Shown here: one piece after another, positions 1 through 64,000 of the stretch
How positions within the stretch are numbered: position 1 is the first letter of the stretch
How the letters are laid out: each line of letters opens with the position of its first letter
From: an uncultured Burkholderiales bacterium
Lineage (GTDB): Bacteria > Vulcanimicrobiota > Xenobia > Xenobiales > JADMJV01
Length of the DNA: 64,000 nt
NCBI GenBank assembly: GCA_964649085.1
Contig: CAZYPN010000014.1
Location: 78-64,077, forward strand
Reading direction: 5' to 3'
Translations under genes and position numbers: made by a program
Notes under the pieces: model-generated
Database searches by the model: none
What the model was told of the DNA's origin: nothing
Seen by the model: the letters and a program-made list of their open reading frames with translations, nothing else

Positions 1-413
1 CCGCGCTGCCGGGCCGAGGCGATGCCCTCGCGCTGGCGCTCCAGGATCAGCGACCGCTCGAACTCGGCCACCGCCCCCAACAGCGACAGCATCAAGCGCG
101 ACATGGGGTTGGCCTCGGCGCCGGCCTCAAAGCACAGGTTCTCGCGCACAAAGCGCACCTCCACCCCCTTGCGGTTCAGCCCCTCCACCACGGCCAGCAG
201 ATCGGCCAGGTTGCGAGCCAGCCGGTCCATCGAGTGGACGAACAGCACGTCGCCGCGCCGCAGATAGCGCTCGGCCTCTTCCCAGGCCGGTCGCTTCAGG
301 TCCTTACCGCTGGCCCGATCCTCGAAGAGCTCGTCCAACGCTAGCCCCTCCAGCTGCCGATCGCTGCGCTGCTCCCAGCTGCTCACCCGGCGGTATCCCA
401 CTCGCTGACCCAT
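1..413 (-). CDS. Small serine recombinase (resolvase/invertase family), N-terminal catalytic domain; C-terminus lies beyond the window start
   Basis: Own translation of the minus strand from ATG 413-411: MGQRVGYRRVSSWEQRSDRQLEGL..DRASGKDLKRPAWEEA..GDVLFVHSMDRLARNLADLL..MSRLMLSLLGAVAEFERSLILERQREGI. It carries the Y-x-R-V-S-x-x-x-Q catalytic-serine motif and the SG..RP, DRLAR and AEFER..I.ER motifs of resolvases/invertases. It is missing from the ORF track because it has no stop inside the window. Confidence 0.85.
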   Translation of the reverse strand, partial: MGQRVGYRRVSSWEQRSDRQLEGLALDELFEDRASGKDLKRPAWEEAERYLRRGDVLFVHSMDRLARNLADLLAVVEGLNRKGVEVRFVRENLCFEAGAEANPMSRLMLSLLGAVAEFERSLILERQREGIASARQR

Positions 414-423
414 CGTGCCTCCC

Positions 424-545
424 GTGTCCAAATAGACTCTTGGACCCTGTTGGACACCTGTCAGAAAACCCATGCCACCCACCCCAGATGGACACAAAAA
501 CCGCCTCGGCCGGGTGTCCAGTTGGGGTATACCCTACATGGACAC
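424..545. promoter_or_regulatory. res-like cluster of inverted TGTCCA/TGGACA half-sites immediately upstream of the recombinase start
   Basis: GTGTCCAA 424-431, TTGGACcC 440-447 (partial), TTGGACAC 450-457, TGGACAC 489-495, GTGTCCA 514-520, TGGACAC 539-545. The pairs 424/457 (34 bp) and 514/545 (32 bp) are inverted repeats with about 18-bp spacers. That is five perfect hexamers within 120 bp. Confidence 0.55.
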
Positions 546-602
546 ACCCAAGAAGTCGGCGGCCCTGCCACCAAGGCCAAGAAAGCTTTCGCATCGGTTT
601 GA

Positions 603-714
603 GGTTGTGGCGTTCAAATCGCCACAATGAGGCACCAAAACGCCACATTCGAGGCTGTCGGGGCGGGTTGTGGCGTTCAAATCGCCACAATGAGGCTCCA
701 AAACGCCACATTCG
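603..714. repeat. Tandem direct repeat: two 49-bp units with a 63-bp period, each containing a hairpin
   Basis: Units 603-651 and 666-714 read GGTTGTGGCGTTCAAATCGCCACAATGAGGC(A/T)CCAAAACGCCACATTCG and match at 48/49 positions. Each unit has TGTGGCG / 7-nt loop / CGCCACA (606-612 with 620-626; 669-675 with 683-689) plus a third CGCCACA (641-647; 704-710). Confidence 0.9.
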
Positions 715-900
715 GCCGGGTGACCAGGACAACTCCCACCGGGCCCGCGCCGCGTAGGGCAGGGCCCCAACGCCCTCGACCGACTGCTCGCCTCCATGGT
801 CGTTGCCCCCAAGGCCGCTAACTCCCAGGTTGACCGGCTGGGTCGACTCACTTCGAGCAGCGACTTGCTGGACCGCGGGGCATTCGCCGACGCTCTGCCG

Positions 901-1327
901 TCAGGTGAACATCCTGACCGGGACAGCTGCTTCTCGCGATAGCCACGACACGCGCCTTGCCTTTTGCCCGGGGGTCGCTAACTCGCTGATGAAAGGGGCG
1001 ATGAGTTGGTAGCGCCAGGCCGCCTCCAGAGGCAACTGCTCCTGCCTCAACTCTCGAAACCAGCGTAGGGCCGATCGAGGGTCTGGACCCGTGACCTCAA
1101 GGGGCAGCCCCGGCTTACCCTGGGCGGCAACTGCCTTGACCACTGTACCAGAACCGCTCGTCCACCTGACGCCGCAGCAGGCGTGGGGTCGACTCCAAGC
1201 CGAACTGAAAGGCATTCCGATGGAAAGAATTCAGAGGGTGGTGTCGCGACATTTGCTCGGAAGTTAAGTGCTGAGCCAGGAATTCTTGGACCTGCTCAAG
1301 CTTTTGCACGACACACAACAGAGACAT
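901..1327 (-). pseudogene. Degenerate frameshifted ORF remnants; possibly an N-terminal HTH fragment of a Mu/TniA/TnsB-type transposase
   Basis: Two overlapping frames (901..1215, 1115..1327) lack a convincing start. The segment ..EAAWRYQLIAPFISELATPGQKARRVSWLSREAAVPVRMFT* loosely resembles the W-R-x-x-L-I-A-P-L ... GVS.RT.YRW N-terminus of DDE transposases and then terminates. The evidence is weak. Confidence 0.25.
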
Positions 1328-1500
1328 CGGGGTAATAAAATCGAGTGTGGCCGGGCAGACGGATTCTTATTTTTGTCTCGGAGTTTAAAGCTCGGCACGG
1401 CTGCCCACTCAGACGACCCCACACTGCGGCGAGGAATGGTTCTGGCTCCACGCATGGCGTAAACCACGCCGCCGAGATACTGCTGTTCCACCCGGAGTAG
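1296..1500 (-). pseudogene. Truncated, frameshifted copy of the Uma2-family endonuclease gene
   Basis: Nucleotides 1308-1376 are identical (69/69) to 2651-2719 inside the intact Uma2 gene. Diverged homology with an internal deletion continues to about 1492. The peptides ..EQQYLGGVVYAMRGA.. and ..GQPCRALNSETKIRIRLPGHTRFYYPDVSVVCR lie in two different frames. Confidence 0.75.
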
Positions 1501-1550
1501 TGTTCACCCACTTCGTGGGGCAGCCCAGGCGAAGCCCACTGCCAGTTTCT

Positions 1551-2198
1551 CTATTCGCGGGGTTGGCCCAGATGGAAACTTGCCTGTCGCCTTTGGCCCA
1601 TCAGGACCATGCAGGTCAACATGACCAGCGTGATGGGCAGGCCACCTGGGGACAGTTCTGGAGCGGGAGTGGGGTCATCGATTTGAAAACTCGGACCGAT
1701 CATTGCGTTCTGGTTGCCGAAGGTGGGTTGGGAGAAAACGGTGGAGGAGCCGTTGTCTACAGTCCCCAGAAAGTTCACGCCGCTTACCGTCGACACGACT
1801 CCGCGGAAGGAGGCGTTGACAGTACCCGAGCCAATGGGTTGGGTGCCAATAGTGTAGGTGCCCGCGGCAAAAGAAGTCGAGCCGGTGAGCGCCGAGGTGA
1901 AACGGAATCCGTCGATCAGCGGATCACTGCTGCCGGCAGCCACGACTCCCTGCAGAACCATGGTGCCCCCGCTGTCCCAAATGGCAACGTTCTGGGCCTG
2001 GGCCATGCCGTCGCCGGCATCATCGAACACACCGAGACTCGTGATGGTTACGTTCTGACTGAGAGAAAAGAGGTAACCCCAGGTAAAGGTGTTGGACGAA
2101 AGTATTCCGCCCGAGACGGTCAATGCTGTAACCGGCACGGCAAAGGTGGCACCGCTGAGCAGCAGCACCACTAGACCTTGCAATAGAAAACTTTTCAT
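1551..2198 (-). CDS. Secreted protein with a PEP-CTERM-like C-terminal sorting signal
   Basis: The start is taken at MKSFLLQGLVVLLLSGATFAVPVTA (signal peptide), with GGGAGGAAG upstream. The C-terminus reads ..DDPTPAPELSPGGLPITLVMLTCMVLMGQRRQ.. (P-E-x, then a TM helix, then a basic cluster). The body motif ITSLGVFDDAGDGMAQAQNVAIWD is typical of PEP-CTERM cargo. Confidence 0.6.
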   Translation of the reverse strand: MKSFLLQGLVVLLLSGATFAVPVTALTVSGGILSSNTFTWGYLFSLSQNVTITSLGVFDDAGDGMAQAQNVAIWDSGGTMVLQGVVAAGSSDPLIDGFRFTSALTGSTSFAAGTYTIGTQPIGSGTVNASFRGVVSTVSGVNFLGTVDNGSSTVFSQPTFGNQNAMIGPSFQIDDPTPAPELSPGGLPITLVMLTCMVLMGQRRQASFHLGQPRE

Positions 2199-2356
2199 CA
2201 GCGGAGAACTTCCTCCCGGTTTTGGCGGCAGCTTCGCAGAGCTTTGGGAACTCCCTCTTTCTGACCGAGATACCTGGCCACTGGGCACTCATGAGATCTT
2301 GCCGACGCGAAAGCTGCGGGTTCTTGCCGAACTGGCCAGCCCGGCCAGCCTCGATC

Positions 2357-2926
2357 TCAGGGAAAATCGACGCCTTCGTAAACCTCACTCAGCGGAAGTT
2401 CCACCCCAATTTCGGCAAGAGACAGGGTGTTTTCGAGTCCCTCCCAAACCTCACGCACAAAGCCTTGATCGCTCCTCCGAAAGCCTACCACCGCAGGTGA
2501 GTCCGGCTCAACTAACAGGTAGATGGCCAGTGAGGGAATAGAGAGATAGGCGTCTTTCTTTTCGCCGAAGTCAATTCTCCGGGTCGAATCCGAAAGAACT
2601 TCCACAATCACGGTGGGCTCATCTTGAAAGACCTGGTCAGGCGGGTTGGGACGACACACAACAGAGACATCGGGGTAATAAAATCGAGTGTGGCCGGGCA
2701 GACGGATTCTTATTTTTGTGTCCGAGTTTAGAGCTCGGCACGGTTGCCCACGCAGACGACTCCATAGTGCGGCGAGGATGTTTGAAGCCACGAGTGTGTG
2801 AATATTTCGGGCTCCGCTCGTGGCGTAAACCACGCCGCCGAGATACTCATGTTTGATCGGGGAATCCAACTCGGCATCGAGATACTCTTGCACGGAGACC
2901 AGATGAAGTTGATTGGCGACGCTCAT
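2357..2926 (-). CDS. Uma2 family (DUF820) putative endonuclease
   Basis: MSVANQLHLVSVQEYLDAELDSPIKHEYLGGVVYATSGA..GQPCRALNSDTKIRI..FYYPDVSVVC..DEPTVIVEVLSDSTRRIDFGEKKDAYLSIPSLAIYLLVEPD. This includes the PD-(D/E)xK-like VEVLS..T motif of the Uma2 family. The ORF extends to 2992, but the family-typical N-terminus begins at the ATG at 2926. Confidence 0.85.
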   Translation of the reverse strand: MSVANQLHLVSVQEYLDAELDSPIKHEYLGGVVYATSGARNIHTLVASNILAALWSRLRGQPCRALNSDTKIRIRLPGHTRFYYPDVSVVCRPNPPDQVFQDEPTVIVEVLSDSTRRIDFGEKKDAYLSIPSLAIYLLVEPDSPAVVGFRRSDQGFVREVWEGLENTLSLAEIGVELPLSEVYEGVDFP

Positions 2927-3040
2927 TTTTCCATCGTATTCGTCAACCGAACCCGACACAAGTTCTCCGGAAATCGTTAAACCCGCGTGCACGGCTCTCG
3001 TGAGGCACTCTGCCGGGTGATGAGCGCAGGCGCTGGCCGC

Positions 3041-3784
3041 CTACTCCTGCAGAAGCCACTTGCTGATCGCACTGCCGACTTCGATGGGGTCGACCTTCAC
3101 GGAGTTGGCTTCTTCACGAGCTTCCTTGACGGCCTTGCGCAGCGCGTCGACGCGCTGCAGCAGCAGACGTCGACGAGGATCGGGCAGCGCGCCCGACATG
3201 TGCAGCTGCGACCAGTAGCCCACCAGCACGTCGTCGTGCACGATTTCGGCCTGGGCAGGGTGGTGCTCCGTGGCTTCGACCTTCATCAGCACGCGCGGCA
3301 CCTTCTTGTGGCGGGCCGTGCGCACCGGTTCGGTGATGTTCAGGCCGGTGGCCTGGTCAGAGCGCCAGGCCTTGCTGGGGTCGAGCACGGGCAGTTTGTC
3401 CACAAACGTGCGGAAGTCTTCCAACTGTTTTTCCAACCAGATGAGATAGGTCACCGGCGCGTCCTTGACCAGAATCTGGCCTTCCACCACCAGGTCGGCC
3501 TTGGCGCGGGTGTTGCCCCAGTCCTTGGTGGCCACCACGTCCAGCAGTTCGCCCCACATGCGAGACCATTGGGCCAGGTTCTCCTGAGCCCGATACTGCA
3601 CCAGCTTTTGCTCCGAGGGCAGATCCTCGCCGTCTTCCGAGCGCCGTTCGTAGGTCCGCGACATGCCGTTGAACAGATCGGGCTTCTGATTGAGCTTGTG
3701 AAGTTCGGCGCCCTCGGAATTGACCCGGGACTTGACCTGCTTTTCCACCGCGATGACCTGGGAGAGTCGTGATTGCTTTGCCAT
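3041..3784 (-). CDS. Conserved hypothetical protein (247 aa); family not assignable by eye
   Basis: Clean 247-aa ORF MAKQSRLSQVIAVEKQVKSRV.. with balanced composition. The antisense ORFs are Arg/Gly/Pro junk. I recognise no motif with certainty. Confidence 0.7.
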   Translation of the reverse strand: MAKQSRLSQVIAVEKQVKSRVNSEGAELHKLNQKPDLFNGMSRTYERRSEDGEDLPSEQKLVQYRAQENLAQWSRMWGELLDVVATKDWGNTRAKADLVVEGQILVKDAPVTYLIWLEKQLEDFRTFVDKLPVLDPSKAWRSDQATGLNITEPVRTARHKKVPRVLMKVEATEHHPAQAEIVHDDVLVGYWSQLHMSGALPDPRRRLLLQRVDALRKAVKEAREEANSVKVDPIEVGSAISKWLLQE

Positions 3785-3798
3785 AGCCTGGCGGTTCG

Positions 3799-4755
3799 CT
3801 ACTTTCCCCTGGGGATCCCCCCGGGGTCCAGCAGGCCTTCCTGCTTGAGCTTCTTGGCGAAAGCGCGGGCCGTCTCCAGGTTGGGATGCCAGGCATCTCC
3901 CGGGGTTTCACCGTGTTCGCCACCGGCCGTGGCCCGTTGCTCCATCAGCGGGGCCAGGTCGAAATGGCGCAGTTGCAATTCCTTCAGCAGCGCCAGCCCC
4001 TGTTGGTGATTCCAGCGCTCGGAGCTATCCCAACGCCGGTAAGGTTTGATATAGGGCAGCATCAGCACCGAGAACTGCACCCCGCTGGCCTCCAGGGCGC
4101 TGTGCAGGCGTTGGAGCTGAGCTCGGACATCCTCGACGCGCTGGCCCTGGCCTCGCTTCCAGCTCAGTCCCAGCAGCAGCCGATAGAGGTGGCTGTGCGA
4201 GAACAGCCAGGCGTTCATCGCCTTGCGTTCCCGATGGGGTATCAGCAGCTGCATATTGCCCTGGGAATCATTGTAGACCAGGGGAGTGGGCAGAAAATCG
4301 TTGGGATGAAAGGTCAGGATCACGTGGTCGGGTTGAATTCGGTGGTTGTGGCGCAGATACAACTCTACTTCCTGAGCCGTATTGAAGCCCTCCACCCCGG
4401 CATTCCAGTATTCCAGGCTCTCGCCGTAGAGTTCCCGCAGGGCTTTGACGATCTGTCCCCGGTGCGTCACCGAGTCGCCGATAAACAGTACGCGCAACTT
4501 TCCCGGCGTCTTCTCACGCGGATACGAGTTGCGCAGGCAGCCGTCGGCGTCGTACTCCGCAGAGTTGAGCCGGGGCAGATAGCCCACCTCGGGGTCGGCG
4601 GCAAAGCTGGAAAGGGTGCCGGCCGCGAAATTCATCGTTTCACCCCCCAGGGTGAACTTCGAGGGAAGCGACATCCGCAGGGCCACTTCGGCAAATATCG
4701 TCCCCCCCAGCAGCCCCAGAGCCAGCATGGCGAGACGCAGCAGGTTGCGTCGCAT
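3799..4755 (-). CDS. SGNH/GDSL-type hydrolase with an N-terminal membrane anchor
   Basis: N-terminal TM MRRNLLRLAMLALGLLGGTIFA. Block I is FIGDSVT, block III is NAGVEGFNT, and there is a C-terminal D..HP (GDAWHPN). Confidence 0.75.
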   Translation of the reverse strand: MRRNLLRLAMLALGLLGGTIFAEVALRMSLPSKFTLGGETMNFAAGTLSSFAADPEVGYLPRLNSAEYDADGCLRNSYPREKTPGKLRVLFIGDSVTHRGQIVKALRELYGESLEYWNAGVEGFNTAQEVELYLRHNHRIQPDHVILTFHPNDFLPTPLVYNDSQGNMQLLIPHRERKAMNAWLFSHSHLYRLLLGLSWKRGQGQRVEDVRAQLQRLHSALEASGVQFSVLMLPYIKPYRRWDSSERWNHQQGLALLKELQLRHFDLAPLMEQRATAGGEHGETPGDAWHPNLETARAFAKKLKQEGLLDPGGIPRGK

Positions 4756-4876
4756 CGTGTCTGCCTCTTCCTCCCGGTCGACAGAGCCTCCTCTGGAAGG
4801 CTCTTGGCCTTTCCTGGATTTCGTGATAGCCTGCAGCCTGCCGGTTTTCCGGACAATGCATCAGGAAAGGAGTCCC

Positions 4877-5236
4877 ATGAAAAAACTGTTACTCGTCGCA
4901 GCCCTGGCCTCGGCCGGCTGGGCAGAAACCGTAGAGTTGCCCAAGGGCGGCTCGATTCCCAAGGGACTGGTTAAGGGCAAGACCAATCTGGTCGAATTTT
5001 ACGCCGATTGGTGAGGGCCCTGTAAGAAAATGGCCCCCAGTTTGGAGGCCTACGCCAATAACGCTGCCAACAAAACGGCGCTGATCAAGATCAACGTGGA
5101 TCAGCACCCCGAACTCTCCGAACAGTTTGGAGTCCGCAGCATCCCCGCGTTCTTCCTCTACGATGCCCAGGGCAAACAAACCCTGTCGGGCAGCGAAGCC
5201 CGCCAGTGGGTGAGCAAGAACGTCCCCATGAAGTAA
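4877..5236 (+). CDS. Secreted thioredoxin-like protein with in-frame TGA (5012-5014) at the first CxxC position; candidate selenoprotein (W-U-G-P-C)
   Basis: Track ORFs ..[34 protein letters not shown] and [37 protein letters not shown] are in the same frame ((5030-4877)/3=51) and are separated only by TGA. The read-through gives [14 protein letters not shown], the canonical Trx WCGPC site. GGAAAGGAG lies upstream of the ATG at 4877, and the N-terminus is a signal peptide. Confidence 0.7.
5032..5050 (+). promoter_or_regulatory. Candidate bacterial SECIS hairpin downstream of the in-frame UGA
   Basis: GGCC(5032-35)/GGCC(5047-50) plus CCA(5037-39)/UGG(5043-45) form a stem around the apical loop G-U-U (5040-42), about 28 nt after the UGA. 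An alternative 5-bp stem is GGGCC 5015-19 with GGCCC 5032-36. Folded by eye only. Confidence 0.35.
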
Positions 5237-5270
5237 GCGATCCTGCCGCCACGCGCCAGGATCCTGGCGC

Positions 5271-6536
5271 GTGCGGAGGAACAGCCTCCGGGTGAGCGAT
5301 CCGGTACCCCCTCGTCAGCGGTCCATCTATCTGGCCGGATCGCGAGGCCAGCTGCCCAAAGTTCCCACCCAGGCCCAGGCGCTGGAAGCCGCCGCGGCCC
5401 GCAGCATGTCAGCCGCCGCCTACGCCTACGTGGCCGGTTCGGCCGGGCTGGAAAGCACCTGTCAGGCCAACCTCCGTGCCTTTGACCGCTACCTTTTGCG
5501 GCCCCGCATGCTGCGCGACGTACGCCAGCGCCAGCTGCAGAGAACCTTCCTGGGCCACACCTACGCCACGCCCCTGCTGACCTGTCCCATCGGCGTGTTG
5601 GAGCTGGCCCATCCCCAGGCCGATCGGGCCGTGGCCCGGGCCTGCGCCGCCCTGGGGGTGCCCATGGTGTTTTCCAATCAGGCCTCGGTCTCCATGGAAG
5701 AGTGCTCGGCCCTGATGGGCGACAGCCCGCGCTGGTTCCAACTCTACTGGAGCAAGTCCGACGAACTGGTGGCCTCGCTGCTGGCGCGAGCCGAGCGCTG
5801 CGGTTGCTCGGCTCTGGTGGTCACCCTCGACACGCCGCTCTTGGGCTATCGTCCTCGCGATCTGGATCTGGGTCACCTGCCCTTCCTGCGCGGGGCGGGC
5901 CTGGCCCAGTACCTCAGCGACCCGGTCTTTCAGGCTTATCTCGATGAGCCCCAACCCCAGGCAGAAAAGCCCCGGCTGTCGCTGCATTCGCTCAAGCTGC
6001 TCTACGATTTGTGTCGCAACTATCCGGGACCGTTTCTGCACAACTTGCGCTCGGGTCGGCCGATTCGGGCGGTGCGCCAGTTTATCGACATCTACGCGCG
6101 AGCCGACCTGACCTGGGAGCGGCTGGCCTGGCTGCGGGGAAAAACCCGCCTGCCCCTGATCCTCAAGGGTGTGCTCACGCCCGAAGACGCCGCTCTGGCT
6201 CGCCAGGCCGGGGTCGACGCGGTGTGGGTTTCCAACCACGGGGGGCGCCAGGTCGACGGGGCGGGCTCCAGCCTGCAGGCGCTGGTCGACATCGCCGAAG
6301 CCGAACCAGAGATGCCCCTGATTTTCGACAGCGGGGTGCGCTGTGGCGCCGACGCTCTCAAGGCCCTGCGGCTGGGAGCCACGCTGGTGGGCGTCGGGCG
6401 CCCCTACGTCTACGGGCTGGCGCTGGCTGGCGAAGCCGGCGTTCGCGAGGTGCTGGAGAACCTTCTGTGCGAGCTGGATTTGCAGATGGCCCTGTGCGGC
6501 GCCACCCGTCCCGAAGACGTCGAGCTGCAGCGTTGA
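5271..6536 (+). CDS. FMN-dependent alpha-hydroxy acid oxidase/dehydrogenase (lactate 2-monooxygenase-like)
   Basis: ..[32 protein letters not shown].. , [46 protein letters not shown] and GRPYVYGLA are the family signature blocks. Confidence 0.85.
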
Positions 6537-8236
6537 GTTTTCTGCTTCAAGGCGGTCGCTACCAGGCCGGAGCCATCCTGGGTCAGGGGGGCAGTTCGCG
6601 GGTCTACGCGGGGCAACACCTGGAGCTGCAACGACCGGTGGCGCTCAAGGGGCTGCACTCGCAGGAACCCGCCGAAATCGAGCTCTTTCGCGAAGAAGCC
6701 CGCCTGCTGGCGGCCCTCACCCATCCACGCATCGTGTCGGTCTACGACTTTTTTGTGGAAGGCAGCCAGGCCTGGATGGTGCTCGAGCAGGTTGTGGGCC
6801 GCACCCTCTATGATCAGGTGCAGCTCGAGCATCCTGTGCCGCTGCAGCGCTGCCTGCAGTGGCTCGACGAGCTGCTGGATTTGCTCGAGTTTCTGCATCA
6901 TCAGCAGCCCCCGGTGATTCTCAAAGATCTCAAGCCCGAGAACGTCATGGTGCGCCAGGATGGTCACCTGGTATTGCTCGACTTCGGCATCGCCAAACGC
7001 CTGACCCCGGTGGGCACGCAGCCTTTGAACAAAGGCATGGGCAGCGAGCACTATGCGCCCCTCGAGCAGTACGGCCAGGGCTCCACCGACCAGCGTTCCG
7101 ACCTCTACGCGCTGGGCTGCACGTTGTTTTACATGCTGACCGGCCAGCAGCCCACGCCGGCCCATCAACGTCTGCGCCACAGCGAGCCCCTGCGTCCCGA
7201 GGCCGGCCGCCCCGAGCTGGATGCGCCCCTGGTCGAGGCCCTGCGCCAGATGACCGCGCTCTTTCCCCAGGACCGCCCACCCCACGTAGCGCGGGTGCGG
7301 CAACTGCTGAAGGAGCGTCCCGCCCCGCGGGGCGACTATCTGCTGCGGCCCCCCCAGATGGCCCAGCCCCGCACGGTCATCGACCGGCCTTCCCCGGAAG
7401 TACGCCGCCTGGGCGAATGGAAGGCGGCGGTACGCCAGGCATTGTTCAGCGCCGAGGGCGAGCTGTGGGCGCTGACCGACCAGGGGTTGCTCAGCTTCAA
7501 ACCCGGACGAGCCCCCAGGAGCCTTTGGAAAGGGGAAGCCGTGGCCATGGCCCTCAGCCCCGAAGGCCGGCGCTGGGCCGTGCTCGGCGCCGATGGCCAG
7601 TGCATCTACTCGAGGCGCGAGCGCGAAGGACGCCTTCGGCTGGAAGGAGCCGAGGGCGCCCGCTGGCTGGCCTGGGGTCCCGATTCCCAGTGGCTCTGCC
7701 TGGCCCAGGCCCAACGGCTGACTTCTCATCAGGGCAGCGACGGCAAACTGCTGCGCACCTTCCCCGCCCAGGGGTGGTGGCAGAGCCTGATGGGCTTTCG
7801 CTTTCTCAGTTGCGCCACCCGGGGCCATTTACTGGTGGCCGGGGGTGGCGACGGCAGCCTGTGGTGCTGGGACGTGCTCAGCGGCCGTCGCCTGTGGCAG
7901 GCCCACCGCCCCGGCCCGGCCCGCTCGCTGGCCATCGACCCCGAAGGGCGACTGTTGGCCAGCTCCAGCGACAGCTCGGGCCTGGCTTTGTGGGAGTTGG
8001 AAAGCGGCCGCAACCTGCAGGAAATCCCCGAACAGGCGGGCTGGCACGGGCTGCACTGGAGCCAGGACGGTCGCACCCTCCTGGGCGGGCTCGAGCGCGA
8101 AGTTCGCCTCTGGGACCTGCCCCGGCAGTCGCTGGCACTCACCCTGACCACGCCCGCGGCCCTGCAAGGCTGCACCTTCGCGGCTTCGCAACTGGCCTTC
8201 TGGAGCGCCGACTCGCTGCAGCTCTGGGAACGTTAA
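6533..8236 (+). CDS. Ser/Thr protein kinase with a C-terminal WD40 beta-propeller
   Basis: Kinase blocks: [40 protein letters not shown]-terminal WD repeats: [10 protein letters not shown].., [12 protein letters not shown].., REVRLWDL. The start is placed at the in-frame TTG at 6533, which overlaps the upstream TGA (TTGA). The upstream part of track ORF 6011.. overlaps the oxidase gene and is rejected. Confidence 0.8.
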
Positions 8237-8296
8237 CGAGGGGCGACTCTCCACCATGGACAGGGATATCCGGGGGGAAGCCTGTAGTCTGCTCGG

Positions 8297-9364
8297 ATGC
8301 AAGGCGCGGCGACCCTCAAGAACATCCTCCGTCATTCTCGAAATCGGGTTCGTGCACGGCTTCGGGGAGTTGTTCTCTGGCTCAAATTCTGGCGACACCG
8401 ACTTTATCAATTCTGGCAGCTCGCTCCCAGGTGGCAGTACTTGCAGGCCGATCCGGTTCGCCTGCGCCTGGAGGCCTCGACGGCCTGCCAGCTGCGCTGC
8501 CCCACCTGCGCGACCTCACGAGGCCTGGTGCATTCGAGCCTGGGGACCGGATTGCTCTCTTTGGAGAGTTTTCTGCAGTTGCTGAACAAGAATCCTCAAA
8601 TTCGATCGGTGGAGCTTTCAAACTACGGGGAGGTCTTCTTGAACCCCCAGCTGTGCGAGATTCTGCGCGCGGCCCACGAGCGCAACGTGGAAATCACGAT
8701 GAGCAATGGAGTCAACCTGAACCGGGCCTCCCTCGAGGCGCTACAAGCTCTGGTCGACTATCAGGTCCGCAGAATAACCGTGGCGCTAGACGGAGTCACG
8801 CAGGAAACCTACGCTCGCTATCGCGTCCGGGGCCAGTTGGAGACGGTCATCGGTCACGTCCAGGAATTGAACCGGCTCAAGGCCGAGAAAGGCTCCCGTT
8901 TCCCTGTCCTGACCTGGCAGTTCGTTCTTTTCGAGCACAACGCTCACGAGGTCGAGCGCGCCCGGCTTTGGGCGGCCGAGTTGGGCATGGAGTTCTTTCT
9001 GAAGCCAGATTGGAAAACGCGCCCGGTGCTGCCCCCCGCGGAAAACGGCCACCCGCGGCTGGAGGTGAAGTATTGCCAGCAGTTGTGGAACGAGCCACAG
9101 GTCAATTTCGACGGCCGACTGCTGGGTTGCTGCGTCAACTACTGGGCAGACTTGGGCAGCAACGTTTTTGAGTCCAGCCTGCGGGCCGCCGTCAACGAGC
9201 CTCGGATGCGCTACGCTCGGGCCATGCTCTTGGGCCTGGCCCCTCCTCGATCCGATATCGCCTGCACGCGCTGCGGCTATTACCTGTCGATGCTGGAAAG
9301 TGGCCAATGGATGACCGTGGAGGAAGCCACCGCGCCTCCGCCGAGTTTCCAGGTTGGCTCGTAG
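8297..9364 (+). CDS. Radical SAM protein with a Cys-rich (SPASM/twitch-like) C-terminal region
   Basis: The CxxxCxxC cluster is at EASTACQLRCPTC. The C-terminal cysteines are ..KYCQQLW..VNFDGRLLGCCVNYW.. and ACTRCGYY. Confidence 0.75.
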   Translation: MQGAATLKNILRHSRNRVRARLRGVVLWLKFWRHRLYQFWQLAPRWQYLQADPVRLRLEASTACQLRCPTCATSRGLVHSSLGTGLLSLESFLQLLNKNPQIRSVELSNYGEVFLNPQLCEILRAAHERNVEITMSNGVNLNRASLEALQALVDYQVRRITVALDGVTQETYARYRVRGQLETVIGHVQELNRLKAEKGSRFPVLTWQFVLFEHNAHEVERARLWAAELGMEFFLKPDWKTRPVLPPAENGHPRLEVKYCQQLWNEPQVNFDGRLLGCCVNYWADLGSNVFESSLRAAVNEPRMRYARAMLLGLAPPRSDIACTRCGYYLSMLESGQWMTVEEATAPPPSFQVGS

Positions 9365-9509
9365 ACCAATTCTCGTAACTATTGTCCGCACAAACCCTTA
9401 AGAGTCGGGTTACAAGGCGGCCAATCAAGACAGAATTTTTGAGAATTGGTATAGTCATCCAAATCTCGCAGCCGCCACCCTCCCCCCGGTTACCCTGGAT
9501 CGACATGGG

Positions 9510-9893
9510 TCAGGGGAGAACCACCGGCACGTCGACGCCTCGAAAATCCTGGTCTAGCGTGAGCAAATCGAGTTTGCTGGTTTTAGCCAGTGCGTAAGCA
9601 AAGCAGTCACCCAGGTTGAGGGGAAATTTCATCCGCGCCTCGGCGGCCAGGCGAGCTTGTTCTACATCCGGCGCTACGAATCGGATTCCGCTGTTCAAAA
9701 TTTGGCACTCGAGCTGGGCAAGGTCGGGGGGGTGTCTGTCACGTAAGCGGATAAGGACTTCGGCTAGATTGACAGTGCTCATCGCCAGCTTTCCGGCATT
9801 TGCCGTAAGTTGCGCTTCGGCCCAAGAGGCGGTTGGCTCTGCGAACAGTATTGCGAGCAACAAGGAACTGTCGACGATCACTGGGGCTCCCAA
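9510..9893 (-). CDS. vapC: PIN-domain toxin VapC (type II TA)
   Basis: MGAPVIVDSSLLLAIL..(acidic D in the first strand)..STVNLAEV..LGDCFAYALAK..LLTLDQDF. It overlaps the upstream antitoxin gene by 16 nt. Confidence 0.8.
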   Translation of the reverse strand: MGAPVIVDSSLLLAILFAEPTASWAEAQLTANAGKLAMSTVNLAEVLIRLRDRHPPDLAQLECQILNSGIRFVAPDVEQARLAAEARMKFPLNLGDCFAYALAKTSKLDLLTLDQDFRGVDVPVVLP

Positions 9894-10120
9894 AGTTGAT
9901 CATTGTTCATCATTTGGGGCTGTGAAGTTCCAAGCCCTTTGCCGCGTAGTCCCGCCCAGTTCATGACGACTGGCTCGGGTAAGCGGGCCAAGCCCTCCTC
10001 CACCGCCTGGCGAATCGCCTCGGATTTGGTCCTTATCCCGCGCGCGGCCATATATCTCCTGAGCTTGCTCTCGAACTCGGCGGTCATCTGGATGTTGAGT
10101 TGTGACATATCTATATGCAT
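9878..10120 (-). CDS. vapB: VapB-type antitoxin (RHH-like)
   Basis: Small protein MSQLNIQMTAEFESKLRRYMAARGIRTKSEAIRQAVEEGL.. directly upstream of, and overlapping, the PIN gene. The alternative start is the ATG at 10108. Confidence 0.7.
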   Translation of the reverse strand: MHIDMSQLNIQMTAEFESKLRRYMAARGIRTKSEAIRQAVEEGLARLPEPVVMNWAGLRGKGLGTSQPQMMNNDQLWEPQ

Positions 10121-10433
10121 TCCTATATAGAAGCCAATCCTCCTGTCTGGCGGCGCCCTGGCCCGACGCCCACCCTGTAGGCGGAGTCTGTTCTGTCTTT
10201 GCGATTCCTCACGTGCCCAGGCGCCCTGGCCACGGATCTCGGTCAGGAGGGGTTAGAAAACGGCCACCGAGGTCGAGCCCCTACATGCGCTTCAAGGGCC
10301 TGGTGCGCTAAGTGGACGGGGACACCGTTTCGACCACGAAGTCGTCGCAGTTGAACCATCGCCAAGGTTGCCCCCGGCAAATCGGACTGCCAGCAATTTC
10401 GGGAAAGGCAATACCCTGGGGCTCCCCTGAGAA

Positions 10434-10470
10434 GCACGTAGTGTAAGAATGACATTCTTGCACTACGTGC
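10434..10470 (-). terminator. Long near-perfect hairpin (about 18-bp stem) downstream of the Gly/Arg-rich peptide gene
   Basis: GCACGTAGTGtAAGAATG-a-CATTCTTgCACTACGTGC. On the minus strand it is followed by TTCTC. The U-tract is weak, so intrinsic-terminator status is uncertain. Confidence 0.4.
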
Positions 10471-10549
10471 GCCGGAGAAACCGGCGGGATGGTAGGGGCT
10501 GAAATGCCCTTCGCTGAAGGACTGGCCTTCTTATCGCGGCACAAGCAGG

Positions 10550-10873
10550 CTAGCGGCAAGGGCGCACTCGACCGCGTCCGAAGGCGCGTCCACGCCCGCA
10601 TGCCCGACCCTGACCCCAGCCCCGTCCGCGGCCGATGGCCAGGCCCTGACCCTCGACGCTGCCGGTGCCACAGCGACGGCGCAGCCGGCCTTGTTCATCG
10701 CGATACACCACCATGCCCGTTCCCGACACGCTGCCGTCACCGCGCATCACTCCTCGACCGCGCACGAGGCCCTGTCCGCCCACGGCACCCTGGCCCTGGG
10801 TTCCCTGCAGTTCGGCGCTGGCGGTTCCCAGCAGGCTGACCATCAGGGCGAAAGACATCAGAACGGATTTCAT
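10550..10873 (-). CDS. Small secreted Gly/Arg-rich protein (107 aa)
   Basis: AAGGAG lies 7 nt upstream. The signal peptide is MKSVLMSFALMVSLLGTASA. The mature part is GQG/GRG repeats (..GRGRGWGQGRACGRGRAFGRGRVRPCR) with three Cys. Confidence 0.6.
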   Translation of the reverse strand: MKSVLMSFALMVSLLGTASAELQGTQGQGAVGGQGLVRGRGVMRGDGSVSGTGMVVYRDEQGRLRRRCGTGSVEGQGLAIGRGRGWGQGRACGRGRAFGRGRVRPCR

Positions 10874-10967
10874 CGGTGCGGCTCCTTCTCGGAAGAGGTC
10901 GTCCCCTTCACGAGCTCAGCTTAGCGGGGTGGCCTCAGAGGAGACTCAGGGGTCGCTCAAAATCGGC

Positions 10968-12881
10968 TCATTGGAAATATTGGTTCAGCAGTTGGACGGC
11001 CTGCTGATGTCCCCGTGAGGCTGCCTGTCGCAGGCTGTGCACTGCCTGCTCGTTGTTTCGCTGCTTCAATTCTAACTGGCCCCGAAGGCACCAGGATTGG
11101 GCATCGTCGGGGTCGAGGGCTACGGCACGCGTGAAGGCCTCCCAGGCCTCACCCTCCTGGCCCAGGATCAGCAGCGTATTCCCCAATACTGCCCAGGCCA
11201 GGGCTTGCTCGGGGTCGAGCTCAAGACACCGTCGAAGGGGGGCCAGGGCTTGCTCGAACTGGCCCGCGTCCACGAGGCAGCGGCCCAACCCCAGCCAGCC
11301 GCCCGGATGGCCCGGTTCCAGCTGGGAAGCTCGCTCAAAGTACTTGCGAGACTTCTCTCGGCGCCCTTGCTCCCAGGTGGCTTCGCCCAGATAGAGCCAG
11401 GCCCGGGCGTGATCGGGGTGAAATTCCAGGCACTGGCGGAAACAGTCGGCGGCCCGCCCGAGGTGTTCCTGGTTGAACAGGCACATGCCGTAGCCCACCC
11501 AGAATTCACCCCGTCGCGGAGCCAGCTTCAGAGCCCGCTGGAAACAGCCCGAGGCCTCCTCTAGCTGACCTTTCCCGGCCAGGAACAGCCCCAGATTGTA
11601 CCAGGCCACGGGGTCTCGTTCATCGCTGCTGGTGGCCCGTCGAAAACAGGCCTCGGAGCGAGCATCTCCCAGCCGGGAAAGGTTCATCCCAAGCTCGCTC
11701 CAGGCGTCACTGGAGTCGGCGATGGCCAGAGCCCTGTCACAGGCCGCCTGTGCCTCGGCCGAGCGTCCCAGCCTTCGCAGGCAGCGAGCCCGATTGACCC
11801 AGGCCGCAGCCAGATCGGGTTGCAGAGAGATGGCGCGTTCCAACCAGTAGAGTGCCTCTTGCAGCTTGTCGAGGTTGAGCAGGGTGGCGGCGCGGTTGTT
11901 ACAATCGTGGGCGCTGAGCTGGGGTCCCGTCACCGGCGGGTCCACCGGCCTTCCCGTGGCTTTGGTGTAGAGCTCGGCCAGGCAGGCTCGCACCTGCCGG
12001 AAATCCCCGGGGCGTTGCTCCTTGTCCTTGGCCAGGCAGGCCTGAATCAGATCGTCCAACCGACCGCTCAGCGCATGAGGATGGTCGAGCCGGGGCGGCG
12101 CCTCCATCATGTGCTGATAAGCCAGGTGATACACCTGGCTTCCCGAGAATGGCCGGCGCCCGCTCAGCAATTCGAACAGCATCACTCCGAACGAGTAAAT
12201 GTCGGCACGCACATCCACCGTGGCCGTATCGTGCCATTGCTCGGGAGGCATGTAGGCCAGCGTGCCCATGGCCACTCCGCTTTCGGTCAGTCCGGGTGTG
12301 GCCGCCTGCGAGGGCCGGGTCTGAAGCTCGGCAAGCCAGCGAGCAAAGTCGGGATCGCGCGCGGGTAAGGCCGACTGCACCACTTTGGCCAAACCGAAGT
12401 CGGTGATTTTCAACTGCCAGCCACGGGCATCGATCAGGCAGTTTTGCGGCTTTACGTCGCGGTGGGCGATCAGTCCGCAGGAAGCGGCATGCACCATTCC
12501 GTCGCAAAACTGAAGGCCGAAGCGCAGAGCGGTTTCCAGGGTGAGGCGTTGGCTGCCAACCCACTCGCTCAGGTCGCCCCCTTCCACCCATTCCAGAAAA
12601 AGGCATGGCAGCCCGTTAAGGTTTCGAAAGCTGTCCATGCGCACGATAGAGGGGTGCGTTCCCAACTGATTCCAGAGCTCGGTCTCGACTCGAAACCGCT
12701 CGATCATCGGGGGTTCCACCAGGTTCGGGTCCAGGTAGGTCTTGATGGCCAGTGGGGTTCCATCCTGGGTGTCGATCACCAGATAGACACGTCCAAAGCC
12801 CCCGGCCAGCACGCGCCGCACCTCCCAGCGTTCGTCGATCCGCTCGCCGACCTGAAATTCCCGGGCAACTTCAGGTCGCAT
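10968..12881 (-). CDS. Ser/Thr protein kinase with C-terminal TPR repeats
   Basis: GGFGRVYLV, AIKT, IAHRDVKPQNCLI, ITDFGLAK, YMPPEQ, then about 300 aa of TPR-like repeats (..AWVNRARCLRRLGRSAEAQAACDRALAI..). The start is taken at M44 of the track ORF (MRPEVAREFQVGER..), which overlaps the upstream stop by 11 nt. Confidence 0.8.
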   Translation of the reverse strand: MRPEVAREFQVGERIDERWEVRRVLAGGFGRVYLVIDTQDGTPLAIKTYLDPNLVEPPMIERFRVETELWNQLGTHPSIVRMDSFRNLNGLPCLFLEWVEGGDLSEWVGSQRLTLETALRFGLQFCDGMVHAASCGLIAHRDVKPQNCLIDARGWQLKITDFGLAKVVQSALPARDPDFARWLAELQTRPSQAATPGLTESGVAMGTLAYMPPEQWHDTATVDVRADIYSFGVMLFELLSGRRPFSGSQVYHLAYQHMMEAPPRLDHPHALSGRLDDLIQACLAKDKEQRPGDFRQVRACLAELYTKATGRPVDPPVTGPQLSAHDCNNRAATLLNLDKLQEALYWLERAISLQPDLAAAWVNRARCLRRLGRSAEAQAACDRALAIADSSDAWSELGMNLSRLGDARSEACFRRATSSDERDPVAWYNLGLFLAGKGQLEEASGCFQRALKLAPRRGEFWVGYGMCLFNQEHLGRAADCFRQCLEFHPDHARAWLYLGEATWEQGRREKSRKYFERASQLEPGHPGGWLGLGRCLVDAGQFEQALAPLRRCLELDPEQALAWAVLGNTLLILGQEGEAWEAFTRAVALDPDDAQSWCLRGQLELKQRNNEQAVHSLRQAASRGHQQAVQLLNQYFQ

Positions 12882-13752
12882 CGTGGCCCTCGGGGCCGGA
12901 ATCGCCCAGCCTGTAGCAGCGCTCGCCCGGCTTGTCCCAGGGTTGGCGGGCGAATCCCGCCTTCTCCAGCACCCGTTGCGAGGCGACGTTGCCCTCCGAG
13001 GTGATGGCATATAGGGGGCGGCGCTGTTCCTGCTGCAGAAACAGAGCCACCGCTCGTTGGGCCAGCCCGTGTCCCCACCAGGAGCGGCCTAACCAGTAGC
13101 CCAGCCAGCGACGTTCCTCGGCCACCCAGCACACCAGGTGTCCGGCCACGGCCCCGTCGACTTCGATGCAGGCGTGGCTGGTCGAGGGTGGGGTCAGGAC
13201 CCGCTCGTTCCAGTGGCGCAAGAACCCCTCCCAGTCGCGGTAAGGCACACCGGCCATGGCGCTGGCCACGGGATCGACCTGAAATTGGAACAGACTTCCC
13301 AGGTCCTCGCGGGTCACCGGCCTCAGGCGTAGGTCACCTCCAGGAAATGCGGTCTCGCCTTTGCCGAGTTGGCGGGGTAGATCCAGGCGGGCCATCCAGG
13401 GCAGATGTTCTTCGAAACTCACGTGGCTCTCCACCGCTCGATCGAGCGCCTCGAGGCTGGCTGCGGCCACGTAGATCTTTTCGGCTGCGAAGCTGGCCCG
13501 ATAGAACAGGCCGCTGCCGCAGCGCGAACAGAACTCCCAGGCCACCTCGGGCGAGGAGTGGTAACTGCGCAGCAACTCCTGGCCGGAATCCAGATGAAAG
13601 CGATCCAGAGGAACCGCCGTCCAGGTGACCATCGGGGCTGCGTGGGACAGACGACAGGAACGACAGTGGCAGTGCGAGGCGAACTCGCTGGGCGGAGTCA
13701 GACGGAAGCGCACTTCGCCACAAAAGCAGCGGCCCGAGAGGTCGAGGTTCAT
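12871..13752 (-). CDS. GFA/CENP-V-type Zn-binding domain fused to a GNAT N-acetyltransferase
   Basis: The N-terminus GRCFCGEVRF..SHCHCRSCRLSHAAP..FCSRCGSGL is the GFA cysteine pattern. The C-terminus ..WLGRSWWGHGLAQRAVALFL..AITSEGNVASQRVLEKAGF is the GNAT A/B motif. Confidence 0.75.
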   Translation of the reverse strand: MNLDLSGRCFCGEVRFRLTPPSEFASHCHCRSCRLSHAAPMVTWTAVPLDRFHLDSGQELLRSYHSSPEVAWEFCSRCGSGLFYRASFAAEKIYVAAASLEALDRAVESHVSFEEHLPWMARLDLPRQLGKGETAFPGGDLRLRPVTREDLGSLFQFQVDPVASAMAGVPYRDWEGFLRHWNERVLTPPSTSHACIEVDGAVAGHLVCWVAEERRWLGYWLGRSWWGHGLAQRAVALFLQQEQRRPLYAITSEGNVASQRVLEKAGFARQPWDKPGERCYRLGDSGPEGHDAT

Positions 13753-13829
13753 CGACCAGAATTCTCATTGCCGGCCCGCTTACCCTGGGTGGGGGCAGGA
13801 CCTCGACAGGACCAGGGGAAGCGGGCGCC

Positions 13830-14579
13830 ATGAACTTACAAGGAAAGTCCGCGCTGGTCACCGGCTCCACCAGCGGAATCGGACTGGGCATCGCCCGCGT
13901 GTTGAGCCGGGCCGGAGCCTCGATCGTCCTGCACGGGCTGGGTCACCCGGACGAGATCGCCGCTTTGCGCAGCGAACTGAACGCCGAGTTTCTCGAGGCC
14001 GACCTGCGCGACGGTCCCGCTTACCTGGCGGCGCTGGAGCAGCTGGGTCCGGTGGACGTGCTGGTCAACAACGCCGGCATTCAGCACACCGCTCCCATCG
14101 AACAGTTTGCGCCCGAGCGCTGGCAGGCGGTCATCGACATCAACCTGACCGCGGTGTTCCTGGGCATCCACGCCCTGCTGCCCGGCATGCGTCAGCGCGG
14201 CTGGGGTCGCATTGTCAACGTGGCTTCGGTGCACGGCCTGGTGGCCTCGGTGCAGAAGGCGGCCTATGTGGCGGCCAAGCACGGCGTGGTGGGGCTTACC
14301 AAGGTGGTGGCTTTGGAAACGGCCGGCAGCGGCATCACCTGCAATGCTCTCTGCCCCGGTTGGGTGCTGACCCCCCTGGTCCAGGCGCAGATCGAGGCCC
14401 GCGCCGAACGAGAGGGGCTTTCGGTCGAGGAGGCGGGACGGCGCCTGCTGCTGGAAAAGCAGCCCGGCGGGCGCTTTGTCACCCCGGAAGAACTGGGCGA
14501 GGCGGTGCTCTTTTGCTGCTCGCAACCCTCGATGAGCGGCGCCAGCCTGCCCATCGACGGGGCCTGGTTGGCCCAGTAA
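13830..14579 (+). CDS. bdhA: 3-hydroxybutyrate dehydrogenase (SDR family)
   Basis: TGSTSGIGLGIA, NNAGIQHTAPIEQF, NVASVHGLVASVQKAAYVAAKHGVVGLTK, CPGWVLTPLV, LLLEKQPGGRFVTPEELG. Confidence 0.8.
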   Translation: MNLQGKSALVTGSTSGIGLGIARVLSRAGASIVLHGLGHPDEIAALRSELNAEFLEADLRDGPAYLAALEQLGPVDVLVNNAGIQHTAPIEQFAPERWQAVIDINLTAVFLGIHALLPGMRQRGWGRIVNVASVHGLVASVQKAAYVAAKHGVVGLTKVVALETAGSGITCNALCPGWVLTPLVQAQIEARAEREGLSVEEAGRRLLLEKQPGGRFVTPEELGEAVLFCCSQPSMSGASLPIDGAWLAQ

Positions 14580-14580
14580 C

Positions 14581-16629
14581 TCAGGGGTTCGACCAGCCGC
14601 AAAACATCAAATCGATGCCCTGATGGGTCAGGTTCTGCTGGCTGCCGTCGCCCAGGTCATACACCCACAGGTCGGGCTGTTCAGGGGCAAACTTGCAGCA
14701 AGTGAAGCGCTGTTCGTCCAGCCAACCCATCATTTGCCCGGTGATATTCAGCCCTCGGGTGGTCACCTGGTGGGTGGCGCCGTTGATGTCGGCCAGGAAC
14801 AGGTCGCTGCCGCGGCCATAGAGATAGCGATGGCCATCGGGAGAAAAACAACCGGGGCCGGCCGCATAGGGGCTGGGGGGAACGTCGAAAAAGCGAGAGT
14901 TTTCCACGTCGTAGATTTTCAGGCTCTGGCTTCCGAAGGCCAGCCAGGGCTGAACCGGGTTCCACACGACATGCCAACCCCAGCCCGGAATGCTTCGCGG
15001 GGTGGCTCCGCTGCCGGGCATCGCGTAGAGCTGAATATGGGCGCTTTGAATTGTGGCCAGATACTTGCCATCGCTGGAGAAAACGGAATTGTCGCGGCTG
15101 ACCATGTTGCCGTTGACGGTGGAACCGGCGATGTGTTCCACAAAGGCATCGTCGCTACTGCCAGCGTTCAGGTTGATGGCCCCGCTGCCGTCGGGGTGCA
15201 CCAGGAACACCTGATGTCGGCCCGAGGGCAGGGCCCGGATATGGGCCAGCCAGGTTCCGTCTGGACTCCAGTGAACGCCGTCTTTGGCCACCGCTTCTCC
15301 CGGCAGGCCGCCATCCAGGCTGCGAGCTCCGCTGCCGTCGGCATTGCAGGTCCACAGGTGGGTGCTGCCCCCCTGGCGCGACAGGTAGGCCATTCGGCTG
15401 CCGTCGGGCGACCAGCTGGCCTTGGGCGGCTCGGCCCCGTTGGTCACCACTCGGGTGGGCAGTTCGCGCTTGCCGGTGCCATCCTCGTAGACCACCTGCA
15501 GGCGGTGCTCGTTGTTGGCGGCCGGCGCCACTTCCACGAAAGCCATGCGCGCTTTCTGATTGGAAGTCTGCAGGTCCACCTGACCGACCAACCCTCGGGG
15601 GGCCTCCCTCCCGAACTCGTCGGTCACGTGGCACAACAGCTGAAAGCGTTCCCCGTGGCTGGCCTGGTCGGGCGGGCGCCAGTGAATCTGGCCCACCCAG
15701 CGCCGGGCCACCGTGTCAAAGTGCATCGGCCGACGCTGGGAGCTCGAGAATGCGCCTGGCCGTTGACTCGAGTCGGTCCAATGCAGCATCAGGGGCTGCC
15801 CGCTGGGGCTTTCGGCCCGGACCTCCAAACTGAGAAATCCGTCGGCGCTTACCAGAGCGTCGCTGCCGCCGGGCAGACGCAGGCGAGAGGGATCGGGTTG
15901 GATCGCCACCTCCAGCAGGCGAGGGCCGCCACTGGCCGAGGGGGCCGGGGCCGCCGTGGCTATCGGTTGCCCGGCCGACCCGGGCGAGGCCAGCTGGCCG
16001 TCCCAGAGTTGCCCAAGGCTGTCGACCCAGCCCGAGGGTGAAATGCGCAGTGTGGCGCACTGGCGCCCCGCCTGCAGGCGGTCGGCGCTGGCTTGCAGAC
16101 CTTCCCCCACGACCACGACGAAGTTGGAGTCCAGGCGCCACACACCGCGGGCCGTCACCTTCCCGGAAGGCAGAAAGACCAGGGCCGGGTCCTGGGAGCG
16201 GGCGGGCAGATAGCCAGCGGGGTCCCAAGCATCTTCTGCACCTCCCCACAGGGGGCGTTGCTGATCGAACGTCAGCGAGCTCGTCTGCCAGTGCCCCACG
16301 AACATCTGGCTTTGGGGAAACTCGCCTCGCAGATCGAGCACTTCGATGCGGCGTGGCTCGTGCCAGCCTTGAAACACCTCACAACTGTTGCTCAGGGCCG
16401 TGCCCTGGGCTCCGCCGGGCCACACCACCGCCACGGGTTGGCCGCTGGCACGTGCCCGCTCGCGCTGAGCCGTCAGGAAGGCCGCCACCACCTGAGCCAG
16501 GGCTCGGTTGCGGGGGCGACTGTGGGTCGAGCGAGCCAGCCCCACACTGAGCATCAGGAAGAGGCCGGCCAGAGCCACCACCAGCAGCGTTTCGAGGTAG
16601 CTGAAGGCCCGCAGGGCCCGACTTCGCAT
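14581..16629 (-). CDS. Prepilin-type N-terminus + GspH/FimT-like minor-pilin domain fused to a PD40/TolB-like beta-propeller
   Basis: The class III-like signal is MRSRALRA-FSYLETLLVVALAGLFLML (E at +5). It is followed by a GspH-like block, ..LAQVVAAFLTAQRERARASGQPVAVVW... The C-terminal repeats are SWSPDGSRMAYLS, HWSPDGTWLAHI, FSSDGKYLA and CFSPDGHRYLY. Confidence 0.7.
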   Translation of the reverse strand: MRSRALRAFSYLETLLVVALAGLFLMLSVGLARSTHSRPRNRALAQVVAAFLTAQRERARASGQPVAVVWPGGAQGTALSNSCEVFQGWHEPRRIEVLDLRGEFPQSQMFVGHWQTSSLTFDQQRPLWGGAEDAWDPAGYLPARSQDPALVFLPSGKVTARGVWRLDSNFVVVVGEGLQASADRLQAGRQCATLRISPSGWVDSLGQLWDGQLASPGSAGQPIATAAPAPSASGGPRLLEVAIQPDPSRLRLPGGSDALVSADGFLSLEVRAESPSGQPLMLHWTDSSQRPGAFSSSQRRPMHFDTVARRWVGQIHWRPPDQASHGERFQLLCHVTDEFGREAPRGLVGQVDLQTSNQKARMAFVEVAPAANNEHRLQVVYEDGTGKRELPTRVVTNGAEPPKASWSPDGSRMAYLSRQGGSTHLWTCNADGSGARSLDGGLPGEAVAKDGVHWSPDGTWLAHIRALPSGRHQVFLVHPDGSGAINLNAGSSDDAFVEHIAGSTVNGNMVSRDNSVFSSDGKYLATIQSAHIQLYAMPGSGATPRSIPGWGWHVVWNPVQPWLAFGSQSLKIYDVENSRFFDVPPSPYAAGPGCFSPDGHRYLYGRGSDLFLADINGATHQVTTRGLNITGQMMGWLDEQRFTCCKFAPEQPDLWVYDLGDGSQQNLTHQGIDLMFCGWSNP

Positions 16630-16683
16630 GCTTGGGAATTCCCGATTCCAGGGGGCGCTCCTGTGTTTCCCGAAGCGCCACCG

Positions 16684-18630
16684 ATGTCTCTGGTCCTGGC
16701 TGCCCTGGTGCTCAGCGTTCTGGTCGTCCGACTGCCGGGTCCGAGTTGCTTTTCGGCGGCAACTCCCCTCTGGCTCTGGAGCGATTCACCCTGGCATTGC
16801 CTGGGCGGACTGACCCTGATGGTTGTCTGTCAACGGCTGATGGGCATCCACGGACGTCAGGGCTGGCTCGACCCGCTGGCCGGGCTGGTCGGTTTGTCGG
16901 TGCGCGAACTGGGGCCCTTGCTCTGGCTCAGTCCCCACTGGAGAGTGGCCGGGGTCGTCAGTTACCTGCTGCTGGTGGTTCATCTGCGCTGGCGCTGGTC
17001 GGCGCCGGGAGCCGAGCGGGTCAGCTACCTCAGGTTGCAGCGTCCGCTGCGCCGCCTCCACGCGGTCACGGCCCTGGCCGTGCTGGCCTGGCAGGAGCCC
17101 CTGTCGTTGAGCCTGCTGCCCTTGCTGCTCAGCAGTCACTGGGCGGCCGCCAATGAACGATTCCGGGTGCAGGCCCAAATCGATGAAGAACTGCTCGCCA
17201 TGCAGGGCGAGTTGCGCCAGCTCACCGAGCAGCGTGCCGAGCTGCTGGCCACCGAACAGCAACGGCTCTGGCTCGAGCGACTCAGCCACGAGGTCGAGGC
17301 GGTTTCCCAGGTCGAGGACTGGCTCTTGGCGCTGGAAAAGGCACTGGCCCCCTTGCGGGTGGAGTTGCTTCAGTTTGCGGCCACGCGGTTGGGCGAGCCG
17401 CTTTGGGAGCCCGCCCGTCTCAGCCTGCCGCTGCAGCCCGGCCTGACCCTGGAAGTAACCCGCCAGGTGGGTCGCTTCGACACCGCCGAAGTGCGCGCCG
17501 TGGTCTATGCGGTGCGGCGTGCCTGGCCAGCTCTGGGGCGGTTCCTGGAGCAGCGCAAGGTGGGACAGCTCCAGGCCTTGCTCCACACCGGCCAGCGTCT
17601 GACCTCGACGCTGGCCATGGAGGCCCTGTTGCAGGTGCTTCCCGAGGTCTGCTCGTCGCTGGTCGACCATCGTTGGGGTCTGTTGTGTACGGCCCAGGGT
17701 CATTTGCTCGGCCACTGGGGGGAGGCCCTTCCCGGCAGTTCTCGCGAACTGGCCCAGAGGGCTTTGCACAGCGGCGCGCCCTTGCTGCAGGCTTCAATGC
17801 TGGCCTTCCCCCTCGGCCAGCAACCGGCTGTGGGTGCGCTGGTGCTGGGCCTGCCTCAGCCCGCCAGCAGCGAACAGCAGCAGGTGCTGGAGGTTCTGGC
17901 CCAGCAGGTGCTGGCGGCCTGGTTACGCGCTCAGGCCCTGGAACAACTGCGTCAGGCTCAGCAGCAGCTGGTATTAAGCGGCAAAATGATCGCCGTGGGT
18001 GGGCTGGCGGCCGGGGTGGCCCACGAACTCAACAGTCCGCTGGGAGCCATCGCCCTGATGGTCGATTCGGCCTTGCGTCAGCTGGACCGGCCCGAGCAGG
18101 CGCGTTCCAAGCTGGAACGCGCCCAGCAGGCTTGTGAGCGTGCCAGGCTCATTGTTCAGCGACTGCTGGAAGAGGCCCGTCACCCGGGCCCGCTGGTTCA
18201 ACCCTTCCGACTCGACGATTGTCTGCGCGAGGGGCTGCCCTTTGTCGAGGAGCAGTTAAATCGGGCAGGGGTCGAGTTGGTCACCTGCTGGAGCCAGAAC
18301 CCCACCATGCAGGGGCAGTCGAGCACGGTCCAGCAGGTGATGATCAACCTGCTGCTCAACGCTGCCGAGGCCGTGGGCCCTGGGGGACGCATCGAACTGG
18401 CCACCCATTCCTGGGGCTTTAGCGTCAGTGACTGGGGCCCGGGCATTCCCGAAGAGGTGGCCGAGCGGATTTTCGAGCCCTTCTTTACCACTCGCTCCGG
18501 TGGCAACGGTCTGGGGTTGTGGATCTGCCAGGATCTGCTGCGTCAGCAGCAGGGAACGATTCGCCTGGTGCAGGGCCATCCCACCCGCTTCGAGGTTCAC
18601 TTGATGTCGGCAGCGTCGGGCAGGCCGTGA
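16684..18630 (+). CDS. Membrane sensor histidine kinase
   Basis: The start is taken at MSLVLAALVLSVLVV (ATG at 16684), giving several N-terminal TM helices. The H-box is AAGVAHELNSPLGAI. The N and G boxes are NLLLNAAEA and SVSDWGPGIP..GNGLGL. The upstream part of the track ORF overlaps the divergent gene and is rejected. Confidence 0.8.
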   Translation: MSLVLAALVLSVLVVRLPGPSCFSAATPLWLWSDSPWHCLGGLTLMVVCQRLMGIHGRQGWLDPLAGLVGLSVRELGPLLWLSPHWRVAGVVSYLLLVVHLRWRWSAPGAERVSYLRLQRPLRRLHAVTALAVLAWQEPLSLSLLPLLLSSHWAAANERFRVQAQIDEELLAMQGELRQLTEQRAELLATEQQRLWLERLSHEVEAVSQVEDWLLALEKALAPLRVELLQFAATRLGEPLWEPARLSLPLQPGLTLEVTRQVGRFDTAEVRAVVYAVRRAWPALGRFLEQRKVGQLQALLHTGQRLTSTLAMEALLQVLPEVCSSLVDHRWGLLCTAQGHLLGHWGEALPGSSRELAQRALHSGAPLLQASMLAFPLGQQPAVGALVLGLPQPASSEQQQVLEVLAQQVLAAWLRAQALEQLRQAQQQLVLSGKMIAVGGLAAGVAHELNSPLGAIALMVDSALRQLDRPEQARSKLERAQQACERARLIVQRLLEEARHPGPLVQPFRLDDCLREGLPFVEEQLNRAGVELVTCWSQNPTMQGQSSTVQQVMINLLLNAAEAVGPGGRIELATHSWGFSVSDWGPGIPEEVAERIFEPFFTTRSGGNGLGLWICQDLLRQQQGTIRLVQGHPTRFEVHLMSAASGRP

Positions 18631-20762
18631 CGGGCCCGAAGCATCACCTCGAGTAGCTCCAGGCCGGGTTCGATAGCGTATTCCTGTCGCAGCATTTTTT
18701 CACAACGAGCGAACTGACGAAGAACTTCTTCGGGTTGCCCCTGGCCCAGGTGGGCTCTCATCTTCCAAAGATGAGCCTCCTGCTGATGAGGCGCCAGCTC
18801 CAGCCAGCGGCGCGCATACTCCAGGGCCTCGGCATACTCGCGGCGCTGGCACAGCAGTGCACAGATTCGTGCCAGACTGCGCAGGCACAGCGATTCCAGC
18901 TCTTCGCGGCGGCGCAGGGCCCAGTCCATGAAGCAGCCTTCCAGATAGGGCGCTCGGTAGGATTGAGCTGCTCGGCGCAGATGAAAGAGCGCATCGTCGC
19001 CGTTCTCTGTTTCCAGGCCGCGCTGAGCCGCGCGCACGAAGACTTCGTGGTCACACCAGTGGGGCAGTTCCCAGTTGAAGCTGAGTCGTTCCTGCTGGCG
19101 TACGATGGTTTCCGGTCCCTCCTGGCTGCGTCCCAGCGAGCGTCGCACGTAGGACAGCCCCGAGTACAGGTTGCGTTTGCCACGCACGGCGTCCTCGGGC
19201 CAGAACTCTTCGAGCAGCTGCTCTTCGTGCACGCTCTGACCGGGATGACGCAGCAGGTAGGCCAGCAAGAGCTTGTTCTTTTGGGTCTTCCATAGAGCCT
19301 CAGAGATGGGCGCTTCTCCCAGCTGCACCTGGAATACGCCCAGGCTAAAAAATCGATAGAGGGGGGGCACTCCAGGCGGCGCCGAGCCGTCGCTCAGCCC
19401 CAGGGCCTCGACGATCTTGGGCTCGGCCCCGTGCTGGCGGATGTATTTGAGCACCGCCTCGGAATGTAACTGGAGCAACGGTTGCAACCCTGGCTGGGGG
19501 AACAGTCCAAGCAGTTCTGGCAAAAGCCAGCGGGCCGCCAGTTGCGATTCGCTCCAGTAGACCGGGTCACAGAGCACTTCCAGCGCCTGCTCAACCCACT
19601 GGCCCTGGCCCAGAGCCAGGACCACCAGGGCCTGAGGACCGCGTAAACCCAGGCGTTTCGACCAGGTCGACACCGACTCCAGGGCGCTGCGACCCTCGGC
19701 GACGCCCGCTCGCCACAGCAGCAGCGCAGATTCGCAGGCGGCCAACGAGGCGCTGAGGGGGCCCAGAGCCATGGCCAGCTGGTAGGCCTGGCGGGCCCGG
19801 TCGACAGCCCCGCGCACATCGCTGCGCCGCCAATCCAGCGTGGCCAGAGCCAGACTGGCTCCCAGTCGGGTGGTGGGCTCCTCCAGGGCACGTTCGTAGG
19901 CCAGACGAGCGGCCTCGACGTCGCCCCCCGCCGCCAGCGTGTGGCCCAGGGCCAACATCCCCACCCCGGGGTGTCGGGGCTGGCCGGGTTCGGCCAGACT
20001 GGAGGGGTAGGCCAGCCAGATCGATGGGTCGCGGGGGGGCAGTTGGCTCTGCAGGCTGCTGGCCGAGGGCAGCTCAGGATTGGCCAGGCCGGCCGCCGTC
20101 CAACAGGCCAGCCCCAGCCACTGGAGGGGCTCCTGGCTCTCGGGCCAGCCCCGCATCCAGGGCGGAACGGGTTGGGGAGGCTCCACTCCGGGCAGCTCGC
20201 AAGCCGCCCGCAGCAAGGTCAGCCGGGCGGCCACCTCCTGACCGTCGGGGTCGTAGCCGAGCCGGGCCGACCAGCGACGGGCCAGTTCGCAGGCCAATCG
20301 CAGAGCACCCCTGGGGGCCGCCAGGGCCTGGCTGTCGAGCACCTGTAGCAGCAGTTCCAGGGCCCAGTGGTCGGGGTCGTGATCCTGAGGGCGTCGGCGG
20401 CGCTGCAAGGTGGTGCGGACGGCCTGCAGAAACTGCTCGAACGAAAAGGGCTTTTTGAGGTAGGCGCCGACGTTGAGTTCTACGGCTCGCAGCGTCTCGG
20501 CCTCCGAGGCCCAGCCGCTGACCACCATGCTGCCCATGTCGGGTTGCTGCTGCTTCAGGGCCTCAATGGTGTCAAGACCTGACATTCCCTCCATCCGAAT
20601 ATCCGACACCAGCAGGTCGAACTGCATCTGGGCGGCCAGTTCCACGGCTTCGATGCCGCGCGCAGCCGTGTGCACCTGATAGCCTTCATCGCGCAGCACC
20701 TCGGCCAGGGCTTCCCGCATATCGGGATCGTCTTCCAGGATCAGCACACACTCGGACACCAC
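18597..20762 (-). CDS. Response-regulator receiver domain + helical middle region + winged-helix/BTAD (SARP-type) output
   Basis: REC: VLILEDDPDMREAL..DLLVSDIRMEGMSG..KKPF. C-terminus: LGVFQVQLGE..WKTQKNKLLLAYLL..EQLLEEFWPE.. then BTAD-like ..HLRRAAQSYRAPYLEG..LELAPHQQEAHLWKMRAHLGQGQPEEVLRQFARCEKMLRQEYAIEP. The start may be one of the GTGs at 20762/20759/20747. Confidence 0.75.
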   Translation of the reverse strand: MVSECVLILEDDPDMREALAEVLRDEGYQVHTAARGIEAVELAAQMQFDLLVSDIRMEGMSGLDTIEALKQQQPDMGSMVVSGWASEAETLRAVELNVGAYLKKPFSFEQFLQAVRTTLQRRRRPQDHDPDHWALELLLQVLDSQALAAPRGALRLACELARRWSARLGYDPDGQEVAARLTLLRAACELPGVEPPQPVPPWMRGWPESQEPLQWLGLACWTAAGLANPELPSASSLQSQLPPRDPSIWLAYPSSLAEPGQPRHPGVGMLALGHTLAAGGDVEAARLAYERALEEPTTRLGASLALATLDWRRSDVRGAVDRARQAYQLAMALGPLSASLAACESALLLWRAGVAEGRSALESVSTWSKRLGLRGPQALVVLALGQGQWVEQALEVLCDPVYWSESQLAARWLLPELLGLFPQPGLQPLLQLHSEAVLKYIRQHGAEPKIVEALGLSDGSAPPGVPPLYRFFSLGVFQVQLGEAPISEALWKTQKNKLLLAYLLRHPGQSVHEEQLLEEFWPEDAVRGKRNLYSGLSYVRRSLGRSQEGPETIVRQQERLSFNWELPHWCDHEVFVRAAQRGLETENGDDALFHLRRAAQSYRAPYLEGCFMDWALRRREELESLCLRSLARICALLCQRREYAEALEYARRWLELAPHQQEAHLWKMRAHLGQGQPEEVLRQFARCEKMLRQEYAIEPGLELLEVMLRARHGLPDAADIK

Positions 20763-20764
20763 GA

Positions 20765-21574
20765 GTGTTTCCGTCGAGGAGAATCAGGACCCTGCAAGAA
20801 AAACCTGCGGTGGGGAGACGCGCCCTGACCCTGCTGGAAACCATGTTGGCCCTGGGTATTTTGCTCAGTGGTCTGGTGGGCATTCTTGCCCTGCTACAAG
20901 CGGGCCTGGTGCACTCCAGGCGAAGTCAGCAGGAGCTGGAGCTCAGTTTACTCGCTCGCCGCTTGCTGGATCAGCGCCTGGAACAGTTAAGAGATGCCGC
21001 GGCTTATCAGGCATTGTCCCCAGGCCTTGGCAGCTGGACCCAGGCCGAAGATGGTGTCGAGGCTCGTTGGCGTGTGCTCGCCCACAACCTCTATTCACCA
21101 GGTGCCGCGCTGGAAGGCGCCTTCCCCCCAGGCGACCAGAGGGTCATTCCGGGTTCGGTCAAGCGCCTCGAGTTGGAGCTGCGCACCGGGTCCAGTCGCC
21201 TGCGCTGGTGGGCCTCGGTTACCGAGCCCTTGCGCAGCTGGTCGACTTCTCAACCCTTGCTGCTCACAATGACGTCCGGCCTGGTGCCGGTGCCCAAAGA
21301 CGCTGAGCTGGAGTTTCGGGTTCGCTGCCAGGGCAGTGATGGTCGAGACCTGGAAGGGGTGATGGTTTCCTGGTCCGTGATTCCGGTAACCGGAGTGGGA
21401 ACGCTGGTGCGGGTGGCCCGCGATGGAAGTTCGGCCACCTTCAAGAACGTCACCCGGCGTAAGAACGGCTCCCCTCGCCACAGCGGAGGGGTGTGCTACC
21501 TTGAGGCTCAGGCCCGCTACGCAGGCGAGTTGCGCTCGGTGCGTTCGGCACCGATTGTTCTGGTGGGCCCTTGA
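20765..21574 (+). CDS. Pseudopilin / minor pilin with a prepilin-type N-terminal domain
   Basis: ..[28 protein letters not shown] (E at +5). The likelier start is the GTG at 20810 (MGRRALTLLE), which leaves room for a divergent promoter. Confidence 0.65.
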   Translation: MFPSRRIRTLQEKPAVGRRALTLLETMLALGILLSGLVGILALLQAGLVHSRRSQQELELSLLARRLLDQRLEQLRDAAAYQALSPGLGSWTQAEDGVEARWRVLAHNLYSPGAALEGAFPPGDQRVIPGSVKRLELELRTGSSRLRWWASVTEPLRSWSTSQPLLLTMTSGLVPVPKDAELEFRVRCQGSDGRDLEGVMVSWSVIPVTGVGTLVRVARDGSSATFKNVTRRKNGSPRHSGGVCYLEAQARYAGELRSVRSAPIVLVGP

Positions 21575-22053
21575 AGCGCGGTTTCACCTTGCTGGAAAGC
21601 CTGATCGCCAGTTGCACGCTGGGGCTGGCGATGACCATGCTGATGATGCTGGTGCATCAATATTTGCGGGTGGCCGGCCAGAGTCAGGAGCAGCTGCTGG
21701 CCCTGGCGCCCCGGCTCAAGCTGGTCGAGATAGCCGAAGAGTCCCGGCTGGCTCTGGAAGTGAGCGAGCCCCTGGTGGGTGTCTCCAGTTCCCGATTGGT
21801 TCTGCAGCGCTTGCGCCCGGCCGCACCGCCGCTGATCGGCAACGACCCCTGGCCAGCCAGCCGGCAGATGACGGTGGCCTTTCGACTTGTCGGTGAGGAA
21901 CTCTGGCGCGAATGGGAGTGGGCCGGTCAGGCTTCGCAAAAAGAGTTGGTCGTCTCGGGTTGCCGAGAGTTCCGAGTTGGCCAGCCCCAGGCCGGGCGGC
22001 TCAACCTGCAGTTGAACGGGTTTCAGGAGGAGGTGCGGCTGTGGCGTCAGTAG
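21571..22053 (+). CDS. Pseudopilin with the canonical G-FTLLES prepilin motif
   Basis: MKRG-FTLLESLIASCTLGLAMTMLMML. The TTG start overlaps the upstream TGA (TTGA). Confidence 0.75.
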   Translation: MKRGFTLLESLIASCTLGLAMTMLMMLVHQYLRVAGQSQEQLLALAPRLKLVEIAEESRLALEVSEPLVGVSSSRLVLQRLRPAAPPLIGNDPWPASRQMTVAFRLVGEELWREWEWAGQASQKELVVSGCREFRVGQPQAGRLNLQLNGFQEEVRLWRQ

Positions 22054-22508
22054 CCTCGCGCGGCATGGCTCTGGTAGGGGTGCTCCTCACGCTGAGCCTG
22101 CTGCTGGTGTTGGCGCTGGCTTACCTCGGCGAGCAGCTTCATCGATACCGGTCGGGCAATGCTCTCAAGCATCGCTTGCTGGCCCAGCAGTTGGCCGAGT
22201 TGGGCTGGCGCGAAACCCGGATGAAGCTGTTGAAAGATAGCCAGTTCCCTCCCCCCGCCGATCCCGAACAGAGCGTCTTCACCTTTAGCGAGCCCGTGTT
22301 CGATGCGCAGGGGCAGCGGCAGGGTCTGTATCACGTGCACATCAACCGCCAGTATGCTCACCAGGAGAAGCTGCTACAGATTCAGATCGAAGGCGAGGCT
22401 GCAGCAGACCGACTCAGCCTGGCCCGCTACCGCCTGAGCATCGAATGGGACCTGGCCTGGCCTCCCCGTCGCACGTTCCGCGGGGTCGTGGTCGATTCGG
22501 GCTTCTGA
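22041..22508 (+). CDS. GspK/PilX-like minor pseudopilin (short)
   Basis: ..SRGMALVGVLLTLSLLLVLALAYL.. matches the GspK-type N-terminus (no Glu at +5). The start is either the GTG at 22041 or the ATG at 22065. Confidence 0.5.
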   Translation: MASVASRGMALVGVLLTLSLLLVLALAYLGEQLHRYRSGNALKHRLLAQQLAELGWRETRMKLLKDSQFPPPADPEQSVFTFSEPVFDAQGQRQGLYHVHINRQYAHQEKLLQIQIEGEAAADRLSLARYRLSIEWDLAWPPRRTFRGVVVDSGF

Positions 22509-23581
22509 TGAAACCGGTTGGTCGCGAGGATGACCTATGGATGTCTCAGGTGCGCCCTCCGCTTCGCGACTTGTCGCTGGGTTTGCGCCAGTTGAGCCTG
22601 ATGCTGCAGGCCGGAGTTCACCTGATGCGGGCTCTGGAGGCGCTTACTCAGCAGCCGGATAGTCCCGAACTGGCCGAGCTCTGGTGGACGGTACAGGGCA
22701 CGGTCGGGCGGGGGGCCTCTCTCAGTCAGGCGCTGGCCCCCTTCAGTCGCTGCTTTTCCCGTCAGACGGTGCATCTGGTTCAGGTGGGCGAGCGTAGCGG
22801 CAGTCTGGTGGCGGTGTTGGGCCGGCTGGCCGACCATTTCGAGCGCGAAGACGATCTGCGTCGGCGTCTGTTGTCGGCCATGGCCTATCCTCTGGTCGTA
22901 CTGCTGGTCTCGGCTCTTGTCAGCGGAGGTTTGCTGCGATTTGTCCTGCCTCCGTTTCTCGATTCGCTGCTCTCGCTGAAGCTGCAGCTCCCCTGGCCGA
23001 CCCGCATCCTGTTGTTGCTCAGCGCCGGAATTCGGCATCCCTGGTGGCTGGCCGCGATGGCGCTGGGTCTCTGGCTCGGCCGCACCCGCTGGCAGGGCTG
23101 GTTGAGCGGCCCCTGGATATACCGGCTGGCCCAGGGTGTGCCCCTGCTGAATCGCTGCCTGCGCAACTGTGCTACCTTGCGCATGGCACGGGCGGCATCA
23201 CTGCTGTTGGCCGGGGGAGGGGAGGTGCTCAGGTCGTGGCAACTGGCCTTGAGGTCGAGCGGTGACCCCCGGGTCGAGCAGCTCTTTGACGGCTTAAAGA
23301 AGCAGTTGCTGGCGGGGGGAGAGCCCAGTGCCTTTTTCGCCCGCCAGCGAAGGCTGGTGTCCCCGCTTTTCGCGGCCGTGCTGGAAGTGGGCGAGAACAC
23401 CGGAAAAACCAGCTATTTGCTCGATCGGTTGTCGCAGCTGCTGGAAGAAGAGCTCGACCATCAACTCACGTTGCTCACGGCCCTTCTCCAGCCCACGCTG
23501 CTGCTGCTGGTGTCGTTTTCAACCCTCTTCGTCATTCTCGGCCTGTTCTTGCCGCTGTATGCTCAGCTCAGCAACCTCTAA
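22508..23581 (+). CDS. Type II secretion / type IV pilus platform protein (GspF/PilC family)
   Basis: Two T2SS-F repeats: ..LGLRQLSLMLQAGVHLMRALEAL..VGERSGSL.. and ..MARAASLLLAGGGEVLRSWQ..VGENTGK... There are three TM segments. The ATG at 22508 overlaps the upstream stop (TGATG). Confidence 0.8.
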   Translation: MKPVGREDDLWMSQVRPPLRDLSLGLRQLSLMLQAGVHLMRALEALTQQPDSPELAELWWTVQGTVGRGASLSQALAPFSRCFSRQTVHLVQVGERSGSLVAVLGRLADHFEREDDLRRRLLSAMAYPLVVLLVSALVSGGLLRFVLPPFLDSLLSLKLQLPWPTRILLLLSAGIRHPWWLAAMALGLWLGRTRWQGWLSGPWIYRLAQGVPLLNRCLRNCATLRMARAASLLLAGGGEVLRSWQLALRSSGDPRVEQLFDGLKKQLLAGGEPSAFFARQRRLVSPLFAAVLEVGENTGKTSYLLDRLSQLLEEELDHQLTLLTALLQPTLLLLVSFSTLFVILGLFLPLYAQLSNL

Positions 23582-24162
23582 TCCAGCTTGAGGTCGCGAT
23601 ACCACACGGTTTGCACCAGATCGTCGCCGTCTCCGACAAGGCCGTTGGCCCCGGCACTGCGCAGCCAGAATCCCTGCCAGTCGTGCTCAAAACGGTAAGG
23701 GCGTCCCCAATAGTCATAGCCCGGTGGGTTCGGGTTGGCTTTGGAGGGACGGTCGCGCAAAAAACCGTCGGGCGAGGGGGGCAAGCTGGCGTGAGTGAGA
23801 TAATAGCGACGCAGTTCGCGCATCATCATCGTCATTTCCAGGCCCGTCTTCATCTGCAACACCTGGTTGTCGATCCAGAGTTTGAATGGCCGATGCAGAG
23901 TGGCCAGAGCGATCAGTGCGAACAGGGCCACGGCCAGGCTGACCCAGCGCCAGATTTTCCAACGTAAGTGAGGAAATCGAACACGGATCTTCTTGGGTTT
24001 GGGCACCGGTCCCGCCACCCAGTCTCGGCGATATTCCTCAATGCGATCGATCATCGCCTTGATTTTCTCTGCCTCCGGGCCGCCAATCCTGTGTTGACTG
24101 GCTCCAATTGGCAACAGGTTCTTTACCTGGTTCACAATTCGGCAACGCCATTCCCGGGACAA
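23578..24162 (-). CDS. Membrane-anchored protein with a GspG (major pseudopilin) C-terminal-like domain but no prepilin leader
   Basis: ..RELRRYYLTHASLPPSPDGFL..GYDYWGRPYRFEHDWQGFWLRSAGANGLVGDGDDL.. fits the T2SS-G pattern (Y..G.lP, DPWG.PY, SlGaDG..G..DD). The N-terminus has about 70 cytoplasmic residues plus the TM helix WVSLAVALFALIALATL in place of G-FTLxE. Confidence 0.55.
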   Translation of the reverse strand: MSREWRCRIVNQVKNLLPIGASQHRIGGPEAEKIKAMIDRIEEYRRDWVAGPVPKPKKIRVRFPHLRWKIWRWVSLAVALFALIALATLHRPFKLWIDNQVLQMKTGLEMTMMMRELRRYYLTHASLPPSPDGFLRDRPSKANPNPPGYDYWGRPYRFEHDWQGFWLRSAGANGLVGDGDDLVQTVWYRDLKLD

Positions 24163-24211
24163 CCGCCGCTTCAGGCTTTACTCTCAAGAAAGAGAGAAGG
24201 GAGGGTCGGCA

Positions 24212-26083
24212 GTGTTTCCAAAGTTTGCAAACAAAGGCCCCGCGTTGTCCTCGCGACCCTCCACTCCGGTCGCGTCGCCCTCGCGACTGGCGGCGCCCCC
24301 GATAGCTCCCAGCGCCACTCCTCTGGTTCGGCCCACGCCTGCCGCAGCGCCTGCGGCAACGGCGGCCCCAGCAGCGCCCGCAGCCCCCGCGGCCCCGGCA
24401 GCACCTGCGGCCCCCCCAGCACCTGCCACCCCCCCAGCCCGGCCAGCGGCTCCCCTGGCCCAGAACCTTCAGGCTGCTGTAGGTAAGCCCCCGGTTCGCG
24501 TGGCCGGACAGGGCTTTCCCTCCTTCGTTTCGGGCGCAGCGACCCCGAAACCCACTCCGCCCCCGGCGGCGACCTCGGCCGCCCACCTCAATCACCTGTC
24601 TCAGAGCTTGCGTTCGGCGCTCCCCACTCCGCCGCCCACTCAGAATCGTCCCCCCATGGCCCGGCCCGCAGCGACCCGTCCTGCGCCGGCGAACTTGCCC
24701 CCCGCAGTTGGAACCGGTGGGGTCAAAGGGATGCGGGCCCCGGCCCCTGCTCTGCAGCCGCAGGTCCCTGCCGCACCCAGCAAGGCCACTCTGGCTGCTC
24801 CTTCCAGGCTGGTTGCCCTGAAGAGCTTTCGCGATCGTCTACAGCGGGCCCAGGCCAGCGCTGCCCAGGCCCGCAACGCCGTAGTGCTGAAGCCGGCCGT
24901 GGGTCAGTCACAGCCTTCGACCCCCTCCAAGGCTCCCAACCTGCCAGCCTTTCCTCGCCCGGCCCACCGCAACGAACCACCGCGCCTGGAGTCGCCAGGC
25001 AGCGCCACCAAGTTGCTGGCCATGCCAGCCTCCCGGCCCGAGCCCAAGCCCATGGCTGAAGCTCGACCCCAACTGGCGATGGTTCCTCCGCCCCGCCCGG
25101 AAAAGAGCGCAGCCCCTGCGCTGGCCTCGGCTACGTCCGCGCCGGCTCCGGTTTCGAAGGCCAAAGTTCAGGCCCAGGTTCCCAGTGCGGGGGCCCAGCC
25201 CGGCGCAGCGCAGACTACACCGACTCCAGTCCCCACAGCTCGAGTCGAGGTGGTGAAGTCGGAAAAGCCGGCCGCTCCTGTTCCAGCCCGATCGCCCGAA
25301 CCGTCGGTGCCCCAGGCAACTCCGTCGGTTCCGGCTTCGCCCTCGACGATCGCTGGAGCGACGATTACGGCGCGCGGCGACGACGCCATCAAGAGCGCCT
25401 CCGGTTCGGCAACGCGCAAGGACCAGAAGGTTGCTGGCCTGGAAACAGCGGTTGCTCGACCCCTGCACCGCGAGGAGATGCTGCGCGAGATCGCCTCTCC
25501 CTGGACTCGCCCCCAGCCCACCCCGCTGGAGACCCAGACCTCCAGTCAGAGTCAAAGTGAGGGCGGATCGGGTGGGGGCGCCGGCGGTGGCGGCGGTCAC
25601 CACCAGGGCGGATCGGGTGGGGGCTCCGAGGGTGGGGGCCGTGGTCAAAGTGGTGAAGAGATCCAGCTTGAACTCGACTGGCTGGGCGGCGCTGACGATG
25701 CCCTCGCCTTTTCGGTCGAGCTGCGAGACCTGCAGTTTCGTCCCCGTAGCGGCCTGGAGTCGGAGCAAGAGTTGCCAACGACTCGTGCCCGTCGCAACGA
25801 GTCGGATGAGCAGGGCGAGCAGCAATCACCCCCGCGACGCCGTCGGCGTCAGTGGGAAGAGGAAGAAGAGGATCAGCAAGAGCCCGTCGACCAGAGCGAC
25901 TGTGCTCCGGCACGGCTGATCTGTCGGCCAGACTCCGAGTTCGTGGCAGTAGCCCGTCACTGGCTCGCTCGGCCCGAGTTGCGTCATTTCACCCTGATCT
26001 GTCCCGGCGAGGTCTCGTCGATGGGAATCATTCGACTGCGCGACTTCCCTCCGTTCGAGTCAGGCCATCAGCGGGTTGGCTGA
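24212..26083 (+). CDS. Pro/Ala-rich low-complexity protein (623 aa) with a Gly-rich linker and a small C-terminal globular region
   Basis: Longest ORF in the region, with a GTG start. It has a PAAPAAPAAPAAP run (about 24355-24420), then GGSGGGAGGGGGHHQGGSGGGSEGGG, then ..EEIQLELDWLGGADDALAFSVELRDLQF.. and ..FVAVARHWLARPELRHFTLICPGEVSSMGIIRLRDF. No family recognised. High GC makes long ORFs less diagnostic. Confidence 0.5.
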   Translation: MFPKFANKGPALSSRPSTPVASPSRLAAPPIAPSATPLVRPTPAAAPAATAAPAAPAAPAAPAAPAAPPAPATPPARPAAPLAQNLQAAVGKPPVRVAGQGFPSFVSGAATPKPTPPPAATSAAHLNHLSQSLRSALPTPPPTQNRPPMARPAATRPAPANLPPAVGTGGVKGMRAPAPALQPQVPAAPSKATLAAPSRLVALKSFRDRLQRAQASAAQARNAVVLKPAVGQSQPSTPSKAPNLPAFPRPAHRNEPPRLESPGSATKLLAMPASRPEPKPMAEARPQLAMVPPPRPEKSAAPALASATSAPAPVSKAKVQAQVPSAGAQPGAAQTTPTPVPTARVEVVKSEKPAAPVPARSPEPSVPQATPSVPASPSTIAGATITARGDDAIKSASGSATRKDQKVAGLETAVARPLHREEMLREIASPWTRPQPTPLETQTSSQSQSEGGSGGGAGGGGGHHQGGSGGGSEGGGRGQSGEEIQLELDWLGGADDALAFSVELRDLQFRPRSGLESEQELPTTRARRNESDEQGEQQSPPRRRRRQWEEEEEDQQEPVDQSDCAPARLICRPDSEFVAVARHWLARPELRHFTLICPGEVSSMGIIRLRDFPPFESGHQRVG

Positions 26084-26937
26084 GGGGGAGGACAGGCGAG
26101 AACGGCGCAAAGCGAGGCGCGAGCTACCCTTTCCGTAACGCTGCCCAGCCAGCGATGGGCGTCGCTGTCGGGCCGGCCGGTTCGTCCCTGGGTCGACATC
26201 GCGATCAGGTCGCAGTGAAGGTCCTGGGCCCATTGCACAATGGCCTCCACCGGCTCACCGTGACAGACGACGATGTCGGGCTGGACACCGGGAATCTTCA
26301 CTTCTCGAAGCGACACCGCCATCTGGTCGAGAAAGTGCTGGGTCACCTCGTTGCCAATCTCTTCGCCCAGAGTGTCAGGGCTGATTCCGCTGCATTGCAG
26401 CAGGGTTACTCGGGTGGCCTCGGTGAGCAAGGGCGTCACGCACTGCAGCGCTCGCCGCGAGGCCTCGGAGCCGTCCAGGGGCAGGAGAATGTGTTGAAAG
26501 CTGGCGATTGGAGCGGCGGGCGGCTTCACGATCAATACCGGACGCTGGCTGCGCCGCAGAACGCCTTCGGCAACGCTGCCGAGCAGCCAGCGCTCGGGCC
26601 CTTTGCGCCCGTGACTGGCCAGCACGATCAGGTCACAGTCTTGCTCTTGGGCGAGTTGGGGTATGGCTTCTTGGGGGCGACCGACGGGCACCCGTGTCCG
26701 AGTGGTCAGTTCTTCAAAACGTGGTTGTTGCGATGCTAGATACTCCTGGGCCACGGCCATCGAGCTCTGTAGGAGCTTTTCCCGCAGCGAAGGCGGCAGC
26801 TCGGGCGCAATCGAGTGGGCCGGATCGCAGGCACGAACCAGCAGGACTTCGCCCTGCCAGCGGCGGGCCAGATCCTGGGCCAGCGGAACGACCGATTCGG
26901 CCATGGGGGTGCCGTCCAGGCTGAGCAGTATCTTCAT
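26068..26937 (-). CDS. Universal stress protein, tandem USP domains
   Basis: MKILLSLDGTPMAE..DLIVLASHGRKGPERWLLGSVAEGVLRRSQRPVLIV and ILLPLDGSEASRRAL..DLIAMSTQGRTG..WLGSVTERVARASLCAVL. Confidence 0.85.
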   Translation of the reverse strand: MKILLSLDGTPMAESVVPLAQDLARRWQGEVLLVRACDPAHSIAPELPPSLREKLLQSSMAVAQEYLASQQPRFEELTTRTRVPVGRPQEAIPQLAQEQDCDLIVLASHGRKGPERWLLGSVAEGVLRRSQRPVLIVKPPAAPIASFQHILLPLDGSEASRRALQCVTPLLTEATRVTLLQCSGISPDTLGEEIGNEVTQHFLDQMAVSLREVKIPGVQPDIVVCHGEPVEAIVQWAQDLHCDLIAMSTQGRTGRPDSDAHRWLGSVTERVARASLCAVLACPPPQPTR

Positions 26938-26981
26938 GGCATCAGTCTAGGTTGACGCTCAGGGTCTGGCTCTGAGCCAGA

Positions 26982-28226
26982 TCATCCCGTCGTGGTAAAG
27001 AGCCTGCGGGGTAGGGCTGCATTGAATTTCAGCATGTCGCGAGAGAACTGTTGGCGTAGTTCGGCCTTCTCGTCGGGCGGCAGGAAGGCCGCCTCGACGG
27101 CGTTGCCGGCCACCTGCTGAAGTTCTTGCAGCGACATGCCGGTTTCGCGAGCCAGGTTGGTGAACTCGTCGGCCAGCGTGACGTCGAAGATGTGTCGGTC
27201 GTCGGTGTTGACGGTCACGGGAATTCCCTGGTGATGATAGTGTTTCAGCGGGTATTGCTTGAGGTCGGGAGTAACGTTCAGCAGCTGGTTGCTGGTGGGG
27301 CACATTTCCAGGACGATGCCCTTTTGTTGCACCTCCGCCTGGAGCACCGGATCCTCGTGCAGACGAACTCCGTGGCCGATGCGCTGGGCTCCACAGTCTT
27401 CGATGGCCTGCCGAATGCTTTCGGGTCCTACCGCTTCCCCCGCATGAATCGTAATGTTGAGGCCGTTCTCGCGGGCGTAGGCGAAAACTTCCCTGAATTT
27501 CGAGGCGGGATGATGCACTTCATCGCCGGCCAGGTCCAACCCCACCACGCCCTGGTTTTTGCGAGCGACGGCTGCGCGAGCGATGTCCATCGCCGACTCC
27601 ACCGGGTAGGAGCGGTTGATGGAAACGATCAGTCTGGCCTCGACGCCCAGCTCGCGCGACGCCTGTTGCATACCGGCAAGCACGCTGTCGATCACCTGAT
27701 CGACGCTGACTTTCTCGAGGTTTTTCCGAGGATTGATGCGCAGCTCTGTGTAGCTGATGTTCTCTCGGGCGTTGTCTTCAATACACTCATAGGCAAGACG
27801 CTGCAGTGTGGACGGATGATCGAAAACAAAGCGGAAGTGGTCGAACTTCTTCAGGAAGGCGAGCAGGTCTTCGCCCGGTCGCATGCCGATTTTTTCCTTC
27901 AGCTCCTCTACGGTCTGGGCCGGCAGGGGCAGCTGGTGTTGTTCGGCGATGTCCAGAATCGTTTCGGGCCGCACGGCGCCCTCCACATGGGTGTGTAGCT
28001 CGGCCTTGGGCATGTCCAACATCAGGCCGCGAAACTGGCTCTCGCTGACGTAGATTGCATTTGGGTCGGCTGGCGTTGCCGTGGCTGCGGGGCGAATCTT
28101 AATCGGGCGCCACTCGGGCAACTGGATTCCCTTTTCCAGCGTGTCTTTGGGTTGGGCCGGGGCCGCCGCTGGACGCAAGCCGCCCGGTGTTGGAGCCGAC
28201 CGTTGGGGCGAAGGCAGGATGTGCAT
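26982..28226 (-). CDS. add: Adenosine deaminase
   Basis: PKAELHTHVEGAVRPETILDIA, GLDLAGDE, ITIHAGE, RIGHGVRL, LEMCPTSN, VTVNTDD. The family-typical start may be the internal ATG at 28022 or 28013 (MLDMPK). The longer ORF adds a Pro-rich 70 aa. Confidence 0.85.
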   Translation of the reverse strand: MHILPSPQRSAPTPGGLRPAAAPAQPKDTLEKGIQLPEWRPIKIRPAATATPADPNAIYVSESQFRGLMLDMPKAELHTHVEGAVRPETILDIAEQHQLPLPAQTVEELKEKIGMRPGEDLLAFLKKFDHFRFVFDHPSTLQRLAYECIEDNARENISYTELRINPRKNLEKVSVDQVIDSVLAGMQQASRELGVEARLIVSINRSYPVESAMDIARAAVARKNQGVVGLDLAGDEVHHPASKFREVFAYARENGLNITIHAGEAVGPESIRQAIEDCGAQRIGHGVRLHEDPVLQAEVQQKGIVLEMCPTSNQLLNVTPDLKQYPLKHYHHQGIPVTVNTDDRHIFDVTLADEFTNLARETGMSLQELQQVAGNAVEAAFLPPDEKAELRQQFSRDMLKFNAALPRRLFTTTG

Positions 28227-28260
28227 GCCTGTAGCCTAACCTGAGTTGCTGAAAGAAGCC

Positions 28261-28521
28261 TTAACGGCGGCTATACTCCAAATAGCTCAGCAAAGCGCCG
28301 AGCAGCACCAGACCCACGCCCACCACCAGCCACACCATGGCCTTGACGGTGCCCCCCGAGGCGATCAGTTCCGGGTTGGCATTCAGGTCGACCCGATGCT
28401 GACTCCAAAAGGCACGAAACAGGTTGACGGCCATCAATAGCAGACCGGCAACGGCGATCAGGCAACCGGGCCGAAGCAGGTCTTTCCAGCCAAAACGGGC
28501 TCCCGGGTTGAGCTCTTGCAT
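28261..28521 (-). CDS. Small membrane protein (2 TM), hypothetical
   Basis: 86 aa with two hydrophobic helices (CLIAVAGLLLMAVNLF; MVWLVVGVGLVLLGALL). Confidence 0.5.
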   Translation of the reverse strand: MQELNPGARFGWKDLLRPGCLIAVAGLLLMAVNLFRAFWSQHRVDLNANPELIASGGTVKAMVWLVVGVGLVLLGALLSYLEYSRR

Positions 28522-28591
28522 ACCGGAGAGTTCTGGCTCATTTCTCCGGGACCTTCGAGGACCGCCCTGGTGAACTAGAGAAGAACGCAGC

Positions 28592-29404
28592 GTGTGGCTC
28601 GATGAGACTCCGGTAGTTCGACGTTCTATCGAAACGGTGGCCTACCCAGAACAGGTGTGGGAAGCCCTGACCGATACCGAACTGCTGGGGCATTGGATGG
28701 CCGACCGCGCCACCGGTTGGCCGGCCGTGGGAGGAACCCTATCCTGGACCTGGGAGCGTTTCGGACTGACCCTGGACTACAAGGTTGCCGAGGTTAAGGT
28801 GTGTCAGCGGTTGGTGCTGAAAACGCCCATGGGCAATGGCATGCAGACGGTTACCTTCGAACTGCGACGCCATGGTGGCTCCACCTGGGTGGACGTCACC
28901 GACGCTCCCCCTCCCTTTACCCCGCCCAATCCGCACAGTTCGGCCGATTCCACCTGGCAAATGTCGCTGGCGGTGTTGAAGCTCTATGTTGAGCGCTATT
29001 TTCGCCGCGCTCGCAACAACTTCATGGTGGTGGCTCGAGCTTCGTTCACCTTTCCCGAGGTGGTTGCGGCCTATGCCACCCCCGAGGGTCTGTGCCAGTG
29101 GTTGGCAGCAAAGGTGGAAGTGTGGCCCGCCACGCCCTCGCCCGTGGGCCAGCCCTACCGCTTGCTGCGAGCCGACGGTGGCACGATGTCGGGTCAGGTG
29201 CTGGCCGTTACCAGCAGCGAAGCCGTCCTGGGCTGGGACGAGATCGACGGCTTCCTGGAGCTCAAATCCTTCTCTCTGGGGCCGGGCAATCAGATGTTGG
29301 CCCTGCGCGGTTCCAGTTACTCGCCTGCCCGCCACGATGCGGCTCAGTTGGAGGAGCTGCTCAAGCCCTTGTTGATTCAACTGGCAGAGTATTTGGAAAG
29401 TTAA
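28592..29404 (+). CDS. SRPBCC/AHSA1-like protein, two domains
   Basis: ..RRSIETVAYPEQVWEALTDTELLGHWMA.. and a second ..FPEVVAAYATPEGLCQWLA.. repeat are typical of Aha1/START-like SRPBCC proteins. Confidence 0.6.
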   Translation: MWLDETPVVRRSIETVAYPEQVWEALTDTELLGHWMADRATGWPAVGGTLSWTWERFGLTLDYKVAEVKVCQRLVLKTPMGNGMQTVTFELRRHGGSTWVDVTDAPPPFTPPNPHSSADSTWQMSLAVLKLYVERYFRRARNNFMVVARASFTFPEVVAAYATPEGLCQWLAAKVEVWPATPSPVGQPYRLLRADGGTMSGQVLAVTSSEAVLGWDEIDGFLELKSFSLGPGNQMLALRGSSYSPARHDAAQLEELLKPLLIQLAEYLES

Positions 29405-29445
29405 GAGATTCCAACAGGTGTTGCAATTTTGTTACCGTCCCGCAT

Positions 29446-30624
29446 ATGCTCATGTCCACTCGATGGAGGAGGTTCTTGTCCGTGGCATTTTCGGTCAACC
29501 CCAATGCAGGTAGCGTCCCAGCTTACCCCCCCGCGCTGAAGTCGACGACGCCGAATCCCCCGGCGGCTTCGCCTGCCCCCTCCGACCAGGTGCAGATTTC
29601 GGCCCAGCCGGCCAATGCCCCGCCTCCAGCCCCTCAGAAGGTCCAGTTCGCAAACGGGCTGCAGCTCCAGCGGTTCGAAACTCAGGGTCAGCTCACGGCC
29701 CTGTATGCCAGCATTCCGGCCGTGCCCGGGCTGGTTCAGAAGCCCATTTTGCTGAGCCTTTCGGTGGCAGCAGCCCCGACCAATACGGGCGCTCAGTTTT
29801 TGCAGGCCGACGCCTACGAGGTGGGCGCCGATGGCAAAGTGCTTCGGGATGCTCAGGGTCAGCCTCAGAAGCTGCCTGTCACCGTATTTTCCGACGGCCG
29901 GGCCTATGTGCAGAGCTCCGACGACCCCAATGCACCGCTGGTGATGCTCGATTCCGATGGCAGCTTTGGGGCTTCCACGCCAGCCCGCTTGAATGTGGCT
30001 GGCGACGAACAGGGCGTTCAGGGTTATTCGCGCGAGCAGAGCGAGTTTATCAAGCCTGACGGCAGCAAGGGCATTCGCCTCAACGAGCAGGTCGGGGCTT
30101 TCGCTCAGGCCTCCGGATTCACCGTCAATAACATTCTCAAGCAATTCGGCAAAGGCAGCGAAGTGAGCCGGGTGGTGAACTACACCGAGATTCAGGAAAA
30201 CAAGCCGGCCACAACCGGTGGAGTGATGGGTGTCATCCATTCTCAGCCGAGTCTGGTGTCGCAGGACGTCTCCTTCGAACAGGGGGTGGGCAAGAACTGG
30301 CCCCAGATGGAGTTGCAGAAGGGCTGGGACTTTAAGTTCAAGCAGACGATGTCGCAAGACACCCGCCAGCGTCCAATGCGCGACGATGGCCACCAGATCG
30401 AGCTGGGAGTCGAGTCCACCACCAAGAAGCTCTTCAACAGCTTTGTCACCGGCAGCTCCGGTCTGGGCTTGAACAAATGGTTCAGCAAGCAGGAAGTCAT
30501 TCGCTTCGTACCCTTGTCGCGGCAGGGGAACACACCGCCCCAGCAGCCCGTCGCCGAGGCGCCACCTGTGGCCAGCGAGCCGCCGAAACCGGCTGCGCCT
30601 CCACCCCTTCCCGAAGGTTTCTAA
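29446..30624 (+). CDS. Hypothetical protein (392 aa) with Pro-rich termini
   Basis: The start is taken at the first ATG after the upstream gene (MLMSTRWRRFLS..). The central region has ordinary globular composition and visibly lower GC than its neighbours. No family recognised. Confidence 0.6.
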   Translation: MLMSTRWRRFLSVAFSVNPNAGSVPAYPPALKSTTPNPPAASPAPSDQVQISAQPANAPPPAPQKVQFANGLQLQRFETQGQLTALYASIPAVPGLVQKPILLSLSVAAAPTNTGAQFLQADAYEVGADGKVLRDAQGQPQKLPVTVFSDGRAYVQSSDDPNAPLVMLDSDGSFGASTPARLNVAGDEQGVQGYSREQSEFIKPDGSKGIRLNEQVGAFAQASGFTVNNILKQFGKGSEVSRVVNYTEIQENKPATTGGVMGVIHSQPSLVSQDVSFEQGVGKNWPQMELQKGWDFKFKQTMSQDTRQRPMRDDGHQIELGVESTTKKLFNSFVTGSSGLGLNKWFSKQEVIRFVPLSRQGNTPPQQPVAEAPPVASEPPKPAAPPPLPEGF

Positions 30625-30647
30625 GCCCCATACAAGAAACGCCAGCA

Positions 30648-31898
30648 ATGGAGTTTCTACCCGAAATGAGAGAAGCCCAGCGCCGCTGGGCTTTTTTGTC
30701 GGTTCGCGAGCGAATGGACTGGCTGCCGCGTTTCCGTCATCTGGTCTGTTGCCAGCGTTCCCAATGGGTTTCCGAGTTGGCCGAGTTGCGATTGGTGGAC
30801 GAATTCGAAACGCTCGTTTCTGAGGTTCTTCCCCTGCTCGACGGTGCTCGCTGGCTGGAACAGTGTGCCGTCCGCACTCTGGCGCCTCGCAAGTCTTCCC
30901 AGCGCTTTACGCCCGGTTGGATGATGGGGCATCGACTGGAGGTGCAGCGACGTCCTTGGGGCGTGGTGATGATCCTGGCCCCTGCCAACTATCCCCTGTT
31001 CCTGGCCGGAATCCAGAGTCTTCAGGCGCTGGTGGCAGGCAATGCCGTGGTGCTCAAGCCGGCCGTCGGTCGCGAGGCCCCTGCGCTTCGCCTGCAGCAC
31101 GCGCTGGAGCAGTCGGGTTTGCCCAAGGGCCTGTTCCAGGTCGTGCCCAGTCGACTCTCGGTGGTGTCCGAGTTGCTCGAGGCCGGCATCGATTTCGCCA
31201 TTCTCACCGGTTCGGAGCAAACCGGTCAGAGCGTCCTGCCTCGCTGCGCTCAGAAATTGGTGCCCACCGTGGCCGAACTGTCGGGCCGCGACCTGGTGGT
31301 GGTGGCCCCCGATGGCGACCTGTCTCTGGCCCTCGTAGCCACCAGCTGGGGGCAGAAGCTGAATCGAGGCCAGACCTGCATGGTGCCCCAGCGGCTCTGG
31401 TTGCCCGAGAGCAGAATGGGCGAACTTCCCCAGCTTGCTATGGAAGTTCGGGGCTATCAGAACCCCGAAGAACTTCGCGGTTGGCTCGAGTCTGAAGCCT
31501 GGGGTCTGGGGGTAAGCCTTTTCGCCGGCGAAGAGTGGACTCGCTCCATCGTTCCCTGGTGTCGCAGCGGATTTGTCACCGTCAATGACGTCATCGCCCC
31601 AACTGCAGATCCTTCTGCGCCCTTCGGGGGTCGGGGGCGGTCGGGCTATGGCGTGACGCGAGGCGCCGAAGGTTTGCTGGCGCTGACCTATCCGCAATCG
31701 ATTTTTCACAATCGTGGTCCGCGTTTTCACCTGATGCCGACCAGCGGCCGCGAGCACGCCTTCATGGATGCCTATGCTGCGGTTCGTCACGGCCGTGGCC
31801 TGGAGCGTGCCCGGGCCTCATTAAAGTTGACCTGGGCCTGGATTCGCCTGGTTGTGCGACAGGCGATGGATGGGCGAAAGAAGAAGCATAGCCTGTAA
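30648..31898 (+). CDS. Aldehyde dehydrogenase family protein (short form)
   Basis: ILAPANYPLFLAGIQSLQALVAGNAVVLKPA, the catalytic-Glu block VAELSGRD and the Cys block NRGQTCMVPQR. The start is at MEFLPEM (ATG at 30648). Confidence 0.75.
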   Translation: MEFLPEMREAQRRWAFLSVRERMDWLPRFRHLVCCQRSQWVSELAELRLVDEFETLVSEVLPLLDGARWLEQCAVRTLAPRKSSQRFTPGWMMGHRLEVQRRPWGVVMILAPANYPLFLAGIQSLQALVAGNAVVLKPAVGREAPALRLQHALEQSGLPKGLFQVVPSRLSVVSELLEAGIDFAILTGSEQTGQSVLPRCAQKLVPTVAELSGRDLVVVAPDGDLSLALVATSWGQKLNRGQTCMVPQRLWLPESRMGELPQLAMEVRGYQNPEELRGWLESEAWGLGVSLFAGEEWTRSIVPWCRSGFVTVNDVIAPTADPSAPFGGRGRSGYGVTRGAEGLLALTYPQSIFHNRGPRFHLMPTSGREHAFMDAYAAVRHGRGLERARASLKLTWAWIRLVVRQAMDGRKKKHSL

Positions 31899-32657
31899 AT
31901 GTTTCAGAGTTTGCTTGCCGGTTTCAAGGGTTTGTTCGCGCCCGGAGGTTCAACCACCAGTGCGGCTGACAACGGTTTTCAGGAGCGACGACGTCGAGTT
32001 CGCTTGCGTTGCAACTACGAGGTCAAAGCCACCGTGGGCGACAAGAAGTTCAAAGCAACGGTGGTCGATATCGGCATTCAGGGCCTGAAGATTCGCACCA
32101 GTCAGAAGCTCAAGGCCGGCGATACGGTGGTGCTGGCTCCGCCCGGTCCGATCTCGGGTTCTCCGGCTCAACCGGTCGAGGGCAAAGTGTTATGGACGAT
32201 GACCCCACGCAAGACGTACCTCACCTATGCCGGAATTTCATTTTCCTCGGGCAAGGAAGTGATGGCAAGGTCGTGGGTGCGTCTGTTTCTGGTCGAATTG
32301 GGCTTTACTCAAAAGATGATCCAGACCCAGCGTCGCTTCATCCGCGCCGATTGCTTCCTGGAGGCCCGCTTTCACTCTCCACAGTTGGGCAAGGAGGCAA
32401 TTGGTCGGGTCTACAATCTGGGGGTGGGCGGCATGTTGTTGGAGTCGCCTTACGACCTGCCGATTCAAGAACCGGTAAGCCTCGAGTTTTTGTCCTTCGA
32501 GAAACTACCGCCGCTGAAGATGCTCGGCTATCCGGTTCAGGCCAAGCGAGAAGGAACCATGAAGCTGGTCGGCATCGAGTTTCGCGATCTCAGCGCCGAG
32601 CAGCTCGACCTGCTGAGTCGCTACCTCAAGAAGCTGCTCAAGGCGAGTTGGAGCTAG
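31899..32657 (+). CDS. Tandem PilZ-domain protein (c-di-GMP receptor type)
   Basis: First repeat: ERRRRVRLRCNYEV ... VVDIGIQGLKI. Second repeat: QRRFIRADCFLEARF ... VYNLGVGGMLLES. These are RxxxR and D/NxSxxG-like PilZ motifs, present twice. Confidence 0.7.
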   Translation: MFQSLLAGFKGLFAPGGSTTSAADNGFQERRRRVRLRCNYEVKATVGDKKFKATVVDIGIQGLKIRTSQKLKAGDTVVLAPPGPISGSPAQPVEGKVLWTMTPRKTYLTYAGISFSSGKEVMARSWVRLFLVELGFTQKMIQTQRRFIRADCFLEARFHSPQLGKEAIGRVYNLGVGGMLLESPYDLPIQEPVSLEFLSFEKLPPLKMLGYPVQAKREGTMKLVGIEFRDLSAEQLDLLSRYLKKLLKASWS

Positions 32658-32773
32658 GTCCCGGCCCTCCTCGCTCCGCACCGAGGACCGATGTTGGTCC
32701 CCGGAACAGGTGTTTGAAACTGGTTTCAGGGGGCTCGGGTAGGAAGGGGCTGGGCAACTGAGAAGAGGGGCCC

Positions 32774-33193
32774 ATGGCTAGTCGTCTCTTACACACGATG
32801 CTCCGCGTCGTTGATCTCGAAACATCGATTGCATTCTACGAGAATGCCCTGGGTATGCGCTTGTTGCGCCGCAAAGACTACGAGTCGGGGCGTTTCACGC
32901 TGGCCTTTCTCGGCTATGGCGAGGAGAAAGACGTGGCGGTCATCGAGCTGACCCACAACTGGGATCGTCAGAGTTACAACCTGGGTGACGCCTTCGGTCA
33001 TCTTGCCATCGGGGTCGATGACCTGGAGAGTTCCTATCAACGCTGCCTCGACTGCGGCGCCACTGCCAAGGTCGCGCCCAAGGTTTTTGGTAGCGGCACG
33101 CGCCTGGCATTTGTGAAAGACCCTGACGGTTATGACATCGAGTTGATCGAACTGGCCAGCAAGTTCGCGACCGCCGATCAGGTCCGTGATTAG
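32774..33193 (+). CDS. gloA: Lactoylglutathione lyase (glyoxalase I)
   Basis: LLHTMLRVVDLETSIAFYENALGMRLLRRKDYESGRFTLAFLGYG..IELTHNWD..GDAFGHLAIGVDD..AFVKDPDGYDIELIE. Confidence 0.9.
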   Translation: MASRLLHTMLRVVDLETSIAFYENALGMRLLRRKDYESGRFTLAFLGYGEEKDVAVIELTHNWDRQSYNLGDAFGHLAIGVDDLESSYQRCLDCGATAKVAPKVFGSGTRLAFVKDPDGYDIELIELASKFATADQVRD

Positions 33194-35267
33194 GCCCCGG
33201 GCGGCCCTGCTGGGCCTTCTCCTGGGCCTGTCGGCTGCCGCCGATGAGGGCATGTGGCTGTTCAATCAGGCGCCGGTTCAGCAGGTGCAGCAGCGCTACG
33301 GAGTCCAGTTGACCGAGTCCTGGCTCGACCACGTGATGCACAGTTGCCTGCGCTTCAACAACGGCGGGTCGGGAGCATTTGTCAGCGCCGACGGACTGGT
33401 GATGACCAATCACCACATCGGCACCGATGCCCTTCAGGACCTCAGTAAGGCCGGGCGCGACCTGGTACAGAGTGGCTATCTGGCCACTTCTCCGCAGCAA
33501 GAACTGCGCTGTCCCGACCTCGAACTGGATTGCCTGCAGTCCATCAGCGATGTCACTTCCGAGATCGAATCGGCCGTGCAGCAGGGGATGTCAGACGACC
33601 AGGCGGCGGTGGCACGGCGCGGCGCGATCGCCCGACTGGAGAAGGTGGAATCGGAGCGCAGCGGGCTGCGCTGCGAAGTGGTTACACTGTATCTCGGCGG
33701 AGCCTACCATCTGTATCGCTATCGACGGTTTTCTGACGTGCGCCTGGTCATGGCCCCCGAGCAAGGAGCCGCCTTTTTTGGCGGCGACGTCGATAACTTT
33801 GAGTTTCCCCGTCACGACTTCGACTGCTGCTTCTTCCGCGTCTACGATCAGGGGAAGCCCCTGCAGGTGAAGGACTATCTGCGCTGGCAGCCGGCCGGGC
33901 CCAAAGATGGAGAACTGGTTTTCGTGGCCGGTCACCCGGGGCGAACCAATCGCCTGGAAACCGTGGCTCGGCTGGAACATCTGCGCGACTTGACGTTGCC
34001 TTTTCGCCTGGCCTCGCTGCGCAGTCAGGAAATGGCGCTTCGACTCTATTCTCAGAAGGGTCCCGAACAGAAGCGTCAGGCTCAGGCGGTGCTCTATTCG
34101 GTGGCCAACGCACGCAAGGCCACAGCAGGGCAATTTGAGGGTCTGCTCAGCGATGAGCTGATGAAGTCCAAGCTTCGTCTTGAAAGTCAACATCGGGCGC
34201 GGGTGGCCGACCATCCCCAGTGGAGTGTTCGGGCTGGTCAGGCCTGGGACACCATCGCTCGCAGCCAGTCCCGCCTGGTTGCATTCGAGAAAGAGCACGC
34301 CCTGCTCGAGCAGCGGCAGGCGCTGCAGGGAAACATGTTCCGTCTGGCTCGCCATTTGTGGCGCTGGAGTCAGGAAAAGGAGAAAGATAGCGCCAGGCGC
34401 CTCTCGGAGTATCGCGATACCCAGCTCGAATCTCTGTGGCACGATGTACTCTCGCCGGCGCCCCTCTATCCCGAGTTAGAGATCGCTCAGTTGACCGCCT
34501 CACTCAATTTTGCCGCGGAGGTGCTCGGGGGTCAGCACCCCACCGTGCGCCTGCTCCTGGCAGGAGAAAGTCCCGAGGCGCGGGCGGCCGGACTGGTGCG
34601 GGGCAGCTCGCTGCAGCGCCTGGGAGCTCGTCGGCGTTATCGCGAGTTGAGCTCGGCAGAGCTTCGCTCGCAGGGCGACACCCTGATCGAGCTGGCGGCA
34701 GCCGTCGACGAGGCCTCGCGCAGGTTGCGAAAAGACTATGAAACCCTGGTGGTCGAGCCGGAGGTGCGTTCTTACGCACCGATAGCCCGCTCGCAACTGG
34801 CCCTGTTGGGCCCGGACCAGGCACCCGACGCCACCTTTACCTTGCGCCTGGCTTTCGGCAAGGTGGGGGGCTACAGCGAAGCCGGACGCTCGATCGCTTA
34901 TGCCACAACCCTGGGCAGCGCTTTCGATCTGGCCCGGCTTCAGGGCAACCAGGACCCCTTTCGACTGCCAAAGCGCTGGTGGGACCGACAGTCTCGGATG
35001 AACCTCAAATTGCCCTACAACTTTGTCTCAACGGCCGACACGATTGGAGGAAATTCGGGAAGCCCCGTCATCAATCAGCACGGAGAGGTGGTCGGAATCA
35101 ACTTCGACCGAAACCGCCACGGTTTGACAAGGAATTTCCTTTACTCCGATCGCCAGGCTCGCCACATTTCCGTGCATTCGGCCGCCATTTTGCACCTGCT
35201 CGAGAAAGTCTACGACGCTCCGGCTCTGGCCCGCGAGCTGAGGCTGGGTAAAAGGCCTGCTCGCTAA
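33186..35267 (+). CDS. Peptidase S46 family (dipeptidyl-peptidase 7/11-like), secreted
   Basis: A signal peptide is followed by ADEGMWLFNQ. Other blocks are GGSGAFVSADGLVMTNHHIG, DFEFPRHDFD and a C-terminal TIGGNSGSPVIN (catalytic Ser). Confidence 0.85.
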   Translation: MIRPRAALLGLLLGLSAAADEGMWLFNQAPVQQVQQRYGVQLTESWLDHVMHSCLRFNNGGSGAFVSADGLVMTNHHIGTDALQDLSKAGRDLVQSGYLATSPQQELRCPDLELDCLQSISDVTSEIESAVQQGMSDDQAAVARRGAIARLEKVESERSGLRCEVVTLYLGGAYHLYRYRRFSDVRLVMAPEQGAAFFGGDVDNFEFPRHDFDCCFFRVYDQGKPLQVKDYLRWQPAGPKDGELVFVAGHPGRTNRLETVARLEHLRDLTLPFRLASLRSQEMALRLYSQKGPEQKRQAQAVLYSVANARKATAGQFEGLLSDELMKSKLRLESQHRARVADHPQWSVRAGQAWDTIARSQSRLVAFEKEHALLEQRQALQGNMFRLARHLWRWSQEKEKDSARRLSEYRDTQLESLWHDVLSPAPLYPELEIAQLTASLNFAAEVLGGQHPTVRLLLAGESPEARAAGLVRGSSLQRLGARRRYRELSSAELRSQGDTLIELAAAVDEASRRLRKDYETLVVEPEVRSYAPIARSQLALLGPDQAPDATFTLRLAFGKVGGYSEAGRSIAYATTLGSAFDLARLQGNQDPFRLPKRWWDRQSRMNLKLPYNFVSTADTIGGNSGSPVINQHGEVVGINFDRNRHGLTRNFLYSDRQARHISVHSAAILHLLEKVYDAPALARELRLGKRPAR

Positions 35268-35569
35268 TGCCCATGACGTTGGCCGAGCTGACCGAGGAGA
35301 TGCATCGTTTCGTCGCCTCGAAAGGTTTTTACCAGGAAGATACGCCGCGACGACAGGTGCCCCGCAATCTGGCGATCTCTTTGGTGCTTGAAGCCAGCGA
35401 AGTACTCGAGCACTATCAGTGGGGCGAGGAAGCAGCCGCGCCTGAGTTGGCAGAGGAACTGGCCGACGTCGCGCTGTACCTGCTTCAACTGGCCAGCGTT
35501 GCGGGTATCGACCTGGAACAGGCCATCCTGGACAAGCTGGCAAAGAATCAGAAACGCGAGTGGAGCTAG
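35267..35569 (+). CDS. MazG-like nucleotide pyrophosphohydrolase (small, single domain)
   Basis: ..LVLEASEVLEHYQW..ELAEELADVALYLLQLASVAGIDLEQAILDKLAKNQKR (EExxE/D metal-binding helices). The ATG overlaps the upstream TAA (TAATG). Confidence 0.75.
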   Translation: MPMTLAELTEEMHRFVASKGFYQEDTPRRQVPRNLAISLVLEASEVLEHYQWGEEAAAPELAEELADVALYLLQLASVAGIDLEQAILDKLAKNQKREWS

Positions 35570-35620
35570 CCCAGGCAGGCACCTCCTGAATTTTGTGAAA
35601 TTCTCAGGGGGGGAGCGCAA

Positions 35621-38131
35621 TTGAAATCCGAGTCTGACGACCAACCTGGGGCAGAGAAGGCGGCACAAGGCAAGTCTTCCTTTATTCCTCGTTGGCGTCA
35701 GCGCCAAATGGAGGCAGAATCGGCTTCTCAGCCACCGGACGCCTCTCCAGCCCCCGCCGAGCCGGACACTCAGGCCCCCTCTCCCGGGCCGATCAAAAAG
35801 AAGTTGCAGGCGCGCTGGAGGCAACACACCGAGGCTCCGGCCGAGACTGCGGCTCCGCCTGGCCCGCCAACGGACAGAGAATCCGGGGGCCAGACGGCGG
35901 CGCGAACTTTCCAGCCCCGCTGGCGTCGCGCGCAGTCTCCGGGCGAGGGCGGCGAGGCCGTGCATCCAAACCTCCAGGCCCAGCCGGCTTCAACCGGAGA
36001 GCGGCCTCGCGGGTTTCAGCCCCGTTGGCGACAGCGTGCCCAGGAAGTTGCGGCGATTGAAGAGCAGCAGCAGCGGCAGCAGCAGTTGGAAGTGCAGGGA
36101 AAGGCGCCCGGCCGCGAGGCCAACGTTCAGGCTGGATTTCAACCCCGCTGGAGGCGCATGGCGCCCGAACAACCCCCTCCGCCCCAGATTGAAGCCCGTC
36201 CCCTGGAGGCCGCTGCCGAGAAGCCGTCCGGATTTCGAGCTCGTTGGCGCAGGACGGCAGCGTCTTCTCTCTCGCTGCCGGTAGAGCCGGTGCTCGAGCC
36301 GGAGCTTGCTGTGGAGGTCGTCGAGCCCCCGCCGATCGAAGTTCCCCCCGTGGAGCCTCAGCGCGTGGCGCTGGCTGCTGCAACTTCGCCGGTCCAGGAA
36401 GATGAGCCGGCCGAGCCGCGCCAGGATGCGGAGTGGGACGAAGGGGCAACTTCTCCGCCGCTGGCAGAGGCTGCACCGCGCTATTTTCTCGCCCTGGCCA
36501 GTCAACCAGAGTCGCCGCCCGATCAGCAGCCTCCGCCCGTAGAGGTAACTCCGCTTGAACCCGAGGCTCCATCGCAACTGGAAGGCATTGCCGAGGAAGC
36601 TGGTGAGGTGCTGTTGCTGGGGGCTCAGGCCTCCGACGGTGTCGAATTTCTGGATATCAGCCCCGACGAAAATCCCGAAGAGTTGCTGGCGGCCCTCGAG
36701 CATAAGGTGCGCAGCCCTGTCGTGTCTCTTCCCGGACCCGATCAGGCTGGGCCCGCCTCGCCGCCTGCCGAAGTTCCCGTCGCTCAACCACCCGAGAGCA
36801 GGCCCTTCAAGAAGGGTCTGCCCCCGCTACCGCCTTTGCCTCCGGTGCAGGCACCTCGACCGCTTCCCGAGCACCTGAAAGCGGCTCTGGTGGATCGAAC
36901 GGTTCCCGTAGACCGGCTGCCCGATGCCGCGCCGGTCGCTCGACCTGCCGCCCCGCCGACTCGCGCGCCCGCCGCCGGACCCGCACCTGTCCGCGCCCCG
37001 GCTGCTCCCCGACTTCAAGGCGGGCGGACTACGCCCGCTCTGGTGGAGCGAGTTCGCAAGTTCAAGATTCCCACCCGCGAAGCTCGCATCAGCGGCGAGG
37101 AGGTGGCCAACTTCACCCGTCAACTGTCCGTGATGATCGGTTCGGGCCTACCGCTGTTGCAGGCGCTGCATTTTTTTGCCGAGGCGGTTCCCGGAGGCCT
37201 GGGTAAGGTGGTCGGGGGGGTGGCCGATAAAGTGTCTTCGGGCTACCGACTGTCTGTAGCCATGTCGGCTCATCCCACGCTGTTTTCCGAGGTCTACGTG
37301 GGACTGATCGAGCTTGGCGAGACCAGCAGCCATATCGAAGATGCTCTGGACCGATTGGCCGATTTGCTCGAGAAGCAGGTCAGGCTTTCCAAGCGGTTGA
37401 GTGCGGCTCTGATCTACCCGGCCTTCCTGGTCGGGGTGTCGCTGGCCGCTGTGGCGCTGTTTTTGATCTATGTGTTGCCCACGATGATTCCGCTTTTCGC
37501 AGGCTTTGGCATGGAGCTCCCCTGGCCCACCCGACTCTTGTTGGCCAGTCGCCAGGCGGTCCTTCCGGGCTTTCTGTTGGTACTGCTCTCGGCTGCCCTG
37601 TATCACTATTGGAAGCCACGCTGGGTGATCGCCAGGCGCCAGCGCGCCAACTGGGCCAGGCGCATCGACCGATTCTTCATGGGGTTGCCTCTGGTCGGCA
37701 AATTCTTGATCCAGCTGGCTACGGCGCGGGTACTCTTCGCGATGGCCACCATGCTCGACTCAGGACTGCCCCTGTTGAGCGCCCTGCAGCGCTGTGAACT
37801 GGTGGCAGCCAACCTGGAGATCGCGGGTCGACTGGAAAGTGCGGCGGCCGCCATCCGCGAGGGGGTCACCGTGGTCGAGGCCTTCCACAGCCACGAGGTC
37901 ATGCCCCCTGCCTGCTTGCACCTGCTGGCCGCCGGTGAGGAAAGTGCCAAGATGGTGGAGATGATCCAGTATTCGGCGCGATTCTACGAAGAAGAGGTCG
38001 AACAGGCCATCAGCCGGTTTATGTCGTTGGTAGAACCCGTCATCATGGTGGTCATGGGATTGGTCGTGGGGTTTATCGTGCTCAGCGCGGTTCTGCCCAC
38101 CGTTCAGATGATCCAGCAACTGGGTGTCTGA
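35621..38131 (+). CDS. GspF/PilC-family platform protein with an N-terminal Pro-rich extension of about 470 aa
   Basis: The C-terminal 360 aa or so read ..EEVANFTRQLSVMIGSGLPLLQALHFF..LGETSSHIEDAL.., ..LFAMATMLDSGLPLLSAL..AGEESAKM.., with three TM segments. The extension lies in the same uninterrupted frame starting at the TTG at 35621. Confidence 0.75.
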   Translation: MKSESDDQPGAEKAAQGKSSFIPRWRQRQMEAESASQPPDASPAPAEPDTQAPSPGPIKKKLQARWRQHTEAPAETAAPPGPPTDRESGGQTAARTFQPRWRRAQSPGEGGEAVHPNLQAQPASTGERPRGFQPRWRQRAQEVAAIEEQQQRQQQLEVQGKAPGREANVQAGFQPRWRRMAPEQPPPPQIEARPLEAAAEKPSGFRARWRRTAASSLSLPVEPVLEPELAVEVVEPPPIEVPPVEPQRVALAAATSPVQEDEPAEPRQDAEWDEGATSPPLAEAAPRYFLALASQPESPPDQQPPPVEVTPLEPEAPSQLEGIAEEAGEVLLLGAQASDGVEFLDISPDENPEELLAALEHKVRSPVVSLPGPDQAGPASPPAEVPVAQPPESRPFKKGLPPLPPLPPVQAPRPLPEHLKAALVDRTVPVDRLPDAAPVARPAAPPTRAPAAGPAPVRAPAAPRLQGGRTTPALVERVRKFKIPTREARISGEEVANFTRQLSVMIGSGLPLLQALHFFAEAVPGGLGKVVGGVADKVSSGYRLSVAMSAHPTLFSEVYVGLIELGETSSHIEDALDRLADLLEKQVRLSKRLSAALIYPAFLVGVSLAAVALFLIYVLPTMIPLFAGFGMELPWPTRLLLASRQAVLPGFLLVLLSAALYHYWKPRWVIARRQRANWARRIDRFFMGLPLVGKFLIQLATARVLFAMATMLDSGLPLLSALQRCELVAANLEIAGRLESAAAAIREGVTVVEAFHSHEVMPPACLHLLAAGEESAKMVEMIQYSARFYEEEVEQAISRFMSLVEPVIMVVMGLVVGFIVLSAVLPTVQMIQQLGV
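35681..36256 (+). repeat. Six dispersed protein-level repeats of F-Q-P-R-W-R-R inside the GspF extension
   Basis: SSFIPRWRQR, KLQARWRQH, RTFQPRWRRA, RGFQPRWRQR, AGFQPRWRRM, SGFRARWRRT. Codons differ between copies (cgt/cgc/agg, cct/ccc), so the conservation is at amino-acid level. Confidence 0.8.
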
Positions 38132-38150
38132 CCGAGGGCACATTTCCGCA

Positions 38151-38447
38151 CTATTGCGGATGGTGATCGTGGGAGTCCTCGCGGCTGTCGTCGACCCCGT
38201 CGGAGTCGCTTCCAACCCAGTTGCGCACCTGCTTGCGAACCCCCCGGAAGGCACTGCTGCGCAGCCGACGCTTTTGCTCGGGTTCGAGTTGCTGGAACAC
38301 GTAGTAGGCTGCCAGCGCACAGCCGGCGCCCAGCACGGCTACGGTGAAGAGCTTCCCTGGCGTGTAGGGCTGGCTCTCGATACGGGCCGGGCGAACGGGC
38401 CGGGGTTCGGGGGTTTTGGGTCCTGTCGACTCTTCCGTCTCACTCAT
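38151..38447 (-). CDS. Small single-TM protein with an acidic/His-rich tail, hypothetical
   Basis: The 98 aa include the TM helix LFTVAVLGAGCALAAYYVF. The ATG overlaps the prp stop by 8 nt. Confidence 0.5.
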   Translation of the reverse strand: MSETEESTGPKTPEPRPVRPARIESQPYTPGKLFTVAVLGAGCALAAYYVFQQLEPEQKRRLRSSAFRGVRKQVRNWVGSDSDGVDDSREDSHDHHPQ

Positions 38448-38787
38448 GAGCTAGGTTGTTCCCCGCATTGACCTGAATGAATCCTGGATAGTAACAGGCC
38501 AGTTCCTCAAGTGCTAAGGCCACGCTGCGCAGCAATGCCTGGGCCGAGGGAAACTGGGGATGGTCCACTTGCTCGTGGGCCAGGGAAACAAAAAAGTGGC
38601 CGTCCGAGGCGGCCACCTGGCATGGGATGTTCAGAACCTTCGTAAAGCCAATACCCAGGGCACCCGTCAAGGCTGACACCGCGGCGCAGACCAGATCGGG
38701 GCCTTCATCGTGAAAACCAGCGTGCCCGCGGCATTCGAGCCTCCAAAGCCTGGAGGCCGAGTCTTCTTCCCAGTGAGCCTCAACCAT
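38440..38787 (-). CDS. prp: Ribosomal-processing cysteine protease Prp
   Basis: ..CRGHAGFHDEGPDLVCAAVSALT.. (His/Cys dyad context), located directly downstream of rplU. Confidence 0.75.
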   Translation of the reverse strand: MVEAHWEEDSASRLWRLECRGHAGFHDEGPDLVCAAVSALTGALGIGFTKVLNIPCQVAASDGHFFVSLAHEQVDHPQFPSAQALLRSVALALEELACYYPGFIQVNAGNNLAHE

Positions 38788-38820
38788 GTTCTTGGACCGA
38801 CCGCGCCCCTGGGGCAGCGA

Positions 38821-39135
38821 TCAGGCCTTCTTGATGCTCTCGATTCGCAGCGAGGTGTAGGGCTGGCGATGACCGCGCTTCACGCGCACGTTCTTCTTCG
38901 GCTTGTAGCGGAAGGCCGTGACTTTGCGCAGGCGATGCTGCTCGACGATCTTGGCCTGAACCTTGGCGCCTTGAACGTAAGGAGCGCCGACCTGAACGGA
39001 GCCGTCGCCAGCGAGCAGCAGAACGCGGTCCAGGACCACCGAACTACCCTTGTCGCCGTCGAGCTTTTCCACTCTCAGAGTCTGGCCCTCAGCGACCTTG
39101 TATTGCTTGCCACCTGTTTCAACTACCGCGTACAT
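38821..39135 (-). CDS. rplU: 50S ribosomal protein L21
   Basis: MYAVVETGGKQYKVAEGQTLRVEKL..VLLLAGDG..VGAPYV.GAKV.A.IVEQ.R..KV..FRYKPKKN..RK.GHRQPYT.L.I. Confidence 0.95.
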   Translation of the reverse strand: MYAVVETGGKQYKVAEGQTLRVEKLDGDKGSSVVLDRVLLLAGDGSVQVGAPYVQGAKVQAKIVEQHRLRKVTAFRYKPKKNVRVKRGHRQPYTSLRIESIKKA

Positions 39136-39211
39136 TCGAACCTCACAAGAACCCTAAAAAATGTCTCGCGACCATACCACTGTCGCTGCTTACTGTCAAG
39201 CCGAAGCGCGA

Positions 39212-39688
39212 TCAGCCCTGGGGAGCTGCCGTGGCGGTTTGTTGATTGCGCACTCGGTCGATAGCCCGCTGGCCGCCCCACTTTTCTACAATCAGGTCAT
39301 CATACTCGTCGGCGATCAGAACGACCGAACTCACCGAAGACTTCAGCTCGTTGGGGTCGCAGGTAGATCCCAGGATGCTGTGCTCGAAGAAAATGTCGCC
39401 TTCCTCATCGATGCCGAAAGCACCAAAGGTCATTCGGTCGTTCTCACGCAGCAGAAAGTGCATCAGATCGGGCGTCAGTTCGGCTCCGGTAACGACATAG
39501 GCGCGGGTGGAGATCACACTCTCATCTTCGCCAAACGGGTAGATGGCCGTTTGGGCAAAGGCCGAGCCCACCAGCACGCCAAACTCTGGAACCTCGGGGC
39601 GCTGGCCCGCGAACTCGCCGTAAAACTCGCGCATCAGGGGCAGAATCTTGTCATAGCACTCTTTTTGAGCTGGGGTATCAAATCTCAT
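39212..39688 (-). CDS. YbjN / T3SS-chaperone-like family protein
   Basis: ..ISTRAYVVTGAELTPDLMHFLLRENDRMTFGAFGIDEEGDIFFEHSILGSTCDPNELKSSVSSVVLIADEYDDLIVEKWGG fits the YbjN-domain pattern (LL..N....fG.f.ld..g.i.f.h.l.g..ld..EL...v..v...AD.yDd). Confidence 0.6.
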   Translation of the reverse strand: MRFDTPAQKECYDKILPLMREFYGEFAGQRPEVPEFGVLVGSAFAQTAIYPFGEDESVISTRAYVVTGAELTPDLMHFLLRENDRMTFGAFGIDEEGDIFFEHSILGSTCDPNELKSSVSSVVLIADEYDDLIVEKWGGQRAIDRVRNQQTATAAPQG

Positions 39689-39768
39689 CGTGGGCCCTCC
39701 GGGAACCGTTGTAGCAAAGGGTGTTCCTTGCCCGGCGGTGGGTTCCTCTCAGGGGTACAGGGGAAAAT

Positions 39769-42700
39769 TCAAGCTTCGGCCTCGGAGTGAAGCCCCGCAG
39801 GCGCCTGTTCGTCCCATTCTTTGCGCAACTTGGGTTCCAGGCTTCGAATCCAGGCCTGCAGTTGCGACCTGGCCCGGACCACGAACTCATTGTCGGCTTC
39901 TTCCTGGCGATGGGCCTGCCAGCGAACCCAGCCCTCGAAGAGTTCCTGCCAACAGCTTCGTTCCTGCCATTCCGGATTGGCCGACTGTCTGCAGAAAGTA
40001 AGCCACAGTCGTTGACAGTCGAGCAGGGGAGCGATCAGATACTCTTTGCTCTGCCACATCTCGTTTTCGTACATCGACAGCGCCGCTCGCAAGGGTTCAC
40101 GCACCAGGTTCCATTGCTCCAGCGCGAGCTGGGCCCGGGCCAGTTCCAGTTGAGCCGCAGCCAGGTGCAGACCCAGATGGTTTCTCTGGTTGCCTGGCAA
40201 ACTGTTCAGCTCTTCAAGAGAGACGGTGGCAACATCGAGAGCAGCCTGGTGGCGGTTGGCCTGACGCTGAACCCGGGCCAGCACCTGCCGGTGTATGGCA
40301 CACCACATGCGGGCCTGATCGTAACCCTCCTGGGCTCGACGTTGCTCGATTTCGACGGCGGCCTGGGCCTTTTCGGCAGCCAGATCGTGGTGACCCAGGG
40401 CCGACTGGATCAGGGCCTCGGTGCTGAGGCATACCGAGCGTTCGGTTTCCACATCGGCTTCGCTTTCGGTGGCGCGAATATGCTCCAGCGCCTCTTCGGC
40501 CTCGGTCAGGCATTCCAGTCCCGCCTCGGGTTGACCCAGATGCAGATGGATCCAGGCCTGCAACTCGCGCACATCGGCGAGTTCCAGTTGAGGTGCGCCC
40601 TCGGAGGGGTCGAAGTCGAGCAAGTCCTGGCGACATGCTTCGGCGATTTCCATGGCCTCTTGAAGCCGCCCTCGGCGGGCTCGCACCCGAGCCTGATAAA
40701 CTCTGGCGCTCAGTTGTTCAAGCGACAGGTCTTCCGCTCCCAGGCCGATGGCCTGCTGATAGGCGTCAATGCATTGATCGAGCGCCTCCTCAGCCTGGCG
40801 CAGCAGACCTTGATGGCTGAGAATCTTGGCTCGAAAGAACAGCACCAGGGCCTGTTCCGACAGGTCCATTCCCTGCATCATCTCGGGGGTCAACAGGGTG
40901 TTCAGAGAGCCAGAGGCTTCGCCGATTCGGTTCATCAGTGCCAGGGCGTGGCTGCGAAGGAACTCCAGTGAGGCCACGTCGGCCGGATTCGATTCGCCGG
41001 CAGGCAAGGCGTTGATCACCGTGATGGCTTTTCTCAGACGTTCTTCGGCCTCGTTCCATTTCTCCAGGTCGAACAAAGCCATGCTCTGCTCCAGATAGAG
41101 AAACACCAGTTCCTGGTCCCCTGGCCATTGGAATTGATGATACAGGCCTTCAGCCTCGCCCAGCAGCCGCATGCTTTCCCATCGCATTCCCATATGCTCG
41201 AGGGGGCCGGCGTTCTCCGGCAGGGTTTCGCGAACACCGCGCAGGGTTTCCGACTGTTCCATGAGCAGTTCGAAGAGGTACTGGGCCCACTCTTCACCCT
41301 CCTCGCGGGTCAGCTTGCGAGCCAGGTCGAGAGCTTCCTGGCCGTGGCGAAGACTATCGTCTGCATTGCCCAGCGCGCGCGCCGAGCGTGCCTGACCCCG
41401 CAAGGCGTGAATGGTCTTGGCCTGGTCGGCCTGACCTTCACGCAGGCTTCTCTGGTGAGCTTCCTGATACAGGGGATAGGCCCGTTGCACATAGCCCATA
41501 TAGAGATAGGGATCGGCCAGGCATAGCAGACAGTGAGTCAGCAGTCCTTCAAGGTTGTCGTTGCGTTCGTTTTTGACCAGAGCCCGCAGCATATCCAGCG
41601 CCTGCTCGCCGAAGTGAGCTCCATCGGAGTAGCGCCCCTGATTGGTGAGAGTGTGGCAACAGTCGGCGTAGATCTCGGCGAGTTGAGCCGCGAAACGTCG
41701 AGATCTTTGGGCCTTCTTGCGCTCGAGCATGTGGGCAGAGACCAGAAAGAGCTGAAGTCCGATTTCCTCGTAGCCCTGTTCGCGCGCCAACCGTCCCAGG
41801 GCCCAGGTTTGCTCGACCGTTTCCTGATCGTGCATCAGCCGGGAGAGATCGCCCATACGACCGCTCTCCGCCAGGTGATACTTGAGGAAACAGTGGGCGT
41901 AGAAGTCGGCGTCTTGCGGATTGGGATTGGCTGGACGGGAGCTGTCGAGCGCCAGCGCAACCACCCGGCGATGGCTCTCGGAGACTCGATCGCGCCAGGA
42001 CGGATGTTGCAGCAAGAAGTCACGCAGTTCAGGGGAGCGCAGCGAATAGTGTTCACCGGTGAAGAGTGCGTCGTATTGGGAGCCTTCGCCATCGCTACTG
42101 AGAAAGTCGCGCAACTCGAAGAGGGCGAAGGCCACTTTTTCAGGAGCATTTGACCAGGCCTTGAAGAGTTCCAGGCTGACCGGAACCTGAGCCACCGCCA
42201 GCAAGATCAAAATTTCCAGATGGACGGTGCGAAAGACCTCGGGGCCGAGCCGTCGACCCATGGCTTCAAACAAGGTTTCGAAGAGGTTTTCGGGCTCGGG
42301 AAGGGGGACCTTCCACCTCAGCAACAGGGCGTAGTAGTAGCCCAGGCGCCAGTTGCCCTGGCTCTTTACCAGGATCTGCTCCACCTGAGCAAAGTGCTCT
42401 TCGTCCAGGCGTTTTCTAAGGTAGCCATCAAGTTCTTCCAGGTTACGAGGATGCTCGGGCTGAAGCACCAGCTGGTCGACCGGGTGTCGGGCACGCCCGG
42501 CCGTAACGAGATAGATCCCTTCCGCGAAGTCCCTCCAGGCGGGGAGTTCCGACAACTCGACAGCTTCCTCGAAGCCGTCGAAAAGGATGACGAAACTGCT
42601 GTCGATCTCTTGAGTCAGCCACTGAAATGCGGCCAGCAAGGCCCTGGGTGGTGACTGTTCGTAAAAGGCCTGCGAGACCGCCAGGCGCAAACTCTCGCCA

Positions 42701-42966
42701 TCGATGTCCAGCAGGTATTCGGTGGCGTCCACCAGGCGCCAGATCAGGGAAGTCAGGCTCTCGTCGGGGCTCTTCTCCAGATAGAGAGGAACGGCACCGC
42801 GCTCCTGAGCACCGACAGCCAGGCCACGCAGCAGCCAGCTCTTGCCGGAGCCCGAAGGACCCGAGAGATGTAAGTGACCATGCGTGCGTCCGAGAACCCA
42901 GCCCCAGACCTCTTCGAGGGTTTCCTCGCGAGGCCAATACTCCGAAAGAAAATCGTCTAATAACAC
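39769..42966 (-). CDS. STAND/AAA_16-type P-loop NTPase with a long TPR-like helical repeat region (1065 aa); no output domain in cis
   Basis: GTG start. ..PREETLEEVWGWVLGRTHGHLHLSGPSGSGKSWLL has Walker A at residues 36-43, and FVILFDGFEE is a Walker B-like block at 125-134. About 800 aa of helical repeats follow (e.g. ..YMGYVQRAYPLYQEAHQRSL.., ..LEKWNEAEERLRKAITVINA..). Confidence 0.75.
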   Translation of the reverse strand: MLLDDFLSEYWPREETLEEVWGWVLGRTHGHLHLSGPSGSGKSWLLRGLAVGAQERGAVPLYLEKSPDESLTSLIWRLVDATEYLLDIDGESLRLAVSQAFYEQSPPRALLAAFQWLTQEIDSSFVILFDGFEEAVELSELPAWRDFAEGIYLVTAGRARHPVDQLVLQPEHPRNLEELDGYLRKRLDEEHFAQVEQILVKSQGNWRLGYYYALLLRWKVPLPEPENLFETLFEAMGRRLGPEVFRTVHLEILILLAVAQVPVSLELFKAWSNAPEKVAFALFELRDFLSSDGEGSQYDALFTGEHYSLRSPELRDFLLQHPSWRDRVSESHRRVVALALDSSRPANPNPQDADFYAHCFLKYHLAESGRMGDLSRLMHDQETVEQTWALGRLAREQGYEEIGLQLFLVSAHMLERKKAQRSRRFAAQLAEIYADCCHTLTNQGRYSDGAHFGEQALDMLRALVKNERNDNLEGLLTHCLLCLADPYLYMGYVQRAYPLYQEAHQRSLREGQADQAKTIHALRGQARSARALGNADDSLRHGQEALDLARKLTREEGEEWAQYLFELLMEQSETLRGVRETLPENAGPLEHMGMRWESMRLLGEAEGLYHQFQWPGDQELVFLYLEQSMALFDLEKWNEAEERLRKAITVINALPAGESNPADVASLEFLRSHALALMNRIGEASGSLNTLLTPEMMQGMDLSEQALVLFFRAKILSHQGLLRQAEEALDQCIDAYQQAIGLGAEDLSLEQLSARVYQARVRARRGRLQEAMEIAEACRQDLLDFDPSEGAPQLELADVRELQAWIHLHLGQPEAGLECLTEAEEALEHIRATESEADVETERSVCLSTEALIQSALGHHDLAAEKAQAAVEIEQRRAQEGYDQARMWCAIHRQVLARVQRQANRHQAALDVATVSLEELNSLPGNQRNHLGLHLAAAQLELARAQLALEQWNLVREPLRAALSMYENEMWQSKEYLIAPLLDCQRLWLTFCRQSANPEWQERSCWQELFEGWVRWQAHRQEEADNEFVVRARSQLQAWIRSLEPKLRKEWDEQAPAGLHSEAEA

Positions 42967-42993
42967 TCGGTCGGGTTCACTTCCGAGCCCAGG

Positions 42994-43338
42994 TCAACTC
43001 CCCTGCTCTTCTTCGTGAGTGCGGGGAGCTACCAGCCAGTCTGAGAGTTCGCTCCAAAAATGGTCCTCGAACCAGGGAAAGAAGCTGCTGGAGGTCTCTT
43101 CCGGGGTGATTTCCAGGATGATTCGCCAGTGTCCCGGCCGCCGTCCCAGCGGCGACTGTTCCAGCACGAAATATCCCTGCACGGCTTTGAGCCACATAAA
43201 TGCCTGGGCTTCGTCGCGTTGCAGGTTCTGGCAACGAGCGACGTCCAGGCGCAACCCTTCAGTGTGTATGGTGTAGGCGGCTGAATTGGTGATGAATTGA
43301 TGGACTTCCAGGTCACAGGCGCGAATGGAATACTTCAT
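42994..43338 (-). CDS. Hypothetical small protein (114 aa), operon partner of the STAND NTPase
   Basis: It is the longest ORF in the region. Its ATG overlaps the upstream stop (ATGA), third codon positions are C/G-biased, and it ends 27 nt before the NTPase start. No motif recognised. Confidence 0.6.
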   Translation of the reverse strand: MKYSIRACDLEVHQFITNSAAYTIHTEGLRLDVARCQNLQRDEAQAFMWLKAVQGYFVLEQSPLGRRPGHWRIILEITPEETSSSFFPWFEDHFWSELSDWLVAPRTHEEEQGS

Positions 43339-43721
43339 CGCCTGGTGACAGAGTTTGACATTACCTCGAAACTCTGGAGGTCCACTTCGATGGTCTGTTT
43401 CAAGGCGCTACCCTGAGTGACCAGTCGGGCACGGCGCTTGTTGCGATCGATGATGAGTTGTTGCAAGATACCCTCTTTCTCAAAGTCGTGGGAGTTGCGC
43501 AGAACGTAAGCCCGGACTTCCGTCTGGGCCAGTTCCACCTGGGGATCGAGCAGCCAACCACTGCGCATCACCAACTTGGGCTGTAGTAAAAATTTGATGA
43601 AACGGGGGCTTCCCACCTCGAAGAAGGTTCCCATAAGACCTGAGTTGCGCAGGTCCTCCTCCAACTCGGGATGGATTCGCCCTGAAATTGTCTCTGAGCT
43701 CGGTTCGCTAACCATGATCAT
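43335..43721 (-). CDS. Hypothetical small protein (128 aa), first gene of the STAND operon
   Basis: GGAG lies 6 nt upstream of the ATG, and a 133-bp AT-richer spacer precedes it. Residues about 28-60 (GTFFEVGSPRFIKFLLQPKLVMRSGWLL) faintly resemble the PATAN/DUF4388 pattern. This is unverified. Confidence 0.6.
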   Translation of the reverse strand: MIMVSEPSSETISGRIHPELEEDLRNSGLMGTFFEVGSPRFIKFLLQPKLVMRSGWLLDPQVELAQTEVRAYVLRNSHDFEKEGILQQLIIDRNKRRARLVTQGSALKQTIEVDLQSFEVMSNSVTRR

Positions 43722-43854
43722 TTCGTCTCCGCCCTTCTTAAAGAGCTAGCGTTGTTGCAGCGGGGTTACAGCGGAATGTGTGAGTGTCAAGAACTGACAT
43801 ACGCTTACCCCCTCCTACACTTATTGCACCATCCGACCAGGACCAAACGATCCA

Positions 43855-45543
43855 TCAAACGATCCAGTCGAATTGGTCCACCGCCTTGTCCAGTGTTTCG
43901 ATGGTCGCCTGATACAGGGACTGGGCCTCTTCGGGACTGTCGCCCACGCACGTCACGCCCAGTTTACCGAACTGCGACAGGGCGCCGATCATATGGAACA
44001 CCACGCCCGTGTTGGAGGAAGAGTTGTAGTGTAAGCCGGTGTAGGTGGTGATGTCGATCAGGTCCTCAGGAAGCAGGCCGCGATATTTTTCCGACTCCAG
44101 ATTGTCCGAAGCGAAATAGTACTTCGGATTGCCCGTCCCCGACTGGAACAGCCCGGTTTCGGGGTCGTAGCGGCCACCGGTGAGGAATTGCAAAGTGCGG
44201 AACGGGTGGGTGGTGCCGCCCTTGCGCAGGTTGATTTCCACGGCAAAGAGGTCCCACTGGTCTTCTTTGGGAACGCAAAGGAAGTCGATGGAAAGGCGTC
44301 CGATGACGCCCACTTTGGCCAGTTCCTCGCCGATGCGCTGGCCGGCTTCGTGGAGAGGCTTCTGGTAGGCGGGGGCGGCAGGGAAACTGCACCCGATAAA
44401 CACCTGCCCGTCCGGGCCGCCCAGCACCTGGTCATGAGTCGAAATGATTTGGGGTTCTCCCAGCGGCGTGATACGCATCTGCACACTGGGTGAGGCCTTG
44501 AGGTCTCCCTCGATGAATTCTTCGACGATGCCTTCCATTTGCTGGAACTTGCGCAGGTAGCCATCCCAGTTCATGCCTGGGGCCTGGAAGCGAGCCTGAG
44601 TTCGCACCATATCCCGCAGGGTTTTCAGGCAGGCTTTCTTATTGGACCAGTTGCTGACCCCGCCCAGCGGCAAGATAGCGTTGCCATCTCCCGAGAAGCC
44701 GTCATTGATTTTGACCACGACTCTCTTCATCTCGGGACGAAGTTTGTGCAGTTCGAAGATGCCCTCGACAATATCGTCCTCGTTCTTCAGGTCCTCAAAT
44801 CCCGTGGCCAAAGGAATGCCAGCCTCGCGAAAGAGGCGACGGCAGCCGCTCTTGGAGCCATAGCGAAGATGCTTGGGGTCGGGTCCGAGCAGAGGAATGC
44901 CAAGGGCCACCGACAGCGACTTTTCCAGTTGGGTGACATTGAATACCGTGAGGTGACTGTTTTCGGCATTGCCGATGGCTTTGCGAATTCGTCGCAGCAG
45001 ACTGGGACGCTCGAGGATTTTCTGGGTCAGCGATTTGGGTGAAGTGTCATAGACGGCAAACATCTCCAGGCGAGAACGGGCGTGCGAAAATGGAATACCG
45101 GGGAGCAGCTGGAGGTAGTAATCGATGATGAAGGGATGAATGGGTTCAGAAGTTACGAAAATCACCCGGGTCTTGGGCAAACTCAGCAAGATCAACATGA
45201 AGAGCAGCCGCTCTTCGTAGTGTTGTGCGCCTTTTAGCTTCTGAAGTTCCTCTACGTCGAGAGTCATGGAGGGAACCACCACTACGGTCTGAGGAATGTG
45301 ACCGTCGCCACTGAGGCTGCGCCAAAGGTCGGGAATTTTCCGATACAGCTCCTGAAAGATTCGGTCTTCTTCCTTGGAGCCCGCGGCCGGAAGATTGAGG
45401 TCTGCCCAGGCCTGATAAGCCGGCAACACGGGTTGGCGTGCGACCGCCGCTTGCACCTCTCCGGTGGGACCATCCAGGTCCGTCACCTTGAGCCGATTTC
45501 TTCTGGCCATCACCGACCTCCAGCGATTGAGTTGGCTCCCCAT
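43855..45543 (-). CDS. ATP-grasp superfamily protein, PGM1-like peptide/carboxylate-amine ligase type
   Basis: A pre-ATP-grasp-like N-terminal half (..VVVVPSMTLDVEELQKLKGAQHYEERLLFMLILL..VIFVTSEPI..) is followed by an ATP-grasp core (..VVVKINDGFSGDGNAI.., ..VEEFIEG.., ..LFAVEINLRKGGTTHP..). The start may be the internal ATG at 45510 (MARRNRL). Confidence 0.6.
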   Translation of the reverse strand: MGSQLNRWRSVMARRNRLKVTDLDGPTGEVQAAVARQPVLPAYQAWADLNLPAAGSKEEDRIFQELYRKIPDLWRSLSGDGHIPQTVVVVPSMTLDVEELQKLKGAQHYEERLLFMLILLSLPKTRVIFVTSEPIHPFIIDYYLQLLPGIPFSHARSRLEMFAVYDTSPKSLTQKILERPSLLRRIRKAIGNAENSHLTVFNVTQLEKSLSVALGIPLLGPDPKHLRYGSKSGCRRLFREAGIPLATGFEDLKNEDDIVEGIFELHKLRPEMKRVVVKINDGFSGDGNAILPLGGVSNWSNKKACLKTLRDMVRTQARFQAPGMNWDGYLRKFQQMEGIVEEFIEGDLKASPSVQMRITPLGEPQIISTHDQVLGGPDGQVFIGCSFPAAPAYQKPLHEAGQRIGEELAKVGVIGRLSIDFLCVPKEDQWDLFAVEINLRKGGTTHPFRTLQFLTGGRYDPETGLFQSGTGNPKYYFASDNLESEKYRGLLPEDLIDITTYTGLHYNSSSNTGVVFHMIGALSQFGKLGVTCVGDSPEEAQSLYQATIETLDKAVDQFDWIV

Positions 45544-45587
45544 TCCCCATCGGGGAAGTGGCTCCCTTTACGGCGAAGGCCAGCCGG

Positions 45588-46526
45588 ATGAGAGTTCATG
45601 TAACCCGGAAAATTCCCCAACCGGCCCTGCAGACATTGTTTCAAACCGGCTGGGATGTTTTTGTCGGACCCGAGGAAATCCCCAGTCGCTCCCGGTTCCT
45701 GTGGGCTGCAACCGGGGCTCACGGCCTGCTGAGCCTGTTAACCGAGCGTATCGACGCTGAAGTGATGGACCGTTGCCCCCAGCTCAGGGTGATCTCCAAT
45801 TGCGCGGTGGGTGTCGACAATATCGACGTTGCCGAGGCTTCGGCCCGCGGGATCGTGGTGTGCAACACTCCCGGTGTACTCACCGAAGCCTGTGCCGACT
45901 TCACCTGGGCCCTGATTTTGGGCTTGCGACGCCGCCTGCTGGAGGCCGACCAGTGGGTCCGCACCGGCCGCTTTGAAGGTTGGGGGCCCTTGCTTTTGTT
46001 GGGAGGCGACCTGCACGACTGTCGGTTGGGGCTTATAGGGATGGGAGCCATTGCCCAGGCCGTGGCCCGTCGAGCCGCGGCCTTTGGTTGTCAGGTTCAC
46101 TACTGGTCGCGCACGGCCCGAGAGGGTCCCTGGCAGCGCCACCTTCAACTGGATACCCTGTTGCAGGAATGCGATGTGGTCAGCCTGCACGTTCCGCTTT
46201 CAGCCGAAACCCATCACCTGATCAACCGCCATCGTTTGTTCCAGATGCAGGCCGATGCCCTGCTGATCAATACCAGTCGGGGCCCGGTCGTCGACGAGGC
46301 CGCGCTGGCCGAGGTTCTGGCCGAGGGCCATCTGGGGGGAGCGGCTTTGGACGTGTACGAGCGTGAGCCAGAGGTCCATCCTGGCTTGTTGAGCAGCCCC
46401 CGGGTGCTGCTCGCCCCCCATCTTGCCAGCGCTACCCGGGGCACTCGCCTGCGCATGGCCGAACTGGCGGTAGAGAATCTGTGTCGGGTGTTGCGGGGTG
46501 AAGCGCCCTTGCATCAGGTGGTGTGA
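45588..46526 (+). CDS. D-isomer-specific 2-hydroxyacid dehydrogenase (glyoxylate/hydroxypyruvate reductase-like)
   Basis: MRVHVTRKIP.., GVDNIDV, GLIGMGAIAQAVARRA (NAD fold), LINTSRGPVVDE, LDVYEREP, APHLASAT. Confidence 0.85.
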   Translation: MRVHVTRKIPQPALQTLFQTGWDVFVGPEEIPSRSRFLWAATGAHGLLSLLTERIDAEVMDRCPQLRVISNCAVGVDNIDVAEASARGIVVCNTPGVLTEACADFTWALILGLRRRLLEADQWVRTGRFEGWGPLLLLGGDLHDCRLGLIGMGAIAQAVARRAAAFGCQVHYWSRTAREGPWQRHLQLDTLLQECDVVSLHVPLSAETHHLINRHRLFQMQADALLINTSRGPVVDEAALAEVLAEGHLGGAALDVYEREPEVHPGLLSSPRVLLAPHLASATRGTRLRMAELAVENLCRVLRGEAPLHQVV

Positions 46527-46648
46527 AATTGTAACAGGCTGTTCATAAGTGCAGAGTGAACTTCTCTGCGTATTGACCGCAAGCGTCTATGCTGAAGTTG
46601 TTCCGGACGGCATCGTCCGGACAGGTCGCTCCCTCTGAACCTTTCGAT

Positions 46649-46673
46649 AAGCCGGAACCCCGGCTTTTTTTTT
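46649..46673 (+). terminator. Rho-independent terminator-like hairpin with a T9 tract, upstream of the SLH-porin gene
   Basis: AAGCCGG-AACC-CCGGCTT followed by TTTTTTT. It is preceded by two more hairpins, GCAGAG/CTCTGC (46551-46569) and TCCGGACG-GCAT-CGTCCGGA (46602-46621). Confidence 0.65.
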
Positions 46674-46718
46674 GCCCTTTCCAGGCTTGTCGGTCCGGAC
46701 CTAGAAAAGGCCCCCGCC

Positions 46719-49142
46719 ATGAAACGTCAGATCGTAGCTCTGGCCCTGGGGGGCTGGCTGTGCCAAGCCGCCCAGGCGGCCCCTTTGCCCTGGGAAAGCC
46801 CGCGCGCTCAAGATGCCTTGAAAGTATTGGCAGCCAGTGGCGTGTTGCAGGAAAACTGGCTATCCTATCGGGTGGCCAGCCGTTGGGAAATTGCCGTATT
46901 GATGCAGCGACTGTTGCAGCGACTGGAGTCGCAGCCGGAGCTGCTGGCCAGCAAGCTCGAGCGTGAGGCCGTGCAAACTCTGGTCGGGGAAGTCCAGGCT
47001 GAACTTCAGGCTCTCGCGCCCCGAGTCGACGGGCTCGAGCAACAGCTGACCGCGCTCGAGCAGCGGGTCGAGTTCCAGGAGCGTTTTCGCTTTCGCGGTC
47101 GTTTTCTGATGGCCGCCCTCTACCAGGGGGTCAACAACACGGGCAACGATCGCAGCGGCCTGGGAATCGGCTCACTCGACTATCAAGGATTGGCAGGTTC
47201 AACCCTGCTGACCAACGGGGTGCCCCACTCCCCCGAGGGCATCGTTCCGCAGCTCGACCTGGCCCGCGGACGCCCGCTGATTCAAGGCACCAGTTTCACT
47301 TCCACCCTCTACCTGGATGTCGAGCACCAGCCCGACGAGGACTGGCTCTACCAATTACGATTCTATGCTTATACCTCGCAAGGAAATTCGTTGCTCGACG
47401 CCACCTGGGGCACTCCTCAGCCCTATCTGGCCAATCCTTTTACCGGCGCTGGCGGTGGCACCCCCCAGGGTTCGAACCGTGCGCCCTTTAGCAGTATGGG
47501 GTTCGACCGTTTTCGCCTGACCCACGTTCCAACGGGATTTGGTTTGACCCTGGGCAGTTTTCATCCCCGCTTGATTTCCAGCCAGGTATTTACCGGTCAG
47601 GTCAACCCTCGGGTGGGAGATCCTCGCCTGCTCGAGAGCTTCGGAGTCCACGCTTCGGCCGAACACGGGCCTTTTGGTTGGGAGGCCTTTGGGACCTACT
47701 TGCCCGACGGGAATCCCGCCCAGTTGGGGCTTCAGCCCCTGCAGCATCTGGCCTGGGGTGGTGCGCTCAGTTATCAGAACAAGGGCTGGCAAGCCACCTT
47801 GAGCCTGCTCCAGGCTTCGGCCAGTTCTCGTGACGGCAACCCTCGGGCCGTGGGCCTGTCTAACCTGGTGAATGGAAGCACGGGTCAGGTAAATGTCAAC
47901 TGGGTGAACCCCAACGGTTTTTTTGCCGGACAGTTGCCTCCGGCGGCCTCGGCCGGCCGTGGCTCAACCAGCGATCGTCGTCCTGTCCCAGGTCGAGCCG
48001 GGCTCGATGGGGGAGGTCGAGAGGCCAGCTTCGGCCCCCAGCAGCAGCTGGGCCTGGGATTGAATGTGAACTATCGAGATCCTGCTGGCTGGGCCGTGTT
48101 GGGCGAATGGGCCCACACCCGATATCGGCCCAGCCAGAACTCCAGCTTTCAACGCGAGGGCAACCTTTGGAGCCTGGGCACTCAGGTGGAACTGGGAGAG
48201 TCGCGGGAGTTTCAACTCCAGCTGGACTATCGCTCGACCGACGCCACCTACGACCCCATGATTCTCGTGTTTCCTTCTCCCAGCTCGTCCCTGGTGCCCT
48301 TTCGTGTCTACCACCGGTTCCCCGATCACGACCAGTTCTGGCATCTTTACTCGCTCCACGACACCGATCGGTTTCCCCATAATCGCAGGGGGTTCTGGCC
48401 TGCCTTCCGCTGGAATTATGGCCCGGACAGCCACCTGGTGTTGCGGGGACGTTGGTTGGAACAGGTGTCAACCTCGTTGCAAGATGTCCGCTTTCAGCCC
48501 GGCCAGCTCGGGGCCAACGTGCCCAACGAGCAGGTGCTGGGGCATTCGCCAGGATTTTTCGACGTGGTGTTTCGAGAGTTTTCACCCCTGTCTTTCAACG
48601 CCCAGCTGCAGCCCCTTGAGAATCCCCGTGGCCGCGTGACGGCACTGGGGTTAGACCTGCATCATCACTTTGAGGACACTCCCTGGACCCTGGACTTTCG
48701 ATTGGAGCGTCATCACTTTCGCCGTCCCACCCGCTTGCCCGCCAGTTTGGGGGGGAGCCAGAACCGGGTGGACCTGGCCCACAGTCTCGCCCATGTAGGA
48801 CTGGAGTACAAACCCAATTCCAGTTGGAGTTACCGATTGAACTACGACGTGGCAGAAATGCGGGGACACTACGACCCGCTCGGAGTGTACAATCCCTTCG
48901 CCATCAGTAATGACCGGGTCGATTTCCTGAATCGCGACCTGCTCCAGCACGCGCCCGGCCTGGAAGCCACCTGGCATCTGGATAGTCAGACCCGTTGGGA
49001 TATGGGCCTGACTTACTATATCAATATCGATCGCGTGCCTCGCTCTGTATTTGCCGGGCTGCCGGGCGGGCCTCAGGCGACCGCTCATCCGTTTTCGTTC
49101 AATGCCGTGCGCTTGGAAACGCGACTCGAAGTCGATTTCTGA
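46719..49142 (+). CDS. Outer-membrane porin-like protein with an N-terminal SLH domain and coiled coil
   Basis: The signal peptide is MKRQIVALALGGWLCQAAQA. The SLH-like block is ..PRAQDALKVLAASGVLQE..YRVASRWEIAVLMQRLL. A coiled coil (..LQALAPRVDGLEQQLTALEQRV..) is followed by about 650 aa rich in alternating aromatic/Gly beta-strand patterns, ending in ..RLETRLEVDF. Confidence 0.7.
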   Translation: MKRQIVALALGGWLCQAAQAAPLPWESPRAQDALKVLAASGVLQENWLSYRVASRWEIAVLMQRLLQRLESQPELLASKLEREAVQTLVGEVQAELQALAPRVDGLEQQLTALEQRVEFQERFRFRGRFLMAALYQGVNNTGNDRSGLGIGSLDYQGLAGSTLLTNGVPHSPEGIVPQLDLARGRPLIQGTSFTSTLYLDVEHQPDEDWLYQLRFYAYTSQGNSLLDATWGTPQPYLANPFTGAGGGTPQGSNRAPFSSMGFDRFRLTHVPTGFGLTLGSFHPRLISSQVFTGQVNPRVGDPRLLESFGVHASAEHGPFGWEAFGTYLPDGNPAQLGLQPLQHLAWGGALSYQNKGWQATLSLLQASASSRDGNPRAVGLSNLVNGSTGQVNVNWVNPNGFFAGQLPPAASAGRGSTSDRRPVPGRAGLDGGGREASFGPQQQLGLGLNVNYRDPAGWAVLGEWAHTRYRPSQNSSFQREGNLWSLGTQVELGESREFQLQLDYRSTDATYDPMILVFPSPSSSLVPFRVYHRFPDHDQFWHLYSLHDTDRFPHNRRGFWPAFRWNYGPDSHLVLRGRWLEQVSTSLQDVRFQPGQLGANVPNEQVLGHSPGFFDVVFREFSPLSFNAQLQPLENPRGRVTALGLDLHHHFEDTPWTLDFRLERHHFRRPTRLPASLGGSQNRVDLAHSLAHVGLEYKPNSSWSYRLNYDVAEMRGHYDPLGVYNPFAISNDRVDFLNRDLLQHAPGLEATWHLDSQTRWDMGLTYYINIDRVPRSVFAGLPGGPQATAHPFSFNAVRLETRLEVDF

Positions 49143-49179
49143 GCACAGGGAATCTGTCTCCTTTTTCGAAACCCTGCAG

Positions 49180-49383
49180 ATGCGCTACTGGATAATCGGG
49201 CTCATTGTACTGGCTGGATGCTCGGGACCTCGGGTTGACCTGAACGTGGGCAAACTCCGATCGAACCAAAAGCAGCATGTGAAAGCCGCCAATCAAAACG
49301 TCAAGGATCAGACCGGAACGGATCTGGGAACGGTCAAGCCACAGAAACGCAAGTTTGGCATGCCCACGACACCGGTGGAGTAG
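49180..49383 (+). CDS. Small lipoprotein
   Basis: MRYWIIGLIVLAGC has an L-A-G-C lipobox. The start is placed at the ATG at 49180 inside track ORF 49051... Confidence 0.6.
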   Translation: MRYWIIGLIVLAGCSGPRVDLNVGKLRSNQKQHVKAANQNVKDQTGTDLGTVKPQKRKFGMPTTPVE

Positions 49384-49401
49384 AACTCAGCGAGTTCCTC
49401 T

Positions 49402-50853
49402 GTGCTGACAACCCGCCTTCTCTTTTTCGCCTGGTCCATGGCTGCTATCAGCCTGGTCATGGCGGGGGTGGTCGGCGGCAGTTACTGGGGCATTCGGCGT
49501 AAACTCGAGGCTCAGATATACCGGCAATTGTCAGAAGAACTCAGCCCCGGTTCGCTGAGGAATGGTTCGGTTCCCCACCTGGTCTGGCCAGCAGTTGGTC
49601 CTGCCGAGGTCGGCCGACTGGCTTCCCGAGGCATCAGCGTACGCTATTTCGATGCAACAGGCGTGCGGCGCCTTGAGGGTGGGGGAGATGCCGGACTACC
49701 GGCCGAGCGTCCCGAGAAAGTTCGTCAGTTGCTCGGGCAGCGTGCCGACTCACTCCGCTATACCTCCAGTCTGCGCCGGGAAACCTGGCAGATGTGGGCC
49801 CTGCCCGTTTACTCCGACAAAGGTGACTGGGTGGGCGTCCTGGAGGTGGGAACCAGTCTTCGCTATCACCATCAGGTCCTGGAAATTTTGGGGCGCACAT
49901 TGTTGTGGGGGGGGGCTCTGGGGGCGGTCGTCAGCGCTGTGATGGCGGCCTGGCTCTCGCAGTACTTCGGTCGGCCGATCGAATCGATGGCCCGGGTCAT
50001 GAATCGTGTGAGAGGTGGCGAACTCAGCGCCCGCACACAGCCTGGGGGCACCGCCGAAATGCGCCAGATGGCGGTCGACCTGAACCGGATGGTGGAAGAA
50101 TTGGAAAGCTTGCTGGCCAGCCAGCGAACTTTTATCGCCAACGCCTCTCACGAACTCAAGACTCCGCTGACTTCGTTGAGCGCGATGTGTGAATTGCTTC
50201 ATCGACGAGAGGACGAACTGACCGTTGAGCGCCGGGAAAGAGCCTGGAGGGTCGTGGAACGGGAGATCGCCTCGATGAGTGCGCTGGTTCAGGACTTGCT
50301 CGCGCTCTCGCGACTGGAAATGACGGCCTCACCGAGTGTGGGATTTGACCCCCTTCCGCTTCTCGCCGAACTGGCAGAGCATTATACCGATTTGGGCAGA
50401 GTCGAGTTCTGCCTCCGTGGGCAGGGCAGCATGGCAGGCGATCCTGGCGGTTTCTGCAGAGCGGTGCGCAACTTGATTGAGAATGCTTTGCAGCACACCC
50501 CTGAACCCGGTCGGGTGCGGGTTGCGCTGGATTTTCGGGAGGGCCTCTGGCAACTGGAGGTGTGCGATCAGGGGAGCGGGATTGCGCCTGAAGTGCTCGA
50601 CCGCGTTGCCGAACCTTTTTTTCGAGCCGATGTGTCGCGTTCTCGCCGGGCAGGCGGCAGCGGATTGGGCCTGTCTATCGTGGCCGCCTGGGTGGAACAG
50701 CAGGGCGGCAAGTGGAAGATCGAAAGTGATCCTGGCGGCGCCGAATGGTCCACTCGCATCTGCTTGAGCATTCCTTCAGGAAGTCTTCAGGATGACCCTG
50801 GCCAGATCTTCAGTCTCAACCCCTACATTGGAAATGCGCAAAGTCTATCCTGA
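49402..50853 (+). CDS. Sensor histidine kinase (2 TM, HAMP, HisKA, HATPase)
   Basis: The H-box is FIANASHELKTPLTSL. The N box is RNLIENALQHTP. The G boxes are VCDQGSGI and GGSGLGLSIV. There is no adjacent response regulator. Confidence 0.85.
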   Translation: MLTTRLLFFAWSMAAISLVMAGVVGGSYWGIRRKLEAQIYRQLSEELSPGSLRNGSVPHLVWPAVGPAEVGRLASRGISVRYFDATGVRRLEGGGDAGLPAERPEKVRQLLGQRADSLRYTSSLRRETWQMWALPVYSDKGDWVGVLEVGTSLRYHHQVLEILGRTLLWGGALGAVVSAVMAAWLSQYFGRPIESMARVMNRVRGGELSARTQPGGTAEMRQMAVDLNRMVEELESLLASQRTFIANASHELKTPLTSLSAMCELLHRREDELTVERRERAWRVVEREIASMSALVQDLLALSRLEMTASPSVGFDPLPLLAELAEHYTDLGRVEFCLRGQGSMAGDPGGFCRAVRNLIENALQHTPEPGRVRVALDFREGLWQLEVCDQGSGIAPEVLDRVAEPFFRADVSRSRRAGGSGLGLSIVAAWVEQQGGKWKIESDPGGAEWSTRICLSIPSGSLQDDPGQIFSLNPYIGNAQSLS

Positions 50854-50865
50854 AGTTATCTTCAC

Positions 50866-50891
50866 CACGGCCCCCGGGCCGTGTTTTTTTT
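50866..50891. terminator. Bidirectional intrinsic terminator between convergent genes
   Basis: CACGGCCC-CC-GGGCCGTG followed by T8 (50884-50891). Confidence 0.7.
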
Positions 50892-50928
50892 GTTCCTCTG
50901 GCCCGCCCCCAGCCTTACGGTTGTTCGT

Positions 50929-51558
50929 TCAGGGCAGGTTCTTCAGGGCGTCGTCCAGGGGTCGAAGGTAATCGCCCGGTGCTTTCAGCCCGTCGCGATA
51001 GAGATAGTAGCGGGCCCGTTCAACCAGCAATTCCGAATAGCGTGAGGGCACGGCCCCTTTTTGAGCTTCCTGAAGCGAGAGCTGCAGCAGGTTGCCCAGT
51101 CGCTTCAACTGGTCTCGGGCCCGCAGGTAGTTTGCCCGGGCATTCCCAGCCGGGGCGGCCGGTAGGTTGGCCAGTAAGACCCTTGTCATGGCCAGTGCCT
51201 CCTGGAGTTGCTCGGGTTGGGGCTGGTTGGTGCCGGGCGAAGAGGTGGCTCCGCTCGTAGGGGCACCCGCTCCGGCCTCGGCCATCCGCTGTTCCACGAT
51301 TCGCCAGTGCTGGATTGCGGCCTCAGGCAGTCCGCCCTGGGCGATGATGCCCTGGGTTTCCCGATAGACGCGCACGAAATGGTCCCAATTGCCGCGGCGC
51401 TGCTGTAGCTCTCCAGCCTGGTGCTGAAGTAGTTCCAAGCGGGCCGACAAAACCTGGCGCTCGGCAGGCAGGGATTGAAGAGCCGCGCGGGCCTGGGCCA
51501 GATGCTCGCGAATCGGCCCCAGCTGGGGGGGCTGGGCTCCCGCCGCCAGCGCCAACAT
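50929..51558 (-). CDS. Hypothetical helical protein, probably secreted
   Basis: 209-aa ORF. The in-frame upstream codons read L-K-T-G-L-L-W-L-M-L-A-L-A-A-G-A-Q, so a non-ATG start near 51583 would give a signal peptide. No family recognised. Confidence 0.5.
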   Translation of the reverse strand: MLALAAGAQPPQLGPIREHLAQARAALQSLPAERQVLSARLELLQHQAGELQQRRGNWDHFVRVYRETQGIIAQGGLPEAAIQHWRIVEQRMAEAGAGAPTSGATSSPGTNQPQPEQLQEALAMTRVLLANLPAAPAGNARANYLRARDQLKRLGNLLQLSLQEAQKGAVPSRYSELLVERARYYLYRDGLKAPGDYLRPLDDALKNLP

Positions 51559-51578
51559 CAGCCACAGAAGACCGGTTT

Positions 51579-52310
51579 TCAGAGCTCAATCCCCCTGGCT
51601 TTCAGCGTATCTCGCTGGAGTTGGAAGAGCGGCTGCAGACCGGCCCAGCCTACATCGAGCATTCGATTGAGTTGTTCACGCGAGAAGGTGGCTTCTTCCC
51701 CGGTTCCCTGCACTTCGACCAGTTGTCCGGAAGCGGTCATGACCAGGTTGAGATCGACCGCAGCCGCCGTGTCCTCGGGATAATCCAGATCGAGCAGCAC
51801 CTGGTCGCCAATCAGCCCAACCGAGACCGCGGCAACCTGGTCGCGCAGCGGAGAGGCGGTAATCTTGCCCGCCTTCTTGAGTCGATCGCAGGCGAGAGCC
51901 AGGGCAATGTAGGAACCGGTTATCGAACAGGTGCGCGTTCCGGCGTCGGCCTGCAGCACGTCGCAGTCGAGAATGATGCGCCGCGCACCCAGTGAGGGCA
52001 GATGAGCTACCGCTCGCAGGCTGCGCCCAATCAGTCTCTGGATTTCGTGCGTTCGTCCTGAGTTGCGCTGTTGGTCTCGCTTGCTGCGAACCTGAGTCGA
52101 ACGCGGCAGCATGGAATACTCGGCAGTGATCCAGCCCTTGTTCTGGTCTTGCATCCAGTGGGGGACGTTTTCTTCGATGGTGGCCGCGCACAACACTCGG
52201 GTGTTGCCGGTCTGCATCAGTACGCTACCCTCGGCATAGGGGGCAAAGTCGAGGGTGGCGGAATGGGGCCGCAGTTCATCGGCGGCCCGCCCTTGTCGCA
52301 AAAATCCCAT
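51579..52310 (-). CDS. rph: Ribonuclease PH
   Basis: ..ADELRP..FAPYAEGSVL...GNTRVLC..WITAEYSMLPRST..R......SGRT.EIQRLIGRSLRA..DCDVLQADAGTRT..ITG.. Confidence 0.95.
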   Translation of the reverse strand: MGFLRQGRAADELRPHSATLDFAPYAEGSVLMQTGNTRVLCAATIEENVPHWMQDQNKGWITAEYSMLPRSTQVRSKRDQQRNSGRTHEIQRLIGRSLRAVAHLPSLGARRIILDCDVLQADAGTRTCSITGSYIALALACDRLKKAGKITASPLRDQVAAVSVGLIGDQVLLDLDYPEDTAAAVDLNLVMTASGQLVEVQGTGEEATFSREQLNRMLDVGWAGLQPLFQLQRDTLKARGIEL

Positions 52311-52431
52311 GAAGATGGCTTTGGAGCGAGGGCAGAAAGTCCTCTGAAGGAATTTTCCGCTTTTGGGAACTTTTGAAAAGGGCCAGGGTTGCTCTCTTTG
52401 CTGAGCCCACCCACCATCAGGAGGTTGCCCA

Positions 52432-52737
52432 ATGTCGAAAATCCGCGCCGATGCACTCAGTATCCCTTCGAGCTTGAAAGTCTATCCGACCACCAGCTGG
52501 TTTCCCGGAGACGTTTCGGTTCCCGGTGAGTCGGACCATCTCCGTGCCAAAGGAAAAGTGTGCTCGATCTGTGGGGGGTGGCAGTCGGAAGAGAAAGTGA
52601 TGGTCTGGAAAAAGGGCCGGGGCGCTGTCGAGCGCACGGTGGCCCGTTGCCACGGCCCTCGCGACCGCTCGGTGCCGCGCTGTCAGCCTCAGATCGTTTC
52701 CGAGGTCCCGATCACCGACTACAATCCCCCGGCCTGA
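52432..52737 (+). CDS. Small Cys-containing hypothetical protein (101 aa)
   Basis: AGGAGG lies 8 nt upstream of the ATG. It contains CSIC ... C..P....C (zinc-ribbon-like spacing). Confidence 0.55.
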   Translation: MSKIRADALSIPSSLKVYPTTSWFPGDVSVPGESDHLRAKGKVCSICGGWQSEEKVMVWKKGRGAVERTVARCHGPRDRSVPRCQPQIVSEVPITDYNPPA

Positions 52738-52768
52738 CCACAGGCCCTCTGGGGGCGTTGCACTGGTC

Positions 52769-53461
52769 TCAGTCGCGGCGCCCCCAGATCGTGCCCGGAC
52801 TGGGTATCTGATAGAGCCACTGCAGCGCCGTGCGGTCGCGGTCGGTAAGCCTCACTTGATCGACTCGCAGTCTGCGAGCGCTGAGCTTGTAATACATCAA
52901 ATCTCCCGGCTGGTACGACTCGCCCAGGCCCAGCACGTGGCCAAGCTCGTGGGCCAGCGCCTGGACCTGGTTGCCGGCGGCAACTCGGGGGTTGTATTCA
53001 ACGGAAACGCCCTGGGTTCTCAGCCCCTTGCGCGCGCTGCTCCACCAGGTGGCCGCAGCTTTGTCTCTGGGTAGTCGAGGGTCACCCCACTGCACCACCA
53101 GGTCGGCCTCTTCTTGTCGAAACACCAGGATAAAGAAAGGCCCCCAGCCGAGCTGGGCGGCCCATCGATTCCACACCTGCAGGGCTGCGCCCACCAGGTG
53201 TTGCTGGGCCGGCGCCGTGTAGATGCCCCAGGGAAGCCGATTTCCCGCAATTCGACAGGGCCGCCCAAGACTCTTCATGAATTCATATTGTTGCAGAGGG
53301 GGGTCGCCGTTGGGTAGCACCTGCGGCGCCGGCACCACTCCCATCGGTTCATCATCGGCGTGCGGTTGTGCGGTCAGGGGCACTTTCAGGGAGTGGGGGG
53401 GCCTGGGACGGGCTGCTCCGAACTGAGAAAGCAACAGTAGCGAAAGCAGGAAGTAGCGCAC
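52769..53461 (-). CDS. Secreted matrixin-like zinc metalloprotease
   Basis: The signal peptide is MRYFLLSLLLLSQFGAA. The zinc motif is ALAHELGHVLGLGES (HExxHxxGxx-, with the third ligand position atypical). Confidence 0.65.
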   Translation of the reverse strand: MRYFLLSLLLLSQFGAARPRPPHSLKVPLTAQPHADDEPMGVVPAPQVLPNGDPPLQQYEFMKSLGRPCRIAGNRLPWGIYTAPAQQHLVGAALQVWNRWAAQLGWGPFFILVFRQEEADLVVQWGDPRLPRDKAAATWWSSARKGLRTQGVSVEYNPRVAAGNQVQALAHELGHVLGLGESYQPGDLMYYKLSARRLRVDQVRLTDRDRTALQWLYQIPSPGTIWGRRD

Positions 53462-53499
53462 AGGGATGAGTTTGCGCCAGGCGCTGCGAAGTCCTGGGC

Positions 53500-54825
53500 A
53501 TGCGATGGAAGTCCCTTCTATGTGCCGCCTGGCTGACCGCGCCCTTGTTGGCGATACCGCCTTCTCCGCTGTTGCAACAAGTCGAAGAGGTGGTGGCCAG
53601 CGTCAGCGAGCAGTTGAAACCCGCCGTGGTCCACCTTGAAGTCTGGTCCAAGCGCGGCGGCCTGCGCAGCAAGAGTTTGGGGTCAGGTTTATTGGTCGCT
53701 GCCGATGGAACGATTGTGACCAACCACCACGTTGTGGATAAGGCAGAGCAGATTCAGGTGATTTTGGATGACAAAAGTCGTCACGATGCGCGAATTCTGC
53801 GCGACGATCGTCAGACCGATCTGGCGGTCTTGCGAATCTCGGCGGGCCGCGATCTGGCCTACGCTCGGCTGGGCGACTCGGACAAGGTTCGGGTGGGTCA
53901 GTGGGTCCTGGCCATCGGCAATCCCTATGGTCTGGACCGGACGGTTTCCTTCGGGATTATCAGCGGCAAGGGTCGCTACATTCCAGGCATCGAGTCGGGG
54001 CTTTCTCCACTGAACGACTTCCTGCAGACCGACGCTTTGATCGATCCCGGCAGTTCGGGTGGGCCGCTCGTCGACCTGCAAGGAAGAGTCTTGGGCATCA
54101 ACTCCGCCGGTATCGGCCGGGGCATCGGCTTCACGATTCCGGCCAAGGTGGTTCAGGAGGTGCTGTCGGGCCGCCAGACCGAGGGTCGTTTAGAACGAGG
54201 TTGGCTGGGATTGTACCCTCAGCCGCTCACCCGCGAACTGGCCAGGCACTTGAAGATTCCCGAGTCACGCGGCATTGTGCTCAGCGACCTGGCCCCCGGA
54301 TCACCGGCTGAGTCAGCAGGAATACAGCCCGGGGATATTCTGCTGGAGTTTCAAGGCCAGCCGGTCGGTGCCGAGCAGGAGGAGGATGTCCTCAGTTTCG
54401 CCCAGTCGGTTTCTCGTCTGGCCCCGGGGCAGAAGGTTCAGCTTACGGTGCTGCGCCAGGGCAAGGTGATGCCGCTCAGCTGCGAGGTGGGACTGCAGCC
54501 CGGTGTCGATGGAGGAGAAGTGCATCTCAGCTGGGGCCTCAGGGTCAGTCAGGTGACCCCTTTTCGACGCCAACAGTATCGGCTGTCCGAGGGCGAAGGT
54601 CTGGTGGTGGTCGAGGTCGAGAGCGGCAGTCCCGCGGAAGAAGCGGGCATCGAAGAGGGCGACGTGTTGCTGGATTGGGAGCAGCAGCCTGTGCGTGAAC
54701 TGCAGCAGCTGCGACGTCTGGACCGCACACAGCCGGGCAACGAGGCTCTTCTATTGCGGTTGCGCAAGGGCCAGTACCGCTACTATGCGCTGATGCAGCC
54801 TCGCGGTGGCCAGCGTCAGAGGTGA
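53500..54825 (+). CDS. HtrA/DegP-family serine protease with two PDZ domains
   Basis: GSGLLVAADGTIVTNHHVV (His), DLAVLRI (Asp), TDALIDPGSSGGPLVD (Ser), then two PDZ-like blocks (GSPAESAGIQPGDILLEF; GSPAEEAGIEEGDVLLDW). Confidence 0.9.
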   Translation: MRWKSLLCAAWLTAPLLAIPPSPLLQQVEEVVASVSEQLKPAVVHLEVWSKRGGLRSKSLGSGLLVAADGTIVTNHHVVDKAEQIQVILDDKSRHDARILRDDRQTDLAVLRISAGRDLAYARLGDSDKVRVGQWVLAIGNPYGLDRTVSFGIISGKGRYIPGIESGLSPLNDFLQTDALIDPGSSGGPLVDLQGRVLGINSAGIGRGIGFTIPAKVVQEVLSGRQTEGRLERGWLGLYPQPLTRELARHLKIPESRGIVLSDLAPGSPAESAGIQPGDILLEFQGQPVGAEQEEDVLSFAQSVSRLAPGQKVQLTVLRQGKVMPLSCEVGLQPGVDGGEVHLSWGLRVSQVTPFRRQQYRLSEGEGLVVVEVESGSPAEEAGIEEGDVLLDWEQQPVRELQQLRRLDRTQPGNEALLLRLRKGQYRYYALMQPRGGQRQR

Positions 54826-55073
54826 ACCAGTTCGGTCTCGAGCATCAGATCCATCAGTTCAGACCCCGATTTCAAGGAAACCTCGCCTTCGAACTGGGGT
54901 ACCAGTCCGGTTTCCTTGACTTCCTCCTGCAGTGCGATCACCGTGCTGGAGGCGGGCAGGGCGGAAAAATCCGAAAGCAGGGCCTGGCCCAGCGCTACCA
55001 GTTGGGGCTTTTCCTCTCGTTGTAGCCAGGAGCGGTCCTGGGGGCGAAGTCGGCGGCACAGGATAAACAGCAT
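54816..55073 (-). CDS. DsrH/TusB-like sulfur-relay subunit
   Basis: An 85-aa protein immediately downstream of the DsrE/DsrF-like genes. The call rests on size and position, and the sequence match is loose. Confidence 0.5.
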   Translation of the reverse strand: MLFILCRRLRPQDRSWLQREEKPQLVALGQALLSDFSALPASSTVIALQEEVKETGLVPQFEGEVSLKSGSELMDLMLETELVHL

Positions 55074-55082
55074 CGGGGGCTC

Positions 55083-55424
55083 CTAAAAGGCAATGTTTAG
55101 CGACTCGCGGCGCAGATTCCAGAACTCATCGCCGGGCTTGACGACCGCTACCGAGTGAAGTTGTTCAACTGACAGGTCCTGGCTTTCGAGGCTGGCCTGG
55201 TCGACCCAAACCTCTACACCGTGGGCGGCGGCCGACGTGAGGTAGCGATCGAGCCAGGCTGGATTGCGCTCCTTCAGGGCGTGCAAGATGCCCTCATCGC
55301 AGAGCATAATGCGGACTTCGTGTCGGCGGTAGGCGCTGGCCAACCCGATGGCCACGCGCAGCGGAGCCACCAGGCTTGGGGCGCTGGGGGCAAAGTTCGA
55401 GAGCGTAATGGCCACGGGTTTCAT
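55083..55424 (-). CDS. DsrF/TusC-like sulfur-relay subunit
   Basis: The start is at MKPVAITLSNFAP.. (ATG at 55424, overlapping the upstream stop as ATGA). ..IMLCDEGILHAL.. is a DsrE-fold pattern. The upstream part of the track ORF is rejected. Confidence 0.6.
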   Translation of the reverse strand: MKPVAITLSNFAPSAPSLVAPLRVAIGLASAYRRHEVRIMLCDEGILHALKERNPAWLDRYLTSAAAHGVEVWVDQASLESQDLSVEQLHSVAVVKPGDEFWNLRRESLNIAF

Positions 55425-55780
55425 GACAGGCAGATCACCTGTTCTGTGGACTCCAGCAACTGGGCCAGTTCGGCGGGATTGCCCATGGTGACTCCCTCGA
55501 GCAACAGGTCCTTGGCCTGCAGGCCACGGCTTCGGGCGCACAATTCGTTGACCACAACCCGCACCCCGCGAACCAGCAGGGCCTGCCACCAACTCGAGGG
55601 TGAACCCTCTTCGGAGTCGGGAAGGTGCTGATTGCGCAACAGTTGATAGACGCCTTCCTGATGGCAGTAGGCCCACACCTCGTGGTCCCGGCTCAGCGCC
55701 CCCAGGGCCAGATGGTAAAGGGTTCGAGCGCCCGGGGAGTCGAGGGGGGGCTTGGAGACGATGAATCCAATTTTGGCCAT
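55421..55780 (-). CDS. DsrE/TusD-like sulfur-relay subunit
   Basis: MAKIGFIVSKPPLDSPGARTLYHLA..VWAYCHQEGVYQLL..VVVNELCARSRGL (conserved Cys-x5-RG). Confidence 0.65.
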   Translation of the reverse strand: MAKIGFIVSKPPLDSPGARTLYHLALGALSRDHEVWAYCHQEGVYQLLRNQHLPDSEEGSPSSWWQALLVRGVRVVVNELCARSRGLQAKDLLLEGVTMGNPAELAQLLESTEQVICLS

Positions 55781-55789
55781 GGGCGACCT

Positions 55790-57124
55790 CTATACCCGGG
55801 CCGCCGGAGCATAGTGGCTCTGGACGTAGTCTTCAACCATTTCCAGGAAGCGGTCGGCGATCGATTGACTGTCGCCGCGCAGGGTGGCCACTTTCTCACC
55901 ATCTGCATAGACCGGAGCCGCCGGGTTTTCGCCAGTACCGGGCAGCGACAGGCCGATATTGGCCCCCTTGGCTTCCCCGGGTCCGTTCACCACACAGCCC
56001 ATGACCGCAACCTTCATGGATGCAACACCCTCATAGCCCTGTTCTTTCCAGAACGACATCCGGTCTTTCAGGCGTTGTTCCACGAGAATCGCCAGTTCCT
56101 GAAAGAGCGTGCTGGTGGTTCGACCGCAGCCCGGGCAGGCGGTGACCCGCGGAGTAAAGCTGCGCAGACCGAGGTTCTGCAGAATTTCGCGGCAAATCTC
56201 GACCTCCTGAGTTCGCGGCGAACCCGGCATCGGAGTAAGAGAAACGCGGATGGTGTCGCCAATGCCCTCGGAAAGCAGAATGCCCAGGGCAAGCGACGAG
56301 GAGACGGTGCCCTTCAGGGCCATGCCGGCCTCGGTCAGGCCGACGTGCAGAGCATAGCGGCAGCGCTTGGAGAGCTCGCGATAGACGTGGACCACCTCAG
56401 CCACCTCGCTGACCTTGGTGGAAAGAATGATGCGGTCGGCAGGCAGGCCGTAGTCCTCGGCCATTTTCGCCGAGCGAAGCGCGCTCTCGACCATGGCGTC
56501 CAGGAAGACCATCTTGGCTCCGCGCGGGCTGCCTGCGGCCAGATCGGCGTCGATCAGCTCTTTGAGCAAGGCCTGGTCGAGGGATCCCCCGTTGACCCCG
56601 ATACGAACCGGTCGCTTGAACTCGACGGCGGCTTCAATCATGGTGCGGAAATTGCTGTCGTGAGCCTGTCCCACTCCGACATTGCCAGGGTTGATCCGAT
56701 ACTTGGCCAGAGCTCGGGCCATGTCGGGATGTTTGACCAGCAATTTGTGCCCGTTGTAGTGAAAGTCGCCGATCAGGGGCACGTGGCCCCAGCCGCGACG
56801 TTCCAGTTGGCGAGCAATTTCGGGAACGGCCAGGGCGTTCTCGTCATCCTTGACGGTGAATCGAACCAGTTCGGAGCCTGCCTCTGCCAGATCGATGACC
56901 TGCTGCACGGTCTGTTCGACATCGGCCGTATCGGTGTTGGTCATCGACTGGACGCGCACGGGGTTGGCGCCGCCCATGGCCACCGAACCCACCTTGACTT
57001 CCAGCGTTTTTCGCAGACGTTCCAAAGCCCGCTTCCTCCTCGTTGGTTCTTCCCGATTCCGGGCCGAGGTTTGCTCCTGGATGGCTGCAGTCCTGCAGGT
57101 TTCAGGCTGGCTTGGGGCAGGCAT
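55790..57124 (-). CDS. ispG: 4-hydroxy-3-methylbut-2-en-1-yl diphosphate synthase
   Basis: ..[24 protein letters not shown].., [46 protein letters not shown]. The start is at the ATG at 57124. The remaining 426 codons of the 870-aa track ORF lie antisense to hppD and are rejected. Confidence 0.9.
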
Positions 57125-57151
57125 GATAGGTCCAGAGCATAAGGAGGATGA

Positions 57152-58270
<1,119 letters not shown>

Positions 58271-58374
58271 GAACGGCTCGCCATTCGAGAAATTGTCGGT
58301 GCCCCCATGCAGGAGGTCCAGAGGGGGAACCGAACGCGGCACCCCAACTGAGGCCCGGTGCAAGGAGCGTAGCC

Positions 58375-59352
58375 ATGTTGAAGCTAGGTGAGGCACAACC
58401 AACTCTGGTAGGGGAGAACATCGTGCTGTTCTCCGGTACCTCCAACCCGAGGCTGGCTCAGGCCATTGCCGACTACCTTGAAGTTCCGCTGGGTTCGGCT
58501 CTGGTGGGCACCTTTACCAACGGCGAGACCCGCGTCCAGATCGAGGAGAACGTGCGAGGGGCCGAGGTCTTCGTCGTTCAGCCCACCTGTGGCAACGTCA
58601 ACGAGACTCTCATGGAGTTGTTGATTATGATCGACGCACTCCACCGGTCCTCGGCCAAGACGATCACGGCTATCATTCCCTACTACGGCTACGCGCGTCA
58701 GGAGAAAAAGACGGCCGGACGCGAGCCCATTACGGCCAAGCTGGTCGCCAATCTCATCACGGTGGCCGGGGCCGACCGGGTGGTGACCATCGACCTGCAC
58801 GCCGCGGCCATTCAGGGTTTCTTCGATATTCCCGTGGACAACATGATGGCTCTCCCCATCCTGGTAGAGTATTTCCTTCGCAAGGGTTTCGACTCGAGCC
58901 AGCTGGTGGTGGCCTCGCCCGATGCGGGCGGGGTGAATCGGGCCCGCTTGTTCGCCGAGCGCCTGAATGCCGGGCTGGCCATTATCTTCAAGCGCCGGCC
59001 CGAACCCGACAAGGCGGAAGTGATCGACGTGGTCGGCGACGTCCGCGGCAAGACGGTCATCGTGGTCGACGACATCATCTCCACCGGACGCACCCTGATC
59101 CGAGGGGTGGAAACCATGCTGGCTCGAGGCGCGACCCGCTGTTTCGCGGCCGCCACTCACGCCATCATGGCCGCAGAGGCGATCGAAATGATCAATCAAT
59201 CGCCGCTGGAAGAGGTGGTCGTCACCGATACGATTCCCCTTCCCACCGTGGCTCATCGCGGCAAGATCACGACCCTGTCGGTGGCGCCCCTGCTCGGCGA
59301 AGCCATTCGGCGCAACTACTTCCATCTTTCGGTCAGCAAACTTTTCGCCTGA
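58375..59352 (+). CDS. prs: Ribose-phosphate pyrophosphokinase
   Basis: ..[66 protein letters not shown]. Confidence 0.95.
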
Positions 59353-59361
59353 GGAGGGCTT

Positions 59362-60924
59362 ATGTCGACTTGGGAGGATTTTTCTCGCTATTACCTGGAG
59401 TCGGAGAAGTTGGGAATTTCCCTGGATTTCTCACGAGTGGGCTTCACTCCCGAGTACCTCGATTCCATGCGGCAGTCCTGCGAGCAGGCGCTGGACGCAA
59501 TGAGTGCTCTCGAGGGCGGGGCGGTGGCCAACCCCGATGAGGGGCGCATGGTGGGACACTACTGGTTGCGCTGCCCGGAAAAGGCGCCCCAGCCACAGCT
59601 AACCCAGGACATCGAGCAGACGCTGGGGCGAATTTTGGAGTTTGCGGCCGGGGTTCACGGTGGCCGGATTCGGCCTCCTCAGCGGGCGGCATTTCGGCGC
59701 GTGCTGTCGATCGGTATCGGCGGCTCAGCACTGGGTCCTCAGTTTGTCAGCGAGGCCCTGGGCCAGACCCACGATCCCATGCAACTGGTGTTTTTCGACA
59801 ACACCGATCCCGACGGTTTCGATCGAGTGTTGGCGGGCCTGGGCGAAAATCTGGCCGAGACGCTGGTGGTGGTGATTTCAAAATCGGGCAGCACGCCCGA
59901 AACGCTCAACGGGATGCTGGAAGCGGCTGCAGCCTATCGGGCGCAGGGGCTGCAGTTCTCGCAGCACGCCGTGGCCATCACTGGCGATGGCAGCGTGCTC
60001 GACCGCCAGGCCCGGCAAGAGCAGTGGTTGGCCCGCTTCCCGATGTGGGACTGGGTGGGTGGGCGAACCTCCGTCATGTCGGCCGTCGGTCTACTGCCCA
60101 TGGCTCTTCAGGGGCTGGATATCCGGGCCTTCCTGGAGGGAGCCTCGGCCATGGACCAGTGGACTCGGGCCCGCGACTGGTCGGGAAACCCGGCGCTGGC
60201 CCTGGCCCTGGCATGGCATCGTTCGGGGGGGGGCAAGGGAGCCAAGGACATGGTGATCCTGCCCTACAAAGACCGCCTGGCGCTCTTCAGTCGCTACCTC
60301 CAGCAACTGGTGATGGAGTCTTTGGGCAAAGAACTGGACTTACAGGGGCGACCGGTCCATCAGGGCCTGGCGGTGTACGGCAACAAAGGGAGCACCGACC
60401 AGCACGCCTATGTTCAACAGCTGCGTGACGGTCTCAACAATTTCTTCGCCACCTTCATCGTCGTGTTGAAGGACCGCCAGGGCGATTCACTCGAGATCGA
60501 GCCGGGCGTTTGTTCGGGCGACTTCCTCAACGGATTCTGGCAGGGCACCCGAGAGGCCCTCACAGAAAATGGACGACTCAATCTGTGTATCACCATTCCA
60601 GAGGTGAATGCCTTCCAGGTGGGGGCGCTCATCGCGCTCTATGAGCGCGCAGTGGGGCTCTATGCTCAACTGGTCGGCATCAATGCCTATCATCAGCCCG
60701 GAGTCGAAGCCGGAAAGAAAGCGGCACGCGCTGTCCTTGACCTTCAGCTGAAGCTGGTAGAGCGCCTGACTCGCGAGCCCGGGCGCTGGTGGTCGGCCAG
60801 CGAGCTTGCCCCCGAGGTTGGAGCCACGCCTGAGGCGGTGTTCTTGAACCTTCGCCATCTGGCCGCCACCCGACCGGGTGTGCAGCAGCGTGGACCGGGC
60901 ACCGCGCGGGAGTTTTGCTGTTGA
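59362..60924 (+). CDS. pgi: Glucose-6-phosphate isomerase
   Basis: [71 protein letters not shown]. Confidence 0.9.
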
Positions 60925-61409
60925 GTTTGGAGTTTGCCATTGTCTCCGACACCCACTGGAAACAGCGAGTGCCTGACCTGGACCGGCTGTGCCACCGACT
61001 TCAGGGTGCTGAACTGATCGTGCACGCTGGTGATGTGGTCAGTCCCGAGGTTTTGCAGGCGCTCGAGGAAGTGGCTCCCGTGATCGCGGTGGCGGGCAAC
61101 TGTTGTCAGGCTGCTCTGCGCCAACGGTTGCCTCTGCAACGCGAAGAGGACTTGCGGGGCCTGAAGCTGGGTCTGTTTCACGGACATTTGGTGAACCTGG
61201 GGCAGCCCTATGCCATTCTCGATGCTTTTTCCGATTCGGTTCGCCTGATTGTTCACGGTCATACCCATCTGGCCCGACATGAGGAGTGCGAGGGCCGAGC
61301 GATCTTCAATCCGGGCAGCGTCTCCGAGCCTCGCTACGGCACCCCCGCCAGCTATGGTTGGGCGCGGTGGCAAGACGGCCAGCTGCATCTTGAGCACCGT
61401 CGATTCTAG
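60915..61409 (+). CDS. YfcE/MJ0936-type metallophosphoesterase
   Basis: [30 protein letters not shown]. The real start is probably the TTG at 60927 ([10 protein letters not shown]), just after the pgi stop. Confidence 0.8.
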
Positions 61410-61422
61410 TTAGGAGAATTCC

Positions 61423-62241
61423 ATGCAGCCTCTCTTGATTACCTGTGCGATGGTGGGGGCCGAGGTTACCCGTGAGCAAACCCCTCACCTGCCCATCAGT
61501 CCCGACGAGATCGCGGCCGAAGCCGAGCGTTGTTGGAAGGCCGGAGCGGCCGTAGTACACATTCACGTGCGCGACGGCCAGGGCCGTCCCAGTCAGGATC
61601 CGCAGCTGTTCGCCGAGGTAGAGGACAAAATTCGTCAGCGCTGCGACCTGATCGTTCAATACACAACGGGCGGAGCGGTGGGCACTCCCCTGGCCCAGCG
61701 CATGGCCCCCTTGTTGAATCGACCCGAAATGGCTACGCTGACCACGGGCACGGTAAACTTCGGCGACGAGATCTTCGAAAATCCCTGGTCAACCATTCGT
61801 GGACTGGCTGAGAAAATGCTCGAGCTGGGGGTCAAGCCCGAGCTGGAGATCTTCGACTTCGGAATGATCGACAACGCACTTCGTTTGATCGGCGAGGGCC
61901 TGTTGCAACCTCCCTACCACTTTGATTTTGTGCTGGGCGTGCCCGGCGCGCTGTCTGCCCGCCCCGAGCACCTGGTGCAACTGGTTCAGCGGCTACCATC
62001 GCCGTCGAGCTGGCAGGTGGCTGCAGTGGGGCGCCACCAGTTGCCCCTGACCACCATGGCCATGGCCATGGGAGGGCACGTGCGCGTGGGCCTGGAGGAC
62101 AACCTCTACTACAGCAAGGGGGTTCTGGCCGAGAATCACCAGCTGGTGGCCCGGGCTGCCCGCCTGGCCCAGGAATTGCAGCGTCCGCTGATGACTCCTC
62201 AGGAAGTGCGCCAGGCGATGGGCTTTGCGCCTAGAGGCTAG
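61423..62241 (+). CDS. 3-keto-5-aminohexanoate cleavage enzyme family (BKACE/DUF849)
   Basis: ..LITCAMVGAEVTREQTPHLPISPDEIA..AGAAVVHIHVRD..GRPS.., ELEIFD.GM, GGHVRVGLEDNLY. Confidence 0.8.
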   Translation: MQPLLITCAMVGAEVTREQTPHLPISPDEIAAEAERCWKAGAAVVHIHVRDGQGRPSQDPQLFAEVEDKIRQRCDLIVQYTTGGAVGTPLAQRMAPLLNRPEMATLTTGTVNFGDEIFENPWSTIRGLAEKMLELGVKPELEIFDFGMIDNALRLIGEGLLQPPYHFDFVLGVPGALSARPEHLVQLVQRLPSPSSWQVAAVGRHQLPLTTMAMAMGGHVRVGLEDNLYYSKGVLAENHQLVARAARLAQELQRPLMTPQEVRQAMGFAPRG

Positions 62242-62413
62242 GAGCGCGGCCGAAAACCTCTTGTTCCGTCGCGGCAGAGTAAGTCCCAATGCTCCTCGAC
62301 CGATGCGGCTGTCTCGCCAGAATGCGATGCCAGGCCGGCTTTGCGCGAAATGGCCAGCGCAGCCCCGGCGCATACCATAGGAAGTGGTGCGCGGTAGTGA
62401 GAAGGCCTTGACC

Positions 62414-64000
62414 ATGAAAGAACTGCTGGCCCTGGGCGGTCTGGCCTCGAGCACGCTGATCCTGCAACTGGTTTTGACCCGATGCTATTCCGTGGTGTAC
62501 TACTACCACCTGAGCTTTGTGGCCGTCTCTCTCTCCATGTTGGGTCTGTCTCTGGGAGCCATGGGACTGTTTCTGCGGCCCAACTGGCTGACTCCGGACC
62601 AGTGGCGGCGGCGCGCCGCTGATTTTGCGGCCGCGTTTTCTCTCAGCATTTCAGTGTGTTACCCCCTGCAGTTCTACATCCCCAAGGTCTTCTTCAGAGG
62701 TTGGGAAGGGGCGCTGGCCACCACGGTTTTCGTAACGATAGCAGCGGTGCCATTCACGCTGTCCGGCGTGGCGATCGGGCTCTTCCTCACACGGCCGCAG
62801 ACCAACCTGGGCCGAACTTACGCGGCCGACCTGCTGGGTGCTTCGCTGGGGTGTGCCCTGGTTGCGCCACTCTTGCACTATCTCGACCCTTCCACCACCA
62901 TCTTTCTGGCCGCGACCCTGAGCGCCCTGACCTCGCTGCTGCTCAAGGCCGGAAAGCCGGTGATGGGTTTGCTTTGCCTGCAATTGTGCCTGGTGGGCTG
63001 GAGTTATCTCCGGGGTGGCATCACCTATCCCTATGTCAAAGGTGGTCCTGATATCCGTCGCGAGTATGTGGGATGGAACAGCTTCTCGCGAGTCACTGTC
63101 AGCGATTTTGGTTCCCTTCCTATGTGGCTGAGCTTCTATCAGGGACCCCGCCCCGATTCCCGCAACATCCGTATCGATGCTGGGGCCGGAACCGACATCG
63201 TGCGCTGCAGTGGCGACTTTCGAGAACTCGGTATGCTGGGTTTCGACATCACGGCCATGGCCTATCACCTGCGCCCGGCCGCCAAAGTTCTGATTCTGGG
63301 TTGCGGAGGGGGGCGCGACGCGGCCACCGCTCTGGCCATGGGCAGCAGTCACGTGGTGGCCGTGGAGATGAACGATCGGGTGGTCAGCCTGCTGCGAGGT
63401 CGTTATCTGGACTATTCCGGCCGCCTGGCAGAGAAAATTCAACTGGTTTGGGAAGAAGCCCGCAGTTATCTGCGCAATACCTATGAATTCTATGATCTGG
63501 TGCAGATGTCGCTGATCGATACCGCCGCCGCTGTAGCCAGCGGAGCCTACCTCCTCTCCGAGCACAGCCTCTACACCGTGGAAGCCTGGACCCAGATTCT
63601 CCAACACCTCAACCCCGACGGTATCTTCTCCGTGACCCGCAATCGCTACCGAGGCTGGCCCATGGAAGTGGATCGTTGCCTGGCTTTGGCGATTGCCTCG
63701 CTGAAGAACCTGGGGGTGGCCGACCCGCGCGGACATATCCTTCTCTTTGAGGGAGAGTATGCGCCCCACAACGACCCGAACACACCGGTGGGGCTGACCA
63801 CCCTGTTGGTCTGTCGACGCCCCTTTCTCCCCCAGGAACTGGAAAAGGCACGCAGCCTGGAACAGTTTGGCTTCGTTGAGCGCGATTGGAAACGCGGCAA
63901 TTTAAGTCCAGCCAGCCTGCGCCTGCTCGATCCCCAGACCCACGACGCGGCACTGGCTCAGGCCCCCATCGATATTTCGGCGCCCACCGACAATCGGCCC
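62414..64000 (+). CDS. Polytopic membrane domain fused to a spermidine-synthase-like SAM-dependent transferase fold; 3' end beyond the window
   Basis: Own translation from the ATG at 62414 is open to the window end (529 codons): MKELLALGGLASSTLILQLVLTRCYSVVYYYHLSFVAVSLSMLGL.. gives several TM helices. This is followed by ..VLILGCGGGRDAATALAMGSSHVVAVEMN.. (SAM motif I) and ..YDLVQMSLIDT... It is not in the ORF track because it has no stop in the window. Confidence 0.7.
   Translation, partial: MKELLALGGLASSTLILQLVLTRCYSVVYYYHLSFVAVSLSMLGLSLGAMGLFLRPNWLTPDQWRRRAADFAAAFSLSISVCYPLQFYIPKVFFRGWEGALATTVFVTIAAVPFTLSGVAIGLFLTRPQTNLGRTYAADLLGASLGCALVAPLLHYLDPSTTIFLAATLSALTSLLLKAGKPVMGLLCLQLCLVGWSYLRGGITYPYVKGGPDIRREYVGWNSFSRVTVSDFGSLPMWLSFYQGPRPDSRNIRIDAGAGTDIVRCSGDFRELGMLGFDITAMAYHLRPAAKVLILGCGGGRDAATALAMGSSHVVAVEMNDRVVSLLRGRYLDYSGRLAEKIQLVWEEARSYLRNTYEFYDLVQMSLIDTAAAVASGAYLLSEHSLYTVEAWTQILQHLNPDGIFSVTRNRYRGWPMEVDRCLALAIASLKNLGVADPRGHILLFEGEYAPHNDPNTPVGLTTLLVCRRPFLPQELEKARSLEQFGFVERDWKRGNLSPASLRLLDPQTHDAALAQAPIDISAPTDNRP

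Follow-up and report, generated by a model that had tools for sequence, protein, structure and literature searches.

A predicted exported thioredoxin gene of the Vulcanimicrobiota, split in databases at an in-frame TGA, very probably encodes a selenoprotein

The 64-kb stretch of DNA analyzed here, referred to below as the window, contains two short open reading frames on the forward strand that share one frame and are separated by a single TGA. The question raised by this locus is whether the TGA ends a gene or specifies selenocysteine (Sec) within a longer one. A preliminary description of the sequence favored the second reading, in which the joined product is a secreted thioredoxin with a W-U-G-P-C active site. 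Reading of the frame bears out the arrangement of the two ORFs: the frame runs on the plus strand from the ATG at 4877 to the TAA at 5234-5236, a total of 119 codons, and the TGA at 5012-5014 is its sole interruption. The good ribosome binding site attributed to the gene is also present, with AGGAAAGGAG at 4863-4872 on the plus strand, as read from the sequence, lying 4 nt 5' of the ATG and retaining its purine-rich core across orthologues. Just 3' of the stop codon is a perfect 24-nt palindrome, CACGCGCCAGGATCCTGGCGCGTG (5250-5273, plus strand), which likely forms a hairpin at the end of the transcript. It lacks a U tract, and for want of a T run it was passed over by the terminator scan. Several RNA contigs end at 5240-5279, near this palindrome.

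Gene callers divide this frame in two. In every contig carrying the fragments, their products are a 45-residue ORF, the TGA, 15 nt of intervening sequence and then a fragment of 66-68 residues, and no fewer than 17 contigs in the databases show this split. The nearest three proteins there, at 97%, 84% and 70% identity, are each a C-terminal fragment of 66-68 residues. The expectation that standard callers would split the gene thus describes the public records as they stand, in which the copies are annotated as 45- and 68-residue pieces.

When Cys is placed at the TGA, the translation matches the Pfam Thioredoxin family (PF00085) with 75.1 bits against a gathering cut-off of 23.5, over residues 35-107 and profile positions 19-92 of 103. 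Solved thioredoxins are matched with the same substitution, e.g. 1NW2 at E=5e-18, in an alignment that crosses the WCGPC motif; these Pfam and PDB sequence matches are the basis of the fold assignment. The active-site codons TGG TGA GGG CCC TGT (5009-5023, plus strand) encode W45-U46-G47-P48-C49, with the UGA at 5012-5014 as residue 46. Aligned with 33 Cys homologues, the TGA lies in a column that is Cys in every one of them, and W45, G47, P48, C49 and the cis-Pro P90 (in I-P-A) are invariant as well. The TGA therefore falls exactly on the catalytic Cys of a thioredoxin fold, as had been claimed, and the column holds either Cys (33 homologues) or TGA (7 distinct orthologues). As judged from the sequence, a complete thioredoxin domain arises only with the UGA read through. 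The TrxA equivalog model of NCBIfam (TIGR01068) scores 74.9 bits, under its cut-off of 96.8, and the other TrxA and TrxC models score 57-59 bits against cut-offs of 125-138. The TIGR01068 score below cut-off indicates a thioredoxin-family protein that is not a canonical TrxA equivalog.

The first 16 codons (4877-4924, plus strand) encode a predicted signal peptide for the Sec export pathway. By inspection, the N-terminus has a K2K3 n-region, a hydrophobic stretch from L4 to A13 and small residues at -3 and -1, with G-W-A followed by E17 and cleavage expected after A16 (A-G-W-A / E). The secretion proposed in the preliminary description is consistent with these n-, h- and c-regions and the predicted signal peptidase I site. 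Distant orthologues keep an N-terminus of the same character (LLLLAIPAMA|QVV) in different letters.

We asked whether the TGA itself is genuine. The letter A at 5014, singled out for checking by the preliminary description, is borne out by DNA contigs of 8 runs, each from a different study; these contigs show no letter other than TGA at 5012-5014 and do show true polymorphisms at 4903, 4904 and 5179. Metatranscriptome contigs from 4 RNA runs of 4 studies agree, passing through the TGA unchanged and giving no sign of RNA editing at this codon. One RNA contig of 396 nt, at depth 72, covers 4849-5243, and further contigs covering 4763-5217 and 4852-5167 both cross the TGA. RNA contigs spanning both halves indicate that the gene is transcribed as one short RNA of approximately 4850-5245. 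The TGA is likewise without variant in all orthologous loci. Elsewhere in the window TGA is the commonest ordinary stop, ending 16 of 27 Pfam-supported genes, including the one that stops at 6534-6536; the codon is thus not globally reassigned, in keeping with the original claim. Among 16 same-frame TGA junctions checked in the window for other selenoprotein genes, only 5012-5014 has a redox motif or credible coding on both sides. The junction at 59350 was considered as a recoded TGA and rejected, being the boundary between the prs and pgi genes.

Seven distinct orthologues, with protein identities of 60-98%, all retain the TGA; the more distant L107, L117 and L166 came from a metagenome scan. 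The orthologues occupy four unrelated neighborhoods: DUF7873 with FMN_dh (an FMN-dependent dehydrogenase), Amidoligase_2, MarC, and DUF711 with MutS2. Since these neighborhoods differ, their comparison yielded no conserved operon partner. On either side of the TGA, pairwise dN/dS lies between 0.08 and 0.18, at a dS of about 1 and up to about 1.3. No disabling mutations of the kind expected of a pseudogene were found in the homologous loci, and both halves of the gene are under purifying selection. A scan of a genome collection for the EFYADWC pattern, in which the codon is TGY, returned among the matches listed only Cys thioredoxins of at most 52% identity (Verrucomicrobiaceae and cyanobacteria); the window's own genome was not among these matches. 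These results support translation across the full coding sequence at 4877-5236 on the plus strand as a 119-residue precursor, which we annotate as a thioredoxin-family selenoprotein from its translation through the TGA, the Pfam and PDB thioredoxin matches, the dN/dS values and the RNA contigs.

Decoding of UGA as Sec in bacteria calls for a downstream SECIS hairpin, and a hairpin with a GUU loop had been placed at 5032-5050, about 28 nt past the UGA. Its geometry is as described. The sequence GGCCcCCA-GUU-UGGaGGCC (plus strand) pairs 5032-5035 with 5047-5050 and 5037-5039 with 5043-5045, for 7 pairs in total, around a C5036.A5046 mismatch in mid-stem. The apical loop consists of G5040, U5041 and U5042 and lies 25 nt after the UGA, or 28 nt counted from the U of the UGA, and the hairpin folded alone has an energy of -9.2 kcal/mol. 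The bacterial SECIS (bSECIS) model, which follows the Zhang and Gladyshev consensus as quoted in PMC13188914, describes a loop of 3-9 nt on a stem of at least 4 bp, with a G at loop position 1 or 2, a distance of 16-37 nt from the UGA and a minimum free energy (MFE) of -7.5 kcal/mol or lower. The hairpin at 5032-5050 lies within all of these published limits (loop GUU, 7 pairs, 25 nt, -9.2 kcal/mol). Applied as a test, the same criteria were passed by 29 of 65 Sec sequences versus 18 of 28 Cys-thioredoxin controls, and with so many Cys controls passing they are useless as a discriminator. The energy cut-off is failed by AT-rich marine SECIS elements and passed by GC-rich Cys genes.

Folding of 5012-5075 was proposed in the preliminary description as a check on the hairpin. 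The MFE fold of the free RNA pairs 5015-5019 with 5032-5036 and does not contain the hairpin at 5032-5050; the pair probability is about 0.92 for the competitor versus about 0.07 for the hairpin. When the first 12-18 nt past the UGA are excluded as the ribosome footprint, the hairpin at 5032-5050 is the MFE fold. The region 5012-5075 is no more stable than shuffled sequences (z = -0.43). Given this value and the competing free fold, folding alone proves nothing, and the support for the hairpin is comparative. The competing pairing was rejected as a functional fold, as it is broken in one orthologue (GGG to GGA in L011) and lies inside the stretch covered by the ribosome.

The comparative evidence begins with the orthologues themselves. 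None of them differs at any of the 23 nt of 5030-5052, and the six codons of the hairpin, which encode A-P-S-L-E-A, show zero synonymous change across the 7 orthologues. Among degenerate codons whose amino acid is invariant, only 1 of 7 varies synonymously in codons +5 to +13 versus 27 of 34 elsewhere (p=0.002 by Fisher's test); the lone variant in this interval, a Tyr codon, is not part of the stem. Sharing of this 30-nt hairpin stretch by two diverged orthologues breaks the assembly graph of one metagenome at precisely that point.

A wider comparison was drawn from a metagenome pattern scan that returned 76 loci, 74 of them real FYADW-U-GPC thioredoxin-like genes of several subfamilies. The generic criteria were replaced by a position-and-loop test, which asks for a hairpin stem of 5 bp or more and for G[G/U] in a loop whose start lies 20-27 nt past the UGA. 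Of the 65 distinct FYADW-U-GPC genes, 49 have such a hairpin; among Cys homologues that share the motif the figure is 5 of 28, and among codon-shuffled controls it is 10%. The stems themselves differ among Sec-thioredoxin subfamilies (UUGAGC/GCUCAA; UUUAGU/ACUAGA versus UUUAAC/GUUAGA). Covariation was measured in an ungapped, codon-register alignment of the window family with a soil subfamily, EFYADW-U-GPCK.FAPVF. Helix columns 20-26 and 34-40 are paired in 93% of cases, compared to 30-59% for slid controls, with compensatory changes at two helix pairs (UA/GC/CG and GC/CG/UA) and conservation of the C.A mismatch. The covariation score was reached by 0 of 500 shuffles, a figure to be read in light of the structure having been derived from these same sequences. 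As the hairpin is invariant within the orthologue group, the covariation comes only from the sister soil subfamily. Synonymous-site suppression and register-matched covariation thus discriminate the SECIS, while the generic bSECIS criteria do not.

These observations bear on several other explanations for the locus. The TGA might be a sequencing or assembly error in the record, and this is the least credible of the alternatives, with next to no weight in our assessment: the codon appears in contigs of 8 DNA runs from 8 studies and in RNA contigs of 4 studies, which do show the variants at 4903, 4904 and 5179, and the same split recurs in at least 17 database contigs. A true TGA could have arisen by a nonsense mutation of TGC or TGT at the active-site Cys, leaving a dead thioredoxin gene. 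This would take one base change, and the databases annotate only the 45- and 68-residue fragments. We consider such a pseudogene highly improbable, given that 7 distinct orthologues share the TGA at a dS of about 1 in four genomic contexts, that dN/dS downstream of the stop is 0.08-0.18, that zero frameshifts or second stops occur in the orthologues, and that a transcriptome contig at depth 72 covers the gene. Equally little probability is assigned to two separate small genes, the first for a secreted peptide of 45 residues and the second, from the ATG at 5030, for a protein of 68 residues, with the hairpin serving as a regulatory element or a minus-strand terminator. These are exactly the two genes that callers predict, and on the minus strand 5050-5032, with a T-rich tail behind it, was picked up in the terminator scan. 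Neither piece is a viable thioredoxin fold, however, since the 45-residue part stops one residue before the redox center and the 68-residue part is without it. The 15 nt between the pieces encode an invariant, in-frame G-P-C-K, the ATG at 5030 has no strong ribosome binding site, and no minus-strand gene terminates at 5050.

A single gene read through the UGA could still carry a standard amino acid (Cys, Trp or Arg) at position 46, inserted by near-cognate read-through or a suppressor tRNA while the hairpin merely slows termination. Downstream hairpins stimulate stop-codon read-through in other systems, which gives this explanation a precedent, and the Sec machinery was not found within the 64-kb window. 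Even so, we judge it unlikely, although less so than the preceding three. The position of the codon exactly on the catalytic Cys is the signature of a Sec/Cys pair, and the hairpin has the G-U loop and spacing of a bacterial SECIS, a design present in 49 of 65 UGA thioredoxins and rare in Cys forms. A lineage needing Cys at this position could also use UGC or UGU, as in thousands of homologues. Decoding of the UGA as Sec in a thioredoxin-family gene is thus the reading we hold with high confidence. The W-U-G-P-C interpretation of the preliminary description is supported by the homologue column, the conserved TGA, the dN/dS values, the contigs and the constraint on the hairpin, and the locus is, with high probability, a genuine selenoprotein gene of an ordinary kind, encoding a small thioredoxin of predicted export and mis-split by gene callers.

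The preliminary description had also noted that no selA, selB, selD or selC gene is present in the window, and our scans agree. Neither ARAGORN nor Rfam found a tRNA-Sec (selC) in the 64 kb, and Pfam scans of 40 ORFs in the window found no SelA, SelB or SelD. Two ARAGORN predictions were discarded as false positives: a "tRNA-Leu" at 11974-12066, which lies inside a kinase ORF and in which Rfam sees no tRNA, and a 95-nt "tRNA-Gly(tcc)" in the orthologous loci L001 and L008, which has no Rfam tRNA and in L001 corresponds to a 26-nt palindrome. Our literature search found no paper linking Vulcanimicrobiota (Eremiobacterota, WPS-2) with selenocysteine. From the gene itself, we infer that the host would have the capacity to decode Sec.

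A mechanism for expression of the gene can be proposed by analogy to the E. coli fdhF paradigm. Translation would start at the AUG at 4877 and proceed until the UGA at 5012-5014 occupies the A site, where the first 12-15 downstream nt would lie inside the ribosome. With these nt inside the ribosome, the competing 5' pairing could not form. The hairpin at 5032-5050 would sit where the mRNA enters, its G-U apical loop 25 nt beyond the UGA. There it may bind SelB-GTP-Sec-tRNA(Sec), as in the fdhF system, allowing Sec to be inserted as residue 46. The ribosome would subsequently melt the hairpin, whose bases also code for A-P-S-L-E-A, and end at the TAA at 5234. The 119-residue precursor is predicted to be exported via the Sec translocon and cut after Ala16, so that the mature thioredoxin would have about 103 residues and a redox center of U-G-P-C. 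The U46 selenolate would be expected to attack substrate disulfides (or sulfenates), with C49 resolving the mixed selenenylsulfide, and the oxidized protein might regain its electrons through a DsbD/CcdA-type conduit in the membrane. Pfam scans of the window ORFs found no DsbD/CcdA-type partner or cytochrome-maturation genes nearby.

Thioredoxins (PF00085) with a UxxC site are listed among the characterized prokaryotic selenoproteins, including the experimentally studied Treponema denticola Trx (PMC13188914). From the Sargasso Sea, 11 sequences of UXXC thioredoxin selenoproteins were reported (PMC1088965), and in the GOS selenoproteome the "Trx-like 1" family (COG0526, UxxC) was the third most abundant, with 321 sequences (PMC2398784). 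The window gene resembles these UxxC thioredoxins of T. denticola, the Sargasso Sea ("Trx") and GOS ("Trx-like 1") in its fold and Pfam family, in the use of Sec for the first, attacking Cys of WCGPC, in the small G-U-loop hairpin within the coding sequence after the UGA, and in having widespread Cys homologues. In contrast to them, the window subfamily has a predicted signal peptide, a short C-terminus and a score below the TrxA equivalog cut-off; the known examples come from spirochaetes, deltaproteobacteria and marine plankton, whereas this gene comes from Vulcanimicrobiota in sludge.

The hairpin shares with E. coli fdhF and the bSECIS model a stem-loop within the ORF and a 3-nt apical loop that opens with G-U, 25 nt after the UGA. 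Its sequence is unrelated to that of the fdhF SECIS, its conserved mid-stem C.A mismatch is a further difference, and its binding by SelB is putative. The stem of the fdhF SECIS has a bulged U. The soil and freshwater EFYADW-U-GPCK-FAPVF[DE]A subfamily (L099, L100, L108, L112, L151 and others) has the same UGA context, helix register and C.A mismatch and a G-U-containing loop. Members of this subfamily differ from the window gene in carrying an N-terminal extension of 100-250 residues and a 7-nt loop, and thioredoxin-domain identity is only about 35-40%.

Among Cys-containing proteins, the secreted homologues P0005 and P0008, metagenomic proteins annotated as "thiol-disulfide isomerase/thioredoxin", have a signal peptide, as is predicted for the window protein, and share its "LVKGKT..FDFYADWCGPCK" core and short C-terminus, with 41-48% identity over 73-91% of the query. 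Unlike the window gene, both carry Cys at the first active-site position, and they are not orthologues. The TlpA/ResA/DsbE group, which is reduced by DsbD/CcdA, likewise combines export (predicted here) with a thioredoxin fold and a CxxC-type center, and its members are likely functional analogues with respect to the reduction pathway. NCBIfam matches to this group are weak, however, at 28-33 bits against cut-offs of 123-230, and the WCGPC motif of the window protein is of the cytoplasmic thioredoxin type.

At 91% identity, the Prs protein of the window matches the one from a "Candidatus Eremiobacteraeota bacterium" MAG. In clusters of at least 90% identity built around Prs and a YbjN-domain protein, the only named members are Eremiobacteraeota, Vulcanimicrobiota or an unclassified "bacterium"; Vulcanimicrobiota is the current name of the phylum (Eremiobacterota, WPS-2). 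The sequence is present in metagenomes and metatranscriptomes of bioreactors, activated sludge and wastewater.

Taken together, the data place this locus within an established selenoprotein family. The UxxC thioredoxins have been known for about twenty years and are among the commonest selenoproteins, and no new mechanism is involved here. Particular to the window gene are its predicted signal peptide, its host phylum and a SECIS conserved base for base with a C.A mismatch. A broader reading would take the locus as the first evidence of Sec decoding in Vulcanimicrobiota, through an exported Sec-thioredoxin well expressed in wastewater bioreactors, and would treat the SECIS with an A-G-U-U loop and C.A mismatch, shared with the soil subfamily, as a distinct SECIS subclass that travels with the FYADW-U-GPC module. 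We offer this joint reading tentatively and regard it as rather doubtful as a whole. As a worked example the locus is a clean one, in which generic bSECIS criteria fail to discriminate and comparative tests succeed. With the public copies split into 45- and 68-residue "hypothetical" ORFs, the protein is invisible to functional surveys of the phylum, and annotation currently misses a very probable selenoprotein in a poorly known group that is common in activated sludge. The presence of the gene would imply that these bacteria need selenium and run a Sec pathway, and it points to a highly reactive extracytoplasmic reductant that may operate in their envelope.

In run X1, a sludge metagenome among the DNA runs whose contigs cover the selenoprotein locus, we examined positions 5000-5058 of the window and found a break in the assembly at 5029-5058. 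In a 104-nt contig from the same run, the invariant SECIS stretch is linked to upstream sequence from a more distant orthologue (VSGKTTIVEF...). Taken together, the break and the joining contig indicate that two diverged orthologues were present in one sample, with the 30-nt SECIS exactly common to both.

Downstream of the thioredoxin stop codon, a perfect 24-nt palindrome (CACGCGCCAGGATCCTGGCGCGTG, 5250-5273) precedes the FMN-dependent dehydrogenase gene, and the ends of RNA contigs tend to fall around it. The palindrome was missing from the terminator-scan list because it lacks a T tract. On the other side, the thioredoxin gene is transcribed divergently from an adjoining minus-strand ORF of 318 residues (3799-4755), which had no Pfam match. 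In its product a GDS(L)-like motif, 'FIGDSVT', accompanies a signal or anchor sequence, and the protein is conserved beside the thioredoxin gene only in the closest relatives. Plus-strand ORFs of 807 residues (46719-49142) and 623 residues (24212-26083) were likewise without a Pfam match. A scan against NCBIfam, which covered the 318- and 807-residue ORFs, returned no match for the former and only a sub-threshold match to an iron-uptake porin model for the latter.

Farther left, beyond the DUF7873 gene, minus-strand ORFs encode a serine recombinase (Resolvase, 3-497) and a Uma2-family endonuclease (2357-2992). When window positions 1-3000 were compared with positions 1-8000 of the related contig L001, a BatA/VWA/DUF58/ABC cluster was found at the corresponding place, as it was throughout the 90%-identical relatives L001-L007. 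By this comparison the Resolvase/Uma2 segment, ~2 kb from the selenoprotein gene, is a replacement specific to the strain and possibly represents a mobile element.

Oversized tRNA calls were made by ARAGORN in the window (a 93-nt 'tRNA-Leu(aag)' at 11974-12066, minus strand, inside a TPR/Ser-Thr kinase ORF) and in plus-strand intergenic gaps of the related contigs L001 (18364-18458) and L008 (9780-9874), both as a 95-nt 'tRNA-Gly(tcc)'. Rfam detected no tRNA at any of these sites, and the core of the L001 site is a perfect 26-nt palindrome (CCTCGCGCCGCTCGAGCGGCGCGAGG); the calls are probably false positives. The TGA scan also raised prs and pgi as a read-through candidate, the two lying in the same frame with a TGA and 9 nt between them (59350-59364). 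They are two ordinary neighbouring genes: full-length Pfam matches were obtained for both, and gene calls in related contigs keep them apart.

Among other metagenome contigs, a 1.1-kb soil contig (L134; positions 51-74 and 736-759, minus strand) carries two tandem thioredoxin-like genes, each with FYADW-U-GPC and the same hairpin type; the pair looks like a duplicated selenoprotein gene. Marine contigs L097, L098, L101, L113, L116 and L150 form a subfamily, 'YFYADW-U-GPCKMLDA', whose N-termini are lipoprotein-like (LFSC, FGC) and some of whose members have long C-terminal extensions of 290-460 residues. No hairpin in these six contigs passed either SECIS test applied, and the SECIS of this subfamily may be of another type or lie elsewhere.

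Follow-up and report, generated by a model that had tools for sequence, protein, structure and literature searches.

A co-linear gene block around a NACHT-like STAND NTPase as a candidate cellular module of Vulcanimicrobiota

In a window of 64,000 nucleotides, which is the whole stretch of DNA analysed, we identified three adjacent minus-strand genes (A, B and C), the last of them encoding a NACHT-like STAND NTPase with a TPR array, that belong to a conserved five-gene block. With moderate confidence, we interpret this cluster as a vertically inherited, lineage-specific cellular module of the Vulcanimicrobiota (Eremiobacterota), and not as mobile defence, in which A-B-C would form the core, C acting as switch or scaffold and A and B as its partners. 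The block is restricted to one phylum and occupies a core-genome position. Nowadays, bacterial STAND/NLR-like proteins are read nearly automatically as anti-phage receptors, and C is a candidate counter-example, since a NACHT-signature NTPase and a TPR array are here a fixed part of the core genome in a phylum about which little is known, evolve at a housekeeping rate and are accompanied by two undescribed small families. If A and B indeed bind the TPR array, the cluster would represent an NLR-type switch performing an ordinary cellular task with its partners in trans, and would give functional access to two orphan families for the first time; if they do not, it would be one among many conserved function-orphan operons of uncultured lineages.

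Layout and conservation of the block

The features considered here are the following:

43855-45543, minus strand: G, 562 aa, PGM1/BesA-type ATP-grasp ligase, conserved upstream neighbour
43722-43854, minus strand: G-A spacer, 133 bp
43335-43721, minus strand: A, 128 aa, undescribed small family
42994-43338, minus strand: B, 114 aa, only found between A and C
39769-42966, minus strand: C, 1065 aa, NACHT-like STAND P-loop NTPase
42838-42861, minus strand: Walker A of C (GPSGSGKS), residues 36-43
42565-42594, minus strand: Walker B of C, NACHT-type (VILFDGFEEA), residues 125-134
39212-39688, minus strand: D, 158 aa, YbjN/T3SS-chaperone-like, conserved downstream neighbour

The initial annotation, made from the sequence alone, had described three packed minus-strand genes of 128, 114 and 1065 aa, and the ORF coordinates agree with it throughout: the start of B overlaps the stop of A in an ATGA (43338-43335), and 27 nt (42967-42993) separate B from C, whose start codon is GTG at the same site where its orthologues start with MLLDDF. 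All three are genuine genes, and purifying selection acts on them (dN/dS 0.05-0.09; 0.054 for A and 0.090 for B). The lower GC noticed for the small genes is likewise real (0.54-0.56 in the A/B region against about 0.60 nearby; GC3 0.67 against 0.70-0.71 in C and G), but the dip is small and no mark of foreign origin, the codon composition being native. Moreover, the YbjN-like gene reported 80 nt downstream of C, with rplU next after it, is indeed present as D, and passes the Pfam thresholds for TY-Chap1 (43.3 bits, cut-off 27) and YbjN (35 bits, cut-off 22).

A neighbourhood comparison, as the initial annotation had proposed, showed that the small ORFs are conserved and keep their synteny with the NTPase at all complete orthologous loci, and likewise in a second lineage. 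The A-B-C unit is thus real, although the conserved block is larger than first described and comprises five genes, with G possibly the first: G-A-B-C-D is co-linear in 12/12 complete loci, all from Vulcanimicrobiota/Eremiobacterota. The second, diverged lineage (loci L008 and L009) retains the five genes with both flanks different, and between the lineages identity is 35-40% for A, 32-34% for B and only 46% for C, against 71-76% for G and D. Spacing is tight across loci: A and B overlap by up to 4 nt or stand up to 46 nt apart, the B-C gap measures 3 to 27 nt, and C and D overlap by up to 11 nt or are separated by up to 80 nt. G is always found 36-150 nt upstream of A and in the same orientation (12/12 complete loci, including L008 and L009). 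What the initial annotation held to speak against a coupled unit, namely small genes out of synteny or of housekeeping families and an NTPase with unrelated neighbours, was not found, save for one C homologue (L007, 43% identity), which has none of the four other block genes. One phylum and effectively two lineages account for all loci, and a genome scan with strict peptide patterns recovered only 5 species, so that conservation of the block holds for the loci compared and not necessarily for the whole clade.

In the G-A spacer, the 133-bp length and the minus-strand TTGACA (43790-43785), followed 16 nt later by TAACCC (43768-43763), exist as annotated; however, the pair fails a sigma-70 scan, and TTGACA is missing from the orthologous spacers. 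The spacer also holds the element TGYAAC-N5-YGCAAY (43754-43770), its sole exact copy in the window, which is found exact and at the same position in four other loci (L003, L004, L012 and L013) and with one mismatch in L001, and which may be a promoter-like or operator-like element of the main clade. A GGAG lies 5 nt upstream of the ATG of A, and the spacer has no Rfam match.

The NTPase, the small proteins and the flanking genes

STAND P-loop NTPases are recognised by a Walker A of the form GxxxxGK[ST] and a Walker B of the form hhhhD, and C carries both (GPSGSGKS at residues 36-43 and VILFD at 126-130). The Walker A residues G36, G39, G41 and K42 and the Walker B residues D130 and G131 are invariant among 13 homologues of C. 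Furthermore, the Walker B signature of the NACHT clade is D[GAS]hDE (bioRxiv 10.1101/2022.07.19.500537), which C of the window matches with DGFEE; DGFDE or DGFEE occurs in 8/9 aligned main-clade homologues, the exception being P0050 (DGFDN). Of the three distant homologues, P0052 and P0053 have lost the signature (DGVRG, DGPRG) and P0054 retains part of it (DGLDA), and ATP hydrolysis may not be universal, since the acidic pair is missing in the L008/L009 lineage. The repeat part is identified by TPR_12 at residues 479-551 (37.6 bits, cut-off 30.1), with weaker matches to other TPR models, and among PDB entries the C profile additionally picks up the TPRs of kinesin light chain; a putative helical/winged-helix-like region and the TPR region together cover residues about 400-1065. 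The Walker A at 36-43, the DGFEE block and the TPR region of the initial annotation are therefore borne out by motif conservation and TPR_12.

No curated STAND-family model of Pfam exceeds its gathering score on C of the window; AAA_16, AAA_22, ATPase_2, NPHP3_N, NACHT and nSTAND1/3/5 all stay below threshold there, yet they match 5-6 of 6 C-family members (best E 1.5e-7); NPHP3_N, among the best of them, matches 5/6 (best E 2.7e-6), and APAF1_C matches weakly at 331-386 (E 0.006-0.012). A profile search of residues 1-400 against PDB returned nothing significant. As had been proposed, C lacks both an effector domain (Pfam, NCBIfam and PADLOC) and an HTH (Pfam and NCBIfam), and its P-loop module begins the chain, with the Walker A at residue 36. 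Orthologues of C are 63-70% identical, and those of the second lineage 46-47%.

The small proteins, to which no motif could initially be assigned, indeed belong to no described family: neither A nor B has a Pfam, NCBIfam or PADLOC family, a PDB match, or a toxin or enzymatic signature. Homologues of A number 37 (63-88% identity), all in Eremiobacterota/Vulcanimicrobiota MAGs or unnamed metagenomes, and an A profile run against 1.84 billion representatives matched 19 clusters only, all of standalone proteins of 111-183 aa. The AF2 model of A (pLDDT 78) predicts short N-terminal helices and a five-strand beta-meander; searches of PDB and BFVD with this model gave no fold match of significance. 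For B the AF2 model is unusable (pLDDT 44) and a word-based search gave 2 matches; its positional orthologues are 28-56% identical over 12 loci, and among all fetched loci it was seen only beside C and never apart from it. The A family, in contrast, is also represented at seven loci, in five other genomic contexts, where no STAND gene is present and where its neighbours are unrelated genes, among them one for Peptidase_C11, one for an NDH-2-like oxidoreductase and one for a 291-aa protein without a Pfam match; A is therefore not a dedicated STAND partner. Two assignments were rejected. The faint PATAN/DUF4388 resemblance suggested for residues 28-60 of A is unsupported, as 0/24 A-family members match DUF4388 at E<=1. 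Membership of A or B in the TY-chaperone (YbjN/CesT) superfamily fails too, with an hhalign probability of 0.1% for both A-D and B-D, and Foldseek on the A model returned no chaperone, despite the five-strand meander.

Among the flanking genes, G matches ATP-grasp_IQCH (87.8 bits) and PGM1_C (49.7 bits) in Pfam and BesA in PDB (8yi6, E=4e-41); its 144.7 bits against the NCBIfam BesA cut-off of 750 make it a family member, neither equivalog nor orthologue. For D, identity reaches 88-91% within the main clade and 74-76% in L008/L009, above that of ribosomal protein L21, and in L008 the D start overlaps the stop of C. Both families are broader and independently distributed: G homologues occur without A-D in Gemmatirosa (52% identity) and Nonomuraea (41%), and D homologues without G, A, B and C at 23 other metagenome loci. 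In three other lineages a D homologue directly follows a Clp/Hsp100-like double AAA+ ATPase, which hints that D-type proteins are generally paired with large ATPases.

Defensive and cellular readings

In our judgement it is very unlikely that the cluster is a split anti-phage or conflict STAND system, in which the TPR region of C would sense an invader protein and A and/or B would be adaptors or effectors in trans. Such a system would explain why C combines the NTPase and TPR architecture of bNACHT/Avs receptors with no effector in cis and is tightly coupled with two orphan proteins. It would also fit locus L021, where a distant member of the A family extends into the beginning of a gene for a clostripain-type Peptidase_C11, as peptidases are among the effector classes of bacterial NACHT proteins (bioRxiv 10.1101/2022.07.19.500537). 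However, under the criterion by which a defence neighbourhood extends within 5 kb (PMC13581612), PADLOC (E<=0.001, within about 5 kb) found no match for A, B, D, G or 7 further neighbours, and for C gave non-significant matches only (mad8, E=0.0018; TPR, E=0.027). The neighbours (rplU, prp, 2-hydroxyacid dehydrogenase, peptidase S46 and T2SSF) are housekeeping genes, and the position beside rplU is fixed in every main-clade locus. Whereas the C-terminal region diversifies fast in the defence NACHT clade (bioRxiv 10.1101/2022.07.19.500537), the TPR region of C is 63-69% identical across main-clade species, which is close to the conservation of L21 (72-77%) and equals that of the remainder of C. 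In addition, C has no viral relative, A and the NTPase domain of C (residues 1-400) have no plasmid relative, the composition is native, and A and B are under strongly purifying selection with no toxin-like domain. The core position, the PADLOC result, the slow TPR region and the lack of viral and plasmid relatives together disfavour the conflict module of the initial annotation. Indeed, non-immune STAND clades are interspersed among the defence clades (PMC13581612).

Two further explanations concern the coherence of the block itself. One would centre on ligase G, with an amino acid ligated to A, B or a metabolite and C/D serving as regulator, scaffold or chaperone; G is in the PGM1/BesA carboxylate-amine ligase family, stands first in the co-linear block of both lineages, whose flanks differ, and in L005 and L010 lies merely 36-39 nt from A. 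Nevertheless, we regard such a pathway as unlikely, given that G homologues occur without A-D and that G evolves independently (71-74% identity between lineages, against 32-46% for A, B and C), that the conserved A and B (114-128 aa) are unlike leader-core precursor peptides, that the block has no transporter, protease or tailoring enzyme, and that in the main clade a seemingly promoter-like or operator-like conserved element stands between G and A. The other explanation, which we likewise consider improbable, is synteny without common function, C being an ordinary effector-less AAA_16/TPR protein whose neighbours were kept by slow rearrangement in a narrow clade. The origin of all loci from one phylum and effectively two lineages, the occurrence of G, D and A each in other contexts, and the solitary C of L007 would be consistent with it. 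On the other hand, the overlaps and 3-46-nt gaps of A-B-C persist at 32-46% identity while the genes flanking the block change, B is never without C in the fetched loci, and A, B and C diverge in parallel.

In the preferred reading, that of a vertically inherited cellular module, A-B-C would be the core operon and C a nucleotide-dependent NACHT-like STAND switch, its long TPR array, which evolves slowly, serving as a scaffold for protein binding. A and B, expressed from the transcript of C, would bind C as ligands, regulators or adaptors and co-diverge with it, and ATP-bound C together with A and B may come together in a complex responsible for the control or assembly of a conserved cellular process, with D (a YbjN-type chaperone) and G (an ATP-grasp ligase) as probable accessory components. 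We infer the binding of A and B to C, the nucleotide switching, the involvement of D and G, and the controlled process. As no fold or motif can be recognised in A or B, the scaffold-partner role is just the most economical reading, and the C homologue without partners in L007, the A-family members in other contexts and the lost acidic pair of the L008/L009 lineage count against it. More tentatively, and with considerable doubt, A-B-C might be a three-component, vertically inherited NLR-like signalosome, with A and B as new-fold input or output subunits in trans, that is, a non-immune or domesticated-immune split NLR of a candidate phylum, perhaps with a chaperone and a partner-modifying ligase.

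Comparison with known systems

G shares the fold family of PGM1/BesA ligases, with PGM1_C and ATP-grasp_IQCH domains, but it scores far under the BesA equivalog cut-off and has no pheganomycin or Bes pathway genes nearby; similarly, D passes the TY-Chap1 and YbjN thresholds like YbjN/T3SS class-I chaperones, although no T3SS is present.

C and the bNACHT/Avs proteins have in common a NACHT-like P-loop whose Walker B is of the D[GAS]hDE type, and a long sensor-type TPR array at the C-terminal end; a helical/winged-helix-like region may be a further shared element. Unlike them, C has no fused N- or C-terminal effector and is coupled with two orphan small proteins, and its TPR array is slow, in a core-genome locus of one phylum, with no defence island and no PADLOC match. 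In an arrangement reportedly described by Kaur et al. in 2020, the N-terminal adaptor domain of a STAND NTPase is paired with the same domain on an effector. The idea of output via separately encoded proteins of the same operon is common to that arrangement and to A-B-C, but C opens with its P-loop module, and neither an adaptor nor an effector domain can be recognised in A or B.

Finally, non-immune STAND/NACHT proteins (NPHP3 and TEP1; MalT/AfsR-type regulators) resemble C in combining an NTPase switch with a repeat scaffold and, on the reading preferred here, in serving a conserved cellular role. MalT/AfsR-type regulators differ by a DNA-binding HTH (LuxR or SARP) domain that C lacks, and NPHP3 and TEP1 by extra domains absent from C, to which they have no detectable orthology; compared with all of these, A and B as putative partners are unique to this cluster.

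The five-gene block and its occurrence

Three minus-strand genes encode the proteins A, B and C, C being the NTPase with a TPR region; they lie between an ATP-grasp ligase gene (G), upstream of A, and the YbjN/T3SS-chaperone-like gene D. The coordinates, the ATGA overlap and the 27-nt gap claimed in the initial annotation were matched by the ORF list and the minus-strand sequence, and its YbjN/T3SS-chaperone-like gene was recovered as D.

43335-43721 (-): A, 128 aa; ORF list and minus-strand sequence
43338-43335 (-): ATGA, overlap of the A stop with the B ATG
42994-43338 (-): B, 114 aa, 27 nt before C; ORF list and minus-strand sequence
39769-42966 (-): C, 1065 aa, GTG start
39212-39688 (-): D, above the Pfam TY-Chap1 and YbjN thresholds, 80 nt 3' of C and followed by rplU and prp

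The start of C was placed at the GTG, where MLLDDF forms the N-terminus of aligned orthologues. In every complete main-clade locus (the close relatives), the order G, A, B, C, D, rplU, prp was found on one strand, and L008 and L009, a second, diverged lineage in which C is 46-47% identical, keep G-A-B-C-D with changed genes on both sides and rplU not adjacent. Coupling was tight: A and B overlap by up to 4 nt or stand up to 46 nt apart, B and C are 3-27 nt apart, and C and D overlap by up to 11 nt or are separated by up to 80 nt. The small ORFs and the YbjN-like gene were thus kept beside the NTPase in every complete main-clade locus and in L008/L009; the A-B-C unit initially described is real, although the co-linear block is wider, G-A-B-C-D.

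Per cent identity with the proteins of the window (main clade first, then L008/L009)
G: 75-85%; 71-74%
A: 63-69%; 35-40%
B: 42-56%; 32-34%
C: 63-70%; 46-47%
D: 88-91%; 74-76%
L21: 72-77%; not adjacent

By these identities A, B and C diverge together, and G and D are nearly constant. With HMMs for A, B, D and the N-terminus of C, every ORF in the 49 loci retrieved was searched; B was found adjoining C only, and C within the cluster only, except for one homologue. In L007 this homologue (8001-11213, 1070 aa, 43% identity) occurs without A, B, G or D and adjoins TonB-dependent receptors and a GAF histidine kinase/response regulator pair. Furthermore, a genome scan recovered five species, all Vulcanimicrobiota, with the full cluster at every locus spanning the region; the scan used strict peptide patterns and may have missed the cluster elsewhere.

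The other members of the block also occur apart from it. G is a PGM1/BesA-type ATP-grasp protein with homologues in Gemmatirosa (52% identity) and Nonomuraea (41% identity), neither with A-D nearby. Homologues of D (46-65% identity) were found in 23 other metagenome loci (GC 35-68%), none of which had G, A, B or C; in three of the 23 (L026, L030 and L032) a Clp/Hsp100-like double AAA+ ATPase stands immediately before the D homologue, which suggests that D homologues may generally be paired with large ATPases. A literature search for YbjN together with STAND/TPR gave nothing relevant. For A, a profile search of 1.84 billion representatives returned only 19 clusters, all of standalone proteins of 111-183 aa, and the distant members stand in five unrelated contexts:

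standing alone
L016: after a 291-aa protein without a Pfam match
L021, 8001-9664: 130-aa member overlapping the start of a Peptidase_C11 (clostripain-like) gene
L022: before an NDH-2-like oxidoreductase
before two unknown ORFs

Since A, G and D are found elsewhere and B only beside C, the exclusive pairing is that of B with C, and A is a small protein with wider use. G and D are conserved neighbours that may plausibly be tied to the core in function.

The NTPase and the small proteins

The motifs attributed to C were located at the expected residues, with the Walker A GPSGSGKS at 36-43 and VILFDGFEE at 125-134, and the nucleotide-binding motifs of the window protein are intact. TPR_12 passed the Pfam threshold at residues 479-551, several further TPR models matching weakly, and no effector domain or HTH was detected with Pfam, NCBIfam or PADLOC, in agreement with the initial annotation. 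The STAND-class Pfam models tried (AAA_16, AAA_22, ATPase_2, NPHP3_N, NACHT and nSTAND1/3/5) were all sub-threshold for the window protein, yet match five to six of six family members (best E 1.5e-7). A D[GAS]hDE signature sets NACHT apart from other STAND modules (bioRxiv 10.1101/2022.07.19.500537), and the window Walker B, DGFEE, fits it. DGFDE or DGFEE is present in eight of nine aligned main-clade homologues, the exception being P0050 with DGFDN; in the L008/L009 lineage the two acidic residues have been lost, and in L007 the loss is partial. A profile of residues 1-400 against PDB sequences returned generic P-loop matches only (E>=0.037). On the sub-threshold STAND matches and the D[GAS]hDE-type Walker B, C is called a divergent, putatively NACHT-like STAND NTPase, that is, a predicted new and divergent member of a known NTPase class.

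A has 37 database homologues (63-88% identity), the named ones all from Candidatus Eremiobacteraeota or Vulcanimicrobiota MAGs. B had only two word-based matches; same-position ORFs in related loci are clearly homologous to it (28-56% identity). In the least saturated locus pair (L001/L003), dN/dS was 0.054 for A, 0.090 for B, 0.004 for D and 0.009 for L21; the low values for A and B therefore mark both as coding genes under purifying selection. D is also better conserved than ribosomal L21 in main-clade identity (88-91% vs 72-77%).

As initially reported, neither small protein could be given a motif, Pfam, NCBIfam and PADLOC all returning no match. The faint PATAN/DUF4388 resemblance once proposed for A is rejected: Pfam scans of 24 A-family members were empty, DUF4388/PATAN included. 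The AF2 model of A, of moderate confidence (pLDDT 78, pTM 0.73), consists of short N-terminal helices and a five-strand beta-meander; it found no fold match in PDB or BFVD at E<0.001 (best TM 0.2-0.37), and the A profile gave only chance matches to PDB sequences (E>=0.12). For B, AF2 with three near-identical sequences gave an unusable model (pLDDT 44). No profile-profile similarity among A, B and D was obtained with hhalign, so neither A nor B is detectable as a YbjN-like paralogue. As judged from these searches, A and B represent two undescribed families.

Base composition, spacers and adjoining genes

The lower GC described for A and B is real, yet small (0.54-0.56 vs ~0.60). GC3 is 0.67 in this pair and 0.70-0.71 in C and G; a foreign origin was rejected because this GC3 fits the genome.

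The G-A spacer is 133 bp in the window and 36-150 nt in orthologous loci. TTGACA and, 16 nt on, TAACCC are both present as described, but the pair fails a sigma-70 scan, in which the -10 does not pass. The -35 is not conserved, TTGACA being absent from the orthologous spacers. TAACCC overlaps the first half of a conserved element, TGYAAC-N5-YGCAAY, about 32 nt upstream of the A start codon, which possibly serves as an operator or as an atypical promoter element. The window holds a single exact copy, and six matches at <=1 mismatch vs 1.5 expected.

43754-43770 (-), window: TGYAAC-N5-YGCAAY
L003, 7951-7967: copy
L004, 2466-2482: copy
L012, 7200-7216: copy
L013, 7192-7208: copy

Rfam gave no match over 37500-46800. 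The D-rplU spacer carries a sigma-70-like promoter (39171-39199, -; TTGACA, 17 nt, TATGGT, with TG), from which rplU is probably transcribed on its own, outside the cluster's transcript.

Further observations concern the adjoining genes:

38151-39135 (-): rplU (L21) and prp (L27-processing protease), adjacent, with no rpmA (L27) after them
35621-38131 (+): T2SSF/PilC-like, 836 aa, convergent with rplU-prp
31899-32657 (+): 252-aa protein with two PilZ stretches, a candidate c-di-GMP receptor

The search for an L27 signature was negative in the window and in six related loci; in place of rpmA, a 98-aa ORF with a single TM segment overlaps the stop of prp. The T2SSF/PilC-like protein has a proline-rich N-terminal extension of ~450 aa with repeated (P/A)RWR(Q/R) motifs. 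Downstream of the PilZ gene comes a run of glyoxalase, peptidase S46 and MazG-like genes.

Cellular module or conflict system

The least supported part of the initial annotation was its conflict system, in which effectors would act in trans. Recent STAND surveys ask for an immune effector fused to the protein and for defence genes no more than 5 kb away (PMC13581612); C has no fused effector, and PADLOC on the cluster and its neighbours detected no defence gene within 5 kb. The neighbours are of housekeeping type (rplU, prp, 2-hydroxyacid dehydrogenase, peptidase S46, MazG-like and T2SSF), a non-defence context. No relatives of C were found on viral contigs, nor plasmid relatives of A, D or the NTPase domain of C. 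The TPR region, the would-be sensor, is 63-69% identical over the main clade, a level close to that of the entire protein. Together with the full cluster in five species, these neighbours, the conserved TPR region and the lack of viral and plasmid relatives lead us to favour a vertically inherited cellular module. One point still speaks for the conflict reading, the overlap of a distant A homologue with the Peptidase_C11 gene start, and we regard that reading as improbable.

We give about an even chance to C being a switch or scaffold with A and B as partners in a conserved cellular process. C would act as a nucleotide switch of the NLR type, A and B being bound by its conserved TPR array, and the resulting nucleotide-dependent complex would regulate or scaffold a conserved process of the phylum; the physical interactions, the switching and the process controlled are what we infer. 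D would probably serve as a chaperone that binds clients, and G may be a modifying ligase. A modification pathway centred on this ligase is unlikely, and similarly doubtful is synteny without shared function in a block where A, B and C diverge together.

In brief, the cluster is a genuine and clean case of a conserved operon in an uncultured lineage. Rapid diversification of the C-terminal region marks the bNACHT01 defence clade (bioRxiv 10.1101/2022.07.19.500537), whereas the TPR region of C is conserved. The architecture, a NACHT-like protein without an effector, at a fixed position in the core genome and coupled to two orphan small proteins in a five-gene block, matches no named system.
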